Of a DNA stretch of 64,000 nt, positions 1 to 64,000 are shown one piece after another. Within the stretch, counting starts at the first letter, position 1; the number at the start of each line of letters is the position of its first letter. The notes beneath the pieces were generated by a model that saw nothing but the letters and a program-made list of their open reading frames with translations, was not told where the DNA came from and did not search any database. This DNA comes from Pavona decussata. Taxonomy: Eukaryota. The stretch covers positions 2,852,001 to 2,916,000 of the forward strand of contig CDRNST010000195.1 in NCBI GenBank assembly GCA_977016875.1, given 5' to 3'. The translations under genes were made by a program, and so were the position numbers.

Positions 1-125
1 ACAAAAAAATCCAGCACCTGACTATAACTCTGTTATGAATACATCAATAAACATAATATATGGAAGTAATTGAAATTGATTCCACCAATAAATAAAAAGG
101 GTGAATAATGTACAATGAATTATAC

Positions 126-2660
126 CTGATAGTGATCAACGACATTTAAGAAGGTTGCAAGGAAGTCATCCTCGCTTGCTGGGCTATTCTTCATACAGAA
201 GTAAATATGTGTCCTTGTACTTTTCACTGTTGGAATTATGACATGATTTCAATTAGAGAGTAAATTCAACGGTCCAGATACATCTAGACAAGTGTAGATT
301 GCTTATTTTGTGCCAACATTTGGGAATAGGGATTAATAAAATGAGGTAGACAAGTATATGACAAACTTTTGTCAGACAATTCATAGAACCACTTTGTCCC
401 CTCATCTCTCTGTGGACCTGATGCAACTTTCTTTCATATCAAGCCGTTTTTTCAGTAAGAAGGACGCTGAAAACGGTGCACTGTGTGACCAAGAGCTCTG
501 CGTGGCGGCGCACTTGTTTGCTGAGGAGATAAACACAGAGTCTGATTTGGTTGGAGAAAATTTGGCCACCAAAGGTGACGAACTTTATTTTCAAGATCTG
601 CCAATATATAATAAACTAAATATCTCTTCAGCAAAAGGTGGGGGGAAAAACCGCCACACCCAGTAAGACAAGAAAGAGAAACAGTAGGAAGTAATTCGCA
701 GGCAGGCAGAAGTGGAGGTGGTGGAAAGATGCTGAAAATTGGTTCAAACCAGCGATGTGAACGACATGATGGTGAGCGATCAAAAGGAGGCGAGCACATG
801 GAAAAGCGCTCCTAAGAATTATATAGTGCGGAACGCCTTAAATTCTGATTGGCTGGAAATTAGATAGGCTTGGACCCTGGCGCCTTGGCCTGCAAACCAT
901 TATCAAATGCCTTGCCATAAAATCCCATTATGATGTCATAACGTGTCTTTCATGGCCTTAGTCACTGATTTTGCGCCTGTCAATATAGAAATGTTTGTTT
1001 GATCATAGAGCAATACAATAGGTTACCAGTGAAAGCATAGTTATGTAACTGGCTCTAGCAATTGATCTAAAAAGCATACCGTGCCAAGAATCAAAAGAGT
1101 TCAGTATTCTTTTAGTGAAATTCTAGTTCTTTAGCTGGAGGACAAAGTCGTGTGCAACTTCAGAAACGTGAAACCCTATAGCAAACAAAACATATATCAC
1201 AATTAAGGCTGATGTTTCAATATTGCACCATATTTTATGCCATCTTAGTACTAATAGTTCCATGAATAAATATACCTTGTGTTTCTATGAGGAATGTCAA
1301 ATTTCCTTTGTCATTGGAACCGTGCAGCTTACTGCTGATGTCTCACTGGCCTGACTCCAGTTCAAAACACCAACAACTTTTTTGGTCCTACCAAACATAG
1401 TGATTATTATTAAGCAAAGAGACATATGACAGGGATTGAACCAATCCCAGGTAAATAATAAATTATACACTGAAGGCAGCTTACGAAAATGAGAGAGCTG
1501 ACACAGTTGTATGCCCTACTGACCAAGAGGAATCATGCCTGGCATCAGTAATCACACACTACAAAACAGAATGGTTAGTGTCATGACAGTCCACGGCCTC
1601 TTCTTTTACAAGCTCCCACAATCACAGTCGACAAAACAAGAAACAAAAAATGCAACTTTTGAACAAAAATGAATTGCTACCTCTCCATTAGCAAAATAAC
1701 CAGGGCTATTCTTGATCTCCTCTTGAGCAGCATGCAAAGACTCTTCACAAACCCTCTTTACCACAGTCATGTACTGGAGCTTCTTCAAAACTATAAATTT
1801 TGAGAATTTTATTAAAAGAGTATTAAGATTTGTCCCAATATAAACAGCATAACAGATAAACAATTTATTGTGACACAGTCAAACCTCAAGAGCAAAACTA
1901 GAGGAATAACAGGAAGTAATACCAGGAAAGGTATGTGGTAAATATAAGCACATGGTTGCTAAGGACAAGTCAGATGTACCTGCATAAGTGAGATGGTCAT
2001 TTGATGAAATAGTTCCCCACGGAGGTTTAGTAGTATTTTGTAAACAAAGCAAATAAAGTGTCTAATCTGTATCAAAAGTTTTTTTACCCTCTGAACCAAT
2101 ATTCACAGCTTTACAGACACTGAAATACTGAGTTTCTGTCAACCCAGTAGTCAATGAATCATTCTACAAAAGAAATGTGTAGTTTTCAAACAGTAAGCTT
2201 ATTTATGCTCTCTTCAAATGCCCCTTATATACTTCAGAAAATTGAATAATACAAATACAAACCATTATACGAAAATTAAAATCATCCTACCTCATATTCA
2301 CATGGTATTTTGTTGTAGTTCCTCCCATTATTGGGGATGATAACCACTTGATGGAGTCACCACACATACAAAATATATTGATGGAGACTGCATGACCTTG
2401 CCTATTGAATGATAGAGAATCAGACTGCAACAAATTACCACAGAAGCAACTTTTCGGCAACAAATCCGTAGCGAAAAATGAAAATAAAGTTCGCAGAGCT
2501 CCTTCACTGCACAGGTAGATCTGATCACCTTCTGTTGCTGCGGTGGAAAGTCCAAAAAGCTGAGAGGGACGACAGATGACAGGCTAAGACTTAATCTTGT
2601 CAATCTTGCTAGACTTTCCCTTCTTTGCTGCATCTTTTCTTCAATTGCTAACAACGTTGC
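126..2660 (-). pseudogene. Spliced DDE transposase pseudogene (Kolobok/Mutator-like, DxxH type), 8 exons
   Basis: Exons read by hand with matching splice phases: ~2660-2291 (..CFCGNLL..GHAVSINIFCMCGDSIKWLSSPIMGG..KYHVNMR), 2163-2067 (MIH..TTGLTETQYFSVCKAVNIG; donor mutated to AT), 1790-1681, 1558-1485 (CVITDARHDSSWSVGHTTVSALS), 1387-1276 (TKKVVG), 1175-1080 (EVAHD..NSFDSWH), 976-367 (GAKSVTKAMK|KVASG..KWFYELSDK, split by an insertion), 226-126 (KSTRTHIYFCMKN..FLNVVDHYQ). Several stops and frameshifts. Confidence 0.8.
438..945. mobile_element. 508-bp insertion splitting transposase exon 7
   Basis: Flanked by the 8-bp direct repeat TCTTTCAT (430-437 and 946-953). Removing it rejoins AKSVTKAMK to KVASGPQRDEG, with a residual 1-bp offset. 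No TIRs seen. Confidence 0.6.
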
Positions 2661-2704
2661 TTTCGCTGTGAATGGCAGTACCCTAATAAAGAAAGAAAAA
2701 AATG

Positions 2705-2895
2705 CACCCACATCACTTTTATGTGGGGAACAACAGGTCCTGGAGTTCTGACAAAAAATCCTCAACTTTACCAATATTTTATTATGGTTCTTTGTACACG
2801 ATTTGATATATCAGTCTGAAATAGAAACAACAAAGGGTTTTATACTAGAGACCGTTTTTTAATCCAGTTACCAAGGAAAGACCAATATGAAAGAA
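2705..2895. repeat. ~190-bp dispersed direct repeat, copy 1 (copy 2 at 5657-5845)
   Basis: Shared blocks such as GTTCTGACAAAAAATCCTCAACTTTACCAATA and TATACTAGAGACCGT..TAATCCAGTTACCAAGGAAAGACCAATA. Confidence 0.9.
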
Positions 2896-3064
2896 GTGTA
2901 AACTAATAATAAAACTCGAAATAAAATGTGCTGTTTTTCATTTTCGCGAAAATTAATTTCTTAAGAATGTAATTTTGCACCCAAATCGCGAACATGAAGA
3001 CCCGCGAAATATGCCGACTTTTTTTCACAAAATTAAGTGCCCACGAAAATTAGTACCAATACAT

Positions 3065-3297
3065 TTTCTTTGGTCGAATAGTGGTAATGCGCACTCCACT
3101 GCAGTTGATTTCCCTGAAACAGGGTCCCTGACAGCAAGTGTTGGTGGAACACCACCCATAAGGTCACATAACCGCTGAAAGTGAAATGCCATTGCATTCC
3201 CTCCAATAACCAGAAGTGCTGCAGCTATATCTTGACCATAGAGTGAGTCAAGATTAGAAATCAGTAGTTAGAGGCTTACACCCTGAATGGCAATACC
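3065..3297 (-). pseudogene. P-loop NTPase (Walker A) exon of a putative DUF927/Cch-like helicase, copy A
   Basis: Acceptor ttttttattag at 3298. Reads ..LYGQDIAAALLVIGGNAMAFHFQRLCDLMGGVPPTLAVRDPVSGKSTAVECAL. Walker A at 3103-3129, first G mutated to R. In-frame stop near the exon start. Confidence 0.7.
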
Positions 3298-4160
3298 CTA
3301 ATAAAAAAGAACTAATATTTTGTATAAGAAGGTGGGTGCTGCAGCTGTCTTGGAAAAAAGTGAAACACTGAAACTTGGCCACCTTCATCAGTGGCGAATG
3401 GCAAATTAACTTCATCCACTCATAATAGGGTGACGAGGCAGGAAAAAGTGTTGTGCAAAAAAATGACTTTTATTCTAGCTAACTAGCATGGTTATTCTAG
3501 TCAGTCTCTTAAGAAAAAAGCCACATACGGAAGAGAGCAGTGTACAAAAATCAGATACAAATATCTCAATAGAAGCGGCTTATTGTGTCCGTATAGTTAT
3601 GTAGACATCTCAGGCCCTTAAATGTGTGTGTATATAAACACCCTTTATGCTATGTAAACGAAGTTATCTGATTCACTCATGGTGAACATTTAAAGTTACC
3701 TGATTTCTTTTCCATAATCAGCTATCTGTCTGCAAAGAATATTGTGATGCTGACACAGGGCATTTGCTACCCCTGATATCTGACACACCTGCAGAAAAAA
3801 ATTATCAAGGGAAAAAAGAACCACAAGTACTTTTATAATTGTGTATCTAGAACAGCCACCCTCGCAAATGAACAGCTCTAGCTGTCCGCCTCCGAGAGGT
3901 GCGTGTTTTTAATGTTGTAAATTGTTTTAACGGCTGGAAGAAAGTAACAAAATTGTGACAAGATCTTTCTTGTTATCTGAAAATTTTGCGTGGTTTTGTT
4001 CTGTTTATAAAGGCGTATTGTACCGCATTAAGAAAACAGGATATGGCATGGAATGCTCTCCAAAATGACGAAGGTTTTTTTCAGTTGAAGATGTGTGGAG
4101 TAAATTCTTTCGTTTCACTTCCCTTCCGTCTTCGTTTATTTTCTATCTTAGGGGTGTATT
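3088..4160. repeat. ~1.05-kb segmental duplication, copy A (copy B at 10838-11875)
   Basis: Collinear, visibly diverged match throughout, including the Walker A exon and a second exon (3788-3700, VCQISGVANALCQHHNILCRQIADYG). Confidence 0.92.
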
Positions 4161-4716
4161 TACACTGGTTTAACTGTGTTACCTAAGCTGATTTCCTCTC
4201 ACATTCTGCATCCATAGCATCAATTTCGTCTGAGAGGCCTTCTATATTGGTTGTATCACTTAACTGCCCCACAAATATTTGGTGCTTCAGAACGTATTTT
4301 TTACCCAGTTCTAGATACTTGTTGGGTACAATACAGTCGGCCTTAAAGGCATTTAGAAAGGTCCCAGAACTGAAAGGTTTTGCCGGGAAGCCTTTCACAT
4401 CTAAAACACAGTGAAAGGGTCCTTCCCATCTCGATGGAACTCCAGTCACTTGAAATTTTAAACGCAGTTATCACAACTGGGAATTCTGCAGTGAGAAACG
4501 AGACAAATAGCAACGATTAATGTAAGGTAATGGTGAATGTAAATCTGAAGTAAACAGTAGAGGTGGTCTAGAAGAGTTTGAGAGCTCATGTGAATACTTC
4601 CAAACTCCATTAGTAGTTGCTACCAACTTCTATTTAGTTGGTCTCCTGAGTCTGATTTTTTTAAACCAGGGTTTAAACAAAATGTAGGCGTGGCTCCAAC
4701 TTGTTTTTCCTCCTAA

Positions 4717-5530
4717 GGGACCGATCGTTTATTACGTCCTAGGGGGGGGCGGTGTTTTTTGAGGGGGGGTAATTTTTTTAAATGAGCTCTTTTTGGGGGG
4801 GTAATTTTTTACCTTGTACGAAAAGTGAGGGGGGTAAAATTTTAAGACATACAAAAGGTACCAACTAAATGTATTTAGCAATCATTCTCATCAATCATAG
4901 AGTTGGTAAAATCGACTAGAAACTTCTCCATATCGCTACTATTCTTCAGAGCGACAAAGATCTTGCACGTAATAGGTTGAGTAATGACATGGACATGCAA
5001 ACCGTGTATTTCATCAAGCAGTTTATCTGGGCAAAAAAATTGACTAAAAGACGAATAGAGATGGTAGGCTTCTTCAAAATCTATATATCTACATCCATAC
5101 ATCGAATGCTCCTGTACTGCTCTCAAACCCCGAGCTGCTTTGACCTTCTGTGTACCTTCTTTTGACGAGTGAAGAATAGACTCCTGCAATAACAAAACAT
5201 CGTTATTATCAAGACATTCAAGAGATATTCTAAGGTACATTTCCTTACTTGAATTTCGCCTAACTTCTGATTGTTTCTCTTGCCAGTTCAGATTCAGAGA
5301 GCTAGCGACTCGCATGTAACCAAGCGTTGTGCCCAGGAACTTCTCAACAATTCAACCACAAGGCCAACCATTGGGGGGGGGGGGGGAAGGGGGTAAAATT
5401 TTCAAACTGTCATTGTAGTGGGGGGTAGAACTTTTGTTTAAAAAAATTTTGGGGGGGTAAAATTTTCAAACACTCGATTTTTTAGAAAACCACCGCCCCC
5501 CCCCCTAGGACGTAATAAACGATCGGTCCC
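4717..5530. mobile_element. Non-autonomous TIR DNA transposon (Zator- or PIF/Harbinger-like), 814 bp
   Basis: ~38-bp TIRs GGGACCGATCGTTTATTACGTCCTAG(G)nCGGTG. 3-bp TSD TAA (4714-4716, 5531-5533). Repeated subterminal GGGGGGTAA(A)ATTTT motifs. Internal 146-aa ORF 4875-5315 (-). Confidence 0.9.
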
Positions 5531-5656
5531 TAAGAGGTGCTAAAAGCAGTTCTCTCTGAAATATTTCCTGTACCAAACTGACGTTAAGGGTGCCCCTTGT
5601 CATTTTTTATTTAATCAACCAATCAATGAAAATTTGACCTCAAGAGATGTGGCGAG

Positions 5657-5845
5657 CACCCGCATCACTTTTATATGGGGAACAACCGGTCTCGCAGTTC
5701 TGACAAAAAATCCTCAACTTTACCAATACTTTATTATGGGTCATTGTATGGATTTGATATATCAGTCTGAATTAGAAACAGCAAAGGGTTTTATACTAGA
5801 GACCGTGTTTTAATCCAGTTACCAAGGAAAGACCAATACGACAGA
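5657..5845. repeat. ~190-bp dispersed direct repeat, copy 2
   Basis: Matches 2705-2895 (see copy 1). Confidence 0.9.
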
Positions 5846-6499
5846 ATTAAGTAACTAAGTAAGAGATTCTCTGAACACATTTTAAAGTAATGAACTGTGA
5901 CTTAACCTACCAGTTAATTTGGTAGCCGGAAGAGCAATTGACTTGCCAAGGTTTAACACTGTAGATGGCCTAACTGGCAATGTGTTGGGGACTTGTTGCA
6001 TAAGTCCCTTCAGTTGAAAACATTGAAAATGGCGACCTAATTTGTATTAAAATAGTATTCATAGATGTGGATCCAAATATGATGCATAATGGTGCTCAAG
6101 GGGAGTATGATACAAAAGGTCGTCTCCCAAAACCTATATATAACATCTGAAGAGCCGTATATTCTTATAACCAAAAATGACTGTAATAAATTATTGTTCT
6201 TTCAATTACAAAAGAACAATGCATAAAAGGGAATCACATTGATGCAAGAGTAATGAGGAAAAGGTGTGAAAACTTTCTGACTCGAGTAAAATAAGGTCTT
6301 ATTTGTGCTTTAGTTACCTTCATTGCAAAATGGCACAGTGACTAGAAAAGAATGTACTAGCCTAAAAAATCCCTTTTAAAGAACAGATTTCAATGAAAAA
6401 CCATGTTTCGACTCTGTACCTTTCTACTTTTACTACTTTTGTATTTATCTCAGAACATTTGAGAAAATGCACCTGTGTATTCATTCAGCTACTGACTGT

Positions 6500-6790
6500 T
6501 TTGATTACTAGAAGAAACGGACTTGCCTTTTCAAATTGTCGGAACAGATCCTCAATCAATCCTTCTTTCAGTGCCTTTTACGTGAACTGCACCGGTGAAA
6601 CAGTCTCTTGTGAAATGCAAGGAACATATGCCAACCTTGCCTTTTAGAATTAAGTTTTTGCGATGTCTCAAAACAAATTTTTTCCACTTTGTAAGTACAC
6701 TGCTGCTCGGAGGAGAACCATGCATCGAAATTCCCATTTCTAAATCAGCTATTCGCTCATAATCTTGGACTACACGTCAGCGTGGATGCA
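6500..6790 (-). pseudogene. THAP zinc-finger domain remnant (transposase N-terminus)
   Basis: VVQD..GISMHGSPP..LTKWKKFVLRHRKN..GICSLHFTRDCF..GSVPTI carries the THAP W, CSxHF and AVPTI-like signatures; stops present. Confidence 0.8.
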
Positions 6791-7887
6791 TTTTGAAGAT
6801 TGAATATACGCAAAAACCAACTTGACAATCTCACATCTCATAGATGGCATAGGAAATAAGCCGTGTTTACTTTGAGCATTGGGCATACGGCGTCAGACCC
6901 CAGGCGGTCCAGCTAGACCCAACCCTTTTCCTTGCTCATGATCATTTGTCGGGAAGGAAGACCGTAATGATCTTTTGAAGTTCACTTTTGCATCCTTTTG
7001 AGAATACGGTCTTATGAAAACATTGCAGGAAGATTCTTATTTACATGCAGTTTTCAAAGTCTGAAGATTCCTGTTTTCAGCATTTTCGTTGACAGTTGAA
7101 TTTGTGGAAACTGCGGAAAAATGTCCTGTTCTGGTACATCGAAATTTGTAGCAACTATTATACTAGAGGAAAGCTCTATACACGCATTGCAACATATAAA
7201 AAATCCAGCTTGGGTTATTTAAAATCCAAGCGTTGACGGAAGTAAACACATGAGTAATTTTAATATATATTTTTTCAAAAGCTGCAGTAGTCACGTAATT
7301 AAAGTTAAGTTATCATTGTAGAACCTTGTCAGTATGCATTATTGTCATAGGTTAACTTCAACTCACAATATCAAACAGGAAATACAGTTATTTAGGATTA
7401 ATCACTGCATGGTTAAATTGCACCATCAAGACTACTCTGTAGATCCCTATCCCCCTTATATTAGTTTAAGGGAGATAATATGCCCACATTTTGTATGAGC
7501 CTTATAAGTCACATACCTGGCATCGGCCCTTTCTTCTGAAAAGCTGAACAACAAAATTTTACAAAACAAAATAAGGTAAATTGCAATACAAACAATGTTT
7601 TCCATGCTGAATAGGAAAAGATTCTGTACCCATCTTTTTTTACATTTCCGTCTTCTAAAGGGGATTGTGTTTTTTGTGTTTTGCTCAATGTTTAGATCAT
7701 TTTTCATTGCACTGCATGTGAAGTTAATTTAGGTGTTGGCCGAGGTTAGTGTTTAATCTTTACGACCATACAATCTCTCTCATTTCATCTTTCACCAAGC
7801 TAGGTCAGAAAATTGCCGTTCTCAGCAATTTAAAATAGGTGGCTCCAGCTAGAAACAGTCAATTCAAATTCTTAAATTAATAATAAA

Positions 7888-9288
7888 ATACATCCAAAAT
7901 ACCCTTATCAAGTTTCTTTAGCCAGTCTTCAGGGATAGCACGTCGTCTTACATGACTCCCTTTGAACTGAGTACCATTGAAAACCAATTTGATGCCATTG
8001 TATCCAATGCCCTGGCTCCTTATGAAAGCCTGGAGGGCATCCTCTTGTCCACCTCGGTTTATGAATTGAAGCATCTCTCCAACTTTACAAGCAAATGCTT
8101 CACCGCAATACGTCCAAAATACCCTTATCAAGTTGCTTTAGGTAGTCTTTGGGGATAGCACGTCGTCTTACATGACTCCATGGCAGTGAGTACCATTGAA
8201 AACCAATTTGATGCCATTGCATCCAATGCCCTAGCTCCTTATGAAAGCCTGGAGGGCATCCTCTTGTCCACCTCGGTTTATGAATTGAAGCATCTCTCCA
8301 ACTTTACAAGCAAATGCTTCACCGCAATACATCCAAAATACCCTTATCAAGTTACTTTAGGCAGTCTTCGGAGATAGCACGTCGTCTTACATGACTCCCA
8401 TGGCACTGAGTACCATTGAAAACCAATTTGATGCCATTGCACCAATGCCCTGGCTTTTTATGAAAGCCTGGAGGGCATCCTCTTGGCACTGAGTACCATA
8501 AAATACCAATTTGATGCCATTGCATCCAATGCCCTGGCTCCTTATGAAAGCCTGGAGGGCATCCTCTTGTCCACCTCAGTGTATGAATTGAAGCATTTCT
8601 CCAACTTTACAAGCGAATAGTTCACCGCAATACATCCAAAATACCCTTATCAAGTTGCTTTAGGTAGTGTTTGGGGATAGCACGTCGTCTTACATGACTC
8701 CATGGCAGTGAGTACCATTGAAAACCAATTTGATTCCATTGCATCCATTGCCCTGGCTCCTTATGAAAGCCTGGAGGGCATCCTCTTGTCCACCTCGGTC
8801 TATGAATTGAAGCATTTCTCCAACTTTACAAGCAAATACTTCACTGCAATACATCCAAAATACCCTTATCAAGTTGCTTTAGGTAGTCTTTGGGGATAGC
8901 ACGTCGTCTTACATGACTCCATGGCAGTGAGTACCATTGAAAACCAATTTGATGCCATTGCATCCATTGCCCTGGCTTTTTATGAAAGCCTGGAGGGCAT
9001 CCTGTTGTCCACCTCGGTTTCTGAAGTGAACTATCTCTCCAACTTTACAAGCAAATGCTTCAGCGCAGTACATCCAAAATACCCTTATCAAGTGTCTTTA
9101 GGCAGTCTTTGGGGATAGCACATCGTCTTACTTGACTCCCATGGCACCGAGTACCATTGAAAACCAATTTGATGCCATTGCATCCAATGCCCTGGCTCCT
9201 TATGAAAGCCTGGAGGGCATCCTCTTGTCCACCTCGGTTTCTGAAGTGAACCATCTCTCCAACTTCAAAAGCAAATGCTTCACCGCAA
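7888..9288. repeat. Tandem array, 219-220-bp unit x6 plus an 84-bp partial duplication
   Basis: Anchor C(A/G)TCCAAAATACCCTTATCAAG at 7891, 8111, 8330, 8633, 8852, 9071 (spacings 220, 219, 303, 219, 219). Confidence 0.97.
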
Positions 9289-9332
9289 GTGCACTTTTGT
9301 GCAGAGATCTTGGGATTAAAAAAGGACATGAC
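9060..9332 (-). pseudogene. Terminal coding exon (source of the 219-bp array); putative C-terminal winged-helix-like domain of the helicase family
   Basis: Acceptor ctttcag at 9333-9339. Phase-0 frame VMSFFNPKISAQKCTCGEAFAFEVGEMVHF..GIKLVFNGTRCHGSQVRRCAIPKDCLKTLDKGILDVLR*. The original end ILDVFYY* survives at 7877. Confidence 0.55.
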
Positions 9333-10599
9333 CTGAAAGTTTGATATTTAAGGGGTTTGCTAACAAATTAGTAGTGCATGGTGACAATTTATACAAACAG
9401 CTTTAATAGTGCAGATTTATTCATTGAGTAGGTATCTGTTGTATTTAATATGTAGGTCACGACTTAGCATTCTAATAAAAATTTAACAAGGAAACATTGT
9501 TCTTGATGTGTTGTAGTCTAGCCATGTGGGAAACAATATTTATTTCCTGGCTGCAAGAAAACCGAATCACTTTAAAAGTTTTATAGACGCTTGGGTGACA
9601 TGCAACTTTCGGTTAAAGTGATTAAAATAGCTCGCAAAGAAATCGAATTATCTTATCAGGTAAACTGGCAAGACATGTTCATACATCTGGTCTTTATTTC
9701 TTAACTTCTCACTCATTTAAAAATAATAAGTATTTACATCACTGTTGATAGGATCAACAATTCCACTGACAGTGCTATAAATTAATACTAAATTCAAGAA
9801 AGTGATTTCAGTAAATGTAATGTGCTAATGTATTGCAGTGGCCCTCAGAAAATGGATGTTTTAAAAACATTCTCAATAAGTAATGAACTACGTATAATAT
9901 TCTTAACCTTGCAAATATGGTTTTTCCTGATAAAGATCATATTGATTTTTTTTCTTTTTTTCACAGAAAAGGTTTGGAAATTATTTGGAACAAAGTGTAT
10001 GTGAGTGTATGATACAAATAGAGTATCATTCTTGTGCAGCGCCCAGTTGGTCTCAAGTGATTTGTTCTGTTCTAATCTCATCTTCAGGCACTCTCAAGGA
10101 CTAAACAAATGAATCTCAACTCTGAACTCAATCTCTGCTCCTTTAACCAGTATGGTTTGTTTCGGCATCAGTGGGTGTATGATTGTAAGTATACTCTATT
10201 ATTAAGGAAGGCACCTAAGTCCTTTGGAACTGCTGCTGGAAAGGCAGTAATATTCTGAACAAGTGATATTATCATATATTGTATTATGTGAAGGCCAGAT
10301 ACTAAAAGTATGCCAAAGATGTGACATTTAGAAAAATAGGGAATTATAGGGTTGTTGAAGGGCTACCTATTCTTGGTTTTCATGTGACATAGTCATATTC
10401 CAAAATTGGAGCTGAGCAATATCAGACCCTTCAGGCATCCCTGTCCCATTTTTTTTTTGTAGAAGTGAATGGGCTCATGAATACTTATTAAAATAAATAA
10501 ACTTTTACAAAAATAAATAACAGTTGTAAGATACATAATTTCAGACTACCACTACCCTTAACTCCTTAAGACTTTTGTCAAAATTCAAAATTTAATATT

Positions 10600-10800
10600 T
10601 GAACCTTAAACTATATAGTGAGACATGACTCTGAATTCTGTAGGCTTTCTGTCCATGTAAAAAATCCGCTGATCACGGCAAATAGATGACGATACGTTTT
10701 ACTCACCCTGAAGAAGGAAGGTTATAGCCAGCTAAAGATAGAAAATGAAAATGAAAATGTTAATTTTTGCGCCTTTGGATTTTATTTACTATGTAACACT
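10600..10800 (+). mobile_element. Degenerate Penelope-like pseudo-LTR fragment with decayed hammerhead core
   Basis: ..GATACGTTTTACTCACC-CTGAAGA-AGGAAGGTTATAGCCAGC-TAAA-GATAG resembles the CUGANGA / stem II / GAAA layout of Penelope hammerheads; stem II and GAAA are mutated. Confidence 0.45.
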
Positions 10801-10814
10801 TGATATGTATCTTC

Positions 10815-11044
10815 ATCAAGTTGGTTGAATAGTGCTAATGCACACTCCACTCAGATGATTTCTCTGAAACAGGGTCCCCAACTGCAAGTGTTGGTGGAAC
10901 ACCATCCACAAGGTCACACAACTGAAAGTGAAATGCCATTGCAGTCCCTCCAATAATAAGAAGTGTTGCAGCTTTATCTTGACCATAGAATGATTCAAGA
11001 TAATAAATCAATAGCTGAAGGCATTCACCGTGAATGGCACTACC
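10815..11044 (-). pseudogene. P-loop NTPase (Walker A) exon, copy B
   Basis: Acceptor at 11045. GSAIHGECLQLLIYYLESFYGQDKAATLLIIGGTAMAFHFQLCDLVDGVPPTLAVGDPVSEKS.. (10853-10879). Consensus with copy A is GDPVSGKST. Confidence 0.7.
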
Positions 11045-11875
11045 CTAATAAAAAAATATATATTTTGTATAATAAGGAGGGTGCTGCAGCTGTCTTGGGA
11101 AAAATGAAACACTGAAACTTGGCCACCTTCATCAGCGGCGAATGGCAAATTAACTTCATCCACTCATGATAGGCCTACGACACAGGAGAAGGTGTTGTTG
11201 AAAAAATGACTTTGATTCTAGCAAACTAGCATGGTGATTCGAGTCACTGTCTTGAGAAAAAAAAAGCCACATATGGAAGTGAGCACTGTACAAAAATTAG
11301 ATACAAATTTTCCTAAGACATACTGGTTATTGCTTCGGTATAGTTACTTAGACGTCTCAGGCTGTCAAACCTGTGCATATATAAACACCCTTTTTCCCAC
11401 TTATGAAGTTATCTGATTCAGTCACGACAACCATTTAAAGTTACCTGATTTCTTCTCCATAATCAGCTATCTGTCTGCAGAGAATATTGTGATGCTGACA
11501 CAGGGCATTTGCTACCACCGATATCTGACACACCTGCAAAAAAAAATTATCAAGAGAAAAAGGAACCACGCAAATGAAGAGCTCTAGCTGTTTGCCTCCG
11601 AGAGGTGCTTGTTTTTAATGTTGTAAATTGTTTTAACGGCTGGAAGAAAGTAACATAAAAATTGTGACAAGATCTTTCTTATCTGAAAATTTTACGTGGC
11701 TTTGTTCTGTTTATAAAGACGTTCCGTACCGTATTAACAAACCAGGATATGACATGGAATGCTTTCCAAAATCACTAAGGTTGTTTTTTTTTTTTTCAGT
11801 TGAAGATGTGTGGAGTGAATTCTTACGTTTCACTTCCCCGCCGTCTTTGTTTATTTTCTATCTTAGGCGTGTATT
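10838..11875. repeat. ~1.05-kb segmental duplication, copy B
   Basis: Collinear match to 3088-4160. Confidence 0.92.
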
Positions 11876-13199
11876 TTCGAGATTGGCTTGTGTTAAGCAA
11901 AGGACTGACCCCATATTGATTACTGCTTTGTTAAAAAAGATCACTCATTGTGGGGCTCCCGAGGTGTATTCATCCTTGAATTTTTCATTACTGGAAGTTT
12001 TCTCCGTATTGCTTAGAAGTTCAGGCTCCAATGAGTCCACATCCTGATCAAGCAGATCACATACTGGTCGCAATGGCCTTTAAAATATACTGGTAGGTAC
12101 TGATCTTTGGCTGGTACTGTCCACAACCTCTTGGAATTAAATTTGACAGAATTCCGGATTGTGTTGACATGTCTCTCCATGTCAAATAGTATTGTTTACT
12201 AAAAAAAAAAAAAACAATATAGATGCAATGAGCATATGTAATCAGATGGTGACAACTGGAAAAAGCTCAAGTAGTTATTATTAGTGTGGATAAAATGCAT
12301 GTGAAATAATTATTACTCCCTGCTTTCACAAGTATACCATTTGACTATTTCTAAATATCATGGGTGATTAAAGGCTCGCAGTATTGTTTTTTTAAACTAG
12401 ACATGAAACGTTGCCAAAACAATTGTACAATTAAGAAATTAACGCAGAAATTTTGTCTCATAGTCATTTGTCAACCATGAAATAAACAAATTATATCAAT
12501 AGATCAAACAATGTATTAACAATGTCCTGGACCAAACACCACTTGATCCATGCAGTTTGGTTTTGCTGTTTGTGCTCCATTTACTTGTAAGTTTAAATAC
12601 GGGAAATTGTCTACAAATCCAGTAGATAACCTCGATCATGCTACGGTAGCATAAATTATTGATCGGACAATGCTATAGACCAATAGAGCAAAAATTCTGC
12701 GCTCCCCATTGTAATCCTGCCCAAAATCCAAACAACTTAGCCAACATGCAAGAAGAGATAAAAAGATGACTGGTGAGGCATCAACAAATGGTGTCCACAA
12801 AATGACTGCTTACGACCCATGTGCATATTGGGATATCTAATACCCAGATCTCCCACGAGTGGAATCACAGGAAGCCTTAATTGGTACCACATTTGGTGAT
12901 ACCTCTTCTTGAAAAATTTTAATTTCAAGACTAGTACTGAAGGATGAAATGGCTTTGAAAGACGCCGCACTGAGATCATTAACAGGGTGACTACACGGGT
13001 AAAATCCAACTTACTCTTACCATTTGTTGCAAATCTGTTCGGTTACCAGAGGGTATGAAAATACGCACGTACTTCAACTCAAGGTCAACGACATAAGGAC
13101 TTTGTTTTACTGGTTACATACTTTTACTGATTTTTGTCTCGATTACATACTGATTACATACTTTTACTGATTTTTGTTTCGATACCATCTCTAAAGACT

Positions 13200-13585
13200 A
13201 GCCTGTATTCAGGTTGGTTGTCCTCCTCACCACTCGCAAAGGTGTTCTTCTGGACAAGTTGGAAAAGAAATCCATCAGAGCTTCCAGCCTCAGGGTTTTC
13301 TGCCACATACCCGGTACATTTGACAGTAAAGTTCATTATGGGCAGGAACTGCCTACCCTTCTTCACCAAAGACCCTATCTCTCCATTGAATTCAGTAAGC
13401 TACTTATCTTCAATTTTTCTTTTTTTGTGATCTGGTGGGCTGGAATGATCCTCTTCTTGAGAGATATCCATCTGTGGATTTCTGTGATCAAATTCAAGCT
13501 GGGACATCTTCTCATTAAGTTGCGCTTGCTTTGGCTAGAAAATTGGATTAAAGTAATTCTTGAATGGACGTTTAAGGTGGCTGCC
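13200..13585 (-). pseudogene. Exon encoding a DUF927-like N-terminal beta-rich segment
   Basis: Acceptor ctctag at 13586. LTEFNGEIGSLVKKGRQFLPIMNFTVKCTGYVAENPEAGSSDGFLFQLVQK resembles the E.nG....p+sNF..i...v start of DUF927 domains. Stops and a frameshift upstream. Confidence 0.4.
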
Positions 13586-14263
13586 TAGAGTAGTAACAAA
13601 TGACCTTGCCTAAATAGGATGAATTACAAAAGAAAATCTAGTTATTTTGTCTTTGAACTTTTGTTCTAGAGATTTACCAGTATGGGTAGCAATATAGTAA
13701 GGCTTATTTATTGGTGTCTTTTTCTTTTTATTAAGGCCGTTGCCATGAAAACATGGTATCTAGTTTTGGCCTTTATTCTATAATATTTTTATTTTCCTTT
13801 GGTGAAATGTCTTTACTTTTTGCCACATTATGGAAATGATATTGCCTGATATTTTAGAGTGGAAAAAACATGCGGTTATTCAGACGGGTTTGCCAATATT
13901 CCGTAATTTTTGGAATGGAGCTGATTACCTCTGACACATTTTAACAAAAAGAGGGTTTTTATAGGTTCTGTATCTATTTACCACTTTGCCAATTTCCAAA
14001 AAATCCACCAAAGGAATCGTGAGAAAATTCACCATAAATGTTTTCCAAGTTTGCTGTCTGACGTCACAAAAATCATAAAAACCCGCGGCTTTATGTTAAC
14101 GCATGTGTTTTCTTTGCGAACCATCATGTGCGCCCACATGTGTACTCAAACAGAGAACATGTGATGATTTCTTCGAAAAGTACCCAAGCTAATTTGACTG
14201 AGTATTAATACTATAGTATCTCAGTAGTTACGAAAGGAGAGGTTGAAAGATTTAGTTTCTTTT

Positions 14264-14880
14264 CTAATGTTGGATGTTTTCTTCGAAGTATTTGACTATT
14301 GTAGCCGAAATTTGTATCTTGGTGGTGACTTGTGGTGATGGCGATGGAGATGAAGTGGGAGGTTTTGAAAAGATCCCAATAAGTCCTTCTTTTCCAAACT
14401 TGTTGTACACTGTTTTCAGATCTTAAAATGCCAGCCCTCTTCTGAATATTGTTTCAACTATGTTCTTCTTTTAGGTATTACGGATAGTAGAGATTATCTT
14501 TGAATGACTGCATTAAAATGTAGTGGCGATCTAGATACATCACATCCTTAGCCACATGGCTTCCATTTACAAGACCGGAGTTCTCAATTATTATTTTCTC
14601 AAACTGTGAAACAAAGGTTAAAAACTGTGACAATACGTACTTCAGAGGTAGTGTACTTACTTCTTTGTTGTCTTTCTGAAGTTTCCTTTCACCACTTATT
14701 TTGACTCTTTTAAGTTTTAAACCTTTGAAGCAAAATAATCGATGTCTTGCACAGGTAAAATATGTGTTAAAAATTGATGAAGGCCAGACAAGTCGGCAAC
14801 TGATAATTGACAGAGCTCAGCAGATTTTCGAGTAGTATTTGTCTCGATGTCAAAAAAAGATGTTGTAACATTAGTTTTCA
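14264..14880 (-). pseudogene. Internally deleted DEDDh 3'-5' exonuclease (PML-C/Exuperantia-like), transposon-associated
   Basis: ExoI motif FFDIETNTTRKSAELCQLS..HILPVQDIDYFASKV, and C-terminal GLAFxDLKTVYNKFGKEGLIGIFSKPP..PQVTT..IVKYFEE*. Middle missing; frameshifts. Confidence 0.7.
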
Positions 14881-16199
14881 TCGTATTTGAATTTTTTTTT
14901 TGCCAGTGGTCGTGCAGTGTACTGTGGAACATTGCTTTCAATTCTTTTAGTGTACTTGCAGTCACTGTTATGGACATGATGTTTAGGCCAAGGTTTAATC
15001 CAATACCTGTTTCACATGTTTTTACTTTCTTGCAGTTTGTTTACAGTTTTGTCTGCAAACAATTGTATATTGCAAACTATTGTGAGAATAGGTCTTGGTA
15101 TCCCTGTCCCAACATCCTTTTTTGACAACAATTGTATCGCTGAATTTTCAGTGAACACCAATGTTGTGAATATATTTCCTGTCTACTCGGACCAGTCTGA
15201 CACTTTGAATATGATGTTTCTGCATCGCTACAGTAACTTTAGGGACCTTCGGTGCAGGGACATATACAAATGACTGCCAGATGTCATCCAACTCTGCCTG
15301 GGCAACAATGGCATTCCTGTCTCGTATGTTAACTGATTCAAATGACAATTTCAGTGTCCTCGTGCATAGCAATTAGTCGCTGGCATTTCTTTAGGGCAAG
15401 TTGTAATTGCTCATGAAAACTACAACCCTTGAGTTTACTTTTTTTCAGCAAAACACTGTTCTTCGAAATGTTCAATTTCACCAACTTTCATCTTCTTTCT
15501 CCAGTTAAAGTTCTTCACTGTAACCTGGTCCTCCAAGTATTGCATCCACAAATCCATATCCATCTGAGTCGACGTTTACAACAACAGATCCACCAGCTGG
15601 AAATCTAGAGCAATTGCACACAGCAGTTGTGACGTCCTACTAAGCAATAAATCTAATTTATTTTCAAATTCATAGATTTCCACGGGCTGCATTGACGTTG
15701 CCATAACAGAAAGATTAGCAAGCATGTGCCACTGATGTATCAAAGCAACTGCGTTCTCACCATCAAGCTACGGAAATATAAAACATGACGAGTTAAACAA
15801 ACGGAACAGCTATCCGCTTAAAGCTGCTTTGTGATTTATACACACTTCATAAACATAAATTATATGAGGTTATATATGCTAAGATGTGCAAAGTCTTAGT
15901 TTTACCTTCAAAATAGAGCTGGCTGTAACTTTGAGTACTGCTGGCGATTGAACATTTTCAAACTGCATTACTGTTTGCAGCGTGTTCGGAAACAGCTCCA
16001 ATCTCTAATTTTTCAGCTCAACTGGAAAGTTCAGGTGCCTGAGAAGAGTCCTATACTCTATAAATGGCAGCATTTCCGAAGACTCCCTAATGTCCATGGC
16101 TAAATGCATGTAAAAACCTCGAGTTGCCACGTTGGTACCTTGAAGACGTCCATTATAAAATGAACTTCATGTGAGGTCCAGCCGTTTGATAATATAGTT

Positions 16200-16660
16200 G
16201 CTACGCAGTGCATGCCGGGAAGTTAGTATTATCCTCCTTTGTTGCTAATAAGTAGGCACTCAGCGATGTTTCTTAGAAAGGGACATCTATCCTTGACAGT
16301 ATCAGCAAAATTCTTGAATAGCTATGGTGTTATCAACTCAGAGTCATGCAACACCTTGTTGCTCCACACACCAACATTACAAATTCCCTCAAGGGTTCTG
16401 AGTTCCCTGACCAAAGGGGCTGTGTGTTCACTGGACAACTGAATGGCAGAAGCAGTATCGTGCACTTGACTCAGTTCCCTTTCATAAGAAGCAAGCAGAG
16501 TTTTCATTAACTGGTCCCTTTCCCGTGCTTCCCTCGTAAATTCTGCTAAAAGTCTCTCCATCTTTTCAATCCTTCCGCTGACCAAGATAAGCTGCTCAAA
16601 CACTTGCCCCATGACTTCCTCAGGTACCAACAGTTTATTTTGAATATTTACCATCTCAGC
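16200..16660 (-). pseudogene. Coiled-coil exon fragment of a probable large DNA-transposon gene
   Basis: Acceptor ctttcag at ~16660. The 110-aa ORF continues past a stop as LFKNFADTVKDRCPFLRNIAECLLIS. Family uncertain. Confidence 0.3.
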
Positions 16661-16859
16661 TGAAAGAATAAATAAGTGAACAATGATTATTTGGTATACT
16701 GTATCGACAAATTACATTCAAAACAAATATTTAAGAGCTTCAAAAGTAATTAAACATTAATTTGTGGATATATAATAATTATTTCCCTATTCATTATGAA
16801 GTAAGTAAATGCATTTAATATCAACATCAGATCACTACAAGGGTAAAATGAGAGCCCAT

Positions 16860-18600
16860 TACATCCAGGGTGTGTATGACACTCCGAAGTCTATAATTAT
16901 TCTTAAGTACCACTCCAGGGCATCAGAAAATTAGTTAAAAGTATATGGACTACTGCGTAGCCCAAAGGGTAAGTAAAGGTCAACATAATAATGGGCTTTC
17001 CAGTAAATACCCAAGAAGTTCCAGTCATCGGTGTGAATGGGGATGAAGTGAAAAGCTGACTTAAGGTCAGTTTTTGCCATGTAGGGGCCTGTGCCCAGGG
17101 ACTTGATAATGGAAATGGCATCATCAACCCGCACGTACTGGAGGGAGTTTGAGTCCTTGGGAATATGATCATTGCTGCTATCCCCCTCTGGATATGATAA
17201 GTGGCAGATAGTCCGCCACTCAGAAGAATGTTTTTTTGGGACCACACCCACCAGGTGCAAATTGAGGAGGGGAGGAAAAGGGAAGGGGCTAGCTACCCTC
17301 CCCAACTAAATCTCCTTTTCAAGATTGGCCGAGACTACCTCAGGATGTTCGGAATTGGAAGTAAGGTTGCGAGGAAACCCTGGGGGACTGGGGACCATTG
17401 TAACCTATGTTTATGCCACGACTAAGAGCGCTAATTAAAGAATCAACAAAATTACGATTGGGGTGGCTATAAAGTTCATGATTAAGTTCCTCTATATTGA
17501 TTGGTGTGGATAATGCAGGCTGCTGATGATAGGAATTCTGAAGCACTCTGCATCTTGCTACCATTGCTGGAGACCTAGGTCCTTTGGCTACCTGATTTGG
17601 ATGGACTGGAGGTGCATCTGAGCACAGAGTGTGATGGTGAGTGGCATCGGCTGCAAACATGTGGGAACAGGCAGAAGCTCCGGGAACAACCATTGGACTT
17701 ATTATAGTTGAAGCAGCAAAGTGTGCTGGAGCTCCTAACTGTACGGTGGGAAGGGTCAGCAACGAGGCAGTCCGCTTGGCTGTGGTAGGGACTAGAGGAG
17801 ATTTAGCAGTGTGGCTTGGCCTGGCCCGAAAAGGCCACTGTTTACAGTTCCAGGCCCTCCAAACCCCAATTGAGGAACAGGTTTTAAGTGGTACAATGAA
17901 GAAATTGTTCATCATGAAAGAGCCAAGTAAGACCGGAAAATTTAGACTCTGCCCGGCTGATTATTTCCTGGTATTTCAGCAGTTCAAGGGCCCTTGGAGG
18001 GTAGTGGGACACAAGGGTAAGCATAAACGTAGTATAAGCATCAAGCCACTTGTGAAAGGGTTTGAAGATTGGTTTACGTTTCCGGAGTATGGTGATCAGG
18101 GATCCCAGAGAGCCTAGTAATGACTCGTCAAAACAGAGTTGAAGGGCCGGGGCCTGGGGGTGAGCAATTGAGTCGTGCAAAAGTAAGGAAAAATCAATGT
18201 ACCCACCGCGCAGGATTTTGAGAAACTGTGGAATCGCCAGATTGGCCTTGGGTTCCTGGTAATGTCTGTTCAACGAACAATTCAACAGTGTGCTGGACGA
18301 CTCGAAGCTGGTCGTTCCTGAAGGATGATGCAAGTGTTGGTGTGTTATTAACAACTAGACCACTGATCAGAGAAGCGCCATCATCCGACTCGTCTAGCGC
18401 AAATTCCTTGGTGCTCTCAACATCAGGCGATTGGGTGATTTGTTCACTTGCTGGTTGGAATGCGTGCCTGGGGTGTTTGGATGCCTTCATTACATGGAAA
18501 GAGGCGGCTCGGTCAGCACGTGGCCACAGATTGCCTTGTGCGGCATTGAACTGAGAAAGAAGTTGTTGCTTCGAGCTGGAGCTGAAGAACCTCACTGCTG
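16860..18600 (-). mobile_element. Truncated DIRS/Ngaro-type retrotransposon (gag-like ORF + N-terminal RT)
   Basis: Gag: KILRGGYIDFSLLL..KWLDAYTTFM..YPPRALELLKYQEII..WLFHDEQF. RT: GVVPKKHSSEWRTICHLSYPEGDSSND..AKTDLKSAF..LPFGLRSSPYTFN. Breaks off at the degenerate YLDD position; no RNase H or tyrosine recombinase. Confidence 0.9.
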
Positions 18601-18864
18601 AGAGACATTGCAGCCCTGGTTTTGACTTTTTTTATTTTTCGGTCCCCTTGCCGTTTTCAAACCTCGTGTATAGGTTGGCCCTGCTTTCTTAAGTTTCCAC
18701 TGCAGTTAGTGCATATCACAACATCCTCAAGGAAATCGAGCTATTCTGATAGCTGTTTGTTTTCTTCAACTGCCTTCTCTGATTCATTCTCTACTGTCCT
18801 GCATTCTAAACTCAGCACTTTGAAGTTCTGCTAAGAGTTCCTCACATCTTCTTTCAAGTTCTTG

Positions 18865-19142
18865 AAGTAATATATCAAACACGAGAAGGTGTGTTTCATC
18901 AGATATCCAAACACTGAGAAGTAGGTTTGCGCCTCGTTTTTTCAACGACTTCGAGGTGTTTGGATATCTGATGAAACACTTTCGAGTGTTTGATATGGCT
19001 TCTCAAATGATCACAAATTCTTGGAGAAATTCAAGGCTAAAGTTGGCAAAATTTTATGGTAATTAGGATCACATATCCAAACCACGGTCACGGTAGTGAT
19101 TTTCTTTGTTTTCTCTTGATGAATTATTAATGAGTTTGAGAA
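18865..19142. mobile_element. Non-autonomous repeat with internal ~42-bp inverted repeat (Crypton-like), interrupting a coiled-coil coding remnant
   Basis: Arms 18872-18914 and 18956-18996 (core GTGTTTCATCAGATATCCAAACAC / GTGTTTGGATATCTGATGAAACAC). Flanks read as one minus-strand E/K-rich sequence. Confidence 0.7.
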
Positions 19143-20440
19143 TTTCCTTTTCCAGATGCTCTTCCTCCTCCTCACATTTGGCTAATCTATTCTTTATCAC
19201 ACTGTTGGCATGCTCAGGCTCATGATGGTACACTTGAATTGACTTCCTTCTTAAGAAATTTGGTCCTTGTGGTTCCACGGAACCCCTTCCCCTGTCTTTC
19301 TGTTCCATATTTAATGGAAAAATAAGTGGACAGTGCTCAGATGGAGTAGATCGATGTACGACACAACCGTGATTGCATTTTTTAGCTTGTGCCTCTGATA
19401 ACTAAGGATTTGGAAAAACATTTCAGAATAAAAAGTAGCGATATTAAAACATGACGTTAGAAATAACTTGTGCGGTATTTTTAACAACAAAAAATGAACC
19501 AGCCTCCCGTTGTTAGAATATATAGTGTAGAGGTGATGTCTCTTCTAAATTTTGTAGTTGAAATTTTGTTTGCAGTTCTTCTTTCCACGACAGATTGTCA
19601 GACATTGTATTTTCAGGACATTTTTTTCGCAAAAATATTGAAACACCCGCGGAATTGGCACTGACCGCTGGCAGCTGTCCTTTGCTTTGGGTTTATAGCG
19701 GGCTCATATTCAAAGTCTGAAACAATGGTAAAAAGGCAATGTACATGCCCCTATAAATCCCACTGACCAAAATGATTGTTAAACCACGCAAAAGGGGCAG
19801 AGGTGAGCTTTGCAACGATGGATTTTGAGTGCTGACCTGCAGACAGCAGTCAATACCTGTAGCTTGTTTATGACCATTACCTTCAAGTATCTCTTCGATA
19901 ATGCTTCAGGCATATTTTGTACCTTCCTTTGATTCCATGCCATGACATGTTATGTCAACAGCTCTTCTCGACCTAAGGCAACAGAGCTGTTTCTTCATGA
20001 AAAGTAAACAATGAGAAAAAGTGCATTTAAAAGCCCTCAACAAATATCTATATGTTAAAAACTTTCCTTCCTCTATGAATCCATAACTGAGCAAGAAACT
20101 AGAAAGTATAATAGCGGTTTGAAAATAAGATTAAGAGGTGAAATGACACATCTGTTTGACGCATCATCCCATCAAAAGCCCCAGAAAGGATTCCATAATG
20201 TAGAAAACTAATCTTTACGTATTTAGAGCTTTTGATTCACATATGCGGTACATATTTGGTAACATTTGAATATTCTACTGTAGGGTACTCGGAGTTTCCA
20301 AACGTTCAGGACACATGTGCGTAGTTGTAGAGCCACAACGAGAAACAACTGTTGATTTGCTCTTTTTCTTTTCCAGTGGAATGAGCAGCTCCCTCTTTCC
20401 ACCATCCACCCAAAAGTACCTAAGAAGGAAAATAAACCTA

Positions 20441-20587
20441 CAGTCAACTCCCCATAACTCGAAACCTCGCTAACTTTAACCAATTTTCCCTTCCTTTCAG
20501 GTCATCTCACCCTCGATAACTCAAACTCCCGATAACTCGAACCTTTATCAATTTGCCTTAAGGGTGCGGGTTATCGGGAGTCAACTG
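20441..20587. mobile_element. Tc1/mariner-pogo type MITE, 147 bp
   Basis: TA|CAGTCAACTCCC..ATAAC ... GTTATCGGGAGTCAACTG|TA; internal ATAACTCGAA repeats. Confidence 0.85.
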
Positions 20588-21792
20588 TAATTTTTTTTAA
20601 AGGTTACAACTAACAATAAACTAAATGTATTAATATATAGGTATGCATGGAAACGACCAAAAACAAAACCAGAAAAAAAGGTGAAATATTTCAAAAGGTG
20701 ATAGAGTTGTGAAAGAAACAAAAGATTAACAATGGTCCTATTTTGTTTGCTGATGGTGTAGAGGCAAGTAGTTTGGTATGTGCCAGATATTAACCACTTC
20801 ACTGTGAACTTTCTTTCATGAATTATTGTTCTTCTTGTTACAGTCTACATTCTGTAGCTAAATAAATGTGTGAATCTGTAGACATAAATTTAAAACTTTG
20901 AAATTTTGTATGGATTGTTACCTGACAAGACCAGCTTTGAGCCTTCCCGTGCATCACTGACACTGCTGGCTTCATAGTGGAAGCAGTGACAGCATCTTTT
21001 TTCCCTAGCCAAGGCCAATATTTGCAAACAATATCTTGCCAGAAAAAAGGTTACTTTCCTGGGAATCATATCTTGGACTTGAAGATAATGGGCGTAACCA
21101 TATATCTCTCCATAGAACATGTTGACTGCTCTCTCTGCTCTACCTGTTTCATCCAGATGTTTCTTCTTTTTTAGGGAATTTCTTACTGCTTGCCAGTGAG
21201 ATTCTCCACATTGGCTGTTTGAGGTTTACTTCTATCATAATAAGAATAGCAACAACAGTGGTAACATTAGTATTAGTAATAATAATAATTTTCTTCGTTT
21301 ATTGCATGGTTTTATTGTAAATTTAGATGCAGGGCTAGTCACAGGTGGCCCCTTGCGTGATTTTTGTTTTATATCTGGCATTCAGATGTTAACACACTGC
21401 CATAATGATAATGATAACGATAACAATAATAATAATAACAATTATCATAGTCATTTCTATTTCATCTTTCATCCGCAGTTCAAAATATATGTTTCATATA
21501 TTTACAGTCATTGATCATAATCATAACAGTCTCAGGAGAACTTGGTAAATGGTCAACACTGCTGTAGAGGACTTTTATCCCCTAGCCATGCGAATCAGCA
21601 CAATGGTCCCAAAATACAGGAAAATATTTTGAAGGGAAGGTCATGAATTCATTAGCTGCGTATTTTTTCTTCAAATAATGTTTCCACTTTTTTGAATTGG
21701 CTACTGGATTAGTGTCTTAAAAATAATTTTTCAACGGTAATAATCACAAAATATGCGCTTCGCAGCATTAGAAATTTAATCAAGAGGGCTAT

Positions 21793-22554
21793 TCATAGTT
21801 CGTCTTTAAGTTGTTTCAAGAAAATCCTGACTTGCGGCTGGAGATGAGTGCATTTGCCAGCAAGGCTCTCAATAGAAAAGTCACGTTGTATAAACTTACT
21901 TAACATGTTTTGGAAAAGTACACCCAAAGAATATACATCACTTTCTTGTGACTGTGCGTGTGTACCTCTGATAAGTTCAGGTGCAATCCAACGATTCTTC
22001 AGTTTATGAAATGCTTGCTTTTTCTCTGTTAAATTGTACTTCTTCGTATTTACGTGCAGCCTACTCTTTCCAAAGTCAATGACAACCGGTTTCCACCCCA
22101 CGGTTGTCTTGTGCATTAATACATTGTTTTCCTTTATGTCGTTGTGGAGCCAAGCGGCTTCATGAACGTACAAAAGGGCATCAACGATTTGTTTGAAAAC
22201 ATTGCCAAGTTTATCAAATTCAATTATAACATGCTCAATAGCCTTACCTAATGAAAACGACCTACTACCCTTCCCATAAAACTGTGTTATCATGAAATAA
22301 GGCTTCTCTTTTACACAAACACCAAAAAAAAAATGGAGATTGGGATGGTGTTGTCGCTCAAGCTCTGAAATAACGCCTGCCTCCTTCTACACTTCATACA
22401 GGTCATTCTTGTTGTATTCCTTTACTGCGACAAGACAATAACTTCCATTGTAGTGCATGAGGCGTGTCACTCAATACGTTCCTTTTCCCAGCACAATGTC
22501 TTTGTCATTAGGAGGAAACAACAGAGAATGATTCAGTTCAGGCACTGTTGGCAT
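21793..22554 (-). pseudogene. Intronless protein kinase pseudogene
   Basis: LGKGTY*, VAVKEY, HPNL, GVC..PYFMITQFY, LHNDIKENNVL, IDFGKS, WIAPE, SDVYSLG. Two stops and a frameshift in the N-lobe. Confidence 0.9.
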
Positions 22555-23674
22555 CGTTTTACGGGCTGGTTGTAGGCCTACCTTTTGAAGTTGGAAGGAC
22601 AGCACCGTGTGAGCATAAAACCTCGGTGCAGTGCGTAAAGGGTTAAAAATGCCATCCCAGGTGATAAACAACATGCCTGCTAAATTACAAATCAATGGCT
22701 TTCAACGGTACTTTTGCTCTCAACCTGTTAAGTTGAAGGGAACATGCTTAAAATTGCTGTAAAGTACCTTTATTGGTTAGGTTTTTGAGTAAAATTTTCA
22801 CAGAAACCTACCTTTACTCAACCTCCTTGTGATATTAAAATGCTGCGAATGATACGGGTGAGTTGTTGTGCCCAAATTCAGTAACGATTTGTTTCACCAA
22901 ATATTCAGTTAAAAGTGAAAGAGATGCCATTTCTTATATTACCTACCATAAATGTCTGTTGTGCCTGTGTGCTCTTCTCCTTTTTCTTTCCCCTCAAAAG
23001 AAGTTCTTCCTGGTAAATTTTTCATTACCGACCAAAACTTCATCTTCGTTCGAGTTTGCTTCCCCATACGTCCCAAGCCCGACAAGCTGGACAAATCTGC
23101 CACAATGCAACTTTCCTGTGGCTTTTCACCTGTTAATTGAGCTACAATGCTACTTACTCAACAGAAGGACGAGCCATTTTTTTACGAACAGAACGATGGA
23201 TGTTGCTGAAAAACAATGATGTTGGCTTGATAAAGAGGACAGAGTTAAATGGAAAAAAGGCAGCAGTTGATTGGCTTTGTTGTGTAAATAGTGTGAAAAA
23301 AATGAACCTTGAACCTTGACAAAAAGCCTTTATGCACGGAGGGATTCGATTTGAAAAGAAGCAGGAATAAACTTGCGTTTCAGTGTTGTCGCATGTTTTG
23401 ATCTCGAACTACCATTGGACAAACCACCTCCTTCCCAGGGCTCCCGCTCAAATATCCCAAATAAACAACTTCTGTGCAACTTATCTCTCGACAAACAATG
23501 ATTTCAGCACAAGAAATCAACAGAAAGCGAAAGGACAGAGAAAGAAAATCAGCACTTGTACCATGTCATTGCCATCTTTGTAGAGGAAAATTGTGTTTGG
23601 CGAAGAAAGTCCGCTGACACAAGACCATTTTTAAACGAGATGCAGACACTGGTGTTGGGGATTCTAGTGCCTAC

Positions 23675-24235
23675 CATACGCTCATCTATAGCTAAATTTT
23701 GTCTAGGTTGATACAAGGTAACACATCTAGATTTTATAAATGACTCCACATTACGCAATTTATAAGATTTATCCTCGGTTGCTGGATCAACAACATGTAA
23801 AAGGGCCATAAGGGCTTTGGATCTAGTTCTGGACATGAGTGCTCTTGCCCAGAGACCATGATACAGGGTCTTTATGCTCCAATACTTGTCTACATCACCC
23901 ATAACCTTGACAAGACCAAAATAAATGAGAAGCGCAATCAGTTGCTTGATCTCGTCAGCTGTAGTGTCTTGCCAGCTACCATCAGGTCTTGTATAACTCT
24001 GATGGGACCCCGAATAAATGTGCTCATTAGCATGACTATTAATGTGGTCATCTATATTATTTATCATTTCTACGGTAAAAAAAGGTAAAAAAAAACTCAA
24101 CAGCCTTTGTCATGGTGCCCCTGAGTAGACGTTGTCCAAAGTGAATTCCAGCTGGCCGTGAAGGGGTAAAGGGAGGAATGGGATTACCGGCATCTGGATC
24201 ATTATAAGAATTGAAGGGAACCGGATAACCCAGAG
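23675..24235 (-). pseudogene. Truncated piggyBac transposase (N-terminal half; different family from 27831-29558)
   Basis: PPFTPSRPAG..EFF, WQDTTADEIKQLIALLIYFG, YWSIKTLYHGLWARALMSRTR..LLHVVD, LYQPRQNLAIDERMV (first catalytic D), then abrupt break. Confidence 0.9.
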
Positions 24236-24239
24236 GGGA

Positions 24240-24440
24240 TTCAATTTGTATTACTCTTCGTTGCAGCTGAAGCACATGATGTTTTTTGGTCTGCATTGGT
24301 GACCCCTAATACATCCTTTAGCCTCTGTACATACGACACAGTGGCTGCTAGCTGCAGGTATATATTGGCTTTCCAGAACAGCTTTTAGTATTTTACTTCT
24401 GACACTTGCCGAGCCGTGGCCGAAGTTGGTTATTCTCACA
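24240..24440 (-). pseudogene. Cys-rich (B-box/CxC-like) fragment typical of KDZ/Zisupton-like transposon genes
   Basis: RSKILKAVLESQYIP..CVVCTEAKGCIRGHQCRPKNIMCFSCNE; degenerate CxxC..RCxxC..CxxC. Confidence 0.4.
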
Positions 24441-24796
24441 GTCCATGTCTGCCGTGATGGCTGAACAAAGAAGGCACAGTCTGAAAGAAGGTGATCTAAA
24501 TCTAATGCAGGACAAAATAAAAAAAAGATGTTAAGATAATTTAAAGTTATTCATCGTTATGTTCAGAAGAAATGAACCCAACTCAACACTTCCAATAACT
24601 TTCTTATGCTCGGTGTTTGTAACTTTCCACTTTGTCAGGTGTAAGCATACCGGTATTTATAATCCATCAAATACTTTCGCTTGCATGGATTGGTTTTAAC
24701 ACGACTCAGGACTGAATAAGCCCCAGTAAAAATTGGGGAATATCCCGAAGTGATTTTCTCCAATTTCCAAAACTTTAAGGCTTCAAGTTTGCCAAG

Positions 24797-25205
24797 ATGG
24801 GGGAAGGGTTCGCTTTTGTGTCGGAAGAAGAGGTAAATCTGCTGGTCTATAAAGCAGTACCATTAAACACAAAAAAATCAACTTCATACGCCGTAAATGT
24901 GTTTGGCAGAAATCTGCTCATAAACATTTTGTCTAATTTGTAACTTAACACACTGTTCAAATACTAAAGCTCGTTGCGACATTTTTACTTTGAACCAAGT
25001 TTTACTCTGTTCAACAGTCCTTGAATTAAAAATTCACAAAGAATATAAAAAATGAAACAAGCTTAATTTTAGCCCATCTCATTCTACAGTATTTTTAATT
25101 TTCTTTCAGCCTGGCGAAAGGAGAAATTCATCAACAAGCCGTTAAAGGAGTTTACAAAGGAAGAGGTTGTAAATATTTTGCGCCGATTTTATGGCGAAGC
25201 TCGCT
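24797..25205 (+). pseudogene. Crypton (tyrosine recombinase transposon) N-terminal fragment, 2 exons
   Basis: MGEGFAFVSEEEVNLLVYKAVPLNTKKSTSYAVNVF, then acceptor ttctttcag (~25109) WRKEKFINKPLKEFTKEEVVNILRRFYGEAR. Matches the Crypton/DUF3504 N-terminal NT.k.T..av..F..W / L..FY.eaR pattern. Confidence 0.75.
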
Positions 25206-26520
25206 CACACGTTTATCCTCAAGGCAAATATCCTTAGCCGGGAGTTGATTTAGCTCTTCTGTTAAAAAAAAAAATTGAAGGGTATTCATAGAAAATATTG
25301 CAGAAAGCTTACGGAATTGTAGAACGCTAAACTTGGAAGAGATCATGATCAAGTCTGCTCTGCTTAAAAGAAACTCTCACATGATTCAGGCTCAACTATA
25401 GAAGTTTTACTGCTTTTTCTTACATGATGTTTTGAATGGGTTGTTTGAAGTCCTGTTACAGGGTTCTTCCAAAACCAGTACACCTGCGTCTTTGCCTTCG
25501 TTTTTTTTTTTTTTTTTTTCTGCTTTGGTGAGGAAAGAAGTTCTTCTGCTTCCGATAGAACACTTGCCCAGCTGCGCCTTTTGTTGTCTCTCTTTTCACT
25601 GCTATATTTACCTCGTTGTTTGGGAAGAGTCATTCTCTGTTTTGTAGATGTTGAGATGCCACATTGCCAGACATCCATTTACTATGTCTCCTTCTGTAAC
25701 ATACCCTGGTAGTAAAAATTTGGACTTTTGGTTAATATGGGTCCTGTCTGATTATGTCTCCTGGTTTATACTTTAGAAAAACTGCGCACAAAATGGCTGA
25801 ATAAAGTACAGCTATGAAATGCACTCAATAAAGCCAGCTTTAATACAAAAATTATTTGTTTGCAAAGAGGCGCAGACTACACACCTGTTATTCGTACGGT
25901 GAAATTGGCCATTGGATAGAACCTATCGTTCCTTTCATATCCAATGCAGTTATACTTTTCAGTCAGTTTTTTAGGGTTGTTTGCTTGACTACCATTTTGA
26001 CTTCAGTCCTTGACCACGTCGATCTGTGAAATAAATTCTCGCCTAAGGAAGAAAAATTATGCACAAAGTCAACGTCCTGAGACGTCTTGCATACAATTAA
26101 CTACAGTCTACAGGAAAAAGAGGTTCCCATCCCTGGCTTGTTTCAATTGCACGTCTCGTATTTCGACTGTGCAAGAAAAAATCGAACAGGGACTTGCAGG
26201 TTTCAGATGGTTTAATCTTTTGTTATCTAGCGGTAAACCCATACAAAAGCGCTTCTGCGGTATCTCCATTGTGCCCCCGTTCGGTAATTACAATAGGCAT
26301 TTTTATAGTTCCCAGCGCCATCTTGGAATAGTAACCGCGCAAACATCATGTTGCGGCTCGTGTTGACCCGGGAAGTACAAACGTAGCAAAATCCCATTTG
26401 ATACTAACCTGTTTCGTGTCGTCTGTTATATTTTCGCTTAAAATGGTCATAAAATATACAGACAAGGAAATGTTGACGTTAGAGGATATTTTTGGTTTCA
26501 CGTGACGTCACCGAATTCTA

Positions 26521-26770
26521 CATTGGACAAAAAAATGGATTTGGTCCAAATTTGCACTTGGTAAATTTAAGCAAATTTGGTAAGAAGATATAGTAAACTA
26601 GTGGCAAAGGTAGTAAATGCCGCATTTGCAGACGCATTTACAACCCCGTGCAGAAACTATAGCAAATCCGGCATTTACCATCATTGCTACTTGTTTGCTG
26701 TATCTTTTCACCAAATTTGCTTAAATTTGCCAAGTGCAAATTTGGACCAAATCCATTTTTTCGTCCAGTG
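26521..26770. mobile_element. Foldback MITE (CACTA/EnSpm-like termini), 250 bp
   Basis: ~105-bp imperfect TIRs CA(C/T)TGGAC.AAAAAATGGATTTGGTCCAAATTTGCACTTGG..; 3-bp TSD CTA (26518-26520, 26771-26773). Confidence 0.9.
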
Positions 26771-27393
26771 CTAGAATCCAAAACCGGAAGGCCTATAAAA
26801 TTTTTACCTTCATTTAAGGAAAGATTACCTAAAAATGTCTTTTCATAGTTTCTTAGCTTCATATCGTACTTCCTTTTGAAAATAGAACAGTTTCAATTTC
26901 CGAGTTTTCATTGTGTGTGACATCAGGAGGACGGCCGTGACAGAGCTGTTCCGTATCTTAAAAATGCCTCAGTGGGTGATTTTCAGAATTCTAAACAATT
27001 TAAGTTTGAGGAGAAATATTTATCTAAACATTCGAAAATTCACAAGGGAAAACAAACCTCTTTTCTGGGAAAAGTGAACGCCAAATATTTTTTCCTATTT
27101 CCGGCTGCCATGTTTGTGCCCCTTAGAGGGGCGCCCACGTCGCTTTCGGAGCAGAAATTTAGTCCACTGACACCCCGCAGTCATGCGAGGCAGCGCAATT
27201 CTTTATTAGCCTAGCAACTCCGTAGCAGCCCAAGCCAGCGCCTCTGTTTACGATTCATCAGGCAAAGGGCCCTTGTGTTTAAACTGATCAAATTCACCCA
27301 TTTTGACAGATATTTCATCTTCCCATGAGTGAATATGCCGGATCAAGAAGGCTTCCATCTGACAGCAATCGAAAACCGCGATCTTTTCCTTAA

Positions 27394-29829
27394 CCCAATG
27401 CGGTCCTGGGGCCAAAATCGCGCGTGACACCCCTAAAGCCGGCGATTTTCGATTCTTGCTTGCGTTACGCGAGCGTTAAATATTAACCATATGCGCAGTA
27501 AACACACACACAAGATCGGGTTACAAGACAAAGTTTATTCAAAGCACATAACTCAAAAGGCCGAAATATGCCAAAATATCGAAAGAGAAAGGCCGAAAGG
27601 GTGTTCAAAAGCGAATGTGAAAATCAAAAATCGAAAATTTAATTCGCCGCGCGACATTTTCCGAAATGAAATAAACAACGCGGACAAAAGACAGTGAAAA
27701 GAAAGCCGAATTATGCATAATTAGAAGCCAAACAAGACGGCTAATAATAACCAAATTATATTTCTTTGAGTATTTTTCAGGATCACATAGTGGATTTTAC
27801 GACAGTCGAGGACTCAGGAAACGAAGAAGTTCAACCCAAATTTACCGCATGAAAGATCGCAAAACAATTCACCTTGCACAAAGCCACCCCGCATTGAACG
27901 CATTCAGTGGAAGTTTCGACAGGCCGCCCAGAAGGAGTCTTAATTCCCACCCTCTTACACCTGACACATTGTCTCTTCCTACCCTTAATTTTGTCAATGA
28001 AATGCTTACCTGCATTTTCCTCCCCGAGTGAAAGGGTCTGAATTTTTTTGCGCTTTAGTGACTGCGCGGCCGAAACGCTAGATGAAAACCCCCCGATAAG
28101 TTGCTTCGCAAGCCTAGTGCGAAAATCAACCTGCTTTAATTTAGCCCTCCCTGCCCCGGTAAGAAAATGGTTCTGTAAAATAAAAGCATTACAAATTGAA
28201 ACATCGATAGAGAACCAAAACAAATACTTATACCATTTCCTAGAAGAACGACCCACAGAATAATACTTACGGAATTGATCGGCGAGGTCAACTCCCCCCA
28301 TATTTTCATTGTAAAGGCCGATCACGGCTGGCTTGCTGACCTGCTGATTGTGTCTTCGAATGACAACATCAGGGGTATCTGGACTTACATTTGAAGAAAT
28401 GACACTGACATCCCGTTTGTCATGCCATTTCGTGAAAACTAGCTTACCTTTTTGCCTAACAACCTTTTGTCCGGGACGCAATTTTTGCCGAGCACATGGC
28501 GGCAAGTCCTTGCGATTTACCCGGACGGTCGCGCAAGCGAAAGTCTTCTGAACCCGCAAATGTTCCATCAACCTAACTGAACTGAAAAAATTATCGAAAT
28601 ATACATGGTGGTTCCTGTTCATAAAAGGGGTGATCATCTTGGTGACCACATCATAACCCAACCCATGGATGCGCTGAAGCCTGGGGTCCTTACCCAAATA
28701 AACATCAAAATTCAACACGTACCCGTTGCTTGAGTCTGCGGCGATCCAAACCTTGATCCCGTATTTCGTTGGCTTTGCCGGCATGTATTGTCGGAAAGAA
28801 AGCCTACCCCTAAATGGAATCATACCCTCATCGACTGAAAGATTTTTAGTGGGGCTAAAACTAGTTTCACAATTTTGCCTAACATAATTTAGCACGGGTC
28901 TTACCTTGTAGAGACGATCATAGCCAGGATTTCCACGGGCCACTTCTTGGGTCGCATCGTTGAAATGGAGGAAACTACTTAATTCCTTAAACCTATTCTT
29001 AGGCATTACTTTCTTAATCCCTACATTACCAAAAAAATCATCAGTTGACCAGTACTGATCTAAACTGGGCAGCCTAACCATACCCATAATAATATTTACA
29101 GCAAGGAAAGCTTTAAGTTCAGCGAGCGTAACCGGTCGAAATTTAGCGAGGCGCGCAGGGGAATCGGCAAGCTTTTGGCGAGCGTAAAGGTTGGTTTCTT
29201 GCACTATTTTATTCAACAAATCTTCCCCCACAAAAGCTGAAAAGAAATCTACGGGTGTGGGGTTATCTGGAAGCTGGAACTTGATGCCGGAAGCCTCAAC
29301 AAAATCGGGAATACGAAAGGGAGAAAGTTGATCGGACCACCGAAGTTCATCGGGATCTGCGTCTTCATCACTTACCTCTTCTTCTGCGTCTTCCTCACCT
29401 TCGTTTTGATCCTCTTCGCTCTCTGACTCACTGAAATCGAGATCGGAGTCACTGTTAGCATTTTGTTCGTGATTTTCAAACCCATAGAAACTTCCCTCGT
29501 CCCCTGAGTCCTCGAAATCTGACGCGCTATCGGATACGTGATCAATGTTATCAGCCATCGTAATTCGATCGCGCAAGCCAAAGACAAAGCGGCGAAGTCA
29601 AGACCTCGTGGCTCCTCTCATCACCTGTCAAAAAATGCGCAAAACACGTCATCTGATTGGTCAATTCACCTTGTTGGTATCTATGACAACAAAACAGGAC
29701 AAAAAAACTCAGGGAGGGTAGGGAGGACTCGTTTATTTTCGTGCGCTTTTACGGCCGGTTTTGGCCGGCATGGCCTTTCATGGGGTGCTTTTCGCGCGGC
29801 CGGTTTTGGGCGCCTCGGACTGCAATGGG
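27394..29829 (-). mobile_element. Full-length piggyBac transposon, 2436 bp
   Basis: TTAA at 27390-27393 and 29830-29833. TIRs CCCAATGCGGTCC vs CCCATTGCAGTCC (11/13). GC-rich subterminal repeats CGGCCGGTTTTGG. Single intact ORF. Confidence 0.95.
27831..29558 (-). CDS. piggyBac transposase (PGBD4-like), intact, 575 aa from the ATG of MADN
   Basis: Acidic N-terminus; catalytic triad SVDEGM, YFDNFF, GGVDLAD; KPTKYGIK; C-terminal Cys-rich domain CVRC..CVQCGVALC..CFAIFH; no disruptions. Confidence 0.97.
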   Translation of the reverse strand: MADNIDHVSDSASDFEDSGDEGSFYGFENHEQNANSDSDLDFSESESEEDQNEGEEDAEEEVSDEDADPDELRWSDQLSPFRIPDFVEASGIKFQLPDNPTPVDFFSAFVGEDLLNKIVQETNLYARQKLADSPARLAKFRPVTLAELKAFLAVNIIMGMVRLPSLDQYWSTDDFFGNVGIKKVMPKNRFKELSSFLHFNDATQEVARGNPGYDRLYKVRPVLNYVRQNCETSFSPTKNLSVDEGMIPFRGRLSFRQYMPAKPTKYGIKVWIAADSSNGYVLNFDVYLGKDPRLQRIHGLGYDVVTKMITPFMNRNHHVYFDNFFSSVRLMEHLRVQKTFACATVRVNRKDLPPCARQKLRPGQKVVRQKGKLVFTKWHDKRDVSVISSNVSPDTPDVVIRRHNQQVSKPAVIGLYNENMGGVDLADQFRKYYSVGRSSRKWYKYLFWFSIDVSICNAFILQNHFLTGAGRAKLKQVDFRTRLAKQLIGGFSSSVSAAQSLKRKKIQTLSLGEENAGKHFIDKIKGRKRQCVRCKRVGIKTPSGRPVETSTECVQCGVALCKVNCFAIFHAVNLG

Positions 29830-30499
29830 TTAAAATCAGTGGAAAATTAGGCCAAATTTCGTACCAAGTTATGGGAAAATATGTCGACTTTGTTATTGGA
29901 GGGTTATAAAAACTGTAAGATTACAAGAAAAGCGAAATTTTCCGGAGAATTCCACCACATAAGCGACAAAGTTACTTCCATCGAGGACGGAAATCAGCGG
30001 TAAGTGTTTTACTAGAAATTTGTTTTGCGACGTGAAGTGAATTTTAATCCTCGTGGTGTTTTGTGTGAAATTCCGCCATCTTTAAATTGCTGTTATGTTC
30101 TGGATGTGGTGTCGCATTTGTGATTAAAAAAATTAAAAACCAAAAGCGTGTTAGCGTTTTATTGCGTGGAATGGTGGAAATAAGGCCTAAGAACAAACGC
30201 ACTGCACTATTTTCAGACTTTATTAGCTTATAACCACAAATTGAGCTCAAACAATTCTTCAGAACTCGACGTGACTTAAAATAAACGATCACTCACAGGC
30301 GGAACACCTTCTCGAACTTCATTCAGTTTTTCTCGAAACAATTTCAGGCAATTTTATTTCAATTCAGAGTTTCTGTCCTTGGTGTACATGAACAATTTTT
30401 ATGGGCTAGGTAGTTAAATACAGGTGACGTGGTCAGTACTTAAATTATGTCCGATTTTATTCCCTAGTTTGAGAGTTGTAAAATTTGCTAGAGTTTTAA

Positions 30500-31234
30500 T
30501 TACCTTGGCTTGTGTCCTGAGAAGGGCTGTCTTGCCATCACTGGAAGATCCAGTTTGGACTTGACAAACATAGTGCCCACTTTTTAAACTTCTGGAGACA
30601 TGTTTCCTTGCCGTATCTGCTCAAATGCATCCTGCAACGTTGGAACGGCTGGCTGGACAGGGGGGACAACAGCTGGTGCAAGTAGAGGCTGCGCAGCCTG
30701 GGCAATGCCAGGGACCAGAGGGTGCCTAGGCAGGCAATTGTGATGACCTGAATCCTCATAATTGAGCTCACTCAATTCCCCAGTTAACCGCAGTACCCGT
30801 CTTGTTGCTGGTTTAATTTTTTGGTCATCAAGTTCTACCTTGCACACTGGGCATGTCACCGCTTGGGTTGCTTCTAGGGCTTTGGAGAGGCAAGTAGTGC
30901 AAAAGTAGTGTTCACATGATGTTTCTAAGGGCATGTCAAGGATGTCCTTACAAATAGGACGGAAAAGATCGCCATTTACGGTTTCTTTAAAATAAAAATT
31001 GCCCTTAAAGTTTGGAGGCCCATTAGGTTCCAGTGATTTACTAATGCTCAGAATTTTTGTCTTCATTGCTTCCAAAACTGACAGGGGCTTGTCAGTAGTT
31101 GTTTGCGCTGATTTTAGTTCATTGTCAGGTTTCCGACCCCTTTTGATTTTCCGCGGTCTTCCTCCTTTGCTTATTTTTTCGGCGATGGAAAAACCGGTTT
31201 TACAATTTTCGTCTGTGTGAATTTCCCAGTACAC
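30500..31234 (-). pseudogene. RAG1 N-terminal-like / Chapaev-type C3HC4 RING fragment
   Basis: WEIHTDENCKT..KGGRPRKIKRGRK followed by (C>R)PICKDILDMPLETSCEHYFCTTCL..CPVC..PATRRVLRL. Mutated Cys residues, internal deletion and stop; donor-like GTAATT at ~30503. Confidence 0.65.
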
Positions 31235-31836
31235 TGGGCTGCGTCAGGTCTTGTGTTACTTCAGCCATGGCACGTACAGTGGCAGCAAATCAGGCCCGTA
31301 TTAATTTTGGCTCGCAATCGATGAGACAAATTTCTAGTAAAAAAGCGATCGGATATTTGAAAGTACAAATGCTGGGGGACTGCAAATATAATTATGGTTT
31401 GGCTGGGAAAATTTCAGGACACGCTGAAATTATTTCAACATACACCCTTCTGCCATTGCAAAAGGGTCAGCCTTCATGTGGTTTTCGAAACCGTGATATG
31501 ACACACAACACCCAAATTCCATCACTTTATTATATTATGATTTAGTGCATAAACTATTCAAAAATGTTCATTGTGCATATATTTCTTTCCTCACGTTCCA
31601 CTGCACATCATGTCTTTGAATAGATTTTAATGTTCTTTGTACTCAGCGCTATTCAAAAACAAAAACAAGAACGTTTGGACTAATATAAATGCCAGCCCAG
31701 TCTACACCAAAATTTATATTATCTGATAGAGGGATAGGATTCATTTACTTACTATTTGTGGAAGACATCTTAAGGAAACCAGCCCTTGCAACTTTGCTAT
31801 CTCCATGCACCACAAAAACGTCTTCCCTGAATACAA

Positions 31837-32376
31837 TCAATCACATAACAAAAACAAATTTTGCACAACATTCACCTTAATCGTTGGTATATAGCTGTCG
31901 ATATTATTTCGCAAAATCACAGAAAATAATTCAGGGTATAATTCTTTTAACTCTGAAAGAATTTGGCCTTGTAATGAAGAATAAAACAAAACATCTCTAT
32001 GTGCATTTCCAACAGCTCTTGATAATGTATTGATGGTTTCCACACAATCTTCAGGGGAGTCTCTTTTTATCTCAATCTCATGGTAACACTTGTGTCTTTC
32101 CTCGTTGACTGTAGACTTCAATGTATATTCGATAACATCAAACCCATTCCTTCCTGATGAGGGATTAGATGATGTTGCAAGCTCAGGAAATTTCTTCAAC
32201 ATTTCTTTCCTCTCATTTTCGACAAAATCCTTACCATTTGGAAAGTGAATAACAATCCTCTGTGTAAAAGCTTCGAGGTAATTCCCAAATTGGGTGAAAC
32301 GTTTTCTATTCATGTTTGTACTGAAATACTCCTTCCCCTTCAAAATCATCTTAAACAAAGAATCTGTCTGATGCAT
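31837..32376 (-). CDS. Uncharacterised intronless 179-aa ORF, probably mobile-element cargo, 3'-truncated
   Basis: Long open frame for this AT content, helical amphipathic pattern (CVETINTLSRAVGNAHRDVLFYSSLQGQILSELKE); no family recognised. Confidence 0.35.
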   Translation of the reverse strand: MHQTDSLFKMILKGKEYFSTNMNRKRFTQFGNYLEAFTQRIVIHFPNGKDFVENERKEMLKKFPELATSSNPSSGRNGFDVIEYTLKSTVNEERHKCYHEIEIKRDSPEDCVETINTLSRAVGNAHRDVLFYSSLQGQILSELKELYPELFSVILRNNIDSYIPTIKVNVVQNLFLLCD

Positions 32377-35134
32377 CAGACAATTCCGGATTGGTCAATA
32401 AAATCATACGACTGTCATATGACCTCAAACACAATGGACTAAATTTAGACGCAAGCGGGAAAGTCCCACTGCATTACATCATTTCCGAGAAAGTGAAACA
32501 GTGTTTGGATGGCAATGATGTGAGTGTGTTTCTTACACCTAAGGAAAAAGTAACAACGAAGAGACAAGCTATTGACAGCAAAGAATAAATTTTCCGAAAT
32601 GGTTTAAAGAGATAGCACAGTATAATGTTATAAAGAAATGGAAAATAAATATATCATAAAATTTCCTACCAAAGCCAAAAAACACATGAAGATGATTATA
32701 AAAAAAAGTAAACATATGCAACTGCTAGAATTTGATCGTTTCTTAATGAACAAATTAATGACTAATTTAATTCGTTGCCGAATTTGAAAAAAACGAAATA
32801 CTTATCGGCAATTTTTTTACCAAGATAAAATCCATTCAGTTTGCAAAAAACGTTTTTATGAAAAAAATGTGAAAACACTTGATCTTATATATTCTAGACG
32901 CCCAGTTGAAGTAATTGAATAAATATTTGTGATAGTTATGTTGAAGTCATAATAAATTTCTATGAAAACATTTTCAGAAATCATTATGGAGGTATTTATG
33001 TCTATTGAGGGTCTTATGAATATTCGTGTTTTAATGAATACAAACGATGCTATTAAATGTGGCAGCATTTCTTTAACCTAATCCAAAATTTGGCCCGACC
33101 TTGGGAAATTTTTTAAATAAGAAAAAAAAAATCATCTACAAAATTAACCGTCAAACAATGACATTAAAAGCGGTGGCTCCATCATTGCTTCGCTCCGCCT
33201 GAGCCATATTAATAATAGTACATAATTTAGCAGAAGAAAATATATAATTACATTGTGCCATGTAGTCAAAGGTACTTGCCTTGTATAGCCGCTTATTAAC
33301 TTGGTTGTCTCCTCTTTGGGCAACAAAACACCCACACTGAACTTTAAAATTAGATAACTTTCCTCAAAATCAAATTGGAAAAAATTGGAAAATTTTCTTG
33401 TTGTTTAAACAAAAAATATCGTATTGTCTGCAGTGTAAGCATTATCAACAAAACTAGAGCAGAGTCATTTGTCTTCCTTTATTTCCATTATTTAGCAACC
33501 TCCTCCAGGTGCATTGGGCTTTCAAACTTCTATGCTGTGAAAACATAGGTAATAATGATAATCTTAAGGACTATCGCACGCTCTTAAAGAAACTTATGCA
33601 GCAGAAGCATTTGGTACTTGAAACTATAGCAACTTACTCAAAGAAGGGCCCTTAGCCTTTTTTAAAGCAGTGATCGGCCTTCATCAGGGCTTTTCCAAGG
33701 CCTGAGCTCAAACTTCTCCAGTAAACAAAGAAGCCCTTCAGGGGCATCAAAGCTATAAAAAATATAAGAACATCGAATTAGTACATGGGTAGAAACAGAT
33801 AAAAACGGGACAATGACACTAAAACCTACAAATTTTTTTAAAATTCAGCTCGAAAAGCCTCAAATGCTGCCTCTTGCAAAATCTCCTTGATTTCCCCCAT
33901 CTTGTCTTGTCTGCCCTACTCCAGAGACCCTGCCTCAAAATATTGCATTTTCAACTATTCCTAGCAACCGACCCAAATCCTTTCTCGGTCAATGGTACTG
34001 ACTTCCGGTAAAAATGCGAAACTTTGACAGGTATTAGAATGTTATTGGTACCTTATACTGGCATAAAACATTTTTTAATATTAGTTGTTAAACACGCTAA
34101 ATATGCCAAAATTTATTTCATTCTGAAACATGAAAATTTGCCTGGGTGGGATTCATTAAGATTTCAGATCTTAATGAGATCTTACGACATTTCTTAGAAG
34201 GGAATATCTACTAACATCAAGCGAGGGGTGACACATGATAAAAAATGAAAGTGCCTCTTAAAATGGCTAAGGATACCCTATGACAACAACAATTTATTTT
34301 ACAAATTCAGATAAAAGTTGCTTGTCACGCAGATAGCCACAAAGCTAGTCGAGGCGAGACAAGATGGGCACAAGAACATATTAAAAAGTAAAAATTACAA
34401 GACATGCTGGAAAAACAGAAAAACACCGCTACCCTCTAATTTGTCATTAATGAAATGTGACAGTTTGAGATGGTGACTTGAAACACTGTTTGGGGGGGGG
34501 GGGGGGGGTGTCACATATGTATGCTATGGAAGTATCTTTCACTTGAAAGGTGTTTTTCCAAGCAGTGTATTATGAGATAGGGTAAACAGAACGCGATGAG
34601 AAAAATGTTTTGTGGAAATCAAGGCAGAGTTCCAAGTCTTAGCATAAATAGGATTAGGATATTTGGTGGCTAGATTAGGGCACCAAAAGTTGGATGAATA
34701 CCTACCGAAAATTTACTGAGTACCCACCTCCCCCTAACACACAGACACATATTGACCACATCTCCTCCAAAAACAAAGCAGTTACGCTTTTATTGATCCA
34801 TTTTTTTTTTTGTGTGGATTGCTATCAAGTTTACTCTAATTCAACATACGGTTTCTAAACCGGAGTCTTCTATCCCTCCTTGCTGTGCTGGGATTGACAT
34901 CAATAAGATACAAGCCATCTCTTCCATCACAAAGGCAAGTTAAATACAATCCATTTACACCGTGTTCATAGGCGTAGAATATTCACTTGTGGCGAATAGA
35001 CCTCTGCTTGAACAGGAACTCACCAGAAGCCGTAGAGCAATCCTGTCTCTGTGAATTAAATAACATGATATTAATCTCACAAAAAGGTTACTCAAGAAAT
35101 TGACAGATGTAGCACTTGAAGAGATGACATTTGC

Positions 35135-35358
35135 CAAGAGACTATGAGGTAAGACAGCGAATCCCTGTGCCCCATGACAATTATTTTTAATCTTTTTTTA
35201 GTTCGCGCCATGCTATTTTGGGAAATTATAATCTGCCATTGAGTTTAAATAAGATGTCGTCATTAAAATAGCAACGCAAACAAAAATAGTTTGAAAAAAA
35301 ATTTCATAGGATGAGGGGCATGTATGGGGGATTCGCTCTCTTACCTCATAGTCTCTTG
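35135..35358. mobile_element. MITE with P-element-like termini, 224 bp
   Basis: ~31-bp TIR CAAGAGACTATGAGGTAAGA(C/G)AGCGAATCCC; 7-bp TSD CATTTGC / TATTTGC (6/7). Confidence 0.85.
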
Positions 35359-36434
35359 TATTTGCTCATTTGCTTAGGCGCAAATTGAGTCTGACTAGAA
35401 CGCAAATGTTTCAGGAGAGGATAGAAAACCCATCGTTGAGTAAGCAAAATTAGGGTCCGCCATTTGTTTTCGAGGACGAATTAAAATTGGAATGAATTTG
35501 ATGAATCAAGGGCTTTTGCCTCATTGAGGTTAACCCTTTAAGCCTAGCCATAAGCATACTTATGTATCAGTCATTCCCAGAGGTGCCCATACCGTCAAAA
35601 CTACATACCCTATTAATTCGTTCAAAGTCGATATACTCTTCCAAAATTCAAGTGCAAGTTTTCGCTCGATAAAGGTTTGCAAGAAAAACAAGTCCCTACA
35701 GGAGATTATTACACCTCATTACGTGGTGAGCCAATCGAGCAACAGGACCCCATGGCGTCAACAACAATTGCACAGAATTTCGTGGCAAAAGTATCGCATT
35801 GCAGACACGTTTTAGACTCCGCTGTTTCTGATCGAGCGAGATGGGGAAAGTGGCGAAAGGAAAACGTAAAAATCAACCAGGAAAACGGGGAAAAACCAAG
35901 GCTAACGAAACCGAAAGCCCATCAGCGGAGAGTTTAAGGAGTGCACTGATATCAGAGATGAAATCTATTGGGTAGGTTGTCCGTTTTGATTGCGTGTAAT
36001 GTAATTTACGCTTCAAGCTAAAGCGATTATTCATTTCGTATCAAAGGAAATGTATAATGAAAGAAAATCGCATTTTTACTGTTATTTAGGTACGATGGTG
36101 ATTTCTTCGTAAGAAATCTTCAAGATAGCGTGGAGCGGAGCAAAAAGCGAGAGAAAGGACCACGAAAGAACGCGCTATCTCCGGTATTACACATGGGCTC
36201 ATGCACTTCTGGTGAGTTCTATTTCATCGGTCTAATTCTGCTGATTTTATGCCACTGTTTCATTACAAAAGCGCAGTAAAACGTTATTTGGTTTTATCGC
36301 GCTGCAGAAGAAAGAAATCGGCCCAGAGGATGCAGAATATGATATCTGATATTTTCACAGGACGCTTGCAAAGTAACCCTGCAGGACTTTTGCACAGCAA
36401 TCGACCTCTGTGTACTTGATCCAATAACAGTGGA

Positions 36435-39400
36435 TTAATTTGAAGGCCGCTGCTCCAGTTTTTCGGGATCACCTTCGACAGAACCTTCAACGTCGACTAG
36501 AGTTTCTTGGTCGAACCAAGAGCCTTTGCTGCTCTCTGCAAGATCACGTTTTCGATCTTCGCTGAAACCTATCTTTCCCTTTTTCTTAGGCCCTGGCTTC
36601 TTCCAGGATTTTATCCACAGGCTCTTTTCGTTTTTTGATGACTTTTCCATGTGGGAAGCACGAAGAATATAAAATTCGAAGTGAGAAATTTTCTGCGGGC
36701 GAGATGTAAACAAAATATGCTTATTTCTGAAATAAGAGCTCCTGGATGAAGCGTTTTGCCGCGAAAATTCCTCTGGGGCGTCTCGCACTAAGAAGATTAT
36801 GGCACCTTTTTTATTTATATACTTTTATATGGAAGTACGTTTTCCTAAATATCTCGCGCTTTTTTCAATATCTTTCAATTTTTTTTTTTTTCAGCAAATG
36901 TTAGATAAAATCCCCAAATTCTATTTGGTCAAAAAAAATGTATTTTCACTTTTTCACCCTATCGAACCCAGGAAGTACCCTGAATCAAACCAACAAAAGT
37001 CTTACGGCGGGACCAACAAACTGTTCAAATGATCCATGGTACAACAAAATATTTCTTTGGTTCTGGGCTTACTTTCATTCTAATTAAAGCTAGTTCACGC
37101 CAAACCTAATCTCAGATGAAATTCAGTACTCTATATTGTGGATCTACTATCTGATTTTTGTCCTCCGTAGATATAGTAGACACAACTTTATTGTCTTTAC
37201 CGATGAACTTATCATTGAAAGGAAGTAAAAATGCTGTGCGGTGAAGATCTCGAGTACTCAAAATTGTGCGGGCGGGCAGGAAAGGGGGGAATGAATTGAC
37301 TAAAGAGGTTCATTATTTCCCACTCTTCTCATAGGTAGAGTACAATTGTATACCAGCAGGAATACTTAAAAAAATTGAAATGAGTAAGACACATTACATT
37401 TTCATGAGATTGAGCAGGTAGTGATTTTGTTTTTAAACTGATTGATATTTTCGTGGTCTTAAAGGTTAATGCCTTTGTAATGAGCGCATGAATCGAAAAA
37501 AAGAATAAGAAGAAAATAAATCGGAGAGGGGGTTATTCTTCGTTTTTTTTTTTTTTTTTTTGAGGAAATGTGCCGGACTGTTCTCCAAATGCCGGTCCTT
37601 TCTTCAGACCAAAATAATTTTATTATTGCTAAACATCAATTCTAAAAACCAGCCTCTAAAATCCATGCCAATTTCCAGACCTGAACCAGTGTGTCCAAAA
37701 GTAAGTTGTCATCTGCTAGATAAAATCTATAAATCGAAATACTTTTTTTCCACTGAATAGCATTTATCCCGCTGGATAAAGCTATCTAATGGGTAAAATT
37801 TTTGCTCGTTTTCTTATATTTGGAGCGGCACAAGCTATTAACTAGCTTATGTAAGAAAGTCGCCACCCCCTATCTGTCTAGGAGTTTATTTCACGTTCTC
37901 GCAATCACGGTTGCAGGTTTAAATGGAGATATATAAAATTCGCATTCAACAGCCGGCTCTTTTCCGCTTACCTCGAAAACCGTATTGTTTCCTTTAATAA
38001 CCTTTAGCGCATATTTCGTATCGTTCCAGCTCGTGAACTGAATACACTGTCTTCCATTAGTCCGAGTTACGACCTCAAATCCTTGTAAAATGAACAAAGA
38101 ATAACTTACAAACTAATTAACTAAATAAATAGCTGGTGATCAAATACAACTAAAAGCCAATATCCCAGCAAAAGCAAAAGTTGTTAGCCACTCAGACTGT
38201 TTGCAGACTGAAAGTCGACGGAAAGTCTTGAACAACAACACAGTTGTTGTTGTACAACCAAACTCAGCTGTAAACTCAACCTAAAGGCTTGCATGGGAAA
38301 CTTTTCACTTTTTTGATTATTTATGCTTTCAGTATTTAATTATGAGCCTCCGCTTGCAAATGATAGTATATCAGTCGCATCGAAAAATGTACGAAAAATG
38401 CGAAATCAGATACACAATTATGCATACTCCAATCAACTATAAAGCGGTTTACGACTGGTTTCTCGTTAGACCGAAAGTAAGTAATAAAAATACTCCGATC
38501 AATCACCATGCTCGGAGAACCACGGCCAGTTAGACACCGGGTGGAAGGGATTTTCTTGGGCAAAGGTTGACTATAAGAATGGGAGAACCCCTGGGTAATA
38601 ACTCTTACCGGACCTTATTTCCGGAAGCATTTGAATTTCACGCATTTGATTGGTAAGAGTACTTGCCCATGCAGGGTTTCTCCCGTTCTTACAGTACACT
38701 TTTGCCCACGGAAATCCTTTCCACCCGACTAACTACCCCTGGGTCACCGAGGATGATCAATCACAAAAGGCGTAAACAACACAAGAGCCAATATCAAGCG
38801 CGCGCGGAAAACGCCTGGCAGCAACTCACGATTAGTTTTGAATTTACCTCCCTTTGGTTGGGCGCACCAAGGCAAAACCAAAGCAAAAACGGTTTCGTCC
38901 CCAACTTAAATCGCTTATCACAAGTTCTAGGATCAAATTACAAGTGTAATGTAACCAAAGAATCCAAGTCGTTGTCTACAATATTTTCTCCAGAACATTC
39001 ATCCATTTAACTTTCGTTCGTTCGCTGGTTTTATTGTTCATTAATTGGTTTGTTCTTTGTAACATTTACTTCCTCTTTCTTTTTTCTTCAAAACGTTTGT
39101 AATCGCTCTCAAATAGGACAATTAAACTAAGTTTTATTTACTTACTGGACAGGTGATTACGTGTGTCTCGCCCGTTGCACTCTACTTGTAATTGTTCGGT
39201 ATCGGCGTTGCTTGGCGACAGAATGGTGGAAATTCTTATCAGATTACCCCCGCAAGGTGTGTTTATGCCATGGTGTTTCTCTCTCCAGAATGAACTAAGG
39301 CTGACAAGCTTTGACTGAACTTCCACACCACCCAACAGAAGGGCAGCCGCAATCTAAGAGAAAAGCAATGGACACATTTAGTTCATTGACTTAACTATTA

Positions 39401-41296
39401 TGAAAGACGAGAAGAGAAATACGGTGACCGGAAAGAAGAACTATTTTTCAGTGTACAACGAGTAATCAGAAGGTAGATTTTAAGCAATACTTCTGTAGCA
39501 AGAAATGCCCCTGTTTTCGTGGAATTGTACAGGTTCCAGTGGAAACCATTAAATAGAAACTTAATACACAAGATTTCAACGGAACTATCACGTAATTCAT
39601 TAATACTTTTAGGAATTAATTGTAAAAAAATATTACACCGGGTGAAAAAAATGATAAGTGATAATTGATAGTCGCCTAATGAAAAGAGAAAGTTACTAAC
39701 GGATGTTATATCGCTCCCTAAATTAAACCATGAGCTGTGGAAGCACGATTTCCCACTGAGAGAAACTCATTTTCATAGATTCAGTTCGCGTCATAAGTAA
39801 AACGTCGTGAAGTGCATATATGTAACGGTAAATGTCGCAATTTTACAAAAGTAAGAACTCCCTGCCACTCCCTGTTCCTCTCCACAGCAGATTATTTCGA
39901 ATCCTTTGATAATCAGTAAGTAAAACCTGACCGGCAGGAATTTAAATGATGCAAAGATTTTGAGGCGTAGTTATACTTGGGCCGTTAAGTTTTAAGATGT
40001 TTTATAACTTTCAATTTCTTTGGGTGCTAATTACTTTCCTAACTGATCCTATAAATCGAAACTTTAGAGAACCCGTGACCCTTTGTTTTAGAGCCAATGA
40101 AAATGAAGAAAAAATGAAGGCTACAATGCCTAAACAATAATTCGGACTGCTCCGAATACAACGAATTCTCCCTAAAAGTACAACCGATATAATGAGGTAA
40201 GACAAGAGATTAGTATTTTGTTAGTAATTCCAGTTTTGTCGCAGGAAGCATAGATTTAGAGGTAAAAACATTTTGCCATTGTGAAGAACTACTTCTACTC
40301 CCACCCTTAATATGATGTAAGCATTTTTGGCGAGCCCTATAATTTTTGTTTCTTCCATATCAAACTGTGATCTTAGCTATTGCTGCGTTAAACTATACGC
40401 TGGAGGCTAAAAAAGAAACCAACGCAAGTGTGATACCTAAGGGTAGTTCAAGGCCCCAACTACGTAGGAGGATAAAATCGGGCTCAAAGCAAGAAAGAGA
40501 AAGTAAGACGTGTGGGAAAAGGTGGTCATGGGCAATATTTTCGAGCTCTGAAATCTTATGATTCTTCTTTAATAAGGCAAGGCAAGGCTGTAGAATTTGC
40601 AATAACACGGCGATATCGCGACAGCGTACTGATCTGAGCGTAAGGACATGAGCATGTATTCCTCATATTTTCTTTTTTTTTTCTTCTTTACCTCAGAAAG
40701 AGTCACTTGGTGACCAAATAAAGGTTTCCGTATCGTTTTCGTTTATTGTTAAAAGAAACAGTTGAAAGATCTGCGATAGGAAAGGAGTGCTGACTTTGTA
40801 GATAGGAAAGTTACATTTTAAAATGCTTTCTTATATCAGTTTACCTACATTTGGGGTAGAAATTGTAAATGCATAAATATGACTTTTGACAATCATAGTA
40901 TGTCGCCCTCCCTTTTGCTAGCTACGACTTGGAGCATGAATACGTTAGTTACAATAGACGAAAAAAATATTTAAATAGATTCCAACATGTCAAACACGTT
41001 CGGTTGAAAAAAAAACCCAGTATTTTAAAGAATTTTTTGTGCTCTGAGCGTTCTCAGTCTTTAAGACTTAAAGTACAAAGAAATGAATTGCTGTGTGAGC
41101 TGAACTAGCGAAGTGAGAAAGCTAAAAAAAAGTGCACACAAAAGACTATTCTTGAATTTCTGGCCACATTTCGCTGACAAATTTTGTTAACTAATTTTGC
41201 CCCAAAAAGCGACAGTAGCTTACTTAATTGAGCAAATGAACATCATTATAATCGTTTGTACTTACTATAACAATGAATAACGATTGACTCCGCCAT
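36435..41296 (-). pseudogene. Putative 4-exon secreted FGF-like (beta-trefoil) gene, probably disrupted
   Basis: Exons 39353-39146 (IAAALLLGGVEVQS-KLVSL..GNLIRI..VECNG) and 38081-37972 (RFEVVT..CIQFTSWNDTKYALKVIKG) have canonical sites and join in phase 1. Candidate exon 1 (41296-41266) and exon 4 (from 36787) need frameshifts to fit. Confidence 0.45.
38507..38755. mobile_element. Foldback MITE with 9-bp TSD (Academ- or MULE-derived), 249 bp
   Basis: Perfect TSD ATCAATCAC (38498-38506, 38756-38764); ~100-bp imperfect TIRs starting CAT(G/C)CTCGG. Confidence 0.9.
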
Positions 41297-41371
41297 TTCC
41301 GTCCAGTATTTTCAGCTACTGAGTATTGCAGACAAGCGAAAAGTCATTATGATTTTCCCAAGGCTGTGTCT

Positions 41372-41380
41372 CTTTATATA
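41372..41380 (-). promoter_or_regulatory. Candidate TATA box of the FGF-like gene
   Basis: TATATAAAG ~75 bp upstream of a Kozak-like GAAATGG and a GTAAGT donor. Confidence 0.35.
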
Positions 41381-43439
41381 CCATTCTGAAGCTGTTGTTG
41401 TTTTCGCAGCGGTAAAGCCTGGCCTACCCTTTTTTGCAATGTAATCGATCCTCACGGTTGAATTACCCTTGGTCCAGTATCTTTTGTTGTCATTATTCCG
41501 TGTTTTGTTTTAGGTTTTTCTTCTTTGCTATGAGAGGTCACTCTATTTTAAGTACCCACTTAAACGTATAACGGCATTTAAGGTCATCGCAATATATCTT
41601 AGCATGTACCTAGCCTTGCCACAAACATCCCACTTCCACATCTCTTCATTAACTTTCCTTTCTACTTATCGCATGTTTTAGTTACAGGAAATTTAAAATG
41701 ACTCAAACCGATATTATCATAAATCTACTGAAATAGCTGACGTATGACTACACGAATCCCGATCGAACATTTTGTTCCAGTTTCGTGGTATTATCTGAAA
41801 TTGAGTGGGTGATTATAACCCGAAAATAATATCGTTAGAGGTTAATCTTACTCTTACAATATACAACACAGCTCTACTTAGTGTGGTCAGTACACTTTAT
41901 TAGCCAAAAATGTATTCAGTTGAGCTAGCTCTTAACTTGTATGCAGTTATGCCACGATAAAGAAAACACAATTGAAATTAAATGATATTTACAACTCCAA
42001 TAATTTAAAACATCATATTCTACAGGTTAGCTGCTGTAGACTTTTAACCGATTATTAAAGGTCATGCTAGCCTATTGTATGTATCGATACTGTTTCAAAA
42101 AGTTGTTTTTGTTTTTATTTTTTGTTTTTTCATTTTAGGTTTTAAGTAATTAAAAATATGGACCAACCGCAATTTTCTTTTCTTCTCTTCTGGTAATTTT
42201 TTTTTCTATCTTTTGGGATATTTTGACAGGAAATTCATACCAAAATTGTCATAAAAAAAAAAACACTCAAAAGGTTGACGCATTAACACGAATGTCGTGA
42301 ATTAAAACTTTCTTCAAAATTGATATTACCTCTTAGGGTGTTGAGCTTTCGTCTGAAATCGAGTGGATAATTTACATGTCGCCACATATCAATCTTACTC
42401 TTGGTAGTGTTCATACTCTATAGGTCAGTTGTTGTTGAGACTCAACCAAATATTTAAAAAAATCCTAGTTTATCACTTTTTTCAAGAAACCACGAAGACC
42501 TGAAGTCATTATACTTTCGGTTAGCTTTCTCTAAGTACACTTCAAATCCACTGTGAACTAGCCTCACTGTCAAAACCTACTGTAATAAATAAATAAAAAA
42601 GTCTTTATTTCTTCACAAGATAAAAAAATACATATCTTATGTCACAATTGAGTGTTTGAGTAAAAAAGTACCTACATAGCCAAATTGTATTTAAAAATTA
42701 GTCGATTAACGTAAGAGTTCTTGAATCTATCTGTATTAACTTTCGGATACTGACTTGTGTGGAACACTTTGAGCAAATATATTGAAAGGCATTTGAGATA
42801 GAAATCTAGAAAATTAAGTAAGCTGGGCATATGACAATTTCTTTTATTGGGGGGTCTAGAAAAATAAGGTCACTCAATGTTTTCTCTCTCGCTGAGCAGA
42901 CTACGCTATGGCTTGCATTTACGGGGACAATCTATTTAATATATACTGAGGCCGTCCGCTTTTGGTAATGTTGACACTGACAAGTCCAGCACTGCCGCCG
43001 GTTCACGTTGGATGGCTGACTTTGTATTCACATTGACATCTGAGAGTTTCCCACGAAACTTCGATTACAAAATTTTTGCAGAATATTTTATTATGACCTG
43101 AACATAAATTTCTTTACGGTCGATGTTTAGCAAAACATTCAAGTTTTTTTATTTATTTATTTATTTTTTTTTTTTTACTTTCTGTGAGTCTACCATACTC
43201 AACTGAATGAATTTATTAAGCAGCGATTTTATTATACATAAGTCACAAGCTACGCCTTTATTATATTTGTCAATGTTACTGTTATGTAAATTCAACAAAT
43301 ATAATGCTTCTTCTGAGACTGGGACAGGAACGAGCAGCGCTTTGACGTGTTTTTGTTTTTTTTGTTTTTTGTTTTAGCCCTGATCGAGTTGCCAATTTTC
43401 CTTTGACCCCTGCATGGCTATAGCTAACATCTTCCTATA

Positions 43440-44135
43440 TGTTAAACGAAAACATGTAGAAAGAAATAGTTCCATTTCTTGAAAGACCAATTCACCAGAA
43501 AATCGAACAAAAGACGAAGACGAAGTGCTACGAGCGCTAAATATAGCGGACGACGGGACAGACAAACTAGATAAGATTATTGCCAAACTCAGGAAACTCG
43601 ATATCATCGAGACCACTTAGAATGGGATGTGTGACAGAGGTGTTAAGATTGAGGAGGAGGGGAAAACTAAAAAGCAACACCAGCGTAATGGAAGAAAAAT
43701 TCAAAGAAGCAACCGGACACCAAAGTCAAAAATATGGACACAGTTTTAACTGGGTTGAACGAACAGATTAAGCAGCCGCAAAAGAAGATCAAACATATCA
43801 AGGTCTCAAATATAAAGGAGCCTGTGGAGCTTCATTGAAAACAACTTTATGCTGAAGCGTACAACGGAAGAGAAAACCTGATTTTTTTTTTTTTTTTTTT
43901 TTTTTTGAATGAAGGAAACCAGTCCTTCGATGGATGAGGACGGAGGCGACACTCAAAAGCTTTGCATTGATACATCGGGAAGGAACGACCATGGCTTTGA
44001 TTATCCTGCTAACAATATTGAGTTTCAAAGAGTTCATCGTATTAGTAAAGCGAAACCGATTAAAGCCAAGAGGGCTAATTGCAAGATTACTGCGTTTTTC
44101 TGACCGAGAAAGGGCATTGAGTCTGAGCAATGCTT
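43440..44135 (+). pseudogene. Non-LTR retrotransposon ORF1-like remnant (coiled coil + RRM)
   Basis: EVLRALNIAD..KLDKIIAKLRKLDIIE, EAYNGRENL, IEFQRVHRI.K, PRGLIARLLRFSDRE; multiple frameshifts. Confidence 0.75.
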
Positions 44136-44214
44136 AGCGGCTGTCTCGCTGTGATCCACACGTCACGAATCATAGCTAACAGGTAAGTGTAATTGTTCTT
44201 TTTTGTGTTTTTTT

Positions 44215-44260
44215 TTCTTCTTCTTCTTCTTCTTCTTCTTCTTCTTCTTCTTCTTCTTCT
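44215..44260. repeat. (CTT)n microsatellite
   Basis: ~15 perfect units. Confidence 0.98.
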
Positions 44261-46794
44261 CTCCATCGTCCCTGCTTTGCCCTCGAAAGTCACGAGGGTA
44301 TCTGTAACCTTAATTATCCAGGTAAAATAAAACCCTTGCTATTTTACCAAGGGAAATTTATACTGGGGAAGTCATTTTCACCCAGGGTGGTGTGACCACG
44401 TCTATTATTCACATCGTGACTAAACAAAAAATGTTTTTTATGTAACCTTATAATTTACGCAAACAACGAGGAAGTCGTTGTCGTTCTCAAACAAATATCA
44501 CTAACGATATGCATTTTTTATTTGAGAAATACTTAAAAGCCCAAGACCAAACCGCAAGTACGTAGGTCATATTCATTGCATTCTACGTGAAGAAGTCCGT
44601 TCAATACCAAATTGTATGAAGGGAGCTATATTTTGCGATATTATTAGTCCTTGTTGTGAGTTAAATTGCTAATATGGAGCTATCCTGGATGAGATGACAA
44701 CATTTCGCCAGTTGACAATTTCGAGAACACTCTATTTAAGTACGAAGTTGGGATTATTAAAGAGATATGATATTGAAGAAATAGCTATATTACAGAGTGC
44801 GTAGGTACTTGAGGTCGCTTATAGGATAAGATGTAAAATGATTATCACGGTGTATTTCTAGAGTAAATATGTCGCTCCAAATTGATTATTTAAATGACTT
44901 CAATCGACAAATTCTCTTACTTGCTATAGAGCTTGTATTCATCAAAAAACCTATACAAGTCAATTATCATTAAGCTTTCTGATTTAATCAAATAACATTT
45001 ACAAACTAAGATGACACGGCTTGATTTCATCACTTCAGTAAGTCGAAAATAGGATATTTTCCAACATTCAAAGAGAACTGATATCTTCTTATGTTAAGAC
45101 TAACCTGTAATGTGAACAGTGTAATTGTCAAGTGATTGAAAGATTTTAACGAACTGGAAAAAAAAAACCCAAGAAGGTTTATGAGAGCAATGCCAAGTAT
45201 AAATTCACCAAAAGTTACTCCATCATCGCTTTATGTCTGTATAGAGCCACCTTAAATGTCTTTCAAAGTCTGTAATTGACTTTGCGCTTGCTTACATGTA
45301 TATCGAATAATTTCCCGCAAATCGCAGACTAATAGTATTCAAAGAGAGCGGAATAGGCTTGACGCAGGTTTTAAAAACAAAAACAAAAAAACCATAAGGT
45401 ATGTAAATCTGCTTTTACTTTACGCAATTCTACTATCTGTAAACAACTTGAAATCTATTGAGTGTGGTACTTATTGTATCACATTAGAAATAGACTCAAT
45501 GATTGCTTCAAAATATTATATGTATGATATTGCTCTCGTCCTAAGTGGTGTTGGGCATAATGATGTTTCTTTAAAAAAGCTTTTTTAAATTATGTTTATA
45601 CGAATTATAGACAAAAATATAAAAAAAAAAGTCATCCTTAACCTCTAAAGAGATCTCCTTAGTTTATTTTGTTTTCATAAATGACATTATTTGTTTTACT
45701 CAATGCTGCTAACTAACCATTAATGAAGCCGTGGATCGTTAAGGCTGATTTAGACGGTACACTGAGCTATGTGGTATGAGAAAAGATGGCTGTGTTAATC
45801 ACAATTTCAACTTCCTTACGATTTTAATACTGTTCGCAAGAAGCTAGCTAGCAGCGTGTGCTAAAGAAATTGTACACGAATATCCTTATGAAAGACACCA
45901 CTTTTCAATCACGCTTGATTGTAGAAAGATAGTCAATCTAGTCTTAGCCGTTTGAACGTTTTAAACTAGTTATAATTGAAAAATATTCTGCTCTTCGAGC
46001 CCGTCTCGGTTTTTCACCATAAAGACTTTGGAAATTTTATTGGAATGTTTGGCTCAACCTTAACCTTGTGAAAAAAAATTAGTTGCAAGGAAGCATCGAT
46101 TTTTAGACATGTTTTAGAAACCAACCCTTCAGTATTGGTATTTCTTTCTGACCCGTTTTCGAAAGGAAGAAAGGTGAGAGAAACAAGAACAGCTGTCACC
46201 ATAGTGCGTGCACCGGCACATTGAATTTCTAAGGGCGTCTGTTACGCTGACTTTTCCTGTCTTCTCTTGGATTTGATACTCAAATCGCCTTGGAAACTTT
46301 GGATGACTAAAAATTAACTTCGTTTCCAATGGAGTTTCGAAAAGCTGCTAATCACAGTAATTAATATCAATGAAATTAAATGACTAAATATGTTGCATAT
46401 GTGTTGTTTTTTTTTTTTTTTTACTTACTCTAAAAAGAAAAGACCTTATCGTGGCTTTTCTGTTCATCTTTTGTTAACGGCAGTAGTACTGATCAATAAT
46501 TTACGGATAGGTAAATCATCCGAAATGTATACCGTTATGTATAGAGGTTTTGTACTGTAGAAATAATTATGAAATGTGAAGCAAGGTTTAGCTATTGATA
46601 TTACGATTTAGTCTGGTGAATGAAGCCAAGTAAACTTCACATAATGTACCAGTAAATGTGAGCACCTTTACTCTGCAGGCGTGAGACTCGTGCATTATGC
46701 GTGAGAGTTGGCAGGTATACATTCTGGTTTATGTATGCAGTTTAAACTGTACACGCTTCATCGCTTGATTGGTGGACATTTACTGTTTTTGCTT

Positions 46795-47304
46795 TAAAAA
46801 TTAATGTAGTGCCACTGCAAGGGCCCCTTCTTCTTGTGGCAGGACACCGACTTCTGATGTGGCCCAGACGGCCACAATTATAACATCTCCCTTTGAAAGA
46901 GAATAATTGAAATTAATTTTAATTCTAGTTAATATCAATATATGGACTGACGTACTTACTTTCTCTGTTACGCTGCCTCAATCTGTGAGAGAACTGACGT
47001 GAACCAGCTTCTCCTCCCCGCCTGAAAGCCTCATCACGAGCCTCCCTCCTTCGAAGCTTGCTTGTGACCCGGCTTAATTCAGTAAGAATGTCAGCTCGAG
47101 ACCTCTGTGCTTCTTTATCAACTGGTGAGCGATGTTTTTCTTGTTTCACTATTTTCTATTTGGCTCCCTACGTTATTTGTTTGTGGTTCTTCTGCCATGG
47201 CAATGTCTTCATTGAGGAGCCTTCTCTCCCCCCTCCGGAGGAGGCTCTGGCAATGGATCATTTGAGGCATTCGCCACACTATTGCGCAGGTTTTCTGTAG
47301 CCAT
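46795..47304 (-). pseudogene. Small spliced CCHC zinc-knuckle gene, frameshifted
   Basis: ATG at 47304. A 69-bp intron 46959-46891 (GTAAGT..ctttcaaag, phase 1) joins RQRNRE to RRCYNCGRLGHIRSRCP. Two frameshifts in exon 1. Confidence 0.7.
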
Positions 47305-47695
47305 CTAACAAAAAAAGAAAGCCATTTAATGCAACTACAACTGGGACACATTTAAGACCACTAGACCACTTATATCTCCTAAACGAGCACGGTGTCTTAT
47401 CTTTCATATTGCGCGCACATTTTCACTGACTATCATGAAGGAAATGATCAGGAAAAGTTTAGAGTAGATCTCACTTCAACTTCTTGAACGAAAGAATCAC
47501 CTTAAAATGATTCCAGAATGACAATTGTAGAAACAAAAACATTGACTCCATGTTTTGTTCTGAAATGTGCAGTACAAACATTGACCATACTTGATCGCAC
47601 AAAATTGTTTAAATAAAAACTGAGTAAAATGCAAATTATGCAAAACAGAGTTGTTGAAATTGGTGTTTTTCCAGTAGAGGGCATTGTAGTTCAAA

Positions 47696-48018
47696 GTAAC
47701 TAACGGCCGAATTTGGGTTTCCGCTTACAGCACATTCTGCAACATTTTAGGCAAATAACTGGCGGCCGAATTTGGATCTGCTTACATTACGTACTGCAAC
47801 ATTTCAGGCCAGTAGCTAAGGCCGAATTTGGGTCCACTTCCGTTACATACTGGAACATTTTAGGCCAGTAAGTAACGGCCGAATGTGGATCCACTTACAT
47901 TACATACTGCAACATTTTAGGCCAGTAACTAATGGCTGAAATTGGATCCGCTTACATTACATACTGCAACATTTTAGGCCAGTAACTAATTTTAGTCCAG
48001 TAACTAACGGTCGAATTT
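47696..48018. repeat. Minisatellite, ~57-59-bp unit x~5.5
   Basis: Unit GTAACTAACGGCCGAATTTGGATCCGCTTACATTACATACTGCAACATTTTAGGCCA. Confidence 0.92.
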
Positions 48019-48474
48019 GATATTCTCTCTTTATCCAAATGTCTGTTTTGACTTGTCGTTAGACTTATGTAAATTTCTTCACTTATCAGCAATCTTTTGC
48101 TGGATGCCAGTTTTTCCTACCCAGTTTTTTCCACTTCTTCGGTCCACTTGAAGTGTCTTTTGAGTTGACCTTGGAATGGTAAAGAGGTGCATTTAAAATA
48201 TTTCCAGGGTACAACGCAATGAAACTGCCTGTCTAATGGAAAATATGGCAGAAGAAGAAGCCGGCTAAAATCACTCCAACTGCAACTTTTGCTGATAGTT
48301 AATCTCTCCCTTGAGTTTTCGCAATTACTAAGTTTCATTTGATCAAACTATAATTAGTAATAATTGTCACATTTAACTAGTGGAAAAATTTTCAGAACCT
48401 TGAGTAGGAAGTTTGAATGGAATCATAGAACGCATATAGACCCTTAGATAAATATTATTGAAGTATATAGTTAC

Positions 48475-48655
48475 CTTTTATGGCTGCCAGAATCATTGGG
48501 TTCAAGGGAGACTTTCCGTTTGTGCCCTTTATGTTAGAGATGCACATAACTTCTTTTGGAATTAGATTGTCCAAGAGGTTCAGTGCAAGAGCTGAGGAAG
48601 AATGTGAGTGAATGACAATGTCGTCAACTTTTTTTTCTTGTTTTAACACCAACCT
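48475..48655 (-). pseudogene. BEN-domain exon fragment
   Basis: SSALALNLLDNLIPKEVMCISNIKGTNGKSPLNPMILAAIK followed by donor G|GTAACT. Confidence 0.7.
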
Positions 48656-48818
48656 TGGGGTCTCAAATTATTGCTGTTAATAAGATAAAGAAAATTGATT
48701 CATGAAATTCTTTAAATGTTCTTTGAATATCAGTAAATATTGATTTTGCATATCACTATTTACTGCTAGGTAATCAGTATATCCTTTTTCCACAAGTAAA
48801 CAGGACAAAAAGAGTGAC

Positions 48819-48875
<57 letters not shown>
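48819..48875. repeat. (AAT)19 microsatellite
   Basis: Direct read. Confidence 0.98.
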
Positions 48876-49139
48876 TATTGCACCACTCATCATAAGCAAC
48901 AGGGACTGTAAACACAGGACATATTTTGCTACATAAACTTACTTTAACTGTAAGAATGAGTACATTTCACTCTTAATTCACAATAATGTGTGCGTCTAGT
49001 TTGTAGGATTTATTGATAACTCACCAAACTCATCCACTGGACATGGAGATTCAGTTGCATTTGAGTCCTAAAATGAATCATCAACAGCGTCATTGCATTG
49101 CATAATAGTTTTACAGCTTATCAATCATTGCATCAATTT

Positions 49140-49345
49140 GGTAGTTTCTAGTCTCTTCTGCACATGTCCAAGACATTCTTCCTTCTGAACTTTAACCTCA
49201 ACATCAAACACGTGGTAGCTATCTTTAACCAAATTAAAGCTCTTGCTATCTCCATGCCCACAATATTCACGGTAAATAAGCTTATTCTTACGTAAGATAG
49301 GGAAAATATCCTCAAGGCACCCTCAGGTTCCAGGCAGAGCAGAGC
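49140..49345 (-). pseudogene. Mutator-like/Kolobok transposase core fragment (CxxH type)
   Basis: LEPEGALRIF..NKLIYREYCGHGDSKSFNLVKD..VQKEECLGHVQKRL matches the ME..GA..IF.RS / GDGDSK / KxECxGHVQKR motifs; catalytic D mutated to H. Not in the ORF track. Confidence 0.85.
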
Positions 49346-49477
49346 TACAGGTGTCCTTCCAATTTCAAAATTGAGGGACCACGATCTTTAGGCATATCCT
49401 TTTTTGTGTTGAAGTTAGGCACACAGCCTTTTCAAGCAGATAAGGTTAAGTATTAATCAAGACTACTTAATAATAAT

Positions 49478-49480
<3 letters not shown>

Positions 49481-49528
<48 letters not shown>
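49481..49528. repeat. (AAT)16 microsatellite
   Basis: Direct read. Confidence 0.98.
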
Positions 49529-49531
<3 letters not shown>

Positions 49532-50730
49532 CCTGAGTAGAAATTATGAATAAACAGTAGGTAAAAAATTGATAAATATAAAATCACAGTAAAATCCTAA
49601 GATAGAGTTAACGATGTAACAAAATTAGATGAAATGGTTCACAAAAGCTTCTTAAACCCAGGTTATTTTAATTTCTTATAGACACTGGAATAGTGTTTTT
49701 TGCTTGCCTGTCCTTCCATCCTCATTATCTGAATGGTCCAAAGAAAGACATCCAAAGTTGTATGATGTCCTGATTTATCTCCTCTCCAAATAATCTGCTT
49801 TCACTTTGAGTTCTGTAGCACAGGTCACCTCCTCGATGTGCCAAAAAAGGTCTTTAGAAGTCTACACCATGCCAAAGTGAGGGCAATTCAGACCCACAAT
49901 TTGAGGGCATTTCGGACCAGCAATTTGACTACTTTGAATGGCTCTATCTCGTGTCCTTTTAAACGGTTTTGCTTCCTTTTTTTGGTGATATGCATTAACT
50001 ATTGCTTATGTAGATAAAGCTGAGTGAATTGAATTTGCCCGTTTATTTTTAGCGTTACAATTTGTTAAGCGTATGCAGACTTTAGAGTACCTTTTGGAGA
50101 GCAAATAAGCTGCTATCTTGTTTTAAACTTGTGTTAGCCACTTATGGAGCTACTGTGGTGTAAAAAGATTGGTTTCCTGGTCCCCCCCCCCCCCCCCCTC
50201 TCACTTTGATGTAATCATTGAGGGTATTATCCTGAGACCTGATGCTTAAATGGTAGTATCAAAGGTCATTCAGGGGGTTTCATCAAATGACCAGCTTGAC
50301 TCATTGTCGCCAGGATCATATGGCACACCTGTTGCTTTTTAGTGGGGCACTTGCCGGGGGCTGGTTACCCCAGCTCGTGTGGTATCCCTAACTAGAATGA
50401 ACAGGGGCCGAGGCTTATGGAAACGAAACGAAGATAGTTGACTTTTTACAAAGAGGTAAAATATTTACAATTTTATCTACATGACCGTATTTACAATAGA
50501 TAATTGGAATAAATTATGTTAATGTTTACATTTCTTTATTCATTCATATGTTAATTCACTTCAACTGTGTTCAGTGAATTCTTTCAACTCAACTTTTTTT
50601 TGTTTTTCTTTTTTAATCCTGTTCTTCTTCTTTTTCTTGTGAACTCAACGTCTTAGACAAAGTTACATATGGTTGGCCGCAACAGGTGATTTCTCTAAAT
50701 GGAATGGCGACGAGTGCGTTGTGGCTGGGT

Positions 50731-51645
50731 CTAGGTCCCCACTGTTCTTGATCTTGTTGGGGGGAGGGTGGACAGCGTATGCGTTAAGAATAAATGACAT
50801 ACAGATGGAAGTGTGGGTTGTGGCAAGTAGGTGCTTGTGACAATGAATGCAGTGTAATGGCTACTCCAAACCAGTGAATAGGTGCTGGGAAATGGTTGTG
50901 AGGTGTGGGGTGGAATGCATGCCAGGTGATGAGGGCATGGGGGCAGTATTGGTGGAGCGTGTGATTGAGGAAGTGGTGGGGCAAGGCTGGATATGGCAAA
51001 GAGGAGGGGTAGATGATCTTGGGATGGGATGGCATTAGGGTGAGCTTGGGTGGGTGGTCGAAGGGGTGAACTTGGGAGAATGGGGATTAGAGGAGGAGGT
51101 GGTCCTGGGTAGATGGTGGAAGTGGTGGGGCGTGTGATTGTGGACGTGGTGGGGCGAGTCAGTATACAGCGAAGAGGAGGGGTAGGGATGAGCGGTCTTT
51201 GGTAGATAATGGAAGGGTGGGGTGATGTTAGGTGAAGTTTCTTGGGGATAGGGTCAAGGGGAGCAGAAGGGGACATTGGAGGTGGCATGATGGGAGTGAA
51301 AGTAACTAGTGTGTGATAATGGTTACGGAAACGGATAGGTGAAGATGGGGTCGGGTGGGTGATAGTTGAAATGGTTAATGGACCTGGGGTGGGGTGGGTG
51401 GTAGTGAATGTGGTTTGAGGATGCGATGCGTATGGGGTGGGGTGTACGGGCGGGTGAAAGTTGGGTAAATGTGGTGTAGGTGGGGCCTGATGCCTCTGAA
51501 AAAGTTCAGTATGACACAATCGAGTGGGGTGCTTGTGACGGAGGGTGTTTGCGTGGATGCACTGGTGGTGGTGATGGAGGGTGTTTGTGTTGATGTGCTG
51601 GTACTGGTGCTGCTCTCCTCTTATTCTGATTTCCTTTTTCGGCAT
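50731..51645. other. G/T-skewed low-complexity tract (Pro/His/Thr-rich 304-aa ORF on minus strand)
   Basis: Many GGG/GGGG runs and short internal repeats on the + strand; no recognisable domain. Confidence 0.6.
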
Positions 51646-52558
51646 TTTCCCAGTCTAAAAGTTAAGCGACTAAAACTAAAAAAAAACTATTTAAGATATT
51701 GAGCTCTAGTTTTCACCAAGAGTAATATTAAACAGCATGCTTTCATTGTGCTAAGGTTAAGTAGCAGGTGTGAGAACTACCTCATGTAATCGGTAGCCAA
51801 ATAGCTTTTGTTAAAAGTTACATGTAAAATTCATTAAAACTGACGTGCAAACAAAATGTCAACTTCCTAAGACCATAAAAAAAACCGATGTGGCTAAAAA
51901 AATCCAAAGCTTAGTTCGCATTAAACGCTAACCATAGGACTAACTTTCCTGCTGTTACCGGCACTTGGTGAGATGCTTCCCTTCAACAATTCCTTTAAAA
52001 CCTTAGAGAGTGGAGCAAGAAAGGTAAAAAAACCCAAAGAGAAAATTCAATTGTAAGGCGTATCGTTGAAAGGAAACACGAGTCTGCAATTACCTAGCCC
52101 GCAAATCCAATATTTTGGGCCTTTTGCAGCCACAAAGCAAAGCACCAAAATGGTTTGCGATTACTTGAACATTTTGTTGGGTTCCCACACAGAAAACCAA
52201 ATTCGAAATGTTTTTTCAAGAAAACCCCTGAAAGAAAGAAAGAACACTTGTAAACGCCAAAGTTCACTGTATCGAAAGCTGAGTGGAAGTTGATGCTTGC
52301 CTTCATGGGTGTTTGAACATTTCAGCTTTTGCGCACGCTAATAAGTATGTTACCACACTGTGATGTTTTGAAATGTTTTGGAGTGAAACGTTTGTTACGC
52401 TTGCATAATTTACTCTTTTAATCAATGTTTGGTCCGTTAGAGCCGATACAAAATGGGAATCATGACTACTGTTTGTATTAATGTTGAGCAAGGCAGCGAG
52501 AAATTGCCATATATAAAAACAATCAGCATTAGAATATTCACACATTCCTCGCGCTTAC

Positions 52559-53225
52559 CTTTTGCTGCTCCTTCTCCTTCATGCAAAGATTTCTTTTCGA
52601 TTTACAAGCTGGTGATGGCTCCTCTTTTCCGCAAATGCTTGGTAAAGATCCATGGTTGACTTCACGGCCATAACTTGGGTGGAAAGCCCAAGTAAAACAA
52701 TGTTCCTCAAAGTAAACCAAGCAAAAAACAAAAATTGCCCGTGGGCAAGGATGGAAATTCTTCCTCTTGGTTCGAACAAACCGGAGCCACGAATCTCTTG
52801 TACTATTGGTTGGACTCGTGTGCAATGTAATTCCTGCTGCTTTGTTGGAGCGGTTACTACAACCCTGGACAACACAGCGACTTCCACCATTTGAAAAACG
52901 AGAGAATTTTCAAAAACAGGAGCGCAAATCGTAATACGAAATTAGCCATGTGGGGATAGCTCGAACTGCGAGTTGAGAGAATGACGTCACTTGATTTTCC
53001 CGCGAAATTACAACTCTGTTGTCAATGGAAACCATCTGCCATTGGTAACCAGGCTGCAGGAACATGGCGGTTCAATGGCGGATGAAAATAAACGGAGTTT
53101 GAGCGCAAAAAAAAACACTTCCCTTCATTGCACAAGGATATACTTTGGAAATGATAAACTTCAGGACATAAGCTACCAATCAAGTGAAAATTAAAGGTAT
53201 TACAAAATTTGCTCGTAGTAGCACT
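52559..53225 (-). mobile_element. 5' end of a Kolobok-like element with THAP exon
   Basis: Terminus TTAA|AGTGCTACTACGAGC (TTAA 53226-53229). THAP exon 52890-52559 RCVVQGCSN..GITLHTSP..WLRFVRTKRKNF..C..YFEEHCF..GSLPSI, ending at donor AAG|GTAAGC; frameshift after ATG. Confidence 0.7.
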
Positions 53226-53434
53226 TTAATGTTTCCTTAGTAAGATCTTAATCGAAATTTGTACCAAGATCTTACAATTATTCTGATTAAGATCTTCCTG
53301 CCTTACAGTTATCTCGCTAAGGTCTTAGCAGAAATAACAATAAGATCTTTTAAAACAGTTCTTATAAAGTTCTTGTACAGCAAAAACGGAACCTTCTTAA
53401 TAAGATGTCACTTTAATTCTTTATTAAGATCTCA

Positions 53435-54307
53435 TAATGATGATAAGACGGAATTTCTGGTGATTGGGACAAGGCAGCAGCTGTCAAAAGTGAACATTGA
53501 CTCACTTTGCGTTGGCAATGCGACAGTCCTGCCATCATCCGAAGCCAAAAACCTAGGTTGCTGGCTCGATAATCAGCTTAAGATGGTCAGTCATATTAAC
53601 AAGACGTGTAAAGCCGCCTTCTTTTATTTGTTTAATATTAGAAGAATAAGGAAATTTCTCAGTTCTGACAACACTCAAGTTTTAGTTAATGCATTTGTTA
53701 CTAGCCGCCTCGACTACTGTAATAGCGTTTTATATGGCCTGCCTACTACTGAACTGCAAAAACTCCAACGTGTCCAAAACGCTGCTGCCAGGCTTATCTG
53801 TAACGTAAGTCGTTTCGATCACATTTCTCCAACACTGAAAATGTTGCACTGGTTTCCAGTGAAGTATCGTATTGACTTCAAGATATTGTTAATTACGTAT
53901 AAGGCTATCCATGGACTCGCTCCAGCGTATCTTAGCGAACTTATCACCCTAAAGACAGTATCTAGATATAGTCTTAGGTCGTCCGGCGAAGTCCTCCTTC
54001 AACCGCCCAGAATCAAGACTCCGCGTACGCTGGATGATCGTAGCTTTACCGTAACCGCACCAGCGCTCTGGAACAGTTTACCGAACGCAGTTCACTGCGC
54101 GCAAAGTGTTCAATCTTTTAAGGACAGGTTAAAAACTCATTTATTTCGTCAAGCCTTTGACCTTTATTGAGAATTGTATTTTAGCCATTGACCTTGCCAT
54201 TGTAATTTTAAATTATATTTATTTAGGATATCTTTATTGTAAAGCACGCGAGAGCATCTGTTTATGATTCTCGCGGTATGTAAATGATAAATTATTATAA
54301 ATTATTA
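53435..54307 (+). mobile_element. 5'-truncated CR1/L2-group LINE (RT C-terminus + 3' UTR)
   Basis: NDDKTEFLVIG..KNLG..SRLDYCNSVLYGLP..LQRVQNAAARLI..LHW.PV..RIDFK..LWNSLP..FK..LKTHLF* (stop at 54170). ATT-type tail; TSD TAAGATCTCA / TAATATCTCA (53425-53434, 54308-54317). Confidence 0.93.
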
Positions 54308-54442
54308 TAATATCTCAATTACAAGAATCTTGACAGATCTAAGAATAAATAAACATACCAGCAAGACTCTCACACTGACTGTGATAATCTCTTTACTTGC
54401 ATTGTTATTAACATTAAAATTTGTTGTGACATCTTGCACATC

Positions 54443-56700
54443 TAGCCTACGTGTAGCCGTACCCACCCCCCGAAGAAAAACGGGAGGAGGGAACGTCTAC
54501 GAAGACCTGGCGCTTATCTTGTTATGTGACGTCAGAGCTTTTGCATGAAAATGTATAATAGTTTCTCATTGGATAATCTATTTCACATTTCTTTGGAGGA
54601 CACACATTGGCTTAAATTGTGGTTGCCTCGTTCTCATGACAAAAAATGACAACAGAGCCAAGTTTCCAAGATGGCGGACGTGATGTCGGAAAACGGGCAA
54701 GCGAACAAAACGTTGTATAACACGGCTGTAGATCGAGTATGTGCGATTTTTGGGATAGAAAAGTTACACTCGGAGCAACAGAAAGCCATAGATAAGTTCT
54801 TTGAGCAAAAAGATGTCTTCGTTTCCTTACCGACCGGTTATGGAAAATCATTTATATTTCAAGCGATACCGGTGATCGCGTCTCTTGTTTGGAAGAAACC
54901 GTACACAATTTTCATTGTGTCACCACTCAAGGCACTTATGGAAGGTCAAGTGCAATATCTAAATGGGCTTGGATTAAAAGCTGTGGCACTAAATGAAGAA
55001 TCCGACGAGGTTATAATTGAGAAAGTTATGAAAGGTGACTATTCCCACGTGTATGATTCTCCAGAGAGTTTTCTCGCTCAGGATACCTGGCGCGATATCT
55101 TTAGTTCAACCACCTTCAAGAATCACTTGGTTGGAGTCGCTATAGATGAAGCACATTGCATTAGCCATTGGTAGGTTTTATTAAAGTCTTATTGCAATAA
55201 ATCTGAAATTCTAGCATACAATGAAACGAATTTCGTGGCTTATACGTGAAAAGTCATAGATATGTGAAAAGTCAAACGGATTTTACATTTTTCTAAGTTC
55301 GTGAAATTTCTTTACGTTGAGTGAACTTTTGCGAATTGAGAATTGTACATATATTTAAGTAGTTTTTTTAGTTCCTGGCAGGTCCACACCAGCCTTTGGG
55401 TTGCCACAAACCGACCTGCCTTAACAAAAATTATATGTATGTATGTATGTAGAAGAAAAAGTAGTTCATATTTTTAATTGGCTAGGGATTTCCAGTGACC
55501 TTCACTTCTGAATGGAAAATCAGCAAATTTAATATCTTGCTATACCTCTAGAACTACAAATTTACCATTTCATTTCAAATATTTTAAAAAATTGTGAGCT
55601 CTGTCTTCATCAAATTACTTTTGTTTAAGTATGTAAACACAACTTTCCATTTTCAACAGGGGTCTTCCTGGTGAAAGGAGTGTACCATTCAGGGAATGGT
55701 TTGGAAATCTCGGGGAATTAAGATCCCTCATCTCGGAGAAAGCAAGGATGGTTGTAGTCACTGCCACTGCCACTAAGATGACAAGGGTGAAGATATTTGA
55801 CACCCTTCACCTTGGTCCAGAGACTGTTCTGATTGAAAAGAGTCCTGATCGGTCAAATCTTAAGTACAGTGCTATTTATATAACAAAGAGCATGCCTTTT
55901 GAACAAATTTTTGCAAATGTAATCACAGAACTTAAGGATAAAGGAAAAAATTCAGGAAGGACAATCGCCAAACTCGAAAGCAGTGTGCAATACTTTTCAG
56001 AACATTTACTTTATTCCTGGGGGAAAAGCTGTTCAATGGCGACAAACAACCTAAGAATAGAATTGTGGAAATGTATCATGCAGGCACCCCGGCAACTGTG
56101 AAAAAGCACATAGTTCAGAACATGTCTCTTGATGATGGCCACATCCGCTGCCTTATCACCACTGTTGCTTTTGGGATGGGTGTAAACTGCAAAAAGGTGA
56201 GGACAATTTATCACATGGGTCCTGCAAAAAATATTGAATGCTACTTCCAAGAGAGTGGAAGAGGAGGAAGGGATGGTTTGCCAGCTGTCTGTGTTCTTCT
56301 GCACAATGGCATACTAGCTAACCACTGCAAGCAAGACATCAAAGACTACTGTAAGACAGAAATGTGCAGAAGAGACACATTGTTTTCACCATTTGATGAA
56401 AAGCCGATGCAAGTTACCCCAAAGCATGACTGTTGCGATAACTGTGCAGCCGATTGCTCCTGTGGTTTGGATGATTGTGAAGGTTCATTTAGCTTGAATA
56501 TGTCAGATGCAGTAGAACTACCTGGTTATTTGCATTTCAAAGAGAGACAAGTGTGTACTCAAAACAAAGTCTACTTAAAAAATGCTTTAAAACAGTACAG
56601 GAGAGATGAGATTCACAAGCAAATGAACAAACTGGAAGAGTTGGTTAGTTGTCCAAATGTTCTGCTTGAGCTTGGTGACTTTTTCATAGATCAAAAACAT
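54443..56700 (+). mobile_element. Left part of an AcademH-like DNA transposon
   Basis: Terminus TAGCCTACGTGTAGCCGTACCC with short hairpin, 228 bp upstream of a RecQ-like helicase; right end and transposase not found. Confidence 0.55.
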
Positions 56701-56715
56701 TTTTTCGTTCCATGA
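54671..56715 (+). pseudogene. RecQ-like SF2 helicase, 2 exons, frameshifted (transposon-type)
   Basis: LPTGYGKS, VSPLKALM, IDEAHCISHW; phase-2 intron 55171-55659; GL..FREWFGNLGELRS, TATAT, frameshift ~55965, MYHAG, TVAFGMGVN, YFQESGRGGRDG, CRR..CCDNC. Confidence 0.92.
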
Positions 56716-59341
56716 GACTGGCCTTGCTGTACTCCTGTCCCTGAAAAATGAATTATAAAATACACGATATAAGATCCACCCATTAGAAACTTTCGAGAAT
56801 TGATTTACAAAACAATAGCAATATATACTTGATTGGACTGTTTACCTAATAAATATATCTTACGGCATGTCCAATAACCAGTTTTTCTTTGGCGGGAGCT
56901 GCATATTTGTGACATGAAGATAAAATGGACGGCATTTCAGCTTCCATTTACACAGCCTTTGCATTATGGTGGAAAAATTAGGTTTAGTACTTCAGTGTTT
57001 ATTGAAAATGGCTGAATGAATTAGGGACGCATTGCTTTACACATTGATCCACACTGCAAATCTTTTCACAAAGGAGTGAAGTGATGCGCTAACACAGGGT
57101 CAACAAAAATTTTGAATGACATGGATACCTTCTCTGTTAACAAATGCAAAGAATTTCCCAGCTAATTGTGAAGTTTCAGCAAACCGCACCACACTAGCAT
57201 GGCCATACACCTCCATGGTCTTAGAGCTATTGTCGTCTGTAATAAACAGGCATTTAACTCCTAGCTCTTTCAGATTGTTCAACTATGAATAGAAATACAA
57301 AATATAATAATAATAATTAATATTTGTATGGCGCAAATTAGCATGTGTATATGATCAAATGCGCCTAAATATGTTAGAAATATGACGTATGATACTTGAA
57401 GGCAAACCAGAAGCATCGAAATAAATATTATTTTTGGCCTCATGAGTATATTCAGTTCTTTGGTGGGATGAAGGCATGATAAAGTGATACTGGTTCGCGC
57501 TAGTTTCCCTTCACATTAGGAAAAGCCCAATTCGGCGTTGACGTTGGCACTCAAATTTCTACATAAAAAACTGTTTATTTGACTTATCCATCAACTTTAC
57601 TCTGCGGTCTTCACCCTTGGACATTTTAAAGGGTAATTCATTGATTTACCTCATGATTGACTCTTCTTAATGTCCTTTTTCTCTGCTCCTTTGTGAAAAG
57701 GACCTTCTTCTTCTTTATCCTCCTGTCAAAGTGGTCTCACTCGTCTGCGGTGAGATTTGTCTACCATGCCTCTGCCAAAAAGGAGTTTCCTTCACTGAAC
57801 GTCATTTTAGGGATTCTGTTAAGAAGTTGATGGTTTACTTATCAAGTAGAATGTCAGAACCAACGGGGAAGGCATAAATTCAAAATAAAAGGTTCCTCTG
57901 AATTTCACGACCCTTTTTCATACCTATTTAGTTGGAAAGAGGAAAAGATAACTTAAGTATTCCTTATTCATGTTGTTAAAATGTTCAAATATCGACTAGT
58001 TATTTTCTATATCCCCCCTCCCCCTCCATTTCATCTCCAGGGAAAACAATGTCTGCTCAAACATACCATCAACTTGAGTTGTTTCCTTGCAGGAAAGGCG
58101 AAAGCCATCTTGAAGCAACTTTTTTACGCTGCAAGATAACAAGAGAACAACTGAGAGTTAACTCATAGATCCACGGATGACAGCAAGAAATACATTGCAA
58201 CATTTACGGTAACAGCTGTCAATGCTTTATGAGATTTTATCGGAATTTTAACCGGTATAGTATTCTGTCAATTTTGCTTACTCATTAATGCAACATGTAG
58301 TTGACATTGACCTCATCAAACAACATTGAAAGCAGGGCCTTAAGCATTACTTATTGCTGCCTATACGCCTGCTCCAAAAAGCTCGTAACTCTCAAATTTA
58401 GGAGGTAATTACTGTAATCTCGTCAAGGAAGCTCCCTGTCATTGGCAGCGTTGGTGAATGTGTCTTCAGTTGCTTTGAGGACTGGCAGCAGTGAGTGATT
58501 GCCTCCCAACAAATGAAGAACTTTTGTTTTGGATACGGCATTGTTGGTTTGTTAATTCAAGGCACAGCAGGCTTCAAAAGTTTTTGCATCTATACAGAAA
58601 ACTAATATGCATTAGGACCCCAGTATAACAAAATCCCCATTGTAACAGACACAAGCCAGGCCTAAACTTTGTTACGCTGATGCAACAAATCAGATGTCCT
58701 CACACATCTGAAGTTGATTTTGAACCAGATCAACAGAGATGGAAATTTACCTGTGAAGGACTGTACTGTGTTGAAGTGACATCTGCGACGCTTTATCATC
58801 TCCGTGTCTTACTGTATTAGTTCTTTGAACTTCTCAAAAATTATTACATTAAATATTAACCAAACCCAGTTCGTTATGGTTATGCCACTGCAACAAACCT
58901 ATTTTTACACACCCCCGACACTTCAGGGTTGCACTTTTACTGTGAGACATGGTTTTGAATTAATATATCATTTTTAATACTGTACAAACGTGCGTCGGTT
59001 TAGAAAAATAATATCTTAGTGGGTCCTATTAAAAAAACAAAAAATAAAATTTGGGTGTAGCGACGCAATTTACAGAGATAATTAAGCTTCAATACACGAA
59101 AACAAGTCACATACATCTTTATTAAACGTTATTTATAATTATTTTTGCTTATTTAACTCTGAAAATTCATCGTCACTCCCAATTTTCCTTTTGGTTTTCA
59201 AAGCTCTCGCTCAAATCTGCTTTCCTCAGACAGTCATAAGCCCCACAAAAATAACCTCAGTCTGTATTTAAGACATGGACTTAAACCATATTTTATCCCA
59301 CGGACATGGATGCTACATGTGTAAAATCTGATTGGTATACG

Positions 59342-59550
59342 AACCGCAGCCTCGTCCATATCGGAAAGAAGACCAAGAAGGTTTTCCACGAAATTATTGA
59401 GTACTGGCATAGTTGAAGTTTCCTTAGCCAGAAATTGACTATGACTTTGTACAACCTCTTCTGTGTGGTATTTTTTTGACAAAGAACCTAAGGTGCTCAG
59501 TGAAAAAGTCCCACAAATCTTTGCATTCTATCAGGACACATTTTGTCAAC
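59342..59550 (-). pseudogene. Exon downstream of the 611-bp array, probably the same helicase gene
   Basis: Acceptor tatacag at ~59551; ECKDLWDFFTEHL..KKYHTEE..VLNNFVENLLGLLSDMDEAA; frameshifts. Confidence 0.35.
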
Positions 59551-59890
59551 CTGTATATTGAAAGTATAATAAGTAATCAAAACATAAACCAGGCTCTGTT
59601 GCTAGGCACGATACCGGGATAGCTATTTGCACTGCTGGGTCAGTAAGGCCTGGTCAGGACAGACAGGGGGCAAATAGAAACAAATCTAGGTTTGACTGCT
59701 AATATGGTGACCGATTAGAAAGTGAAGTCAGAATGAACAATATTTAACAGTGAACCGAGATAGAACTCGAGCCTGTTAGATATCAGTTGTGTCTTCTATA
59801 ATGCTTTTTCTTACAGCACTTACATGTCAAACTTTTGACGTAATTTCATCTTGATGAGGAAAAACATTTACTTTCAAAACAAAATTTCAC

Positions 59891-62250
59891 AAAGATATTC
59901 AGTCGATGTAATTTGTATAGTTAAAAGTTTATTTACATAAGTAACTGTTGTTAGCGATATTGTTGTATGTAAATACCGGTAATGTACCTTGGTTGTAAAC
60001 AGCATCAAGGTTGTGTAATTCCATAGGATTTGGCAATGTACACCTTGTCCTAAAATGTTTTCTACTTAGGCAATGGTCTCTTCCATTGCAGTTTCGTCCT
60101 CTGCAAGGCTTGCGGCAATCGATATGATAACTCCGATTGCGTGGCTGGAATGTTCTAATGCCTTAGACAGCTTTCCTTCGTAGTTGACTTGCGAGGAAAG
60201 TGGATTAGGCCTCACCAATCTTGGAAAAGGAATCAACACCACTCCACTTGATTCCCTAAGAAAATGAAAATAAAAAAGAAAAGGTCCACTTAACTACGCA
60301 TTTAATTAGGTTATTAATTCAGACTGATACGAGACTTTTCTAAACAGACCTCAAGGAAAAGAGTTCCAATAACTAATTATGCAAAAATGTAGTTTCTCTA
60401 GACCTTTAAGAGTGGAAATGTACCTATGAAGGTTTTATGTTGAAGTGACAGGTGCGATGCTTTATCATCTCCGTCTCTTACTGTATTAGTTCTTTGAACT
60501 TCTTCTCAAAGATATTCAGTTGATGTAATTTGTATAGTTAAAAGTTAATTTACATGAGTAATTGTTGTCAGCAATATTGTTGTAAGTAAATAATGTACCT
60601 TGGTTGCGAACAGCATCGAGGTTGTGTAATTCCATAGCATTTTGCGATGTTCACCTTGTCCTAAGATGCTTTCTACTTTTGCAACTGTCTCTTCCATTGC
60701 AGTTTCGTCCTCTGCAAGGCTCGCGGCAATCGATATTACAACTCCTGTTGCACGGCTGGCGTGTTCTAATGCCTTAGACAGCTTTCCTTCCTACTTGACT
60801 TGCGATGAAAGTGGATTAGGCCTCACCAACCTTGGAAAAGGAGTCAACACCACTCTACTTGATTCCCTAAGAAAATGAAAATAAAAAAGAAAAGGTCCAC
60901 TTTGCTGCGCATTTAATTAAGTTATTAACTCAGACTGATACAAGACTTTTCTAAACAGACCTCAAGGAAAAGAGTGCCAATAACTAATTATGCAAAAATG
61001 TAGTTTCTCTAGACCTTTAAGAGTGGAAATGTACCTATGAAGGACTTATGTTGAAGTGACATGTGCGATGCTTCATCATCTCCATCTCTTACTGTATTAG
61101 TTCTTTGAACTTCTTCTCAAAGATATTCAGTTGATGTAATTAGTATAGTTAAAAGTTAATTTACATCAGTAATTGTTGTTAGCAATATTGTTGTAAGTAA
61201 ATAATGTACCTTGGTTGCGAACAGCATCGAGGTTGTGTAATTCCATAGTATTTTGCGATGTTCACCTTGTCCTAAGATGCTTTCCACTTTTGCAACTGTC
61301 TCTTCCATTGCCGTTTCGTCCTCTGCAAGGCTCGCGGCAATCGATATCACAACTCCTATTGCACGGCTGGTATGTTCTAATGCCTTAGACAGCTTTCCTT
61401 TGTACTTGACTTGCGAGGAAAGTGGATTAGGCCTCACCAACCTTGGAAAAGGAATCAACACCACTCTACTTGATTCCCTAAGAAAATGAAAATAAAAAAG
61501 AAAAGGTCCACTTTGCTGCGCATTTAATTTAGTTATTAACTCAGACTGATACGAGACTTTTCTTAACAGACCTCAAGGAAAAGAGTGCCAATAACTAATT
61601 ATGCAAAAATGTAGTTTCTCTAGACCTTTAAGAGCGGAAATGTACCTATGAAGGACTTATGTTGAAGTGACATGTGCGATGCTTCATCATCTTCGTCTCT
61701 TACTGTATTAGTTCTTTGAACTTCTCAAAGATATTCAGTTGATGTAATTTGTATAGTTAAAAGTTAATTTACGTGAGTAATTGTTCTTAGCGATATTGTT
61801 GTATGTAAATAATGTACCTTGGTTGTGAAGAGCATCAAGGTTTTTGTAATTCCATAGGATTTGGTAATGTACACCTTGTGCTAGGATGCTTTCCACTTTT
61901 GCCACGGTCTCTTCCATTGCAGTTTCGTCCTCTGCAAGCCTCGCAGCAATCGATATTATAACTCCTATTGCATGGCTGGCATGTTCTAATGTCTTAGACA
62001 GCTTTCCTTCGTACTTGACTTGCGAGGTAAGTGGATTAGGCCTTACTAACCTTGGAAAAGTAATCAAGGCCACTCTACTTGATTCCCTAAGAAAATGAAA
62101 ATAAAAAAGGAAAGGTGAACTTTACTACACATTTAATTAAGTTAACTCAGACTGATATGAGACTTTTCCAAACAGACCTCAAGGAAAAGAGTTCCAATAA
62201 CTAATTATGCAAAAATATGGTTTCTCTACACCTTTAAGAGTGGAAATGTC
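59891..62250. repeat. Tandem array, ~611-bp unit x~3.9, each unit carrying a 268-bp minus-strand exon with flanking intron
   Basis: Exons at 60255-59988, 60866-60599, 61477-61210, 62086-61818 (spacings 611, 611, 609), each with ttttcttag acceptor and AAG|GTACAT donor. Translation ESSRVVLIPFPRL..LSKALEHASRAIGVVISIA..HRKILWNYTTSMLFATK. Confidence 0.97.
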
Positions 62251-62550
62251 ATCAGAGCAAATGGAACATATAGGTTGATGGTGCGAGATGTCAGCCAACA
62301 ATAAACAGCTGTTCAGTGATGGTGTTCAAAGTAATTGGTTAAGATATTGTCAATAAAAGTTGCACTACGATAAAATTCTCCAGAGGGATTTATGGTTTGG
62401 TGGTTCAACAGGTTCAGGTTGAAATCGCCCATTATATAGCATATTTTGTTGTCTCTTGAGGCTCTAACTAAGATTTCATTGAAGTCGGTAACGAAAACAT
62501 CAACACTTTGGTTTGTTGGTCTGTAAATTATGCCGACAGGAATTGTCATT
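62250..62550 (-). pseudogene. APE-type endonuclease fragment of a CR1/L2 LINE
   Basis: VGIIYRP, CYIMGDFNLNLL, SATFIDNILTN; internal deletion. Confidence 0.85.
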
Positions 62551-64000
62551 TCTGATTTGGCTAAGTGGTCTCAGCAACTATCAATATTAACATGAGCATC
62601 AGGGTTTTTTTTTTATTTGGGGGGGGGGGGGGGCATATACATATGTAAGACAGCAGTCAAGGTAGGAAGTTAAGGGAATAAAAAGAAAGTAGGATACAAG
62701 ATTGTGATCATATATGGTGAACAGAGCCATTTTGGAATTCATACAAAATCAAAGCAATTCCTCATTCCCTAGGTGACTTAATGGTGAAATATTGTTGAAA
62801 GCCATTGTAGAAGTGAATAACATTTATCAGCACTTACTAGAAGGCCTATCCTCAAAGATTAATCTGTCCAAAACAAAATATGGAATCTTTCCTGCTTAAA
62901 TACTTCAATTTTCAAACAAAATCTCTTCGGTCAGAGCATTGCAAGCAGCGGCTGTTGACAGCTATGAAAAAGAGGTTTCTCCCTTTTTTTTTTGATCTAA
63001 TTCAGCTGGTCAATTTTTTTTATAAAAGGAGACCATCAACTAGTATCAGACCTAGAATTGACCTACAACATGTTAAGATTAGTATCATGCACACCTTCAT
63101 GTGGATCTTCTTCCGTATTCTTCCTATCAGCCACTACATTGCTGTCTGAAACTATAAACAATAACATATTTGGTATTCACTTTATTTTCATCTTGTTAAT
63201 TACAGACGTTTGCGCACAAATTTTTCAGATGATAGATTTTTTACAAAATATTTAGTGCAGTCAGATAATCAGTTACTTCCAGAAAACCCCCAAAATGGGA
63301 GGTCACTGACCTCGTTTCAGTGTGGAAAACTACTCTGTTTTTGAAAAATTGGTGCATGTAACTCAGCATGGTTTACAGGGGTTTATAGTTAAAATATCGA
63401 AGGTGAGTCAATGAAGGCAAACCATCTCCTAGTCATTTTTTGTGAGAGTATGTCTGTTGGGTAAATAATTCCAAATGTTGTCAACGTTTTCACAAAACTT
63501 AACCCTTCAAGAGGCTTTTGGTCCGTCACACAGATAAAGAAAAAGAGCAAAAAATAACAGAACTTGGTTATGCATTTAGCAAAAAATTCAAACTTCTTAT
63601 CTATAGATTGCTTCAAAATCACATCAACATGGAGTGATCCTATATAACAATGTGATGCTGGTCAGCGGATTCAGTATTTTGACAGCTATCAATTAATTAT
63701 AACATAGATGTCCAATATCAAATAAGTACCTATGGTACCCATTCAAGCTGTTGAATTCTGCGAAGTTTGATTGCGGTAAGGTCTTTTGGAAGCACTGATG
63801 TGGATACAGTTAGTAGCCCTACTTCATTCATAATATTATTTTCCTCCATAGTATCTATCAAGCAAGACTGCAGTTTCGATTCTGTCACTGAATCTCATCA
63901 GTGGCTGTGTTAAGGTTTTGAGGAATGATTTTGAGGGATGGCTTCATTCTGTAGAAAGTGAGGCATGCAGCCATTTTGATGCATCGAAATGGCATGTGAT

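Follow-up and report, generated by a model that had tools for sequence, protein, structure and literature searches.

A probable relic of a DUF927/Cch-type AAA+ helicase gene among transposon debris in Pavona decussata

Introduction

When helicase exons, a spliced DDE transposase and a THAP domain lie side by side in an animal genome, are they parts of one mobile element? The question is raised by a stretch of 64,000 nucleotides from Pavona decussata (assembly GCA_977016875.1, contig CDRNST010000195.1, positions 2,852,001 to 2,916,000 of the forward strand), called here the window and numbered from its first letter. DUF927/Cch helicases are the replication engines of bacterial islands (SCCmec and SaPIs) and of phages, and throughout the literature searched DUF927 belongs to prokaryotes or their viruses. 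Known helicase-bearing transposons of eukaryotes include Helitron, with a PIF1-like SF1 helicase, and AcademH, with a RecQ SF2 helicase. The original prediction traced the helicase, the adjacent transposase (taken to be Kolobok/Mutator-like) and the THAP domain to a single large animal DNA transposon that possibly replicated itself. We consider it likely, at about 80%, that the segment from 2.66 to 14.6 kb is a dead, rearranged, intron-bearing animal gene for a DUF927/Cch-type AAA+ helicase, and that the transposase, the THAP fragment and a high-copy ORF are independent debris in a transposon-rich region.

Helicase exons in the window

The helicase features predicted for the window are all present, on the minus strand and at or near the positions given for them. 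Read in the direction of the gene, the series begins with two exon-like blocks at 14342-14579, one of which has an in-frame stop. They are conserved in a paralogue on contig C33 (joint E 1e-20, tblastx) and have no match in Pfam. The exon with the PIMNF motif (13208-13399) is the N-terminal beta-domain exon of the helicase. It is 35% identical to residues 35-97 of P0179, a full-length relative from the jellyfish Sanderia (E 9e-7), and these residues correspond to strands E32-41 and E47-56 in the predicted model of that protein. Two paralogues of the PIMNF exon are found on C33. A further exon, RLWTVPAKDQYLPVYFKGHCDQY (12061-12141), is 56% identical to P0179 residues 108-134 (E 3.8e-6), and P0179 aligns to three window exons altogether.

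Both predicted Walker A exons are real. Copy B (about 10838-11043) is carried by a block at 10821-11876 and copy A (about 3058-3296, P-loop codons 3106-3114) by a block at 3070-4161; a family profile from whose building the window sequences were left out finds them with E 1.4e-12 and E 2.4e-19, respectively. Blocks A and B are 1.1-kb duplicates of each other at the DNA level, 83% identical by BLAST and 88% by global alignment. The terminal exon proposed near 9332 proved to be a C-terminal exon of the helicase gene (9174-9335) containing a CxCGE motif. It matches positions 5820-5981 of L057 (E 1e-6 by tblastx, 1e-8 pairwise), an intact-looking relative whose own C-terminal exon carries CxCGE; L059 has the same motif. 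The SRVVLIPF exon expected at 60-62 kb, which follows the sensor region, is likewise there (E 5.8e-5 to P0107), as a tandem array of four units of about 610 bp (60069-62121, minus strand). DNA-level duplicates of these units occur at 2.969 Mb of contig C195 and on C115, and the units are fragments of another helicase copy. Elsewhere in the window, at 54.7-56.7 kb, there is a RecQ-like SF2 gene.

Decay and rearrangement of the window copy

The original prediction overlooked the exons at 12061-12141 and 14342-14579, the disruption of both Walker A exons and the absence of the middle ATPase exons. In copy A the P-loop is intact, but the exon has an in-frame TAA at 3268-3270. In copy B, GKS is changed to EKS and the frame is lost after the P-loop. 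Walker A is the sole member of the ATPase motif set in the window; exons for Walker B, sensor-1 and the arginine finger were found in the first 16 kb by none of the regular-expression, profile, tblastn and tblastx searches, which rely on similarity and which very divergent exons could escape. One might suppose that the gene still works and that its other exons simply went undetected, copy A having an intact P-loop and the upstream exons at 13.3 and 12.1 kb having open frames. This is scarcely credible in view of the stop inside copy A, the frame break and G-to-E change in copy B, and a neutral pattern of divergence, exon and flank being each 88.2% identical between blocks A and B. Moreover, a satellite and a high-copy insertion separate the exons, and no RNA contig maps to them, which is weak evidence as the RNA data consist of contigs only. 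The window helicase copy is dead and rearranged.

The rearrangements can be followed in some detail. A truncated third copy of the Walker A exon lies at a junction (2663-2700, minus strand) and consists of a polypyrimidine/AG splice acceptor and the first 20-24 nt of the exon. The predicted stub is real: the 602-Mb genome contains TTATTAGGGTANTGCCATTCA at three places, all of them in the window (2669, 3284 and 11031), and a shuffled sequence control gave zero matches. The stub adjoins position 2662, the point from which the sequence matches the transposase family. Farther along, a tandem array with a 219-bp unit (7887-9288, about 6.4 units, 92-93% identity) has the CxCGE exon as its first unit. 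The units translate to CGEAFACKVGEM...; the array arose by amplification of this exon together with its flank. A short dispersed repeat at 2704-2895 has a second copy at 5656-5846 (91% identity), and a high-copy repeat ORF (4878-5351, minus strand), with at least 150 genome copies that are up to 98% identical, is inserted between helicase fragments.

The 5' exons, a Walker A exon and a C-terminal exon are thus what is left of the gene. The Walker A segment underwent local duplication three times, a 5'-truncated transposon copy ends one of the copies after its first 24 nt, and the C-terminal exon has been amplified into the 219-bp satellite. The two Walker A exons that remain are both disrupted, and the locus has no present-day function.

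Transposase and THAP fragment

The transposase sequence (1-2662, minus strand, motif DARHDS...DSWH) is a copy, truncated at its 5' end and deleted internally, of a multi-exon DDE element. It is 88% identical in DNA to L017, L018 and L019, introns included; the homology ends at 2662, and what corresponds to L018 positions 1760-1944 is missing. A Pfam search with its exon 1 gave no match. The THAP domain is a partial zinc finger (6555-6776, minus strand, PF05485) covering profile positions 17-62 of 87, with the N-terminal Cys pair missing, and it scores 23.2 bits (E 1.2e-4) against a cut-off of 23.9.

The view that all these parts descend from a single transposon draws on their adjacency and common minus-strand orientation, and on the direct joining of the exon stub to transposase sequence. 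The junction itself speaks against it: the window transposase is truncated there, whereas full copies go on with their own exon-1 sequence. Because of the truncation, the window locus also has no left terminus. Genome-wide, the transposase exon has 21 matches, the window copy among them, and none of the 20 others is near helicase exons. The helicase loci, some 15 in number, and those of the DARHDS..DSWH transposase coincide in the window alone; a local tblastn search with the transposase exons found nothing in any of the fetched helicase loci, and the 13 kb of the intact-looking L057 contain no transposase. The 22 THAP loci of the genome are all apart from both helicase and transposase loci, and the THAP fragment is unrelated to either.

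A second helicase relic, on contig C45, is followed 5 kb downstream by a DDE transposase (GDGQCDSPG motif) in the same orientation, so some recurrent helicase-transposase neighbourhood may exist; matches to the C45-type transposase are present on 6 of about 11 helicase-bearing contigs, mostly 40-200 kb away. However, the C45 transposase has no BLAST similarity to that of the window, and its 97%-identical twin on C96 is without a helicase exon. No conserved transposase partner of the helicase was found in this genome. A single-transposon origin is already largely refuted, and we give it very little chance. The mixed locus reads as a transposon pile-up with local duplication and deletion, not as one system. 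The original prediction had itself named pile-up plus deletion as a fallback, and with the transposase truncated at the junction and the loci otherwise separate this is the better reading.

Identity of the helicase family

In the interpretation first put forward, the coupling with transposase and THAP is not supported, their loci not co-occurring outside the window, and the identification of a DUF927/Cch-like, MCM-related AAA+ helicase stands, PDB folds, viral models and language-model features all agreeing. The identification is supported at the level of fold, with an AlphaFold2 model of the homologue P0179 (residues 25-470, pLDDT 70) standing in for the product of the window's own unjoined exons. 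This model is predicted to have two domains, a beta-rich N-domain and an MCM-like AAA+ core, with Cch and SaPI Rep as the nearest structures. Its Foldseek matches to SCCmec Cch (5DGK) and SaPIbov1 Rep (8TCH) have E 5e-9 and 6e-7, and VIA-align superposes it on each with Z 16.1; the 325-365 aligned residues span model residues 20-446 and take in the N-domain. Walker A, Walker B (DD), the sensor-1 Asn and the SR motif are in the same order as in these proteins, and the A2 family alignment conserves G208/K214, D253/D254 and N292. MCM2-7 and archaeal MCM share the AAA+ core fold (Z 12-13.4, about 260-280 residues), but the match is confined to the ATPase core and scores below Cch and Rep. The N-terminal domain is unmatched, and the family members are not MCM paralogues.

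At the sequence level the kinship is remote. Identity of the animal family to Cch and SaPIbov1 Rep is just 10-12%, and a profile of the A2 alignment finds 5DGK weakly among PDB sequences (E 0.59). The Pfam DUF927 model (PF06048) is silent on the window exons at E up to 1 and on P0179, P0070, P0061, P0046, P0150 and P0140 even at E up to 10. ESM Atlas features give 0.98 to DUF927 clusters. The animal genes differ from Cch and Rep also in their host and in having spliceosomal introns; for the animal helicase no cognate primase, origin or integrase partner came to light, and the copy in the window is dead.

The other relatives are phage and plasmid Toprim (DUF3854)-DUF927 primase-helicases of about 950-1400 aa. 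The Walker A exon profile, run on 1.84 billion proteins, found 159, among them Sanderia P0179 and P0070, ORFs of animal contigs and the phage Toprim-helicases P0150, P0140 and P0108 (the last three at E 1e-4 to 1e-5). Homology to the phage proteins reaches into the pre-ATPase domain, and phage DUF927 proteins are the best matches of the P0179 model among BFVD viral models (E 1e-12). Unlike them, the animal proteins have no counterpart of the half with the Zn-finger and Toprim primase, and the phage genes are located in replication modules of phage-like contigs.

By analogy with Cch and SaPI Rep, and from the modelled fold, intact members of the family may act as ATP-driven hexameric rings, with a beta-rich N-terminal collar on an AAA+ core. 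The core would contain Walker A (GxxxxGKS/T), Walker B (hhhhDD), a sensor-1 Asn and an SR arginine finger.

Copies in this and other animal genomes

The genome holds at least 15 dispersed helicase loci of three or more subfamilies. The family, intron-bearing here and multi-copy in animals, apparently represents an undescribed animal lineage of DUF927/Cch-type helicases, mostly decayed in this genome. Could the fragments be pseudogenised paralogues of a host gene family, the helicase having been acquired horizontally once and domesticated in cnidarians, and mobile elements playing no part at present or in the recent past? In favour of this, the Walker A exon has the same end (...IGG) in window copy A, C354a, C354b and L057, and alignments of P0179 to C354a are interrupted at that residue too. 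Each subfamily has a low copy number, Sanderia has gene models, the gene on the Tara scaffold L057 is apparently intact, compact and intron-bearing, and the helicase, as noted, has no conserved transposase partner here. Still, every inspected locus of this genome is broken or fragmentary, all loci are in transposon-dense DNA, and the family is most closely related to replication proteins of phages and mobile elements. Several close copies exist in Sanderia (79% identity) and in another animal assembly, ERZ19489113 (96-98%), where the gene belongs to a repeated unit with a CxC5/KDZ-type transposase. A purely domesticated host family is on this balance unlikely.

In ERZ19489113 a CxC5 domain (Pfam, 33.5 bits), KDZ-like catalytic blocks and a HIRAN domain (30.3 bits) lie upstream of the helicase gene, in a shared block of about 13 kb with 96-98% identity between copies. 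These upstream features recall the KDZ (Kyakuja-Dileera-Zisupton) transposons. The candidate unit spans perhaps 18 kb, comprises the CxC5/KDZ transposase, HIRAN, helicase and PHD, and has an inverted 17-22-nt motif at both ends. The arrangement is seen in a single species; neither KDZ nor HIRAN was found near the helicase loci of the window's genome, L030, L033 or L057. As the unit is flanked by satellites, segmental duplication is possible. As a helicase-bearing element, the unit is a lead only.

Implications

The family probably reached animals by way of a mobile element or virus that descended from a phage or plasmid primase-helicase. More tentatively, this apparently undescribed lineage, present in cnidarians and at least one other metazoan, might serve, or until recently have served, large DNA mobile elements as cargo or core, the ERZ19489113 unit being one candidate; we regard this as possible but short of an even chance. 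Such elements would share with Helitron and AcademH the concept of a DNA transposon bringing its own helicase, but the helicase would be an AAA+ ring rather than an SF1 or SF2 enzyme, and in this genome linkage to a transposase is not demonstrated.

By itself, the window offers little beyond a well-documented fossil, although it illustrates that a mixture of exon fragments, satellites and truncated transposons can pass for a composite system. The family is the worthwhile result. An intron-bearing, multi-copy animal lineage of these helicases would mean either inter-domain gene transfer followed by domestication, or animal mobile elements or endogenous viruses with a helicase of their own. If the lineage does belong to mobile elements, it would constitute a third type of helicase-bearing eukaryotic transposon, with an MCM-like ring helicase, and the window locus would be the fossil of such an element.

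Helicase exons of the window

The minus strand of the window was translated stop-to-stop, and every piece that the original prediction had assigned to an intron-rich DUF927/Cch-like AAA+ helicase gene was seen in the translation. Each window exon served as a separate query; for structure prediction, the 714-aa Sanderia malayensis (jellyfish) gene model P0179, a full-length natural homologue, took the place of joined exons. The exon with the PIMNF segment (13208-13399) aligns to residues 35-97 of P0179 (E 9e-7), and an additional exon (12061-12141) shows 56% identity to residues 108-134. The two Walker A exons lie inside 1.1-kb DNA duplicates, 3070-4161 (copy A) and 10821-11876 (copy B). What had been called a stub of the same exon is a third copy of its polypyrimidine/AG acceptor and first 20-24 nt, and the 21-mer TTATTAGGGTANTGCCATTCA of this stub has three occurrences genome-wide, all inside the window. 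Pfam searches of all the window exon pieces gave only a borderline THAP match.

For the predicted terminal exon (9174-9335), the match is the CxCGE exon of L057, a locus on a Tara metagenome scaffold that carries an intact-looking relative. From this C-terminal helicase exon and its flank, tandem amplification gave rise to a 219-bp satellite (7887-9288, ~6.4 units) whose first unit is the exon itself, a case of a satellite born from a coding exon. The SRVVLIPF exon, suspected earlier of being related, matches the protein P0107 (E 5.8e-5), and four tandem units of ~610 bp, each with this post-sensor helicase exon, occupy 60069-62121. The block containing them (58.4-62.5 kb) is duplicated at ~80-88% identity 55 kb downstream, at C195:2968-2970 kb (L043), and in part, at the DNA level, on another contig (C115:879 kb, L041). 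An ORF at 14717-14977 (minus strand), which shares the strand of the helicase exons and lies a short way upstream of them, has an FFDIETN...ELCQLSV motif reminiscent of motif I of DEDD 3'-5' exonucleases; it has no Pfam match.

State of the locus

The helicase locus of the window is dead, an ordinary fossil. Copy A is interrupted by an in-frame TAA at 3268-3270; the corresponding codon is open in copy B, and coding residues occupy the position in L057 and Sanderia. In copy B, GKS has become EKS and the frame is lost just past the P-loop. Searches of the interval from copy B (10.8 kb) to the C-terminal exon (9.3 kb) by regular expression, profile, tblastn, and tblastx found no Walker B, sensor-1, or R-finger exon, and the same motif exons, sought by the same four means across the window, are absent except for the array at 60-62 kb. 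Between the two duplicates, the exon and the non-coding flank are equally diverged (each 88.2% identical), indicating that the duplicates have drifted neutrally since duplication. As for transcription, 17 sequencing runs are listed and none is recorded as RNA, and contigs of four probable RNA runs were used instead. Their coverage is limited to 244 bp of intron and a repeat at 9.4-10.0 kb, with no exon contact and no joints at exon borders, which is weak evidence at best.

Sister loci in the same genome are likewise defective. In C354b, an internal deletion joins Walker B to the end of the R-finger exon; in C354a, only two exons were found; and in C33, only the 5' exons are present. A profile search revealed ~10 further loci belonging to other subfamilies (C13, C195:3.05 Mb, C45, C4, C58, C323, C11, and C51), many of them with stops.

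Relatives of the helicase by sequence and by fold

A profile built from four Walker A exons of this genome (A1) was run against 1.84 billion representatives and gave 159 matches, mostly single-exon fragments from animal contigs. The matches include the Sanderia models P0070 and P0179, the Actinostola model P0138, and ORFs of ~320 aa (P0061 and P0046) on Mb-sized animal contigs. They also include three prokaryotic proteins of 1000-1400 aa (P0150, P0140, and P0108), all of which match primase or primase-helicase families of PHROG. P0108 has a DUF3854 Toprim domain at its N-terminus; P0150, located on a phage-like contig, has a weak Toprim_2 match (E 0.019). A length-filtered homologue search with P0070 returned two Sanderia paralogues only, owing to the length filter. 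For the gene structure of the cnidarian subfamily, L057 (300-6100, GC 36%) offers the best template: its helicase gene is compact, intron-bearing, and orthologue-like, appears intact, and carries the full series of ATPase exons in the right order.

Alignment of 31 sequences (A2) brings out a conserved NFPxALLxLG...HYE segment, Walker A (GxxxxGKS/T), Walker B (TTLGxxhDDP), and sensor-1 (PRTTFIxSxN), and the homology between animal and phage members reaches upstream of the ATPase. Pfam, NCBIfam, and PHROGs gave no match to eukaryotic family members, the Pfam DUF927 HMM matched none of the family tested, and phmmer of the phage homologue against PDB sequences yielded nothing useful.

AlphaFold2 applied to A2 (P0179:25-470) gave a model with pLDDT 70 and pTM 0.62. 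Foldseek against PDB placed SCCmec Cch (5dgk, E 5e-9) and SaPIbov1 Rep (8tch, E 6e-7) on top, followed by MCM, poxvirus D5/E5, and NrS-1, with E around 1e-5. VIA-align gave Z 16.1 for both 8tch and 5dgk, covering the N-domain as well as the AAA+ core, whereas MCMs scored Z <=13.4 over the AAA+ core only. The top matches in BFVD are phage 'DUF927 domain-containing proteins' (E 1e-12), and by ESM Atlas features P0179 neighbors DUF927 clusters (0.98). The helicase assignment thus finds support at the fold level from Foldseek, VIA-align, BFVD, and ESM Atlas alike. On these grounds the family is classed as DUF927/Cch-like by predicted fold; it lies outside the Pfam-detectable members.

The neighboring transposase and THAP

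The original prediction further proposed that the helicase exons, a spliced DDE transposase, and a THAP domain were remnants of one mobile element, with pile-up of transposable elements plus deletion as the fallback. The coupling is unsupported. Copies of the transposase (1-2662) on other contigs share 88% DNA identity with it across exons and introns. The homology ends at 2662, where full copies (L018 and L019) go on with their own exon 1 (MAEENSQS...), and the window copy is without 184 bp internally, which shifts its frame. The first exon of the transposase has 21 genomic matches, and all but the window's own are more than 900 kb away from the helicase loci. THAP paralogues, at 22 loci, coincide with neither helicase nor transposase loci. 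By tblastx and tblastn of the window against all fetched helicase loci, no transposase or THAP similarity was detected, and when three other helicase loci (C13, C195c, and C45) were compared, the helicase blocks alone were in common, with no conserved partner gene. Because the transposase is truncated and does not co-occur with the helicase elsewhere, the junction at 2662-2681 is a rearrangement scar, in keeping with the fallback of pile-up plus deletion.

Transposon debris is abundant across the window, which comes from a 602-Mb eukaryotic assembly, has a GC content of 36-45%, and contains zero N runs. By eye, an uninterrupted 581-aa ORF (27831-29576, minus strand) looks like a piggyBac-type transposase, 23549-24100 like a second piggyBac fragment, and ORFs at 16.9-18.6 kb like retroelements. 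An ORF at 4878-5351 (minus strand) belongs to a very abundant repeat with at least 150 genome copies at up to 98% identity, one of which is embedded in a 1177-aa open frame (C289:613647); it has zero Pfam domains. At 54671-56715 (plus strand), three or more ORF pieces make up a RecQ-like SF2 helicase gene (Pfam DEAD E 2.8e-15, Helicase_C E 7e-10), which may be part of an AcademH-like element. A strong GC-skew spike of 0.34 at 50000-52000 coincides with a 304-aa low-complexity ORF rich in Pro, Thr, and His (50731-51645, minus strand).

Leads to a possible helicase-bearing element

Two leads from other loci keep the idea of a helicase-bearing element alive. On contig C45, an unrelated DDE transposase ORF (GDGQCDSPG motif) follows 5 kb downstream of a helicase relic, in the same orientation; it is a 317-aa open exon with the GGDGQCDSPGFSAKN motif (L055 3547-4497 = C45:1209547-1210497, minus strand). 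This exon has 46 genome matches at E up to 1e-10, including one 97% twin, on C96. The twin has no helicase exon, which speaks against the C45 pair as one mobile unit.

The second lead is a candidate KDZ-helicase unit in ERZ19489113, an assembly of another animal. Three loci, each on a separate contig, have in common a block that measures ~13 kb in L028; the closest pair of copies, L028 and L049, are 96-98% identical. All three have a KDZ-like block (VVCYDNMCHL) and the helicase gene; a PHD-like CxxC/H motif was seen by eye in L028 and L050; and the fullest copy (L028/L060) has CxC5 (33.5 bits) and HIRAN (30.3 bits) domains upstream. A 22-nt motif at the right end of the unit recurs, as its reverse complement, in a subterminal array near the left end, and satellite is found on the flanks. 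The candidate unit, with CxC5/KDZ-like transposase, HIRAN, DUF927-like helicase, and PHD-like motif, would span perhaps 18 kb, from L060 ~7300 to L028 15856 on contig s7.ptg000298l. The KDZ and HIRAN pieces were absent near other helicase loci where they were sought, and the literature searched held nothing relevant on a helicase in Zisupton/KDZ or HIRAN transposons. One copy of the unit has an insertion (L050 4421-8766) comprising a 667-aa Mutator-like transposase, with a SWIM finger by eye, and a 306-aa ULP1-like protease ORF.

An apparent animal lineage of DUF927/Cch-type helicases

In the literature searched, each of the 19 papers that mention DUF927 deals with prokaryotes or their viruses. 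The family described here looks like a lineage of DUF927/Cch-type helicases in animals that has so far gone undescribed, and it is this family, rather than the fossil in the window, that is worth following.
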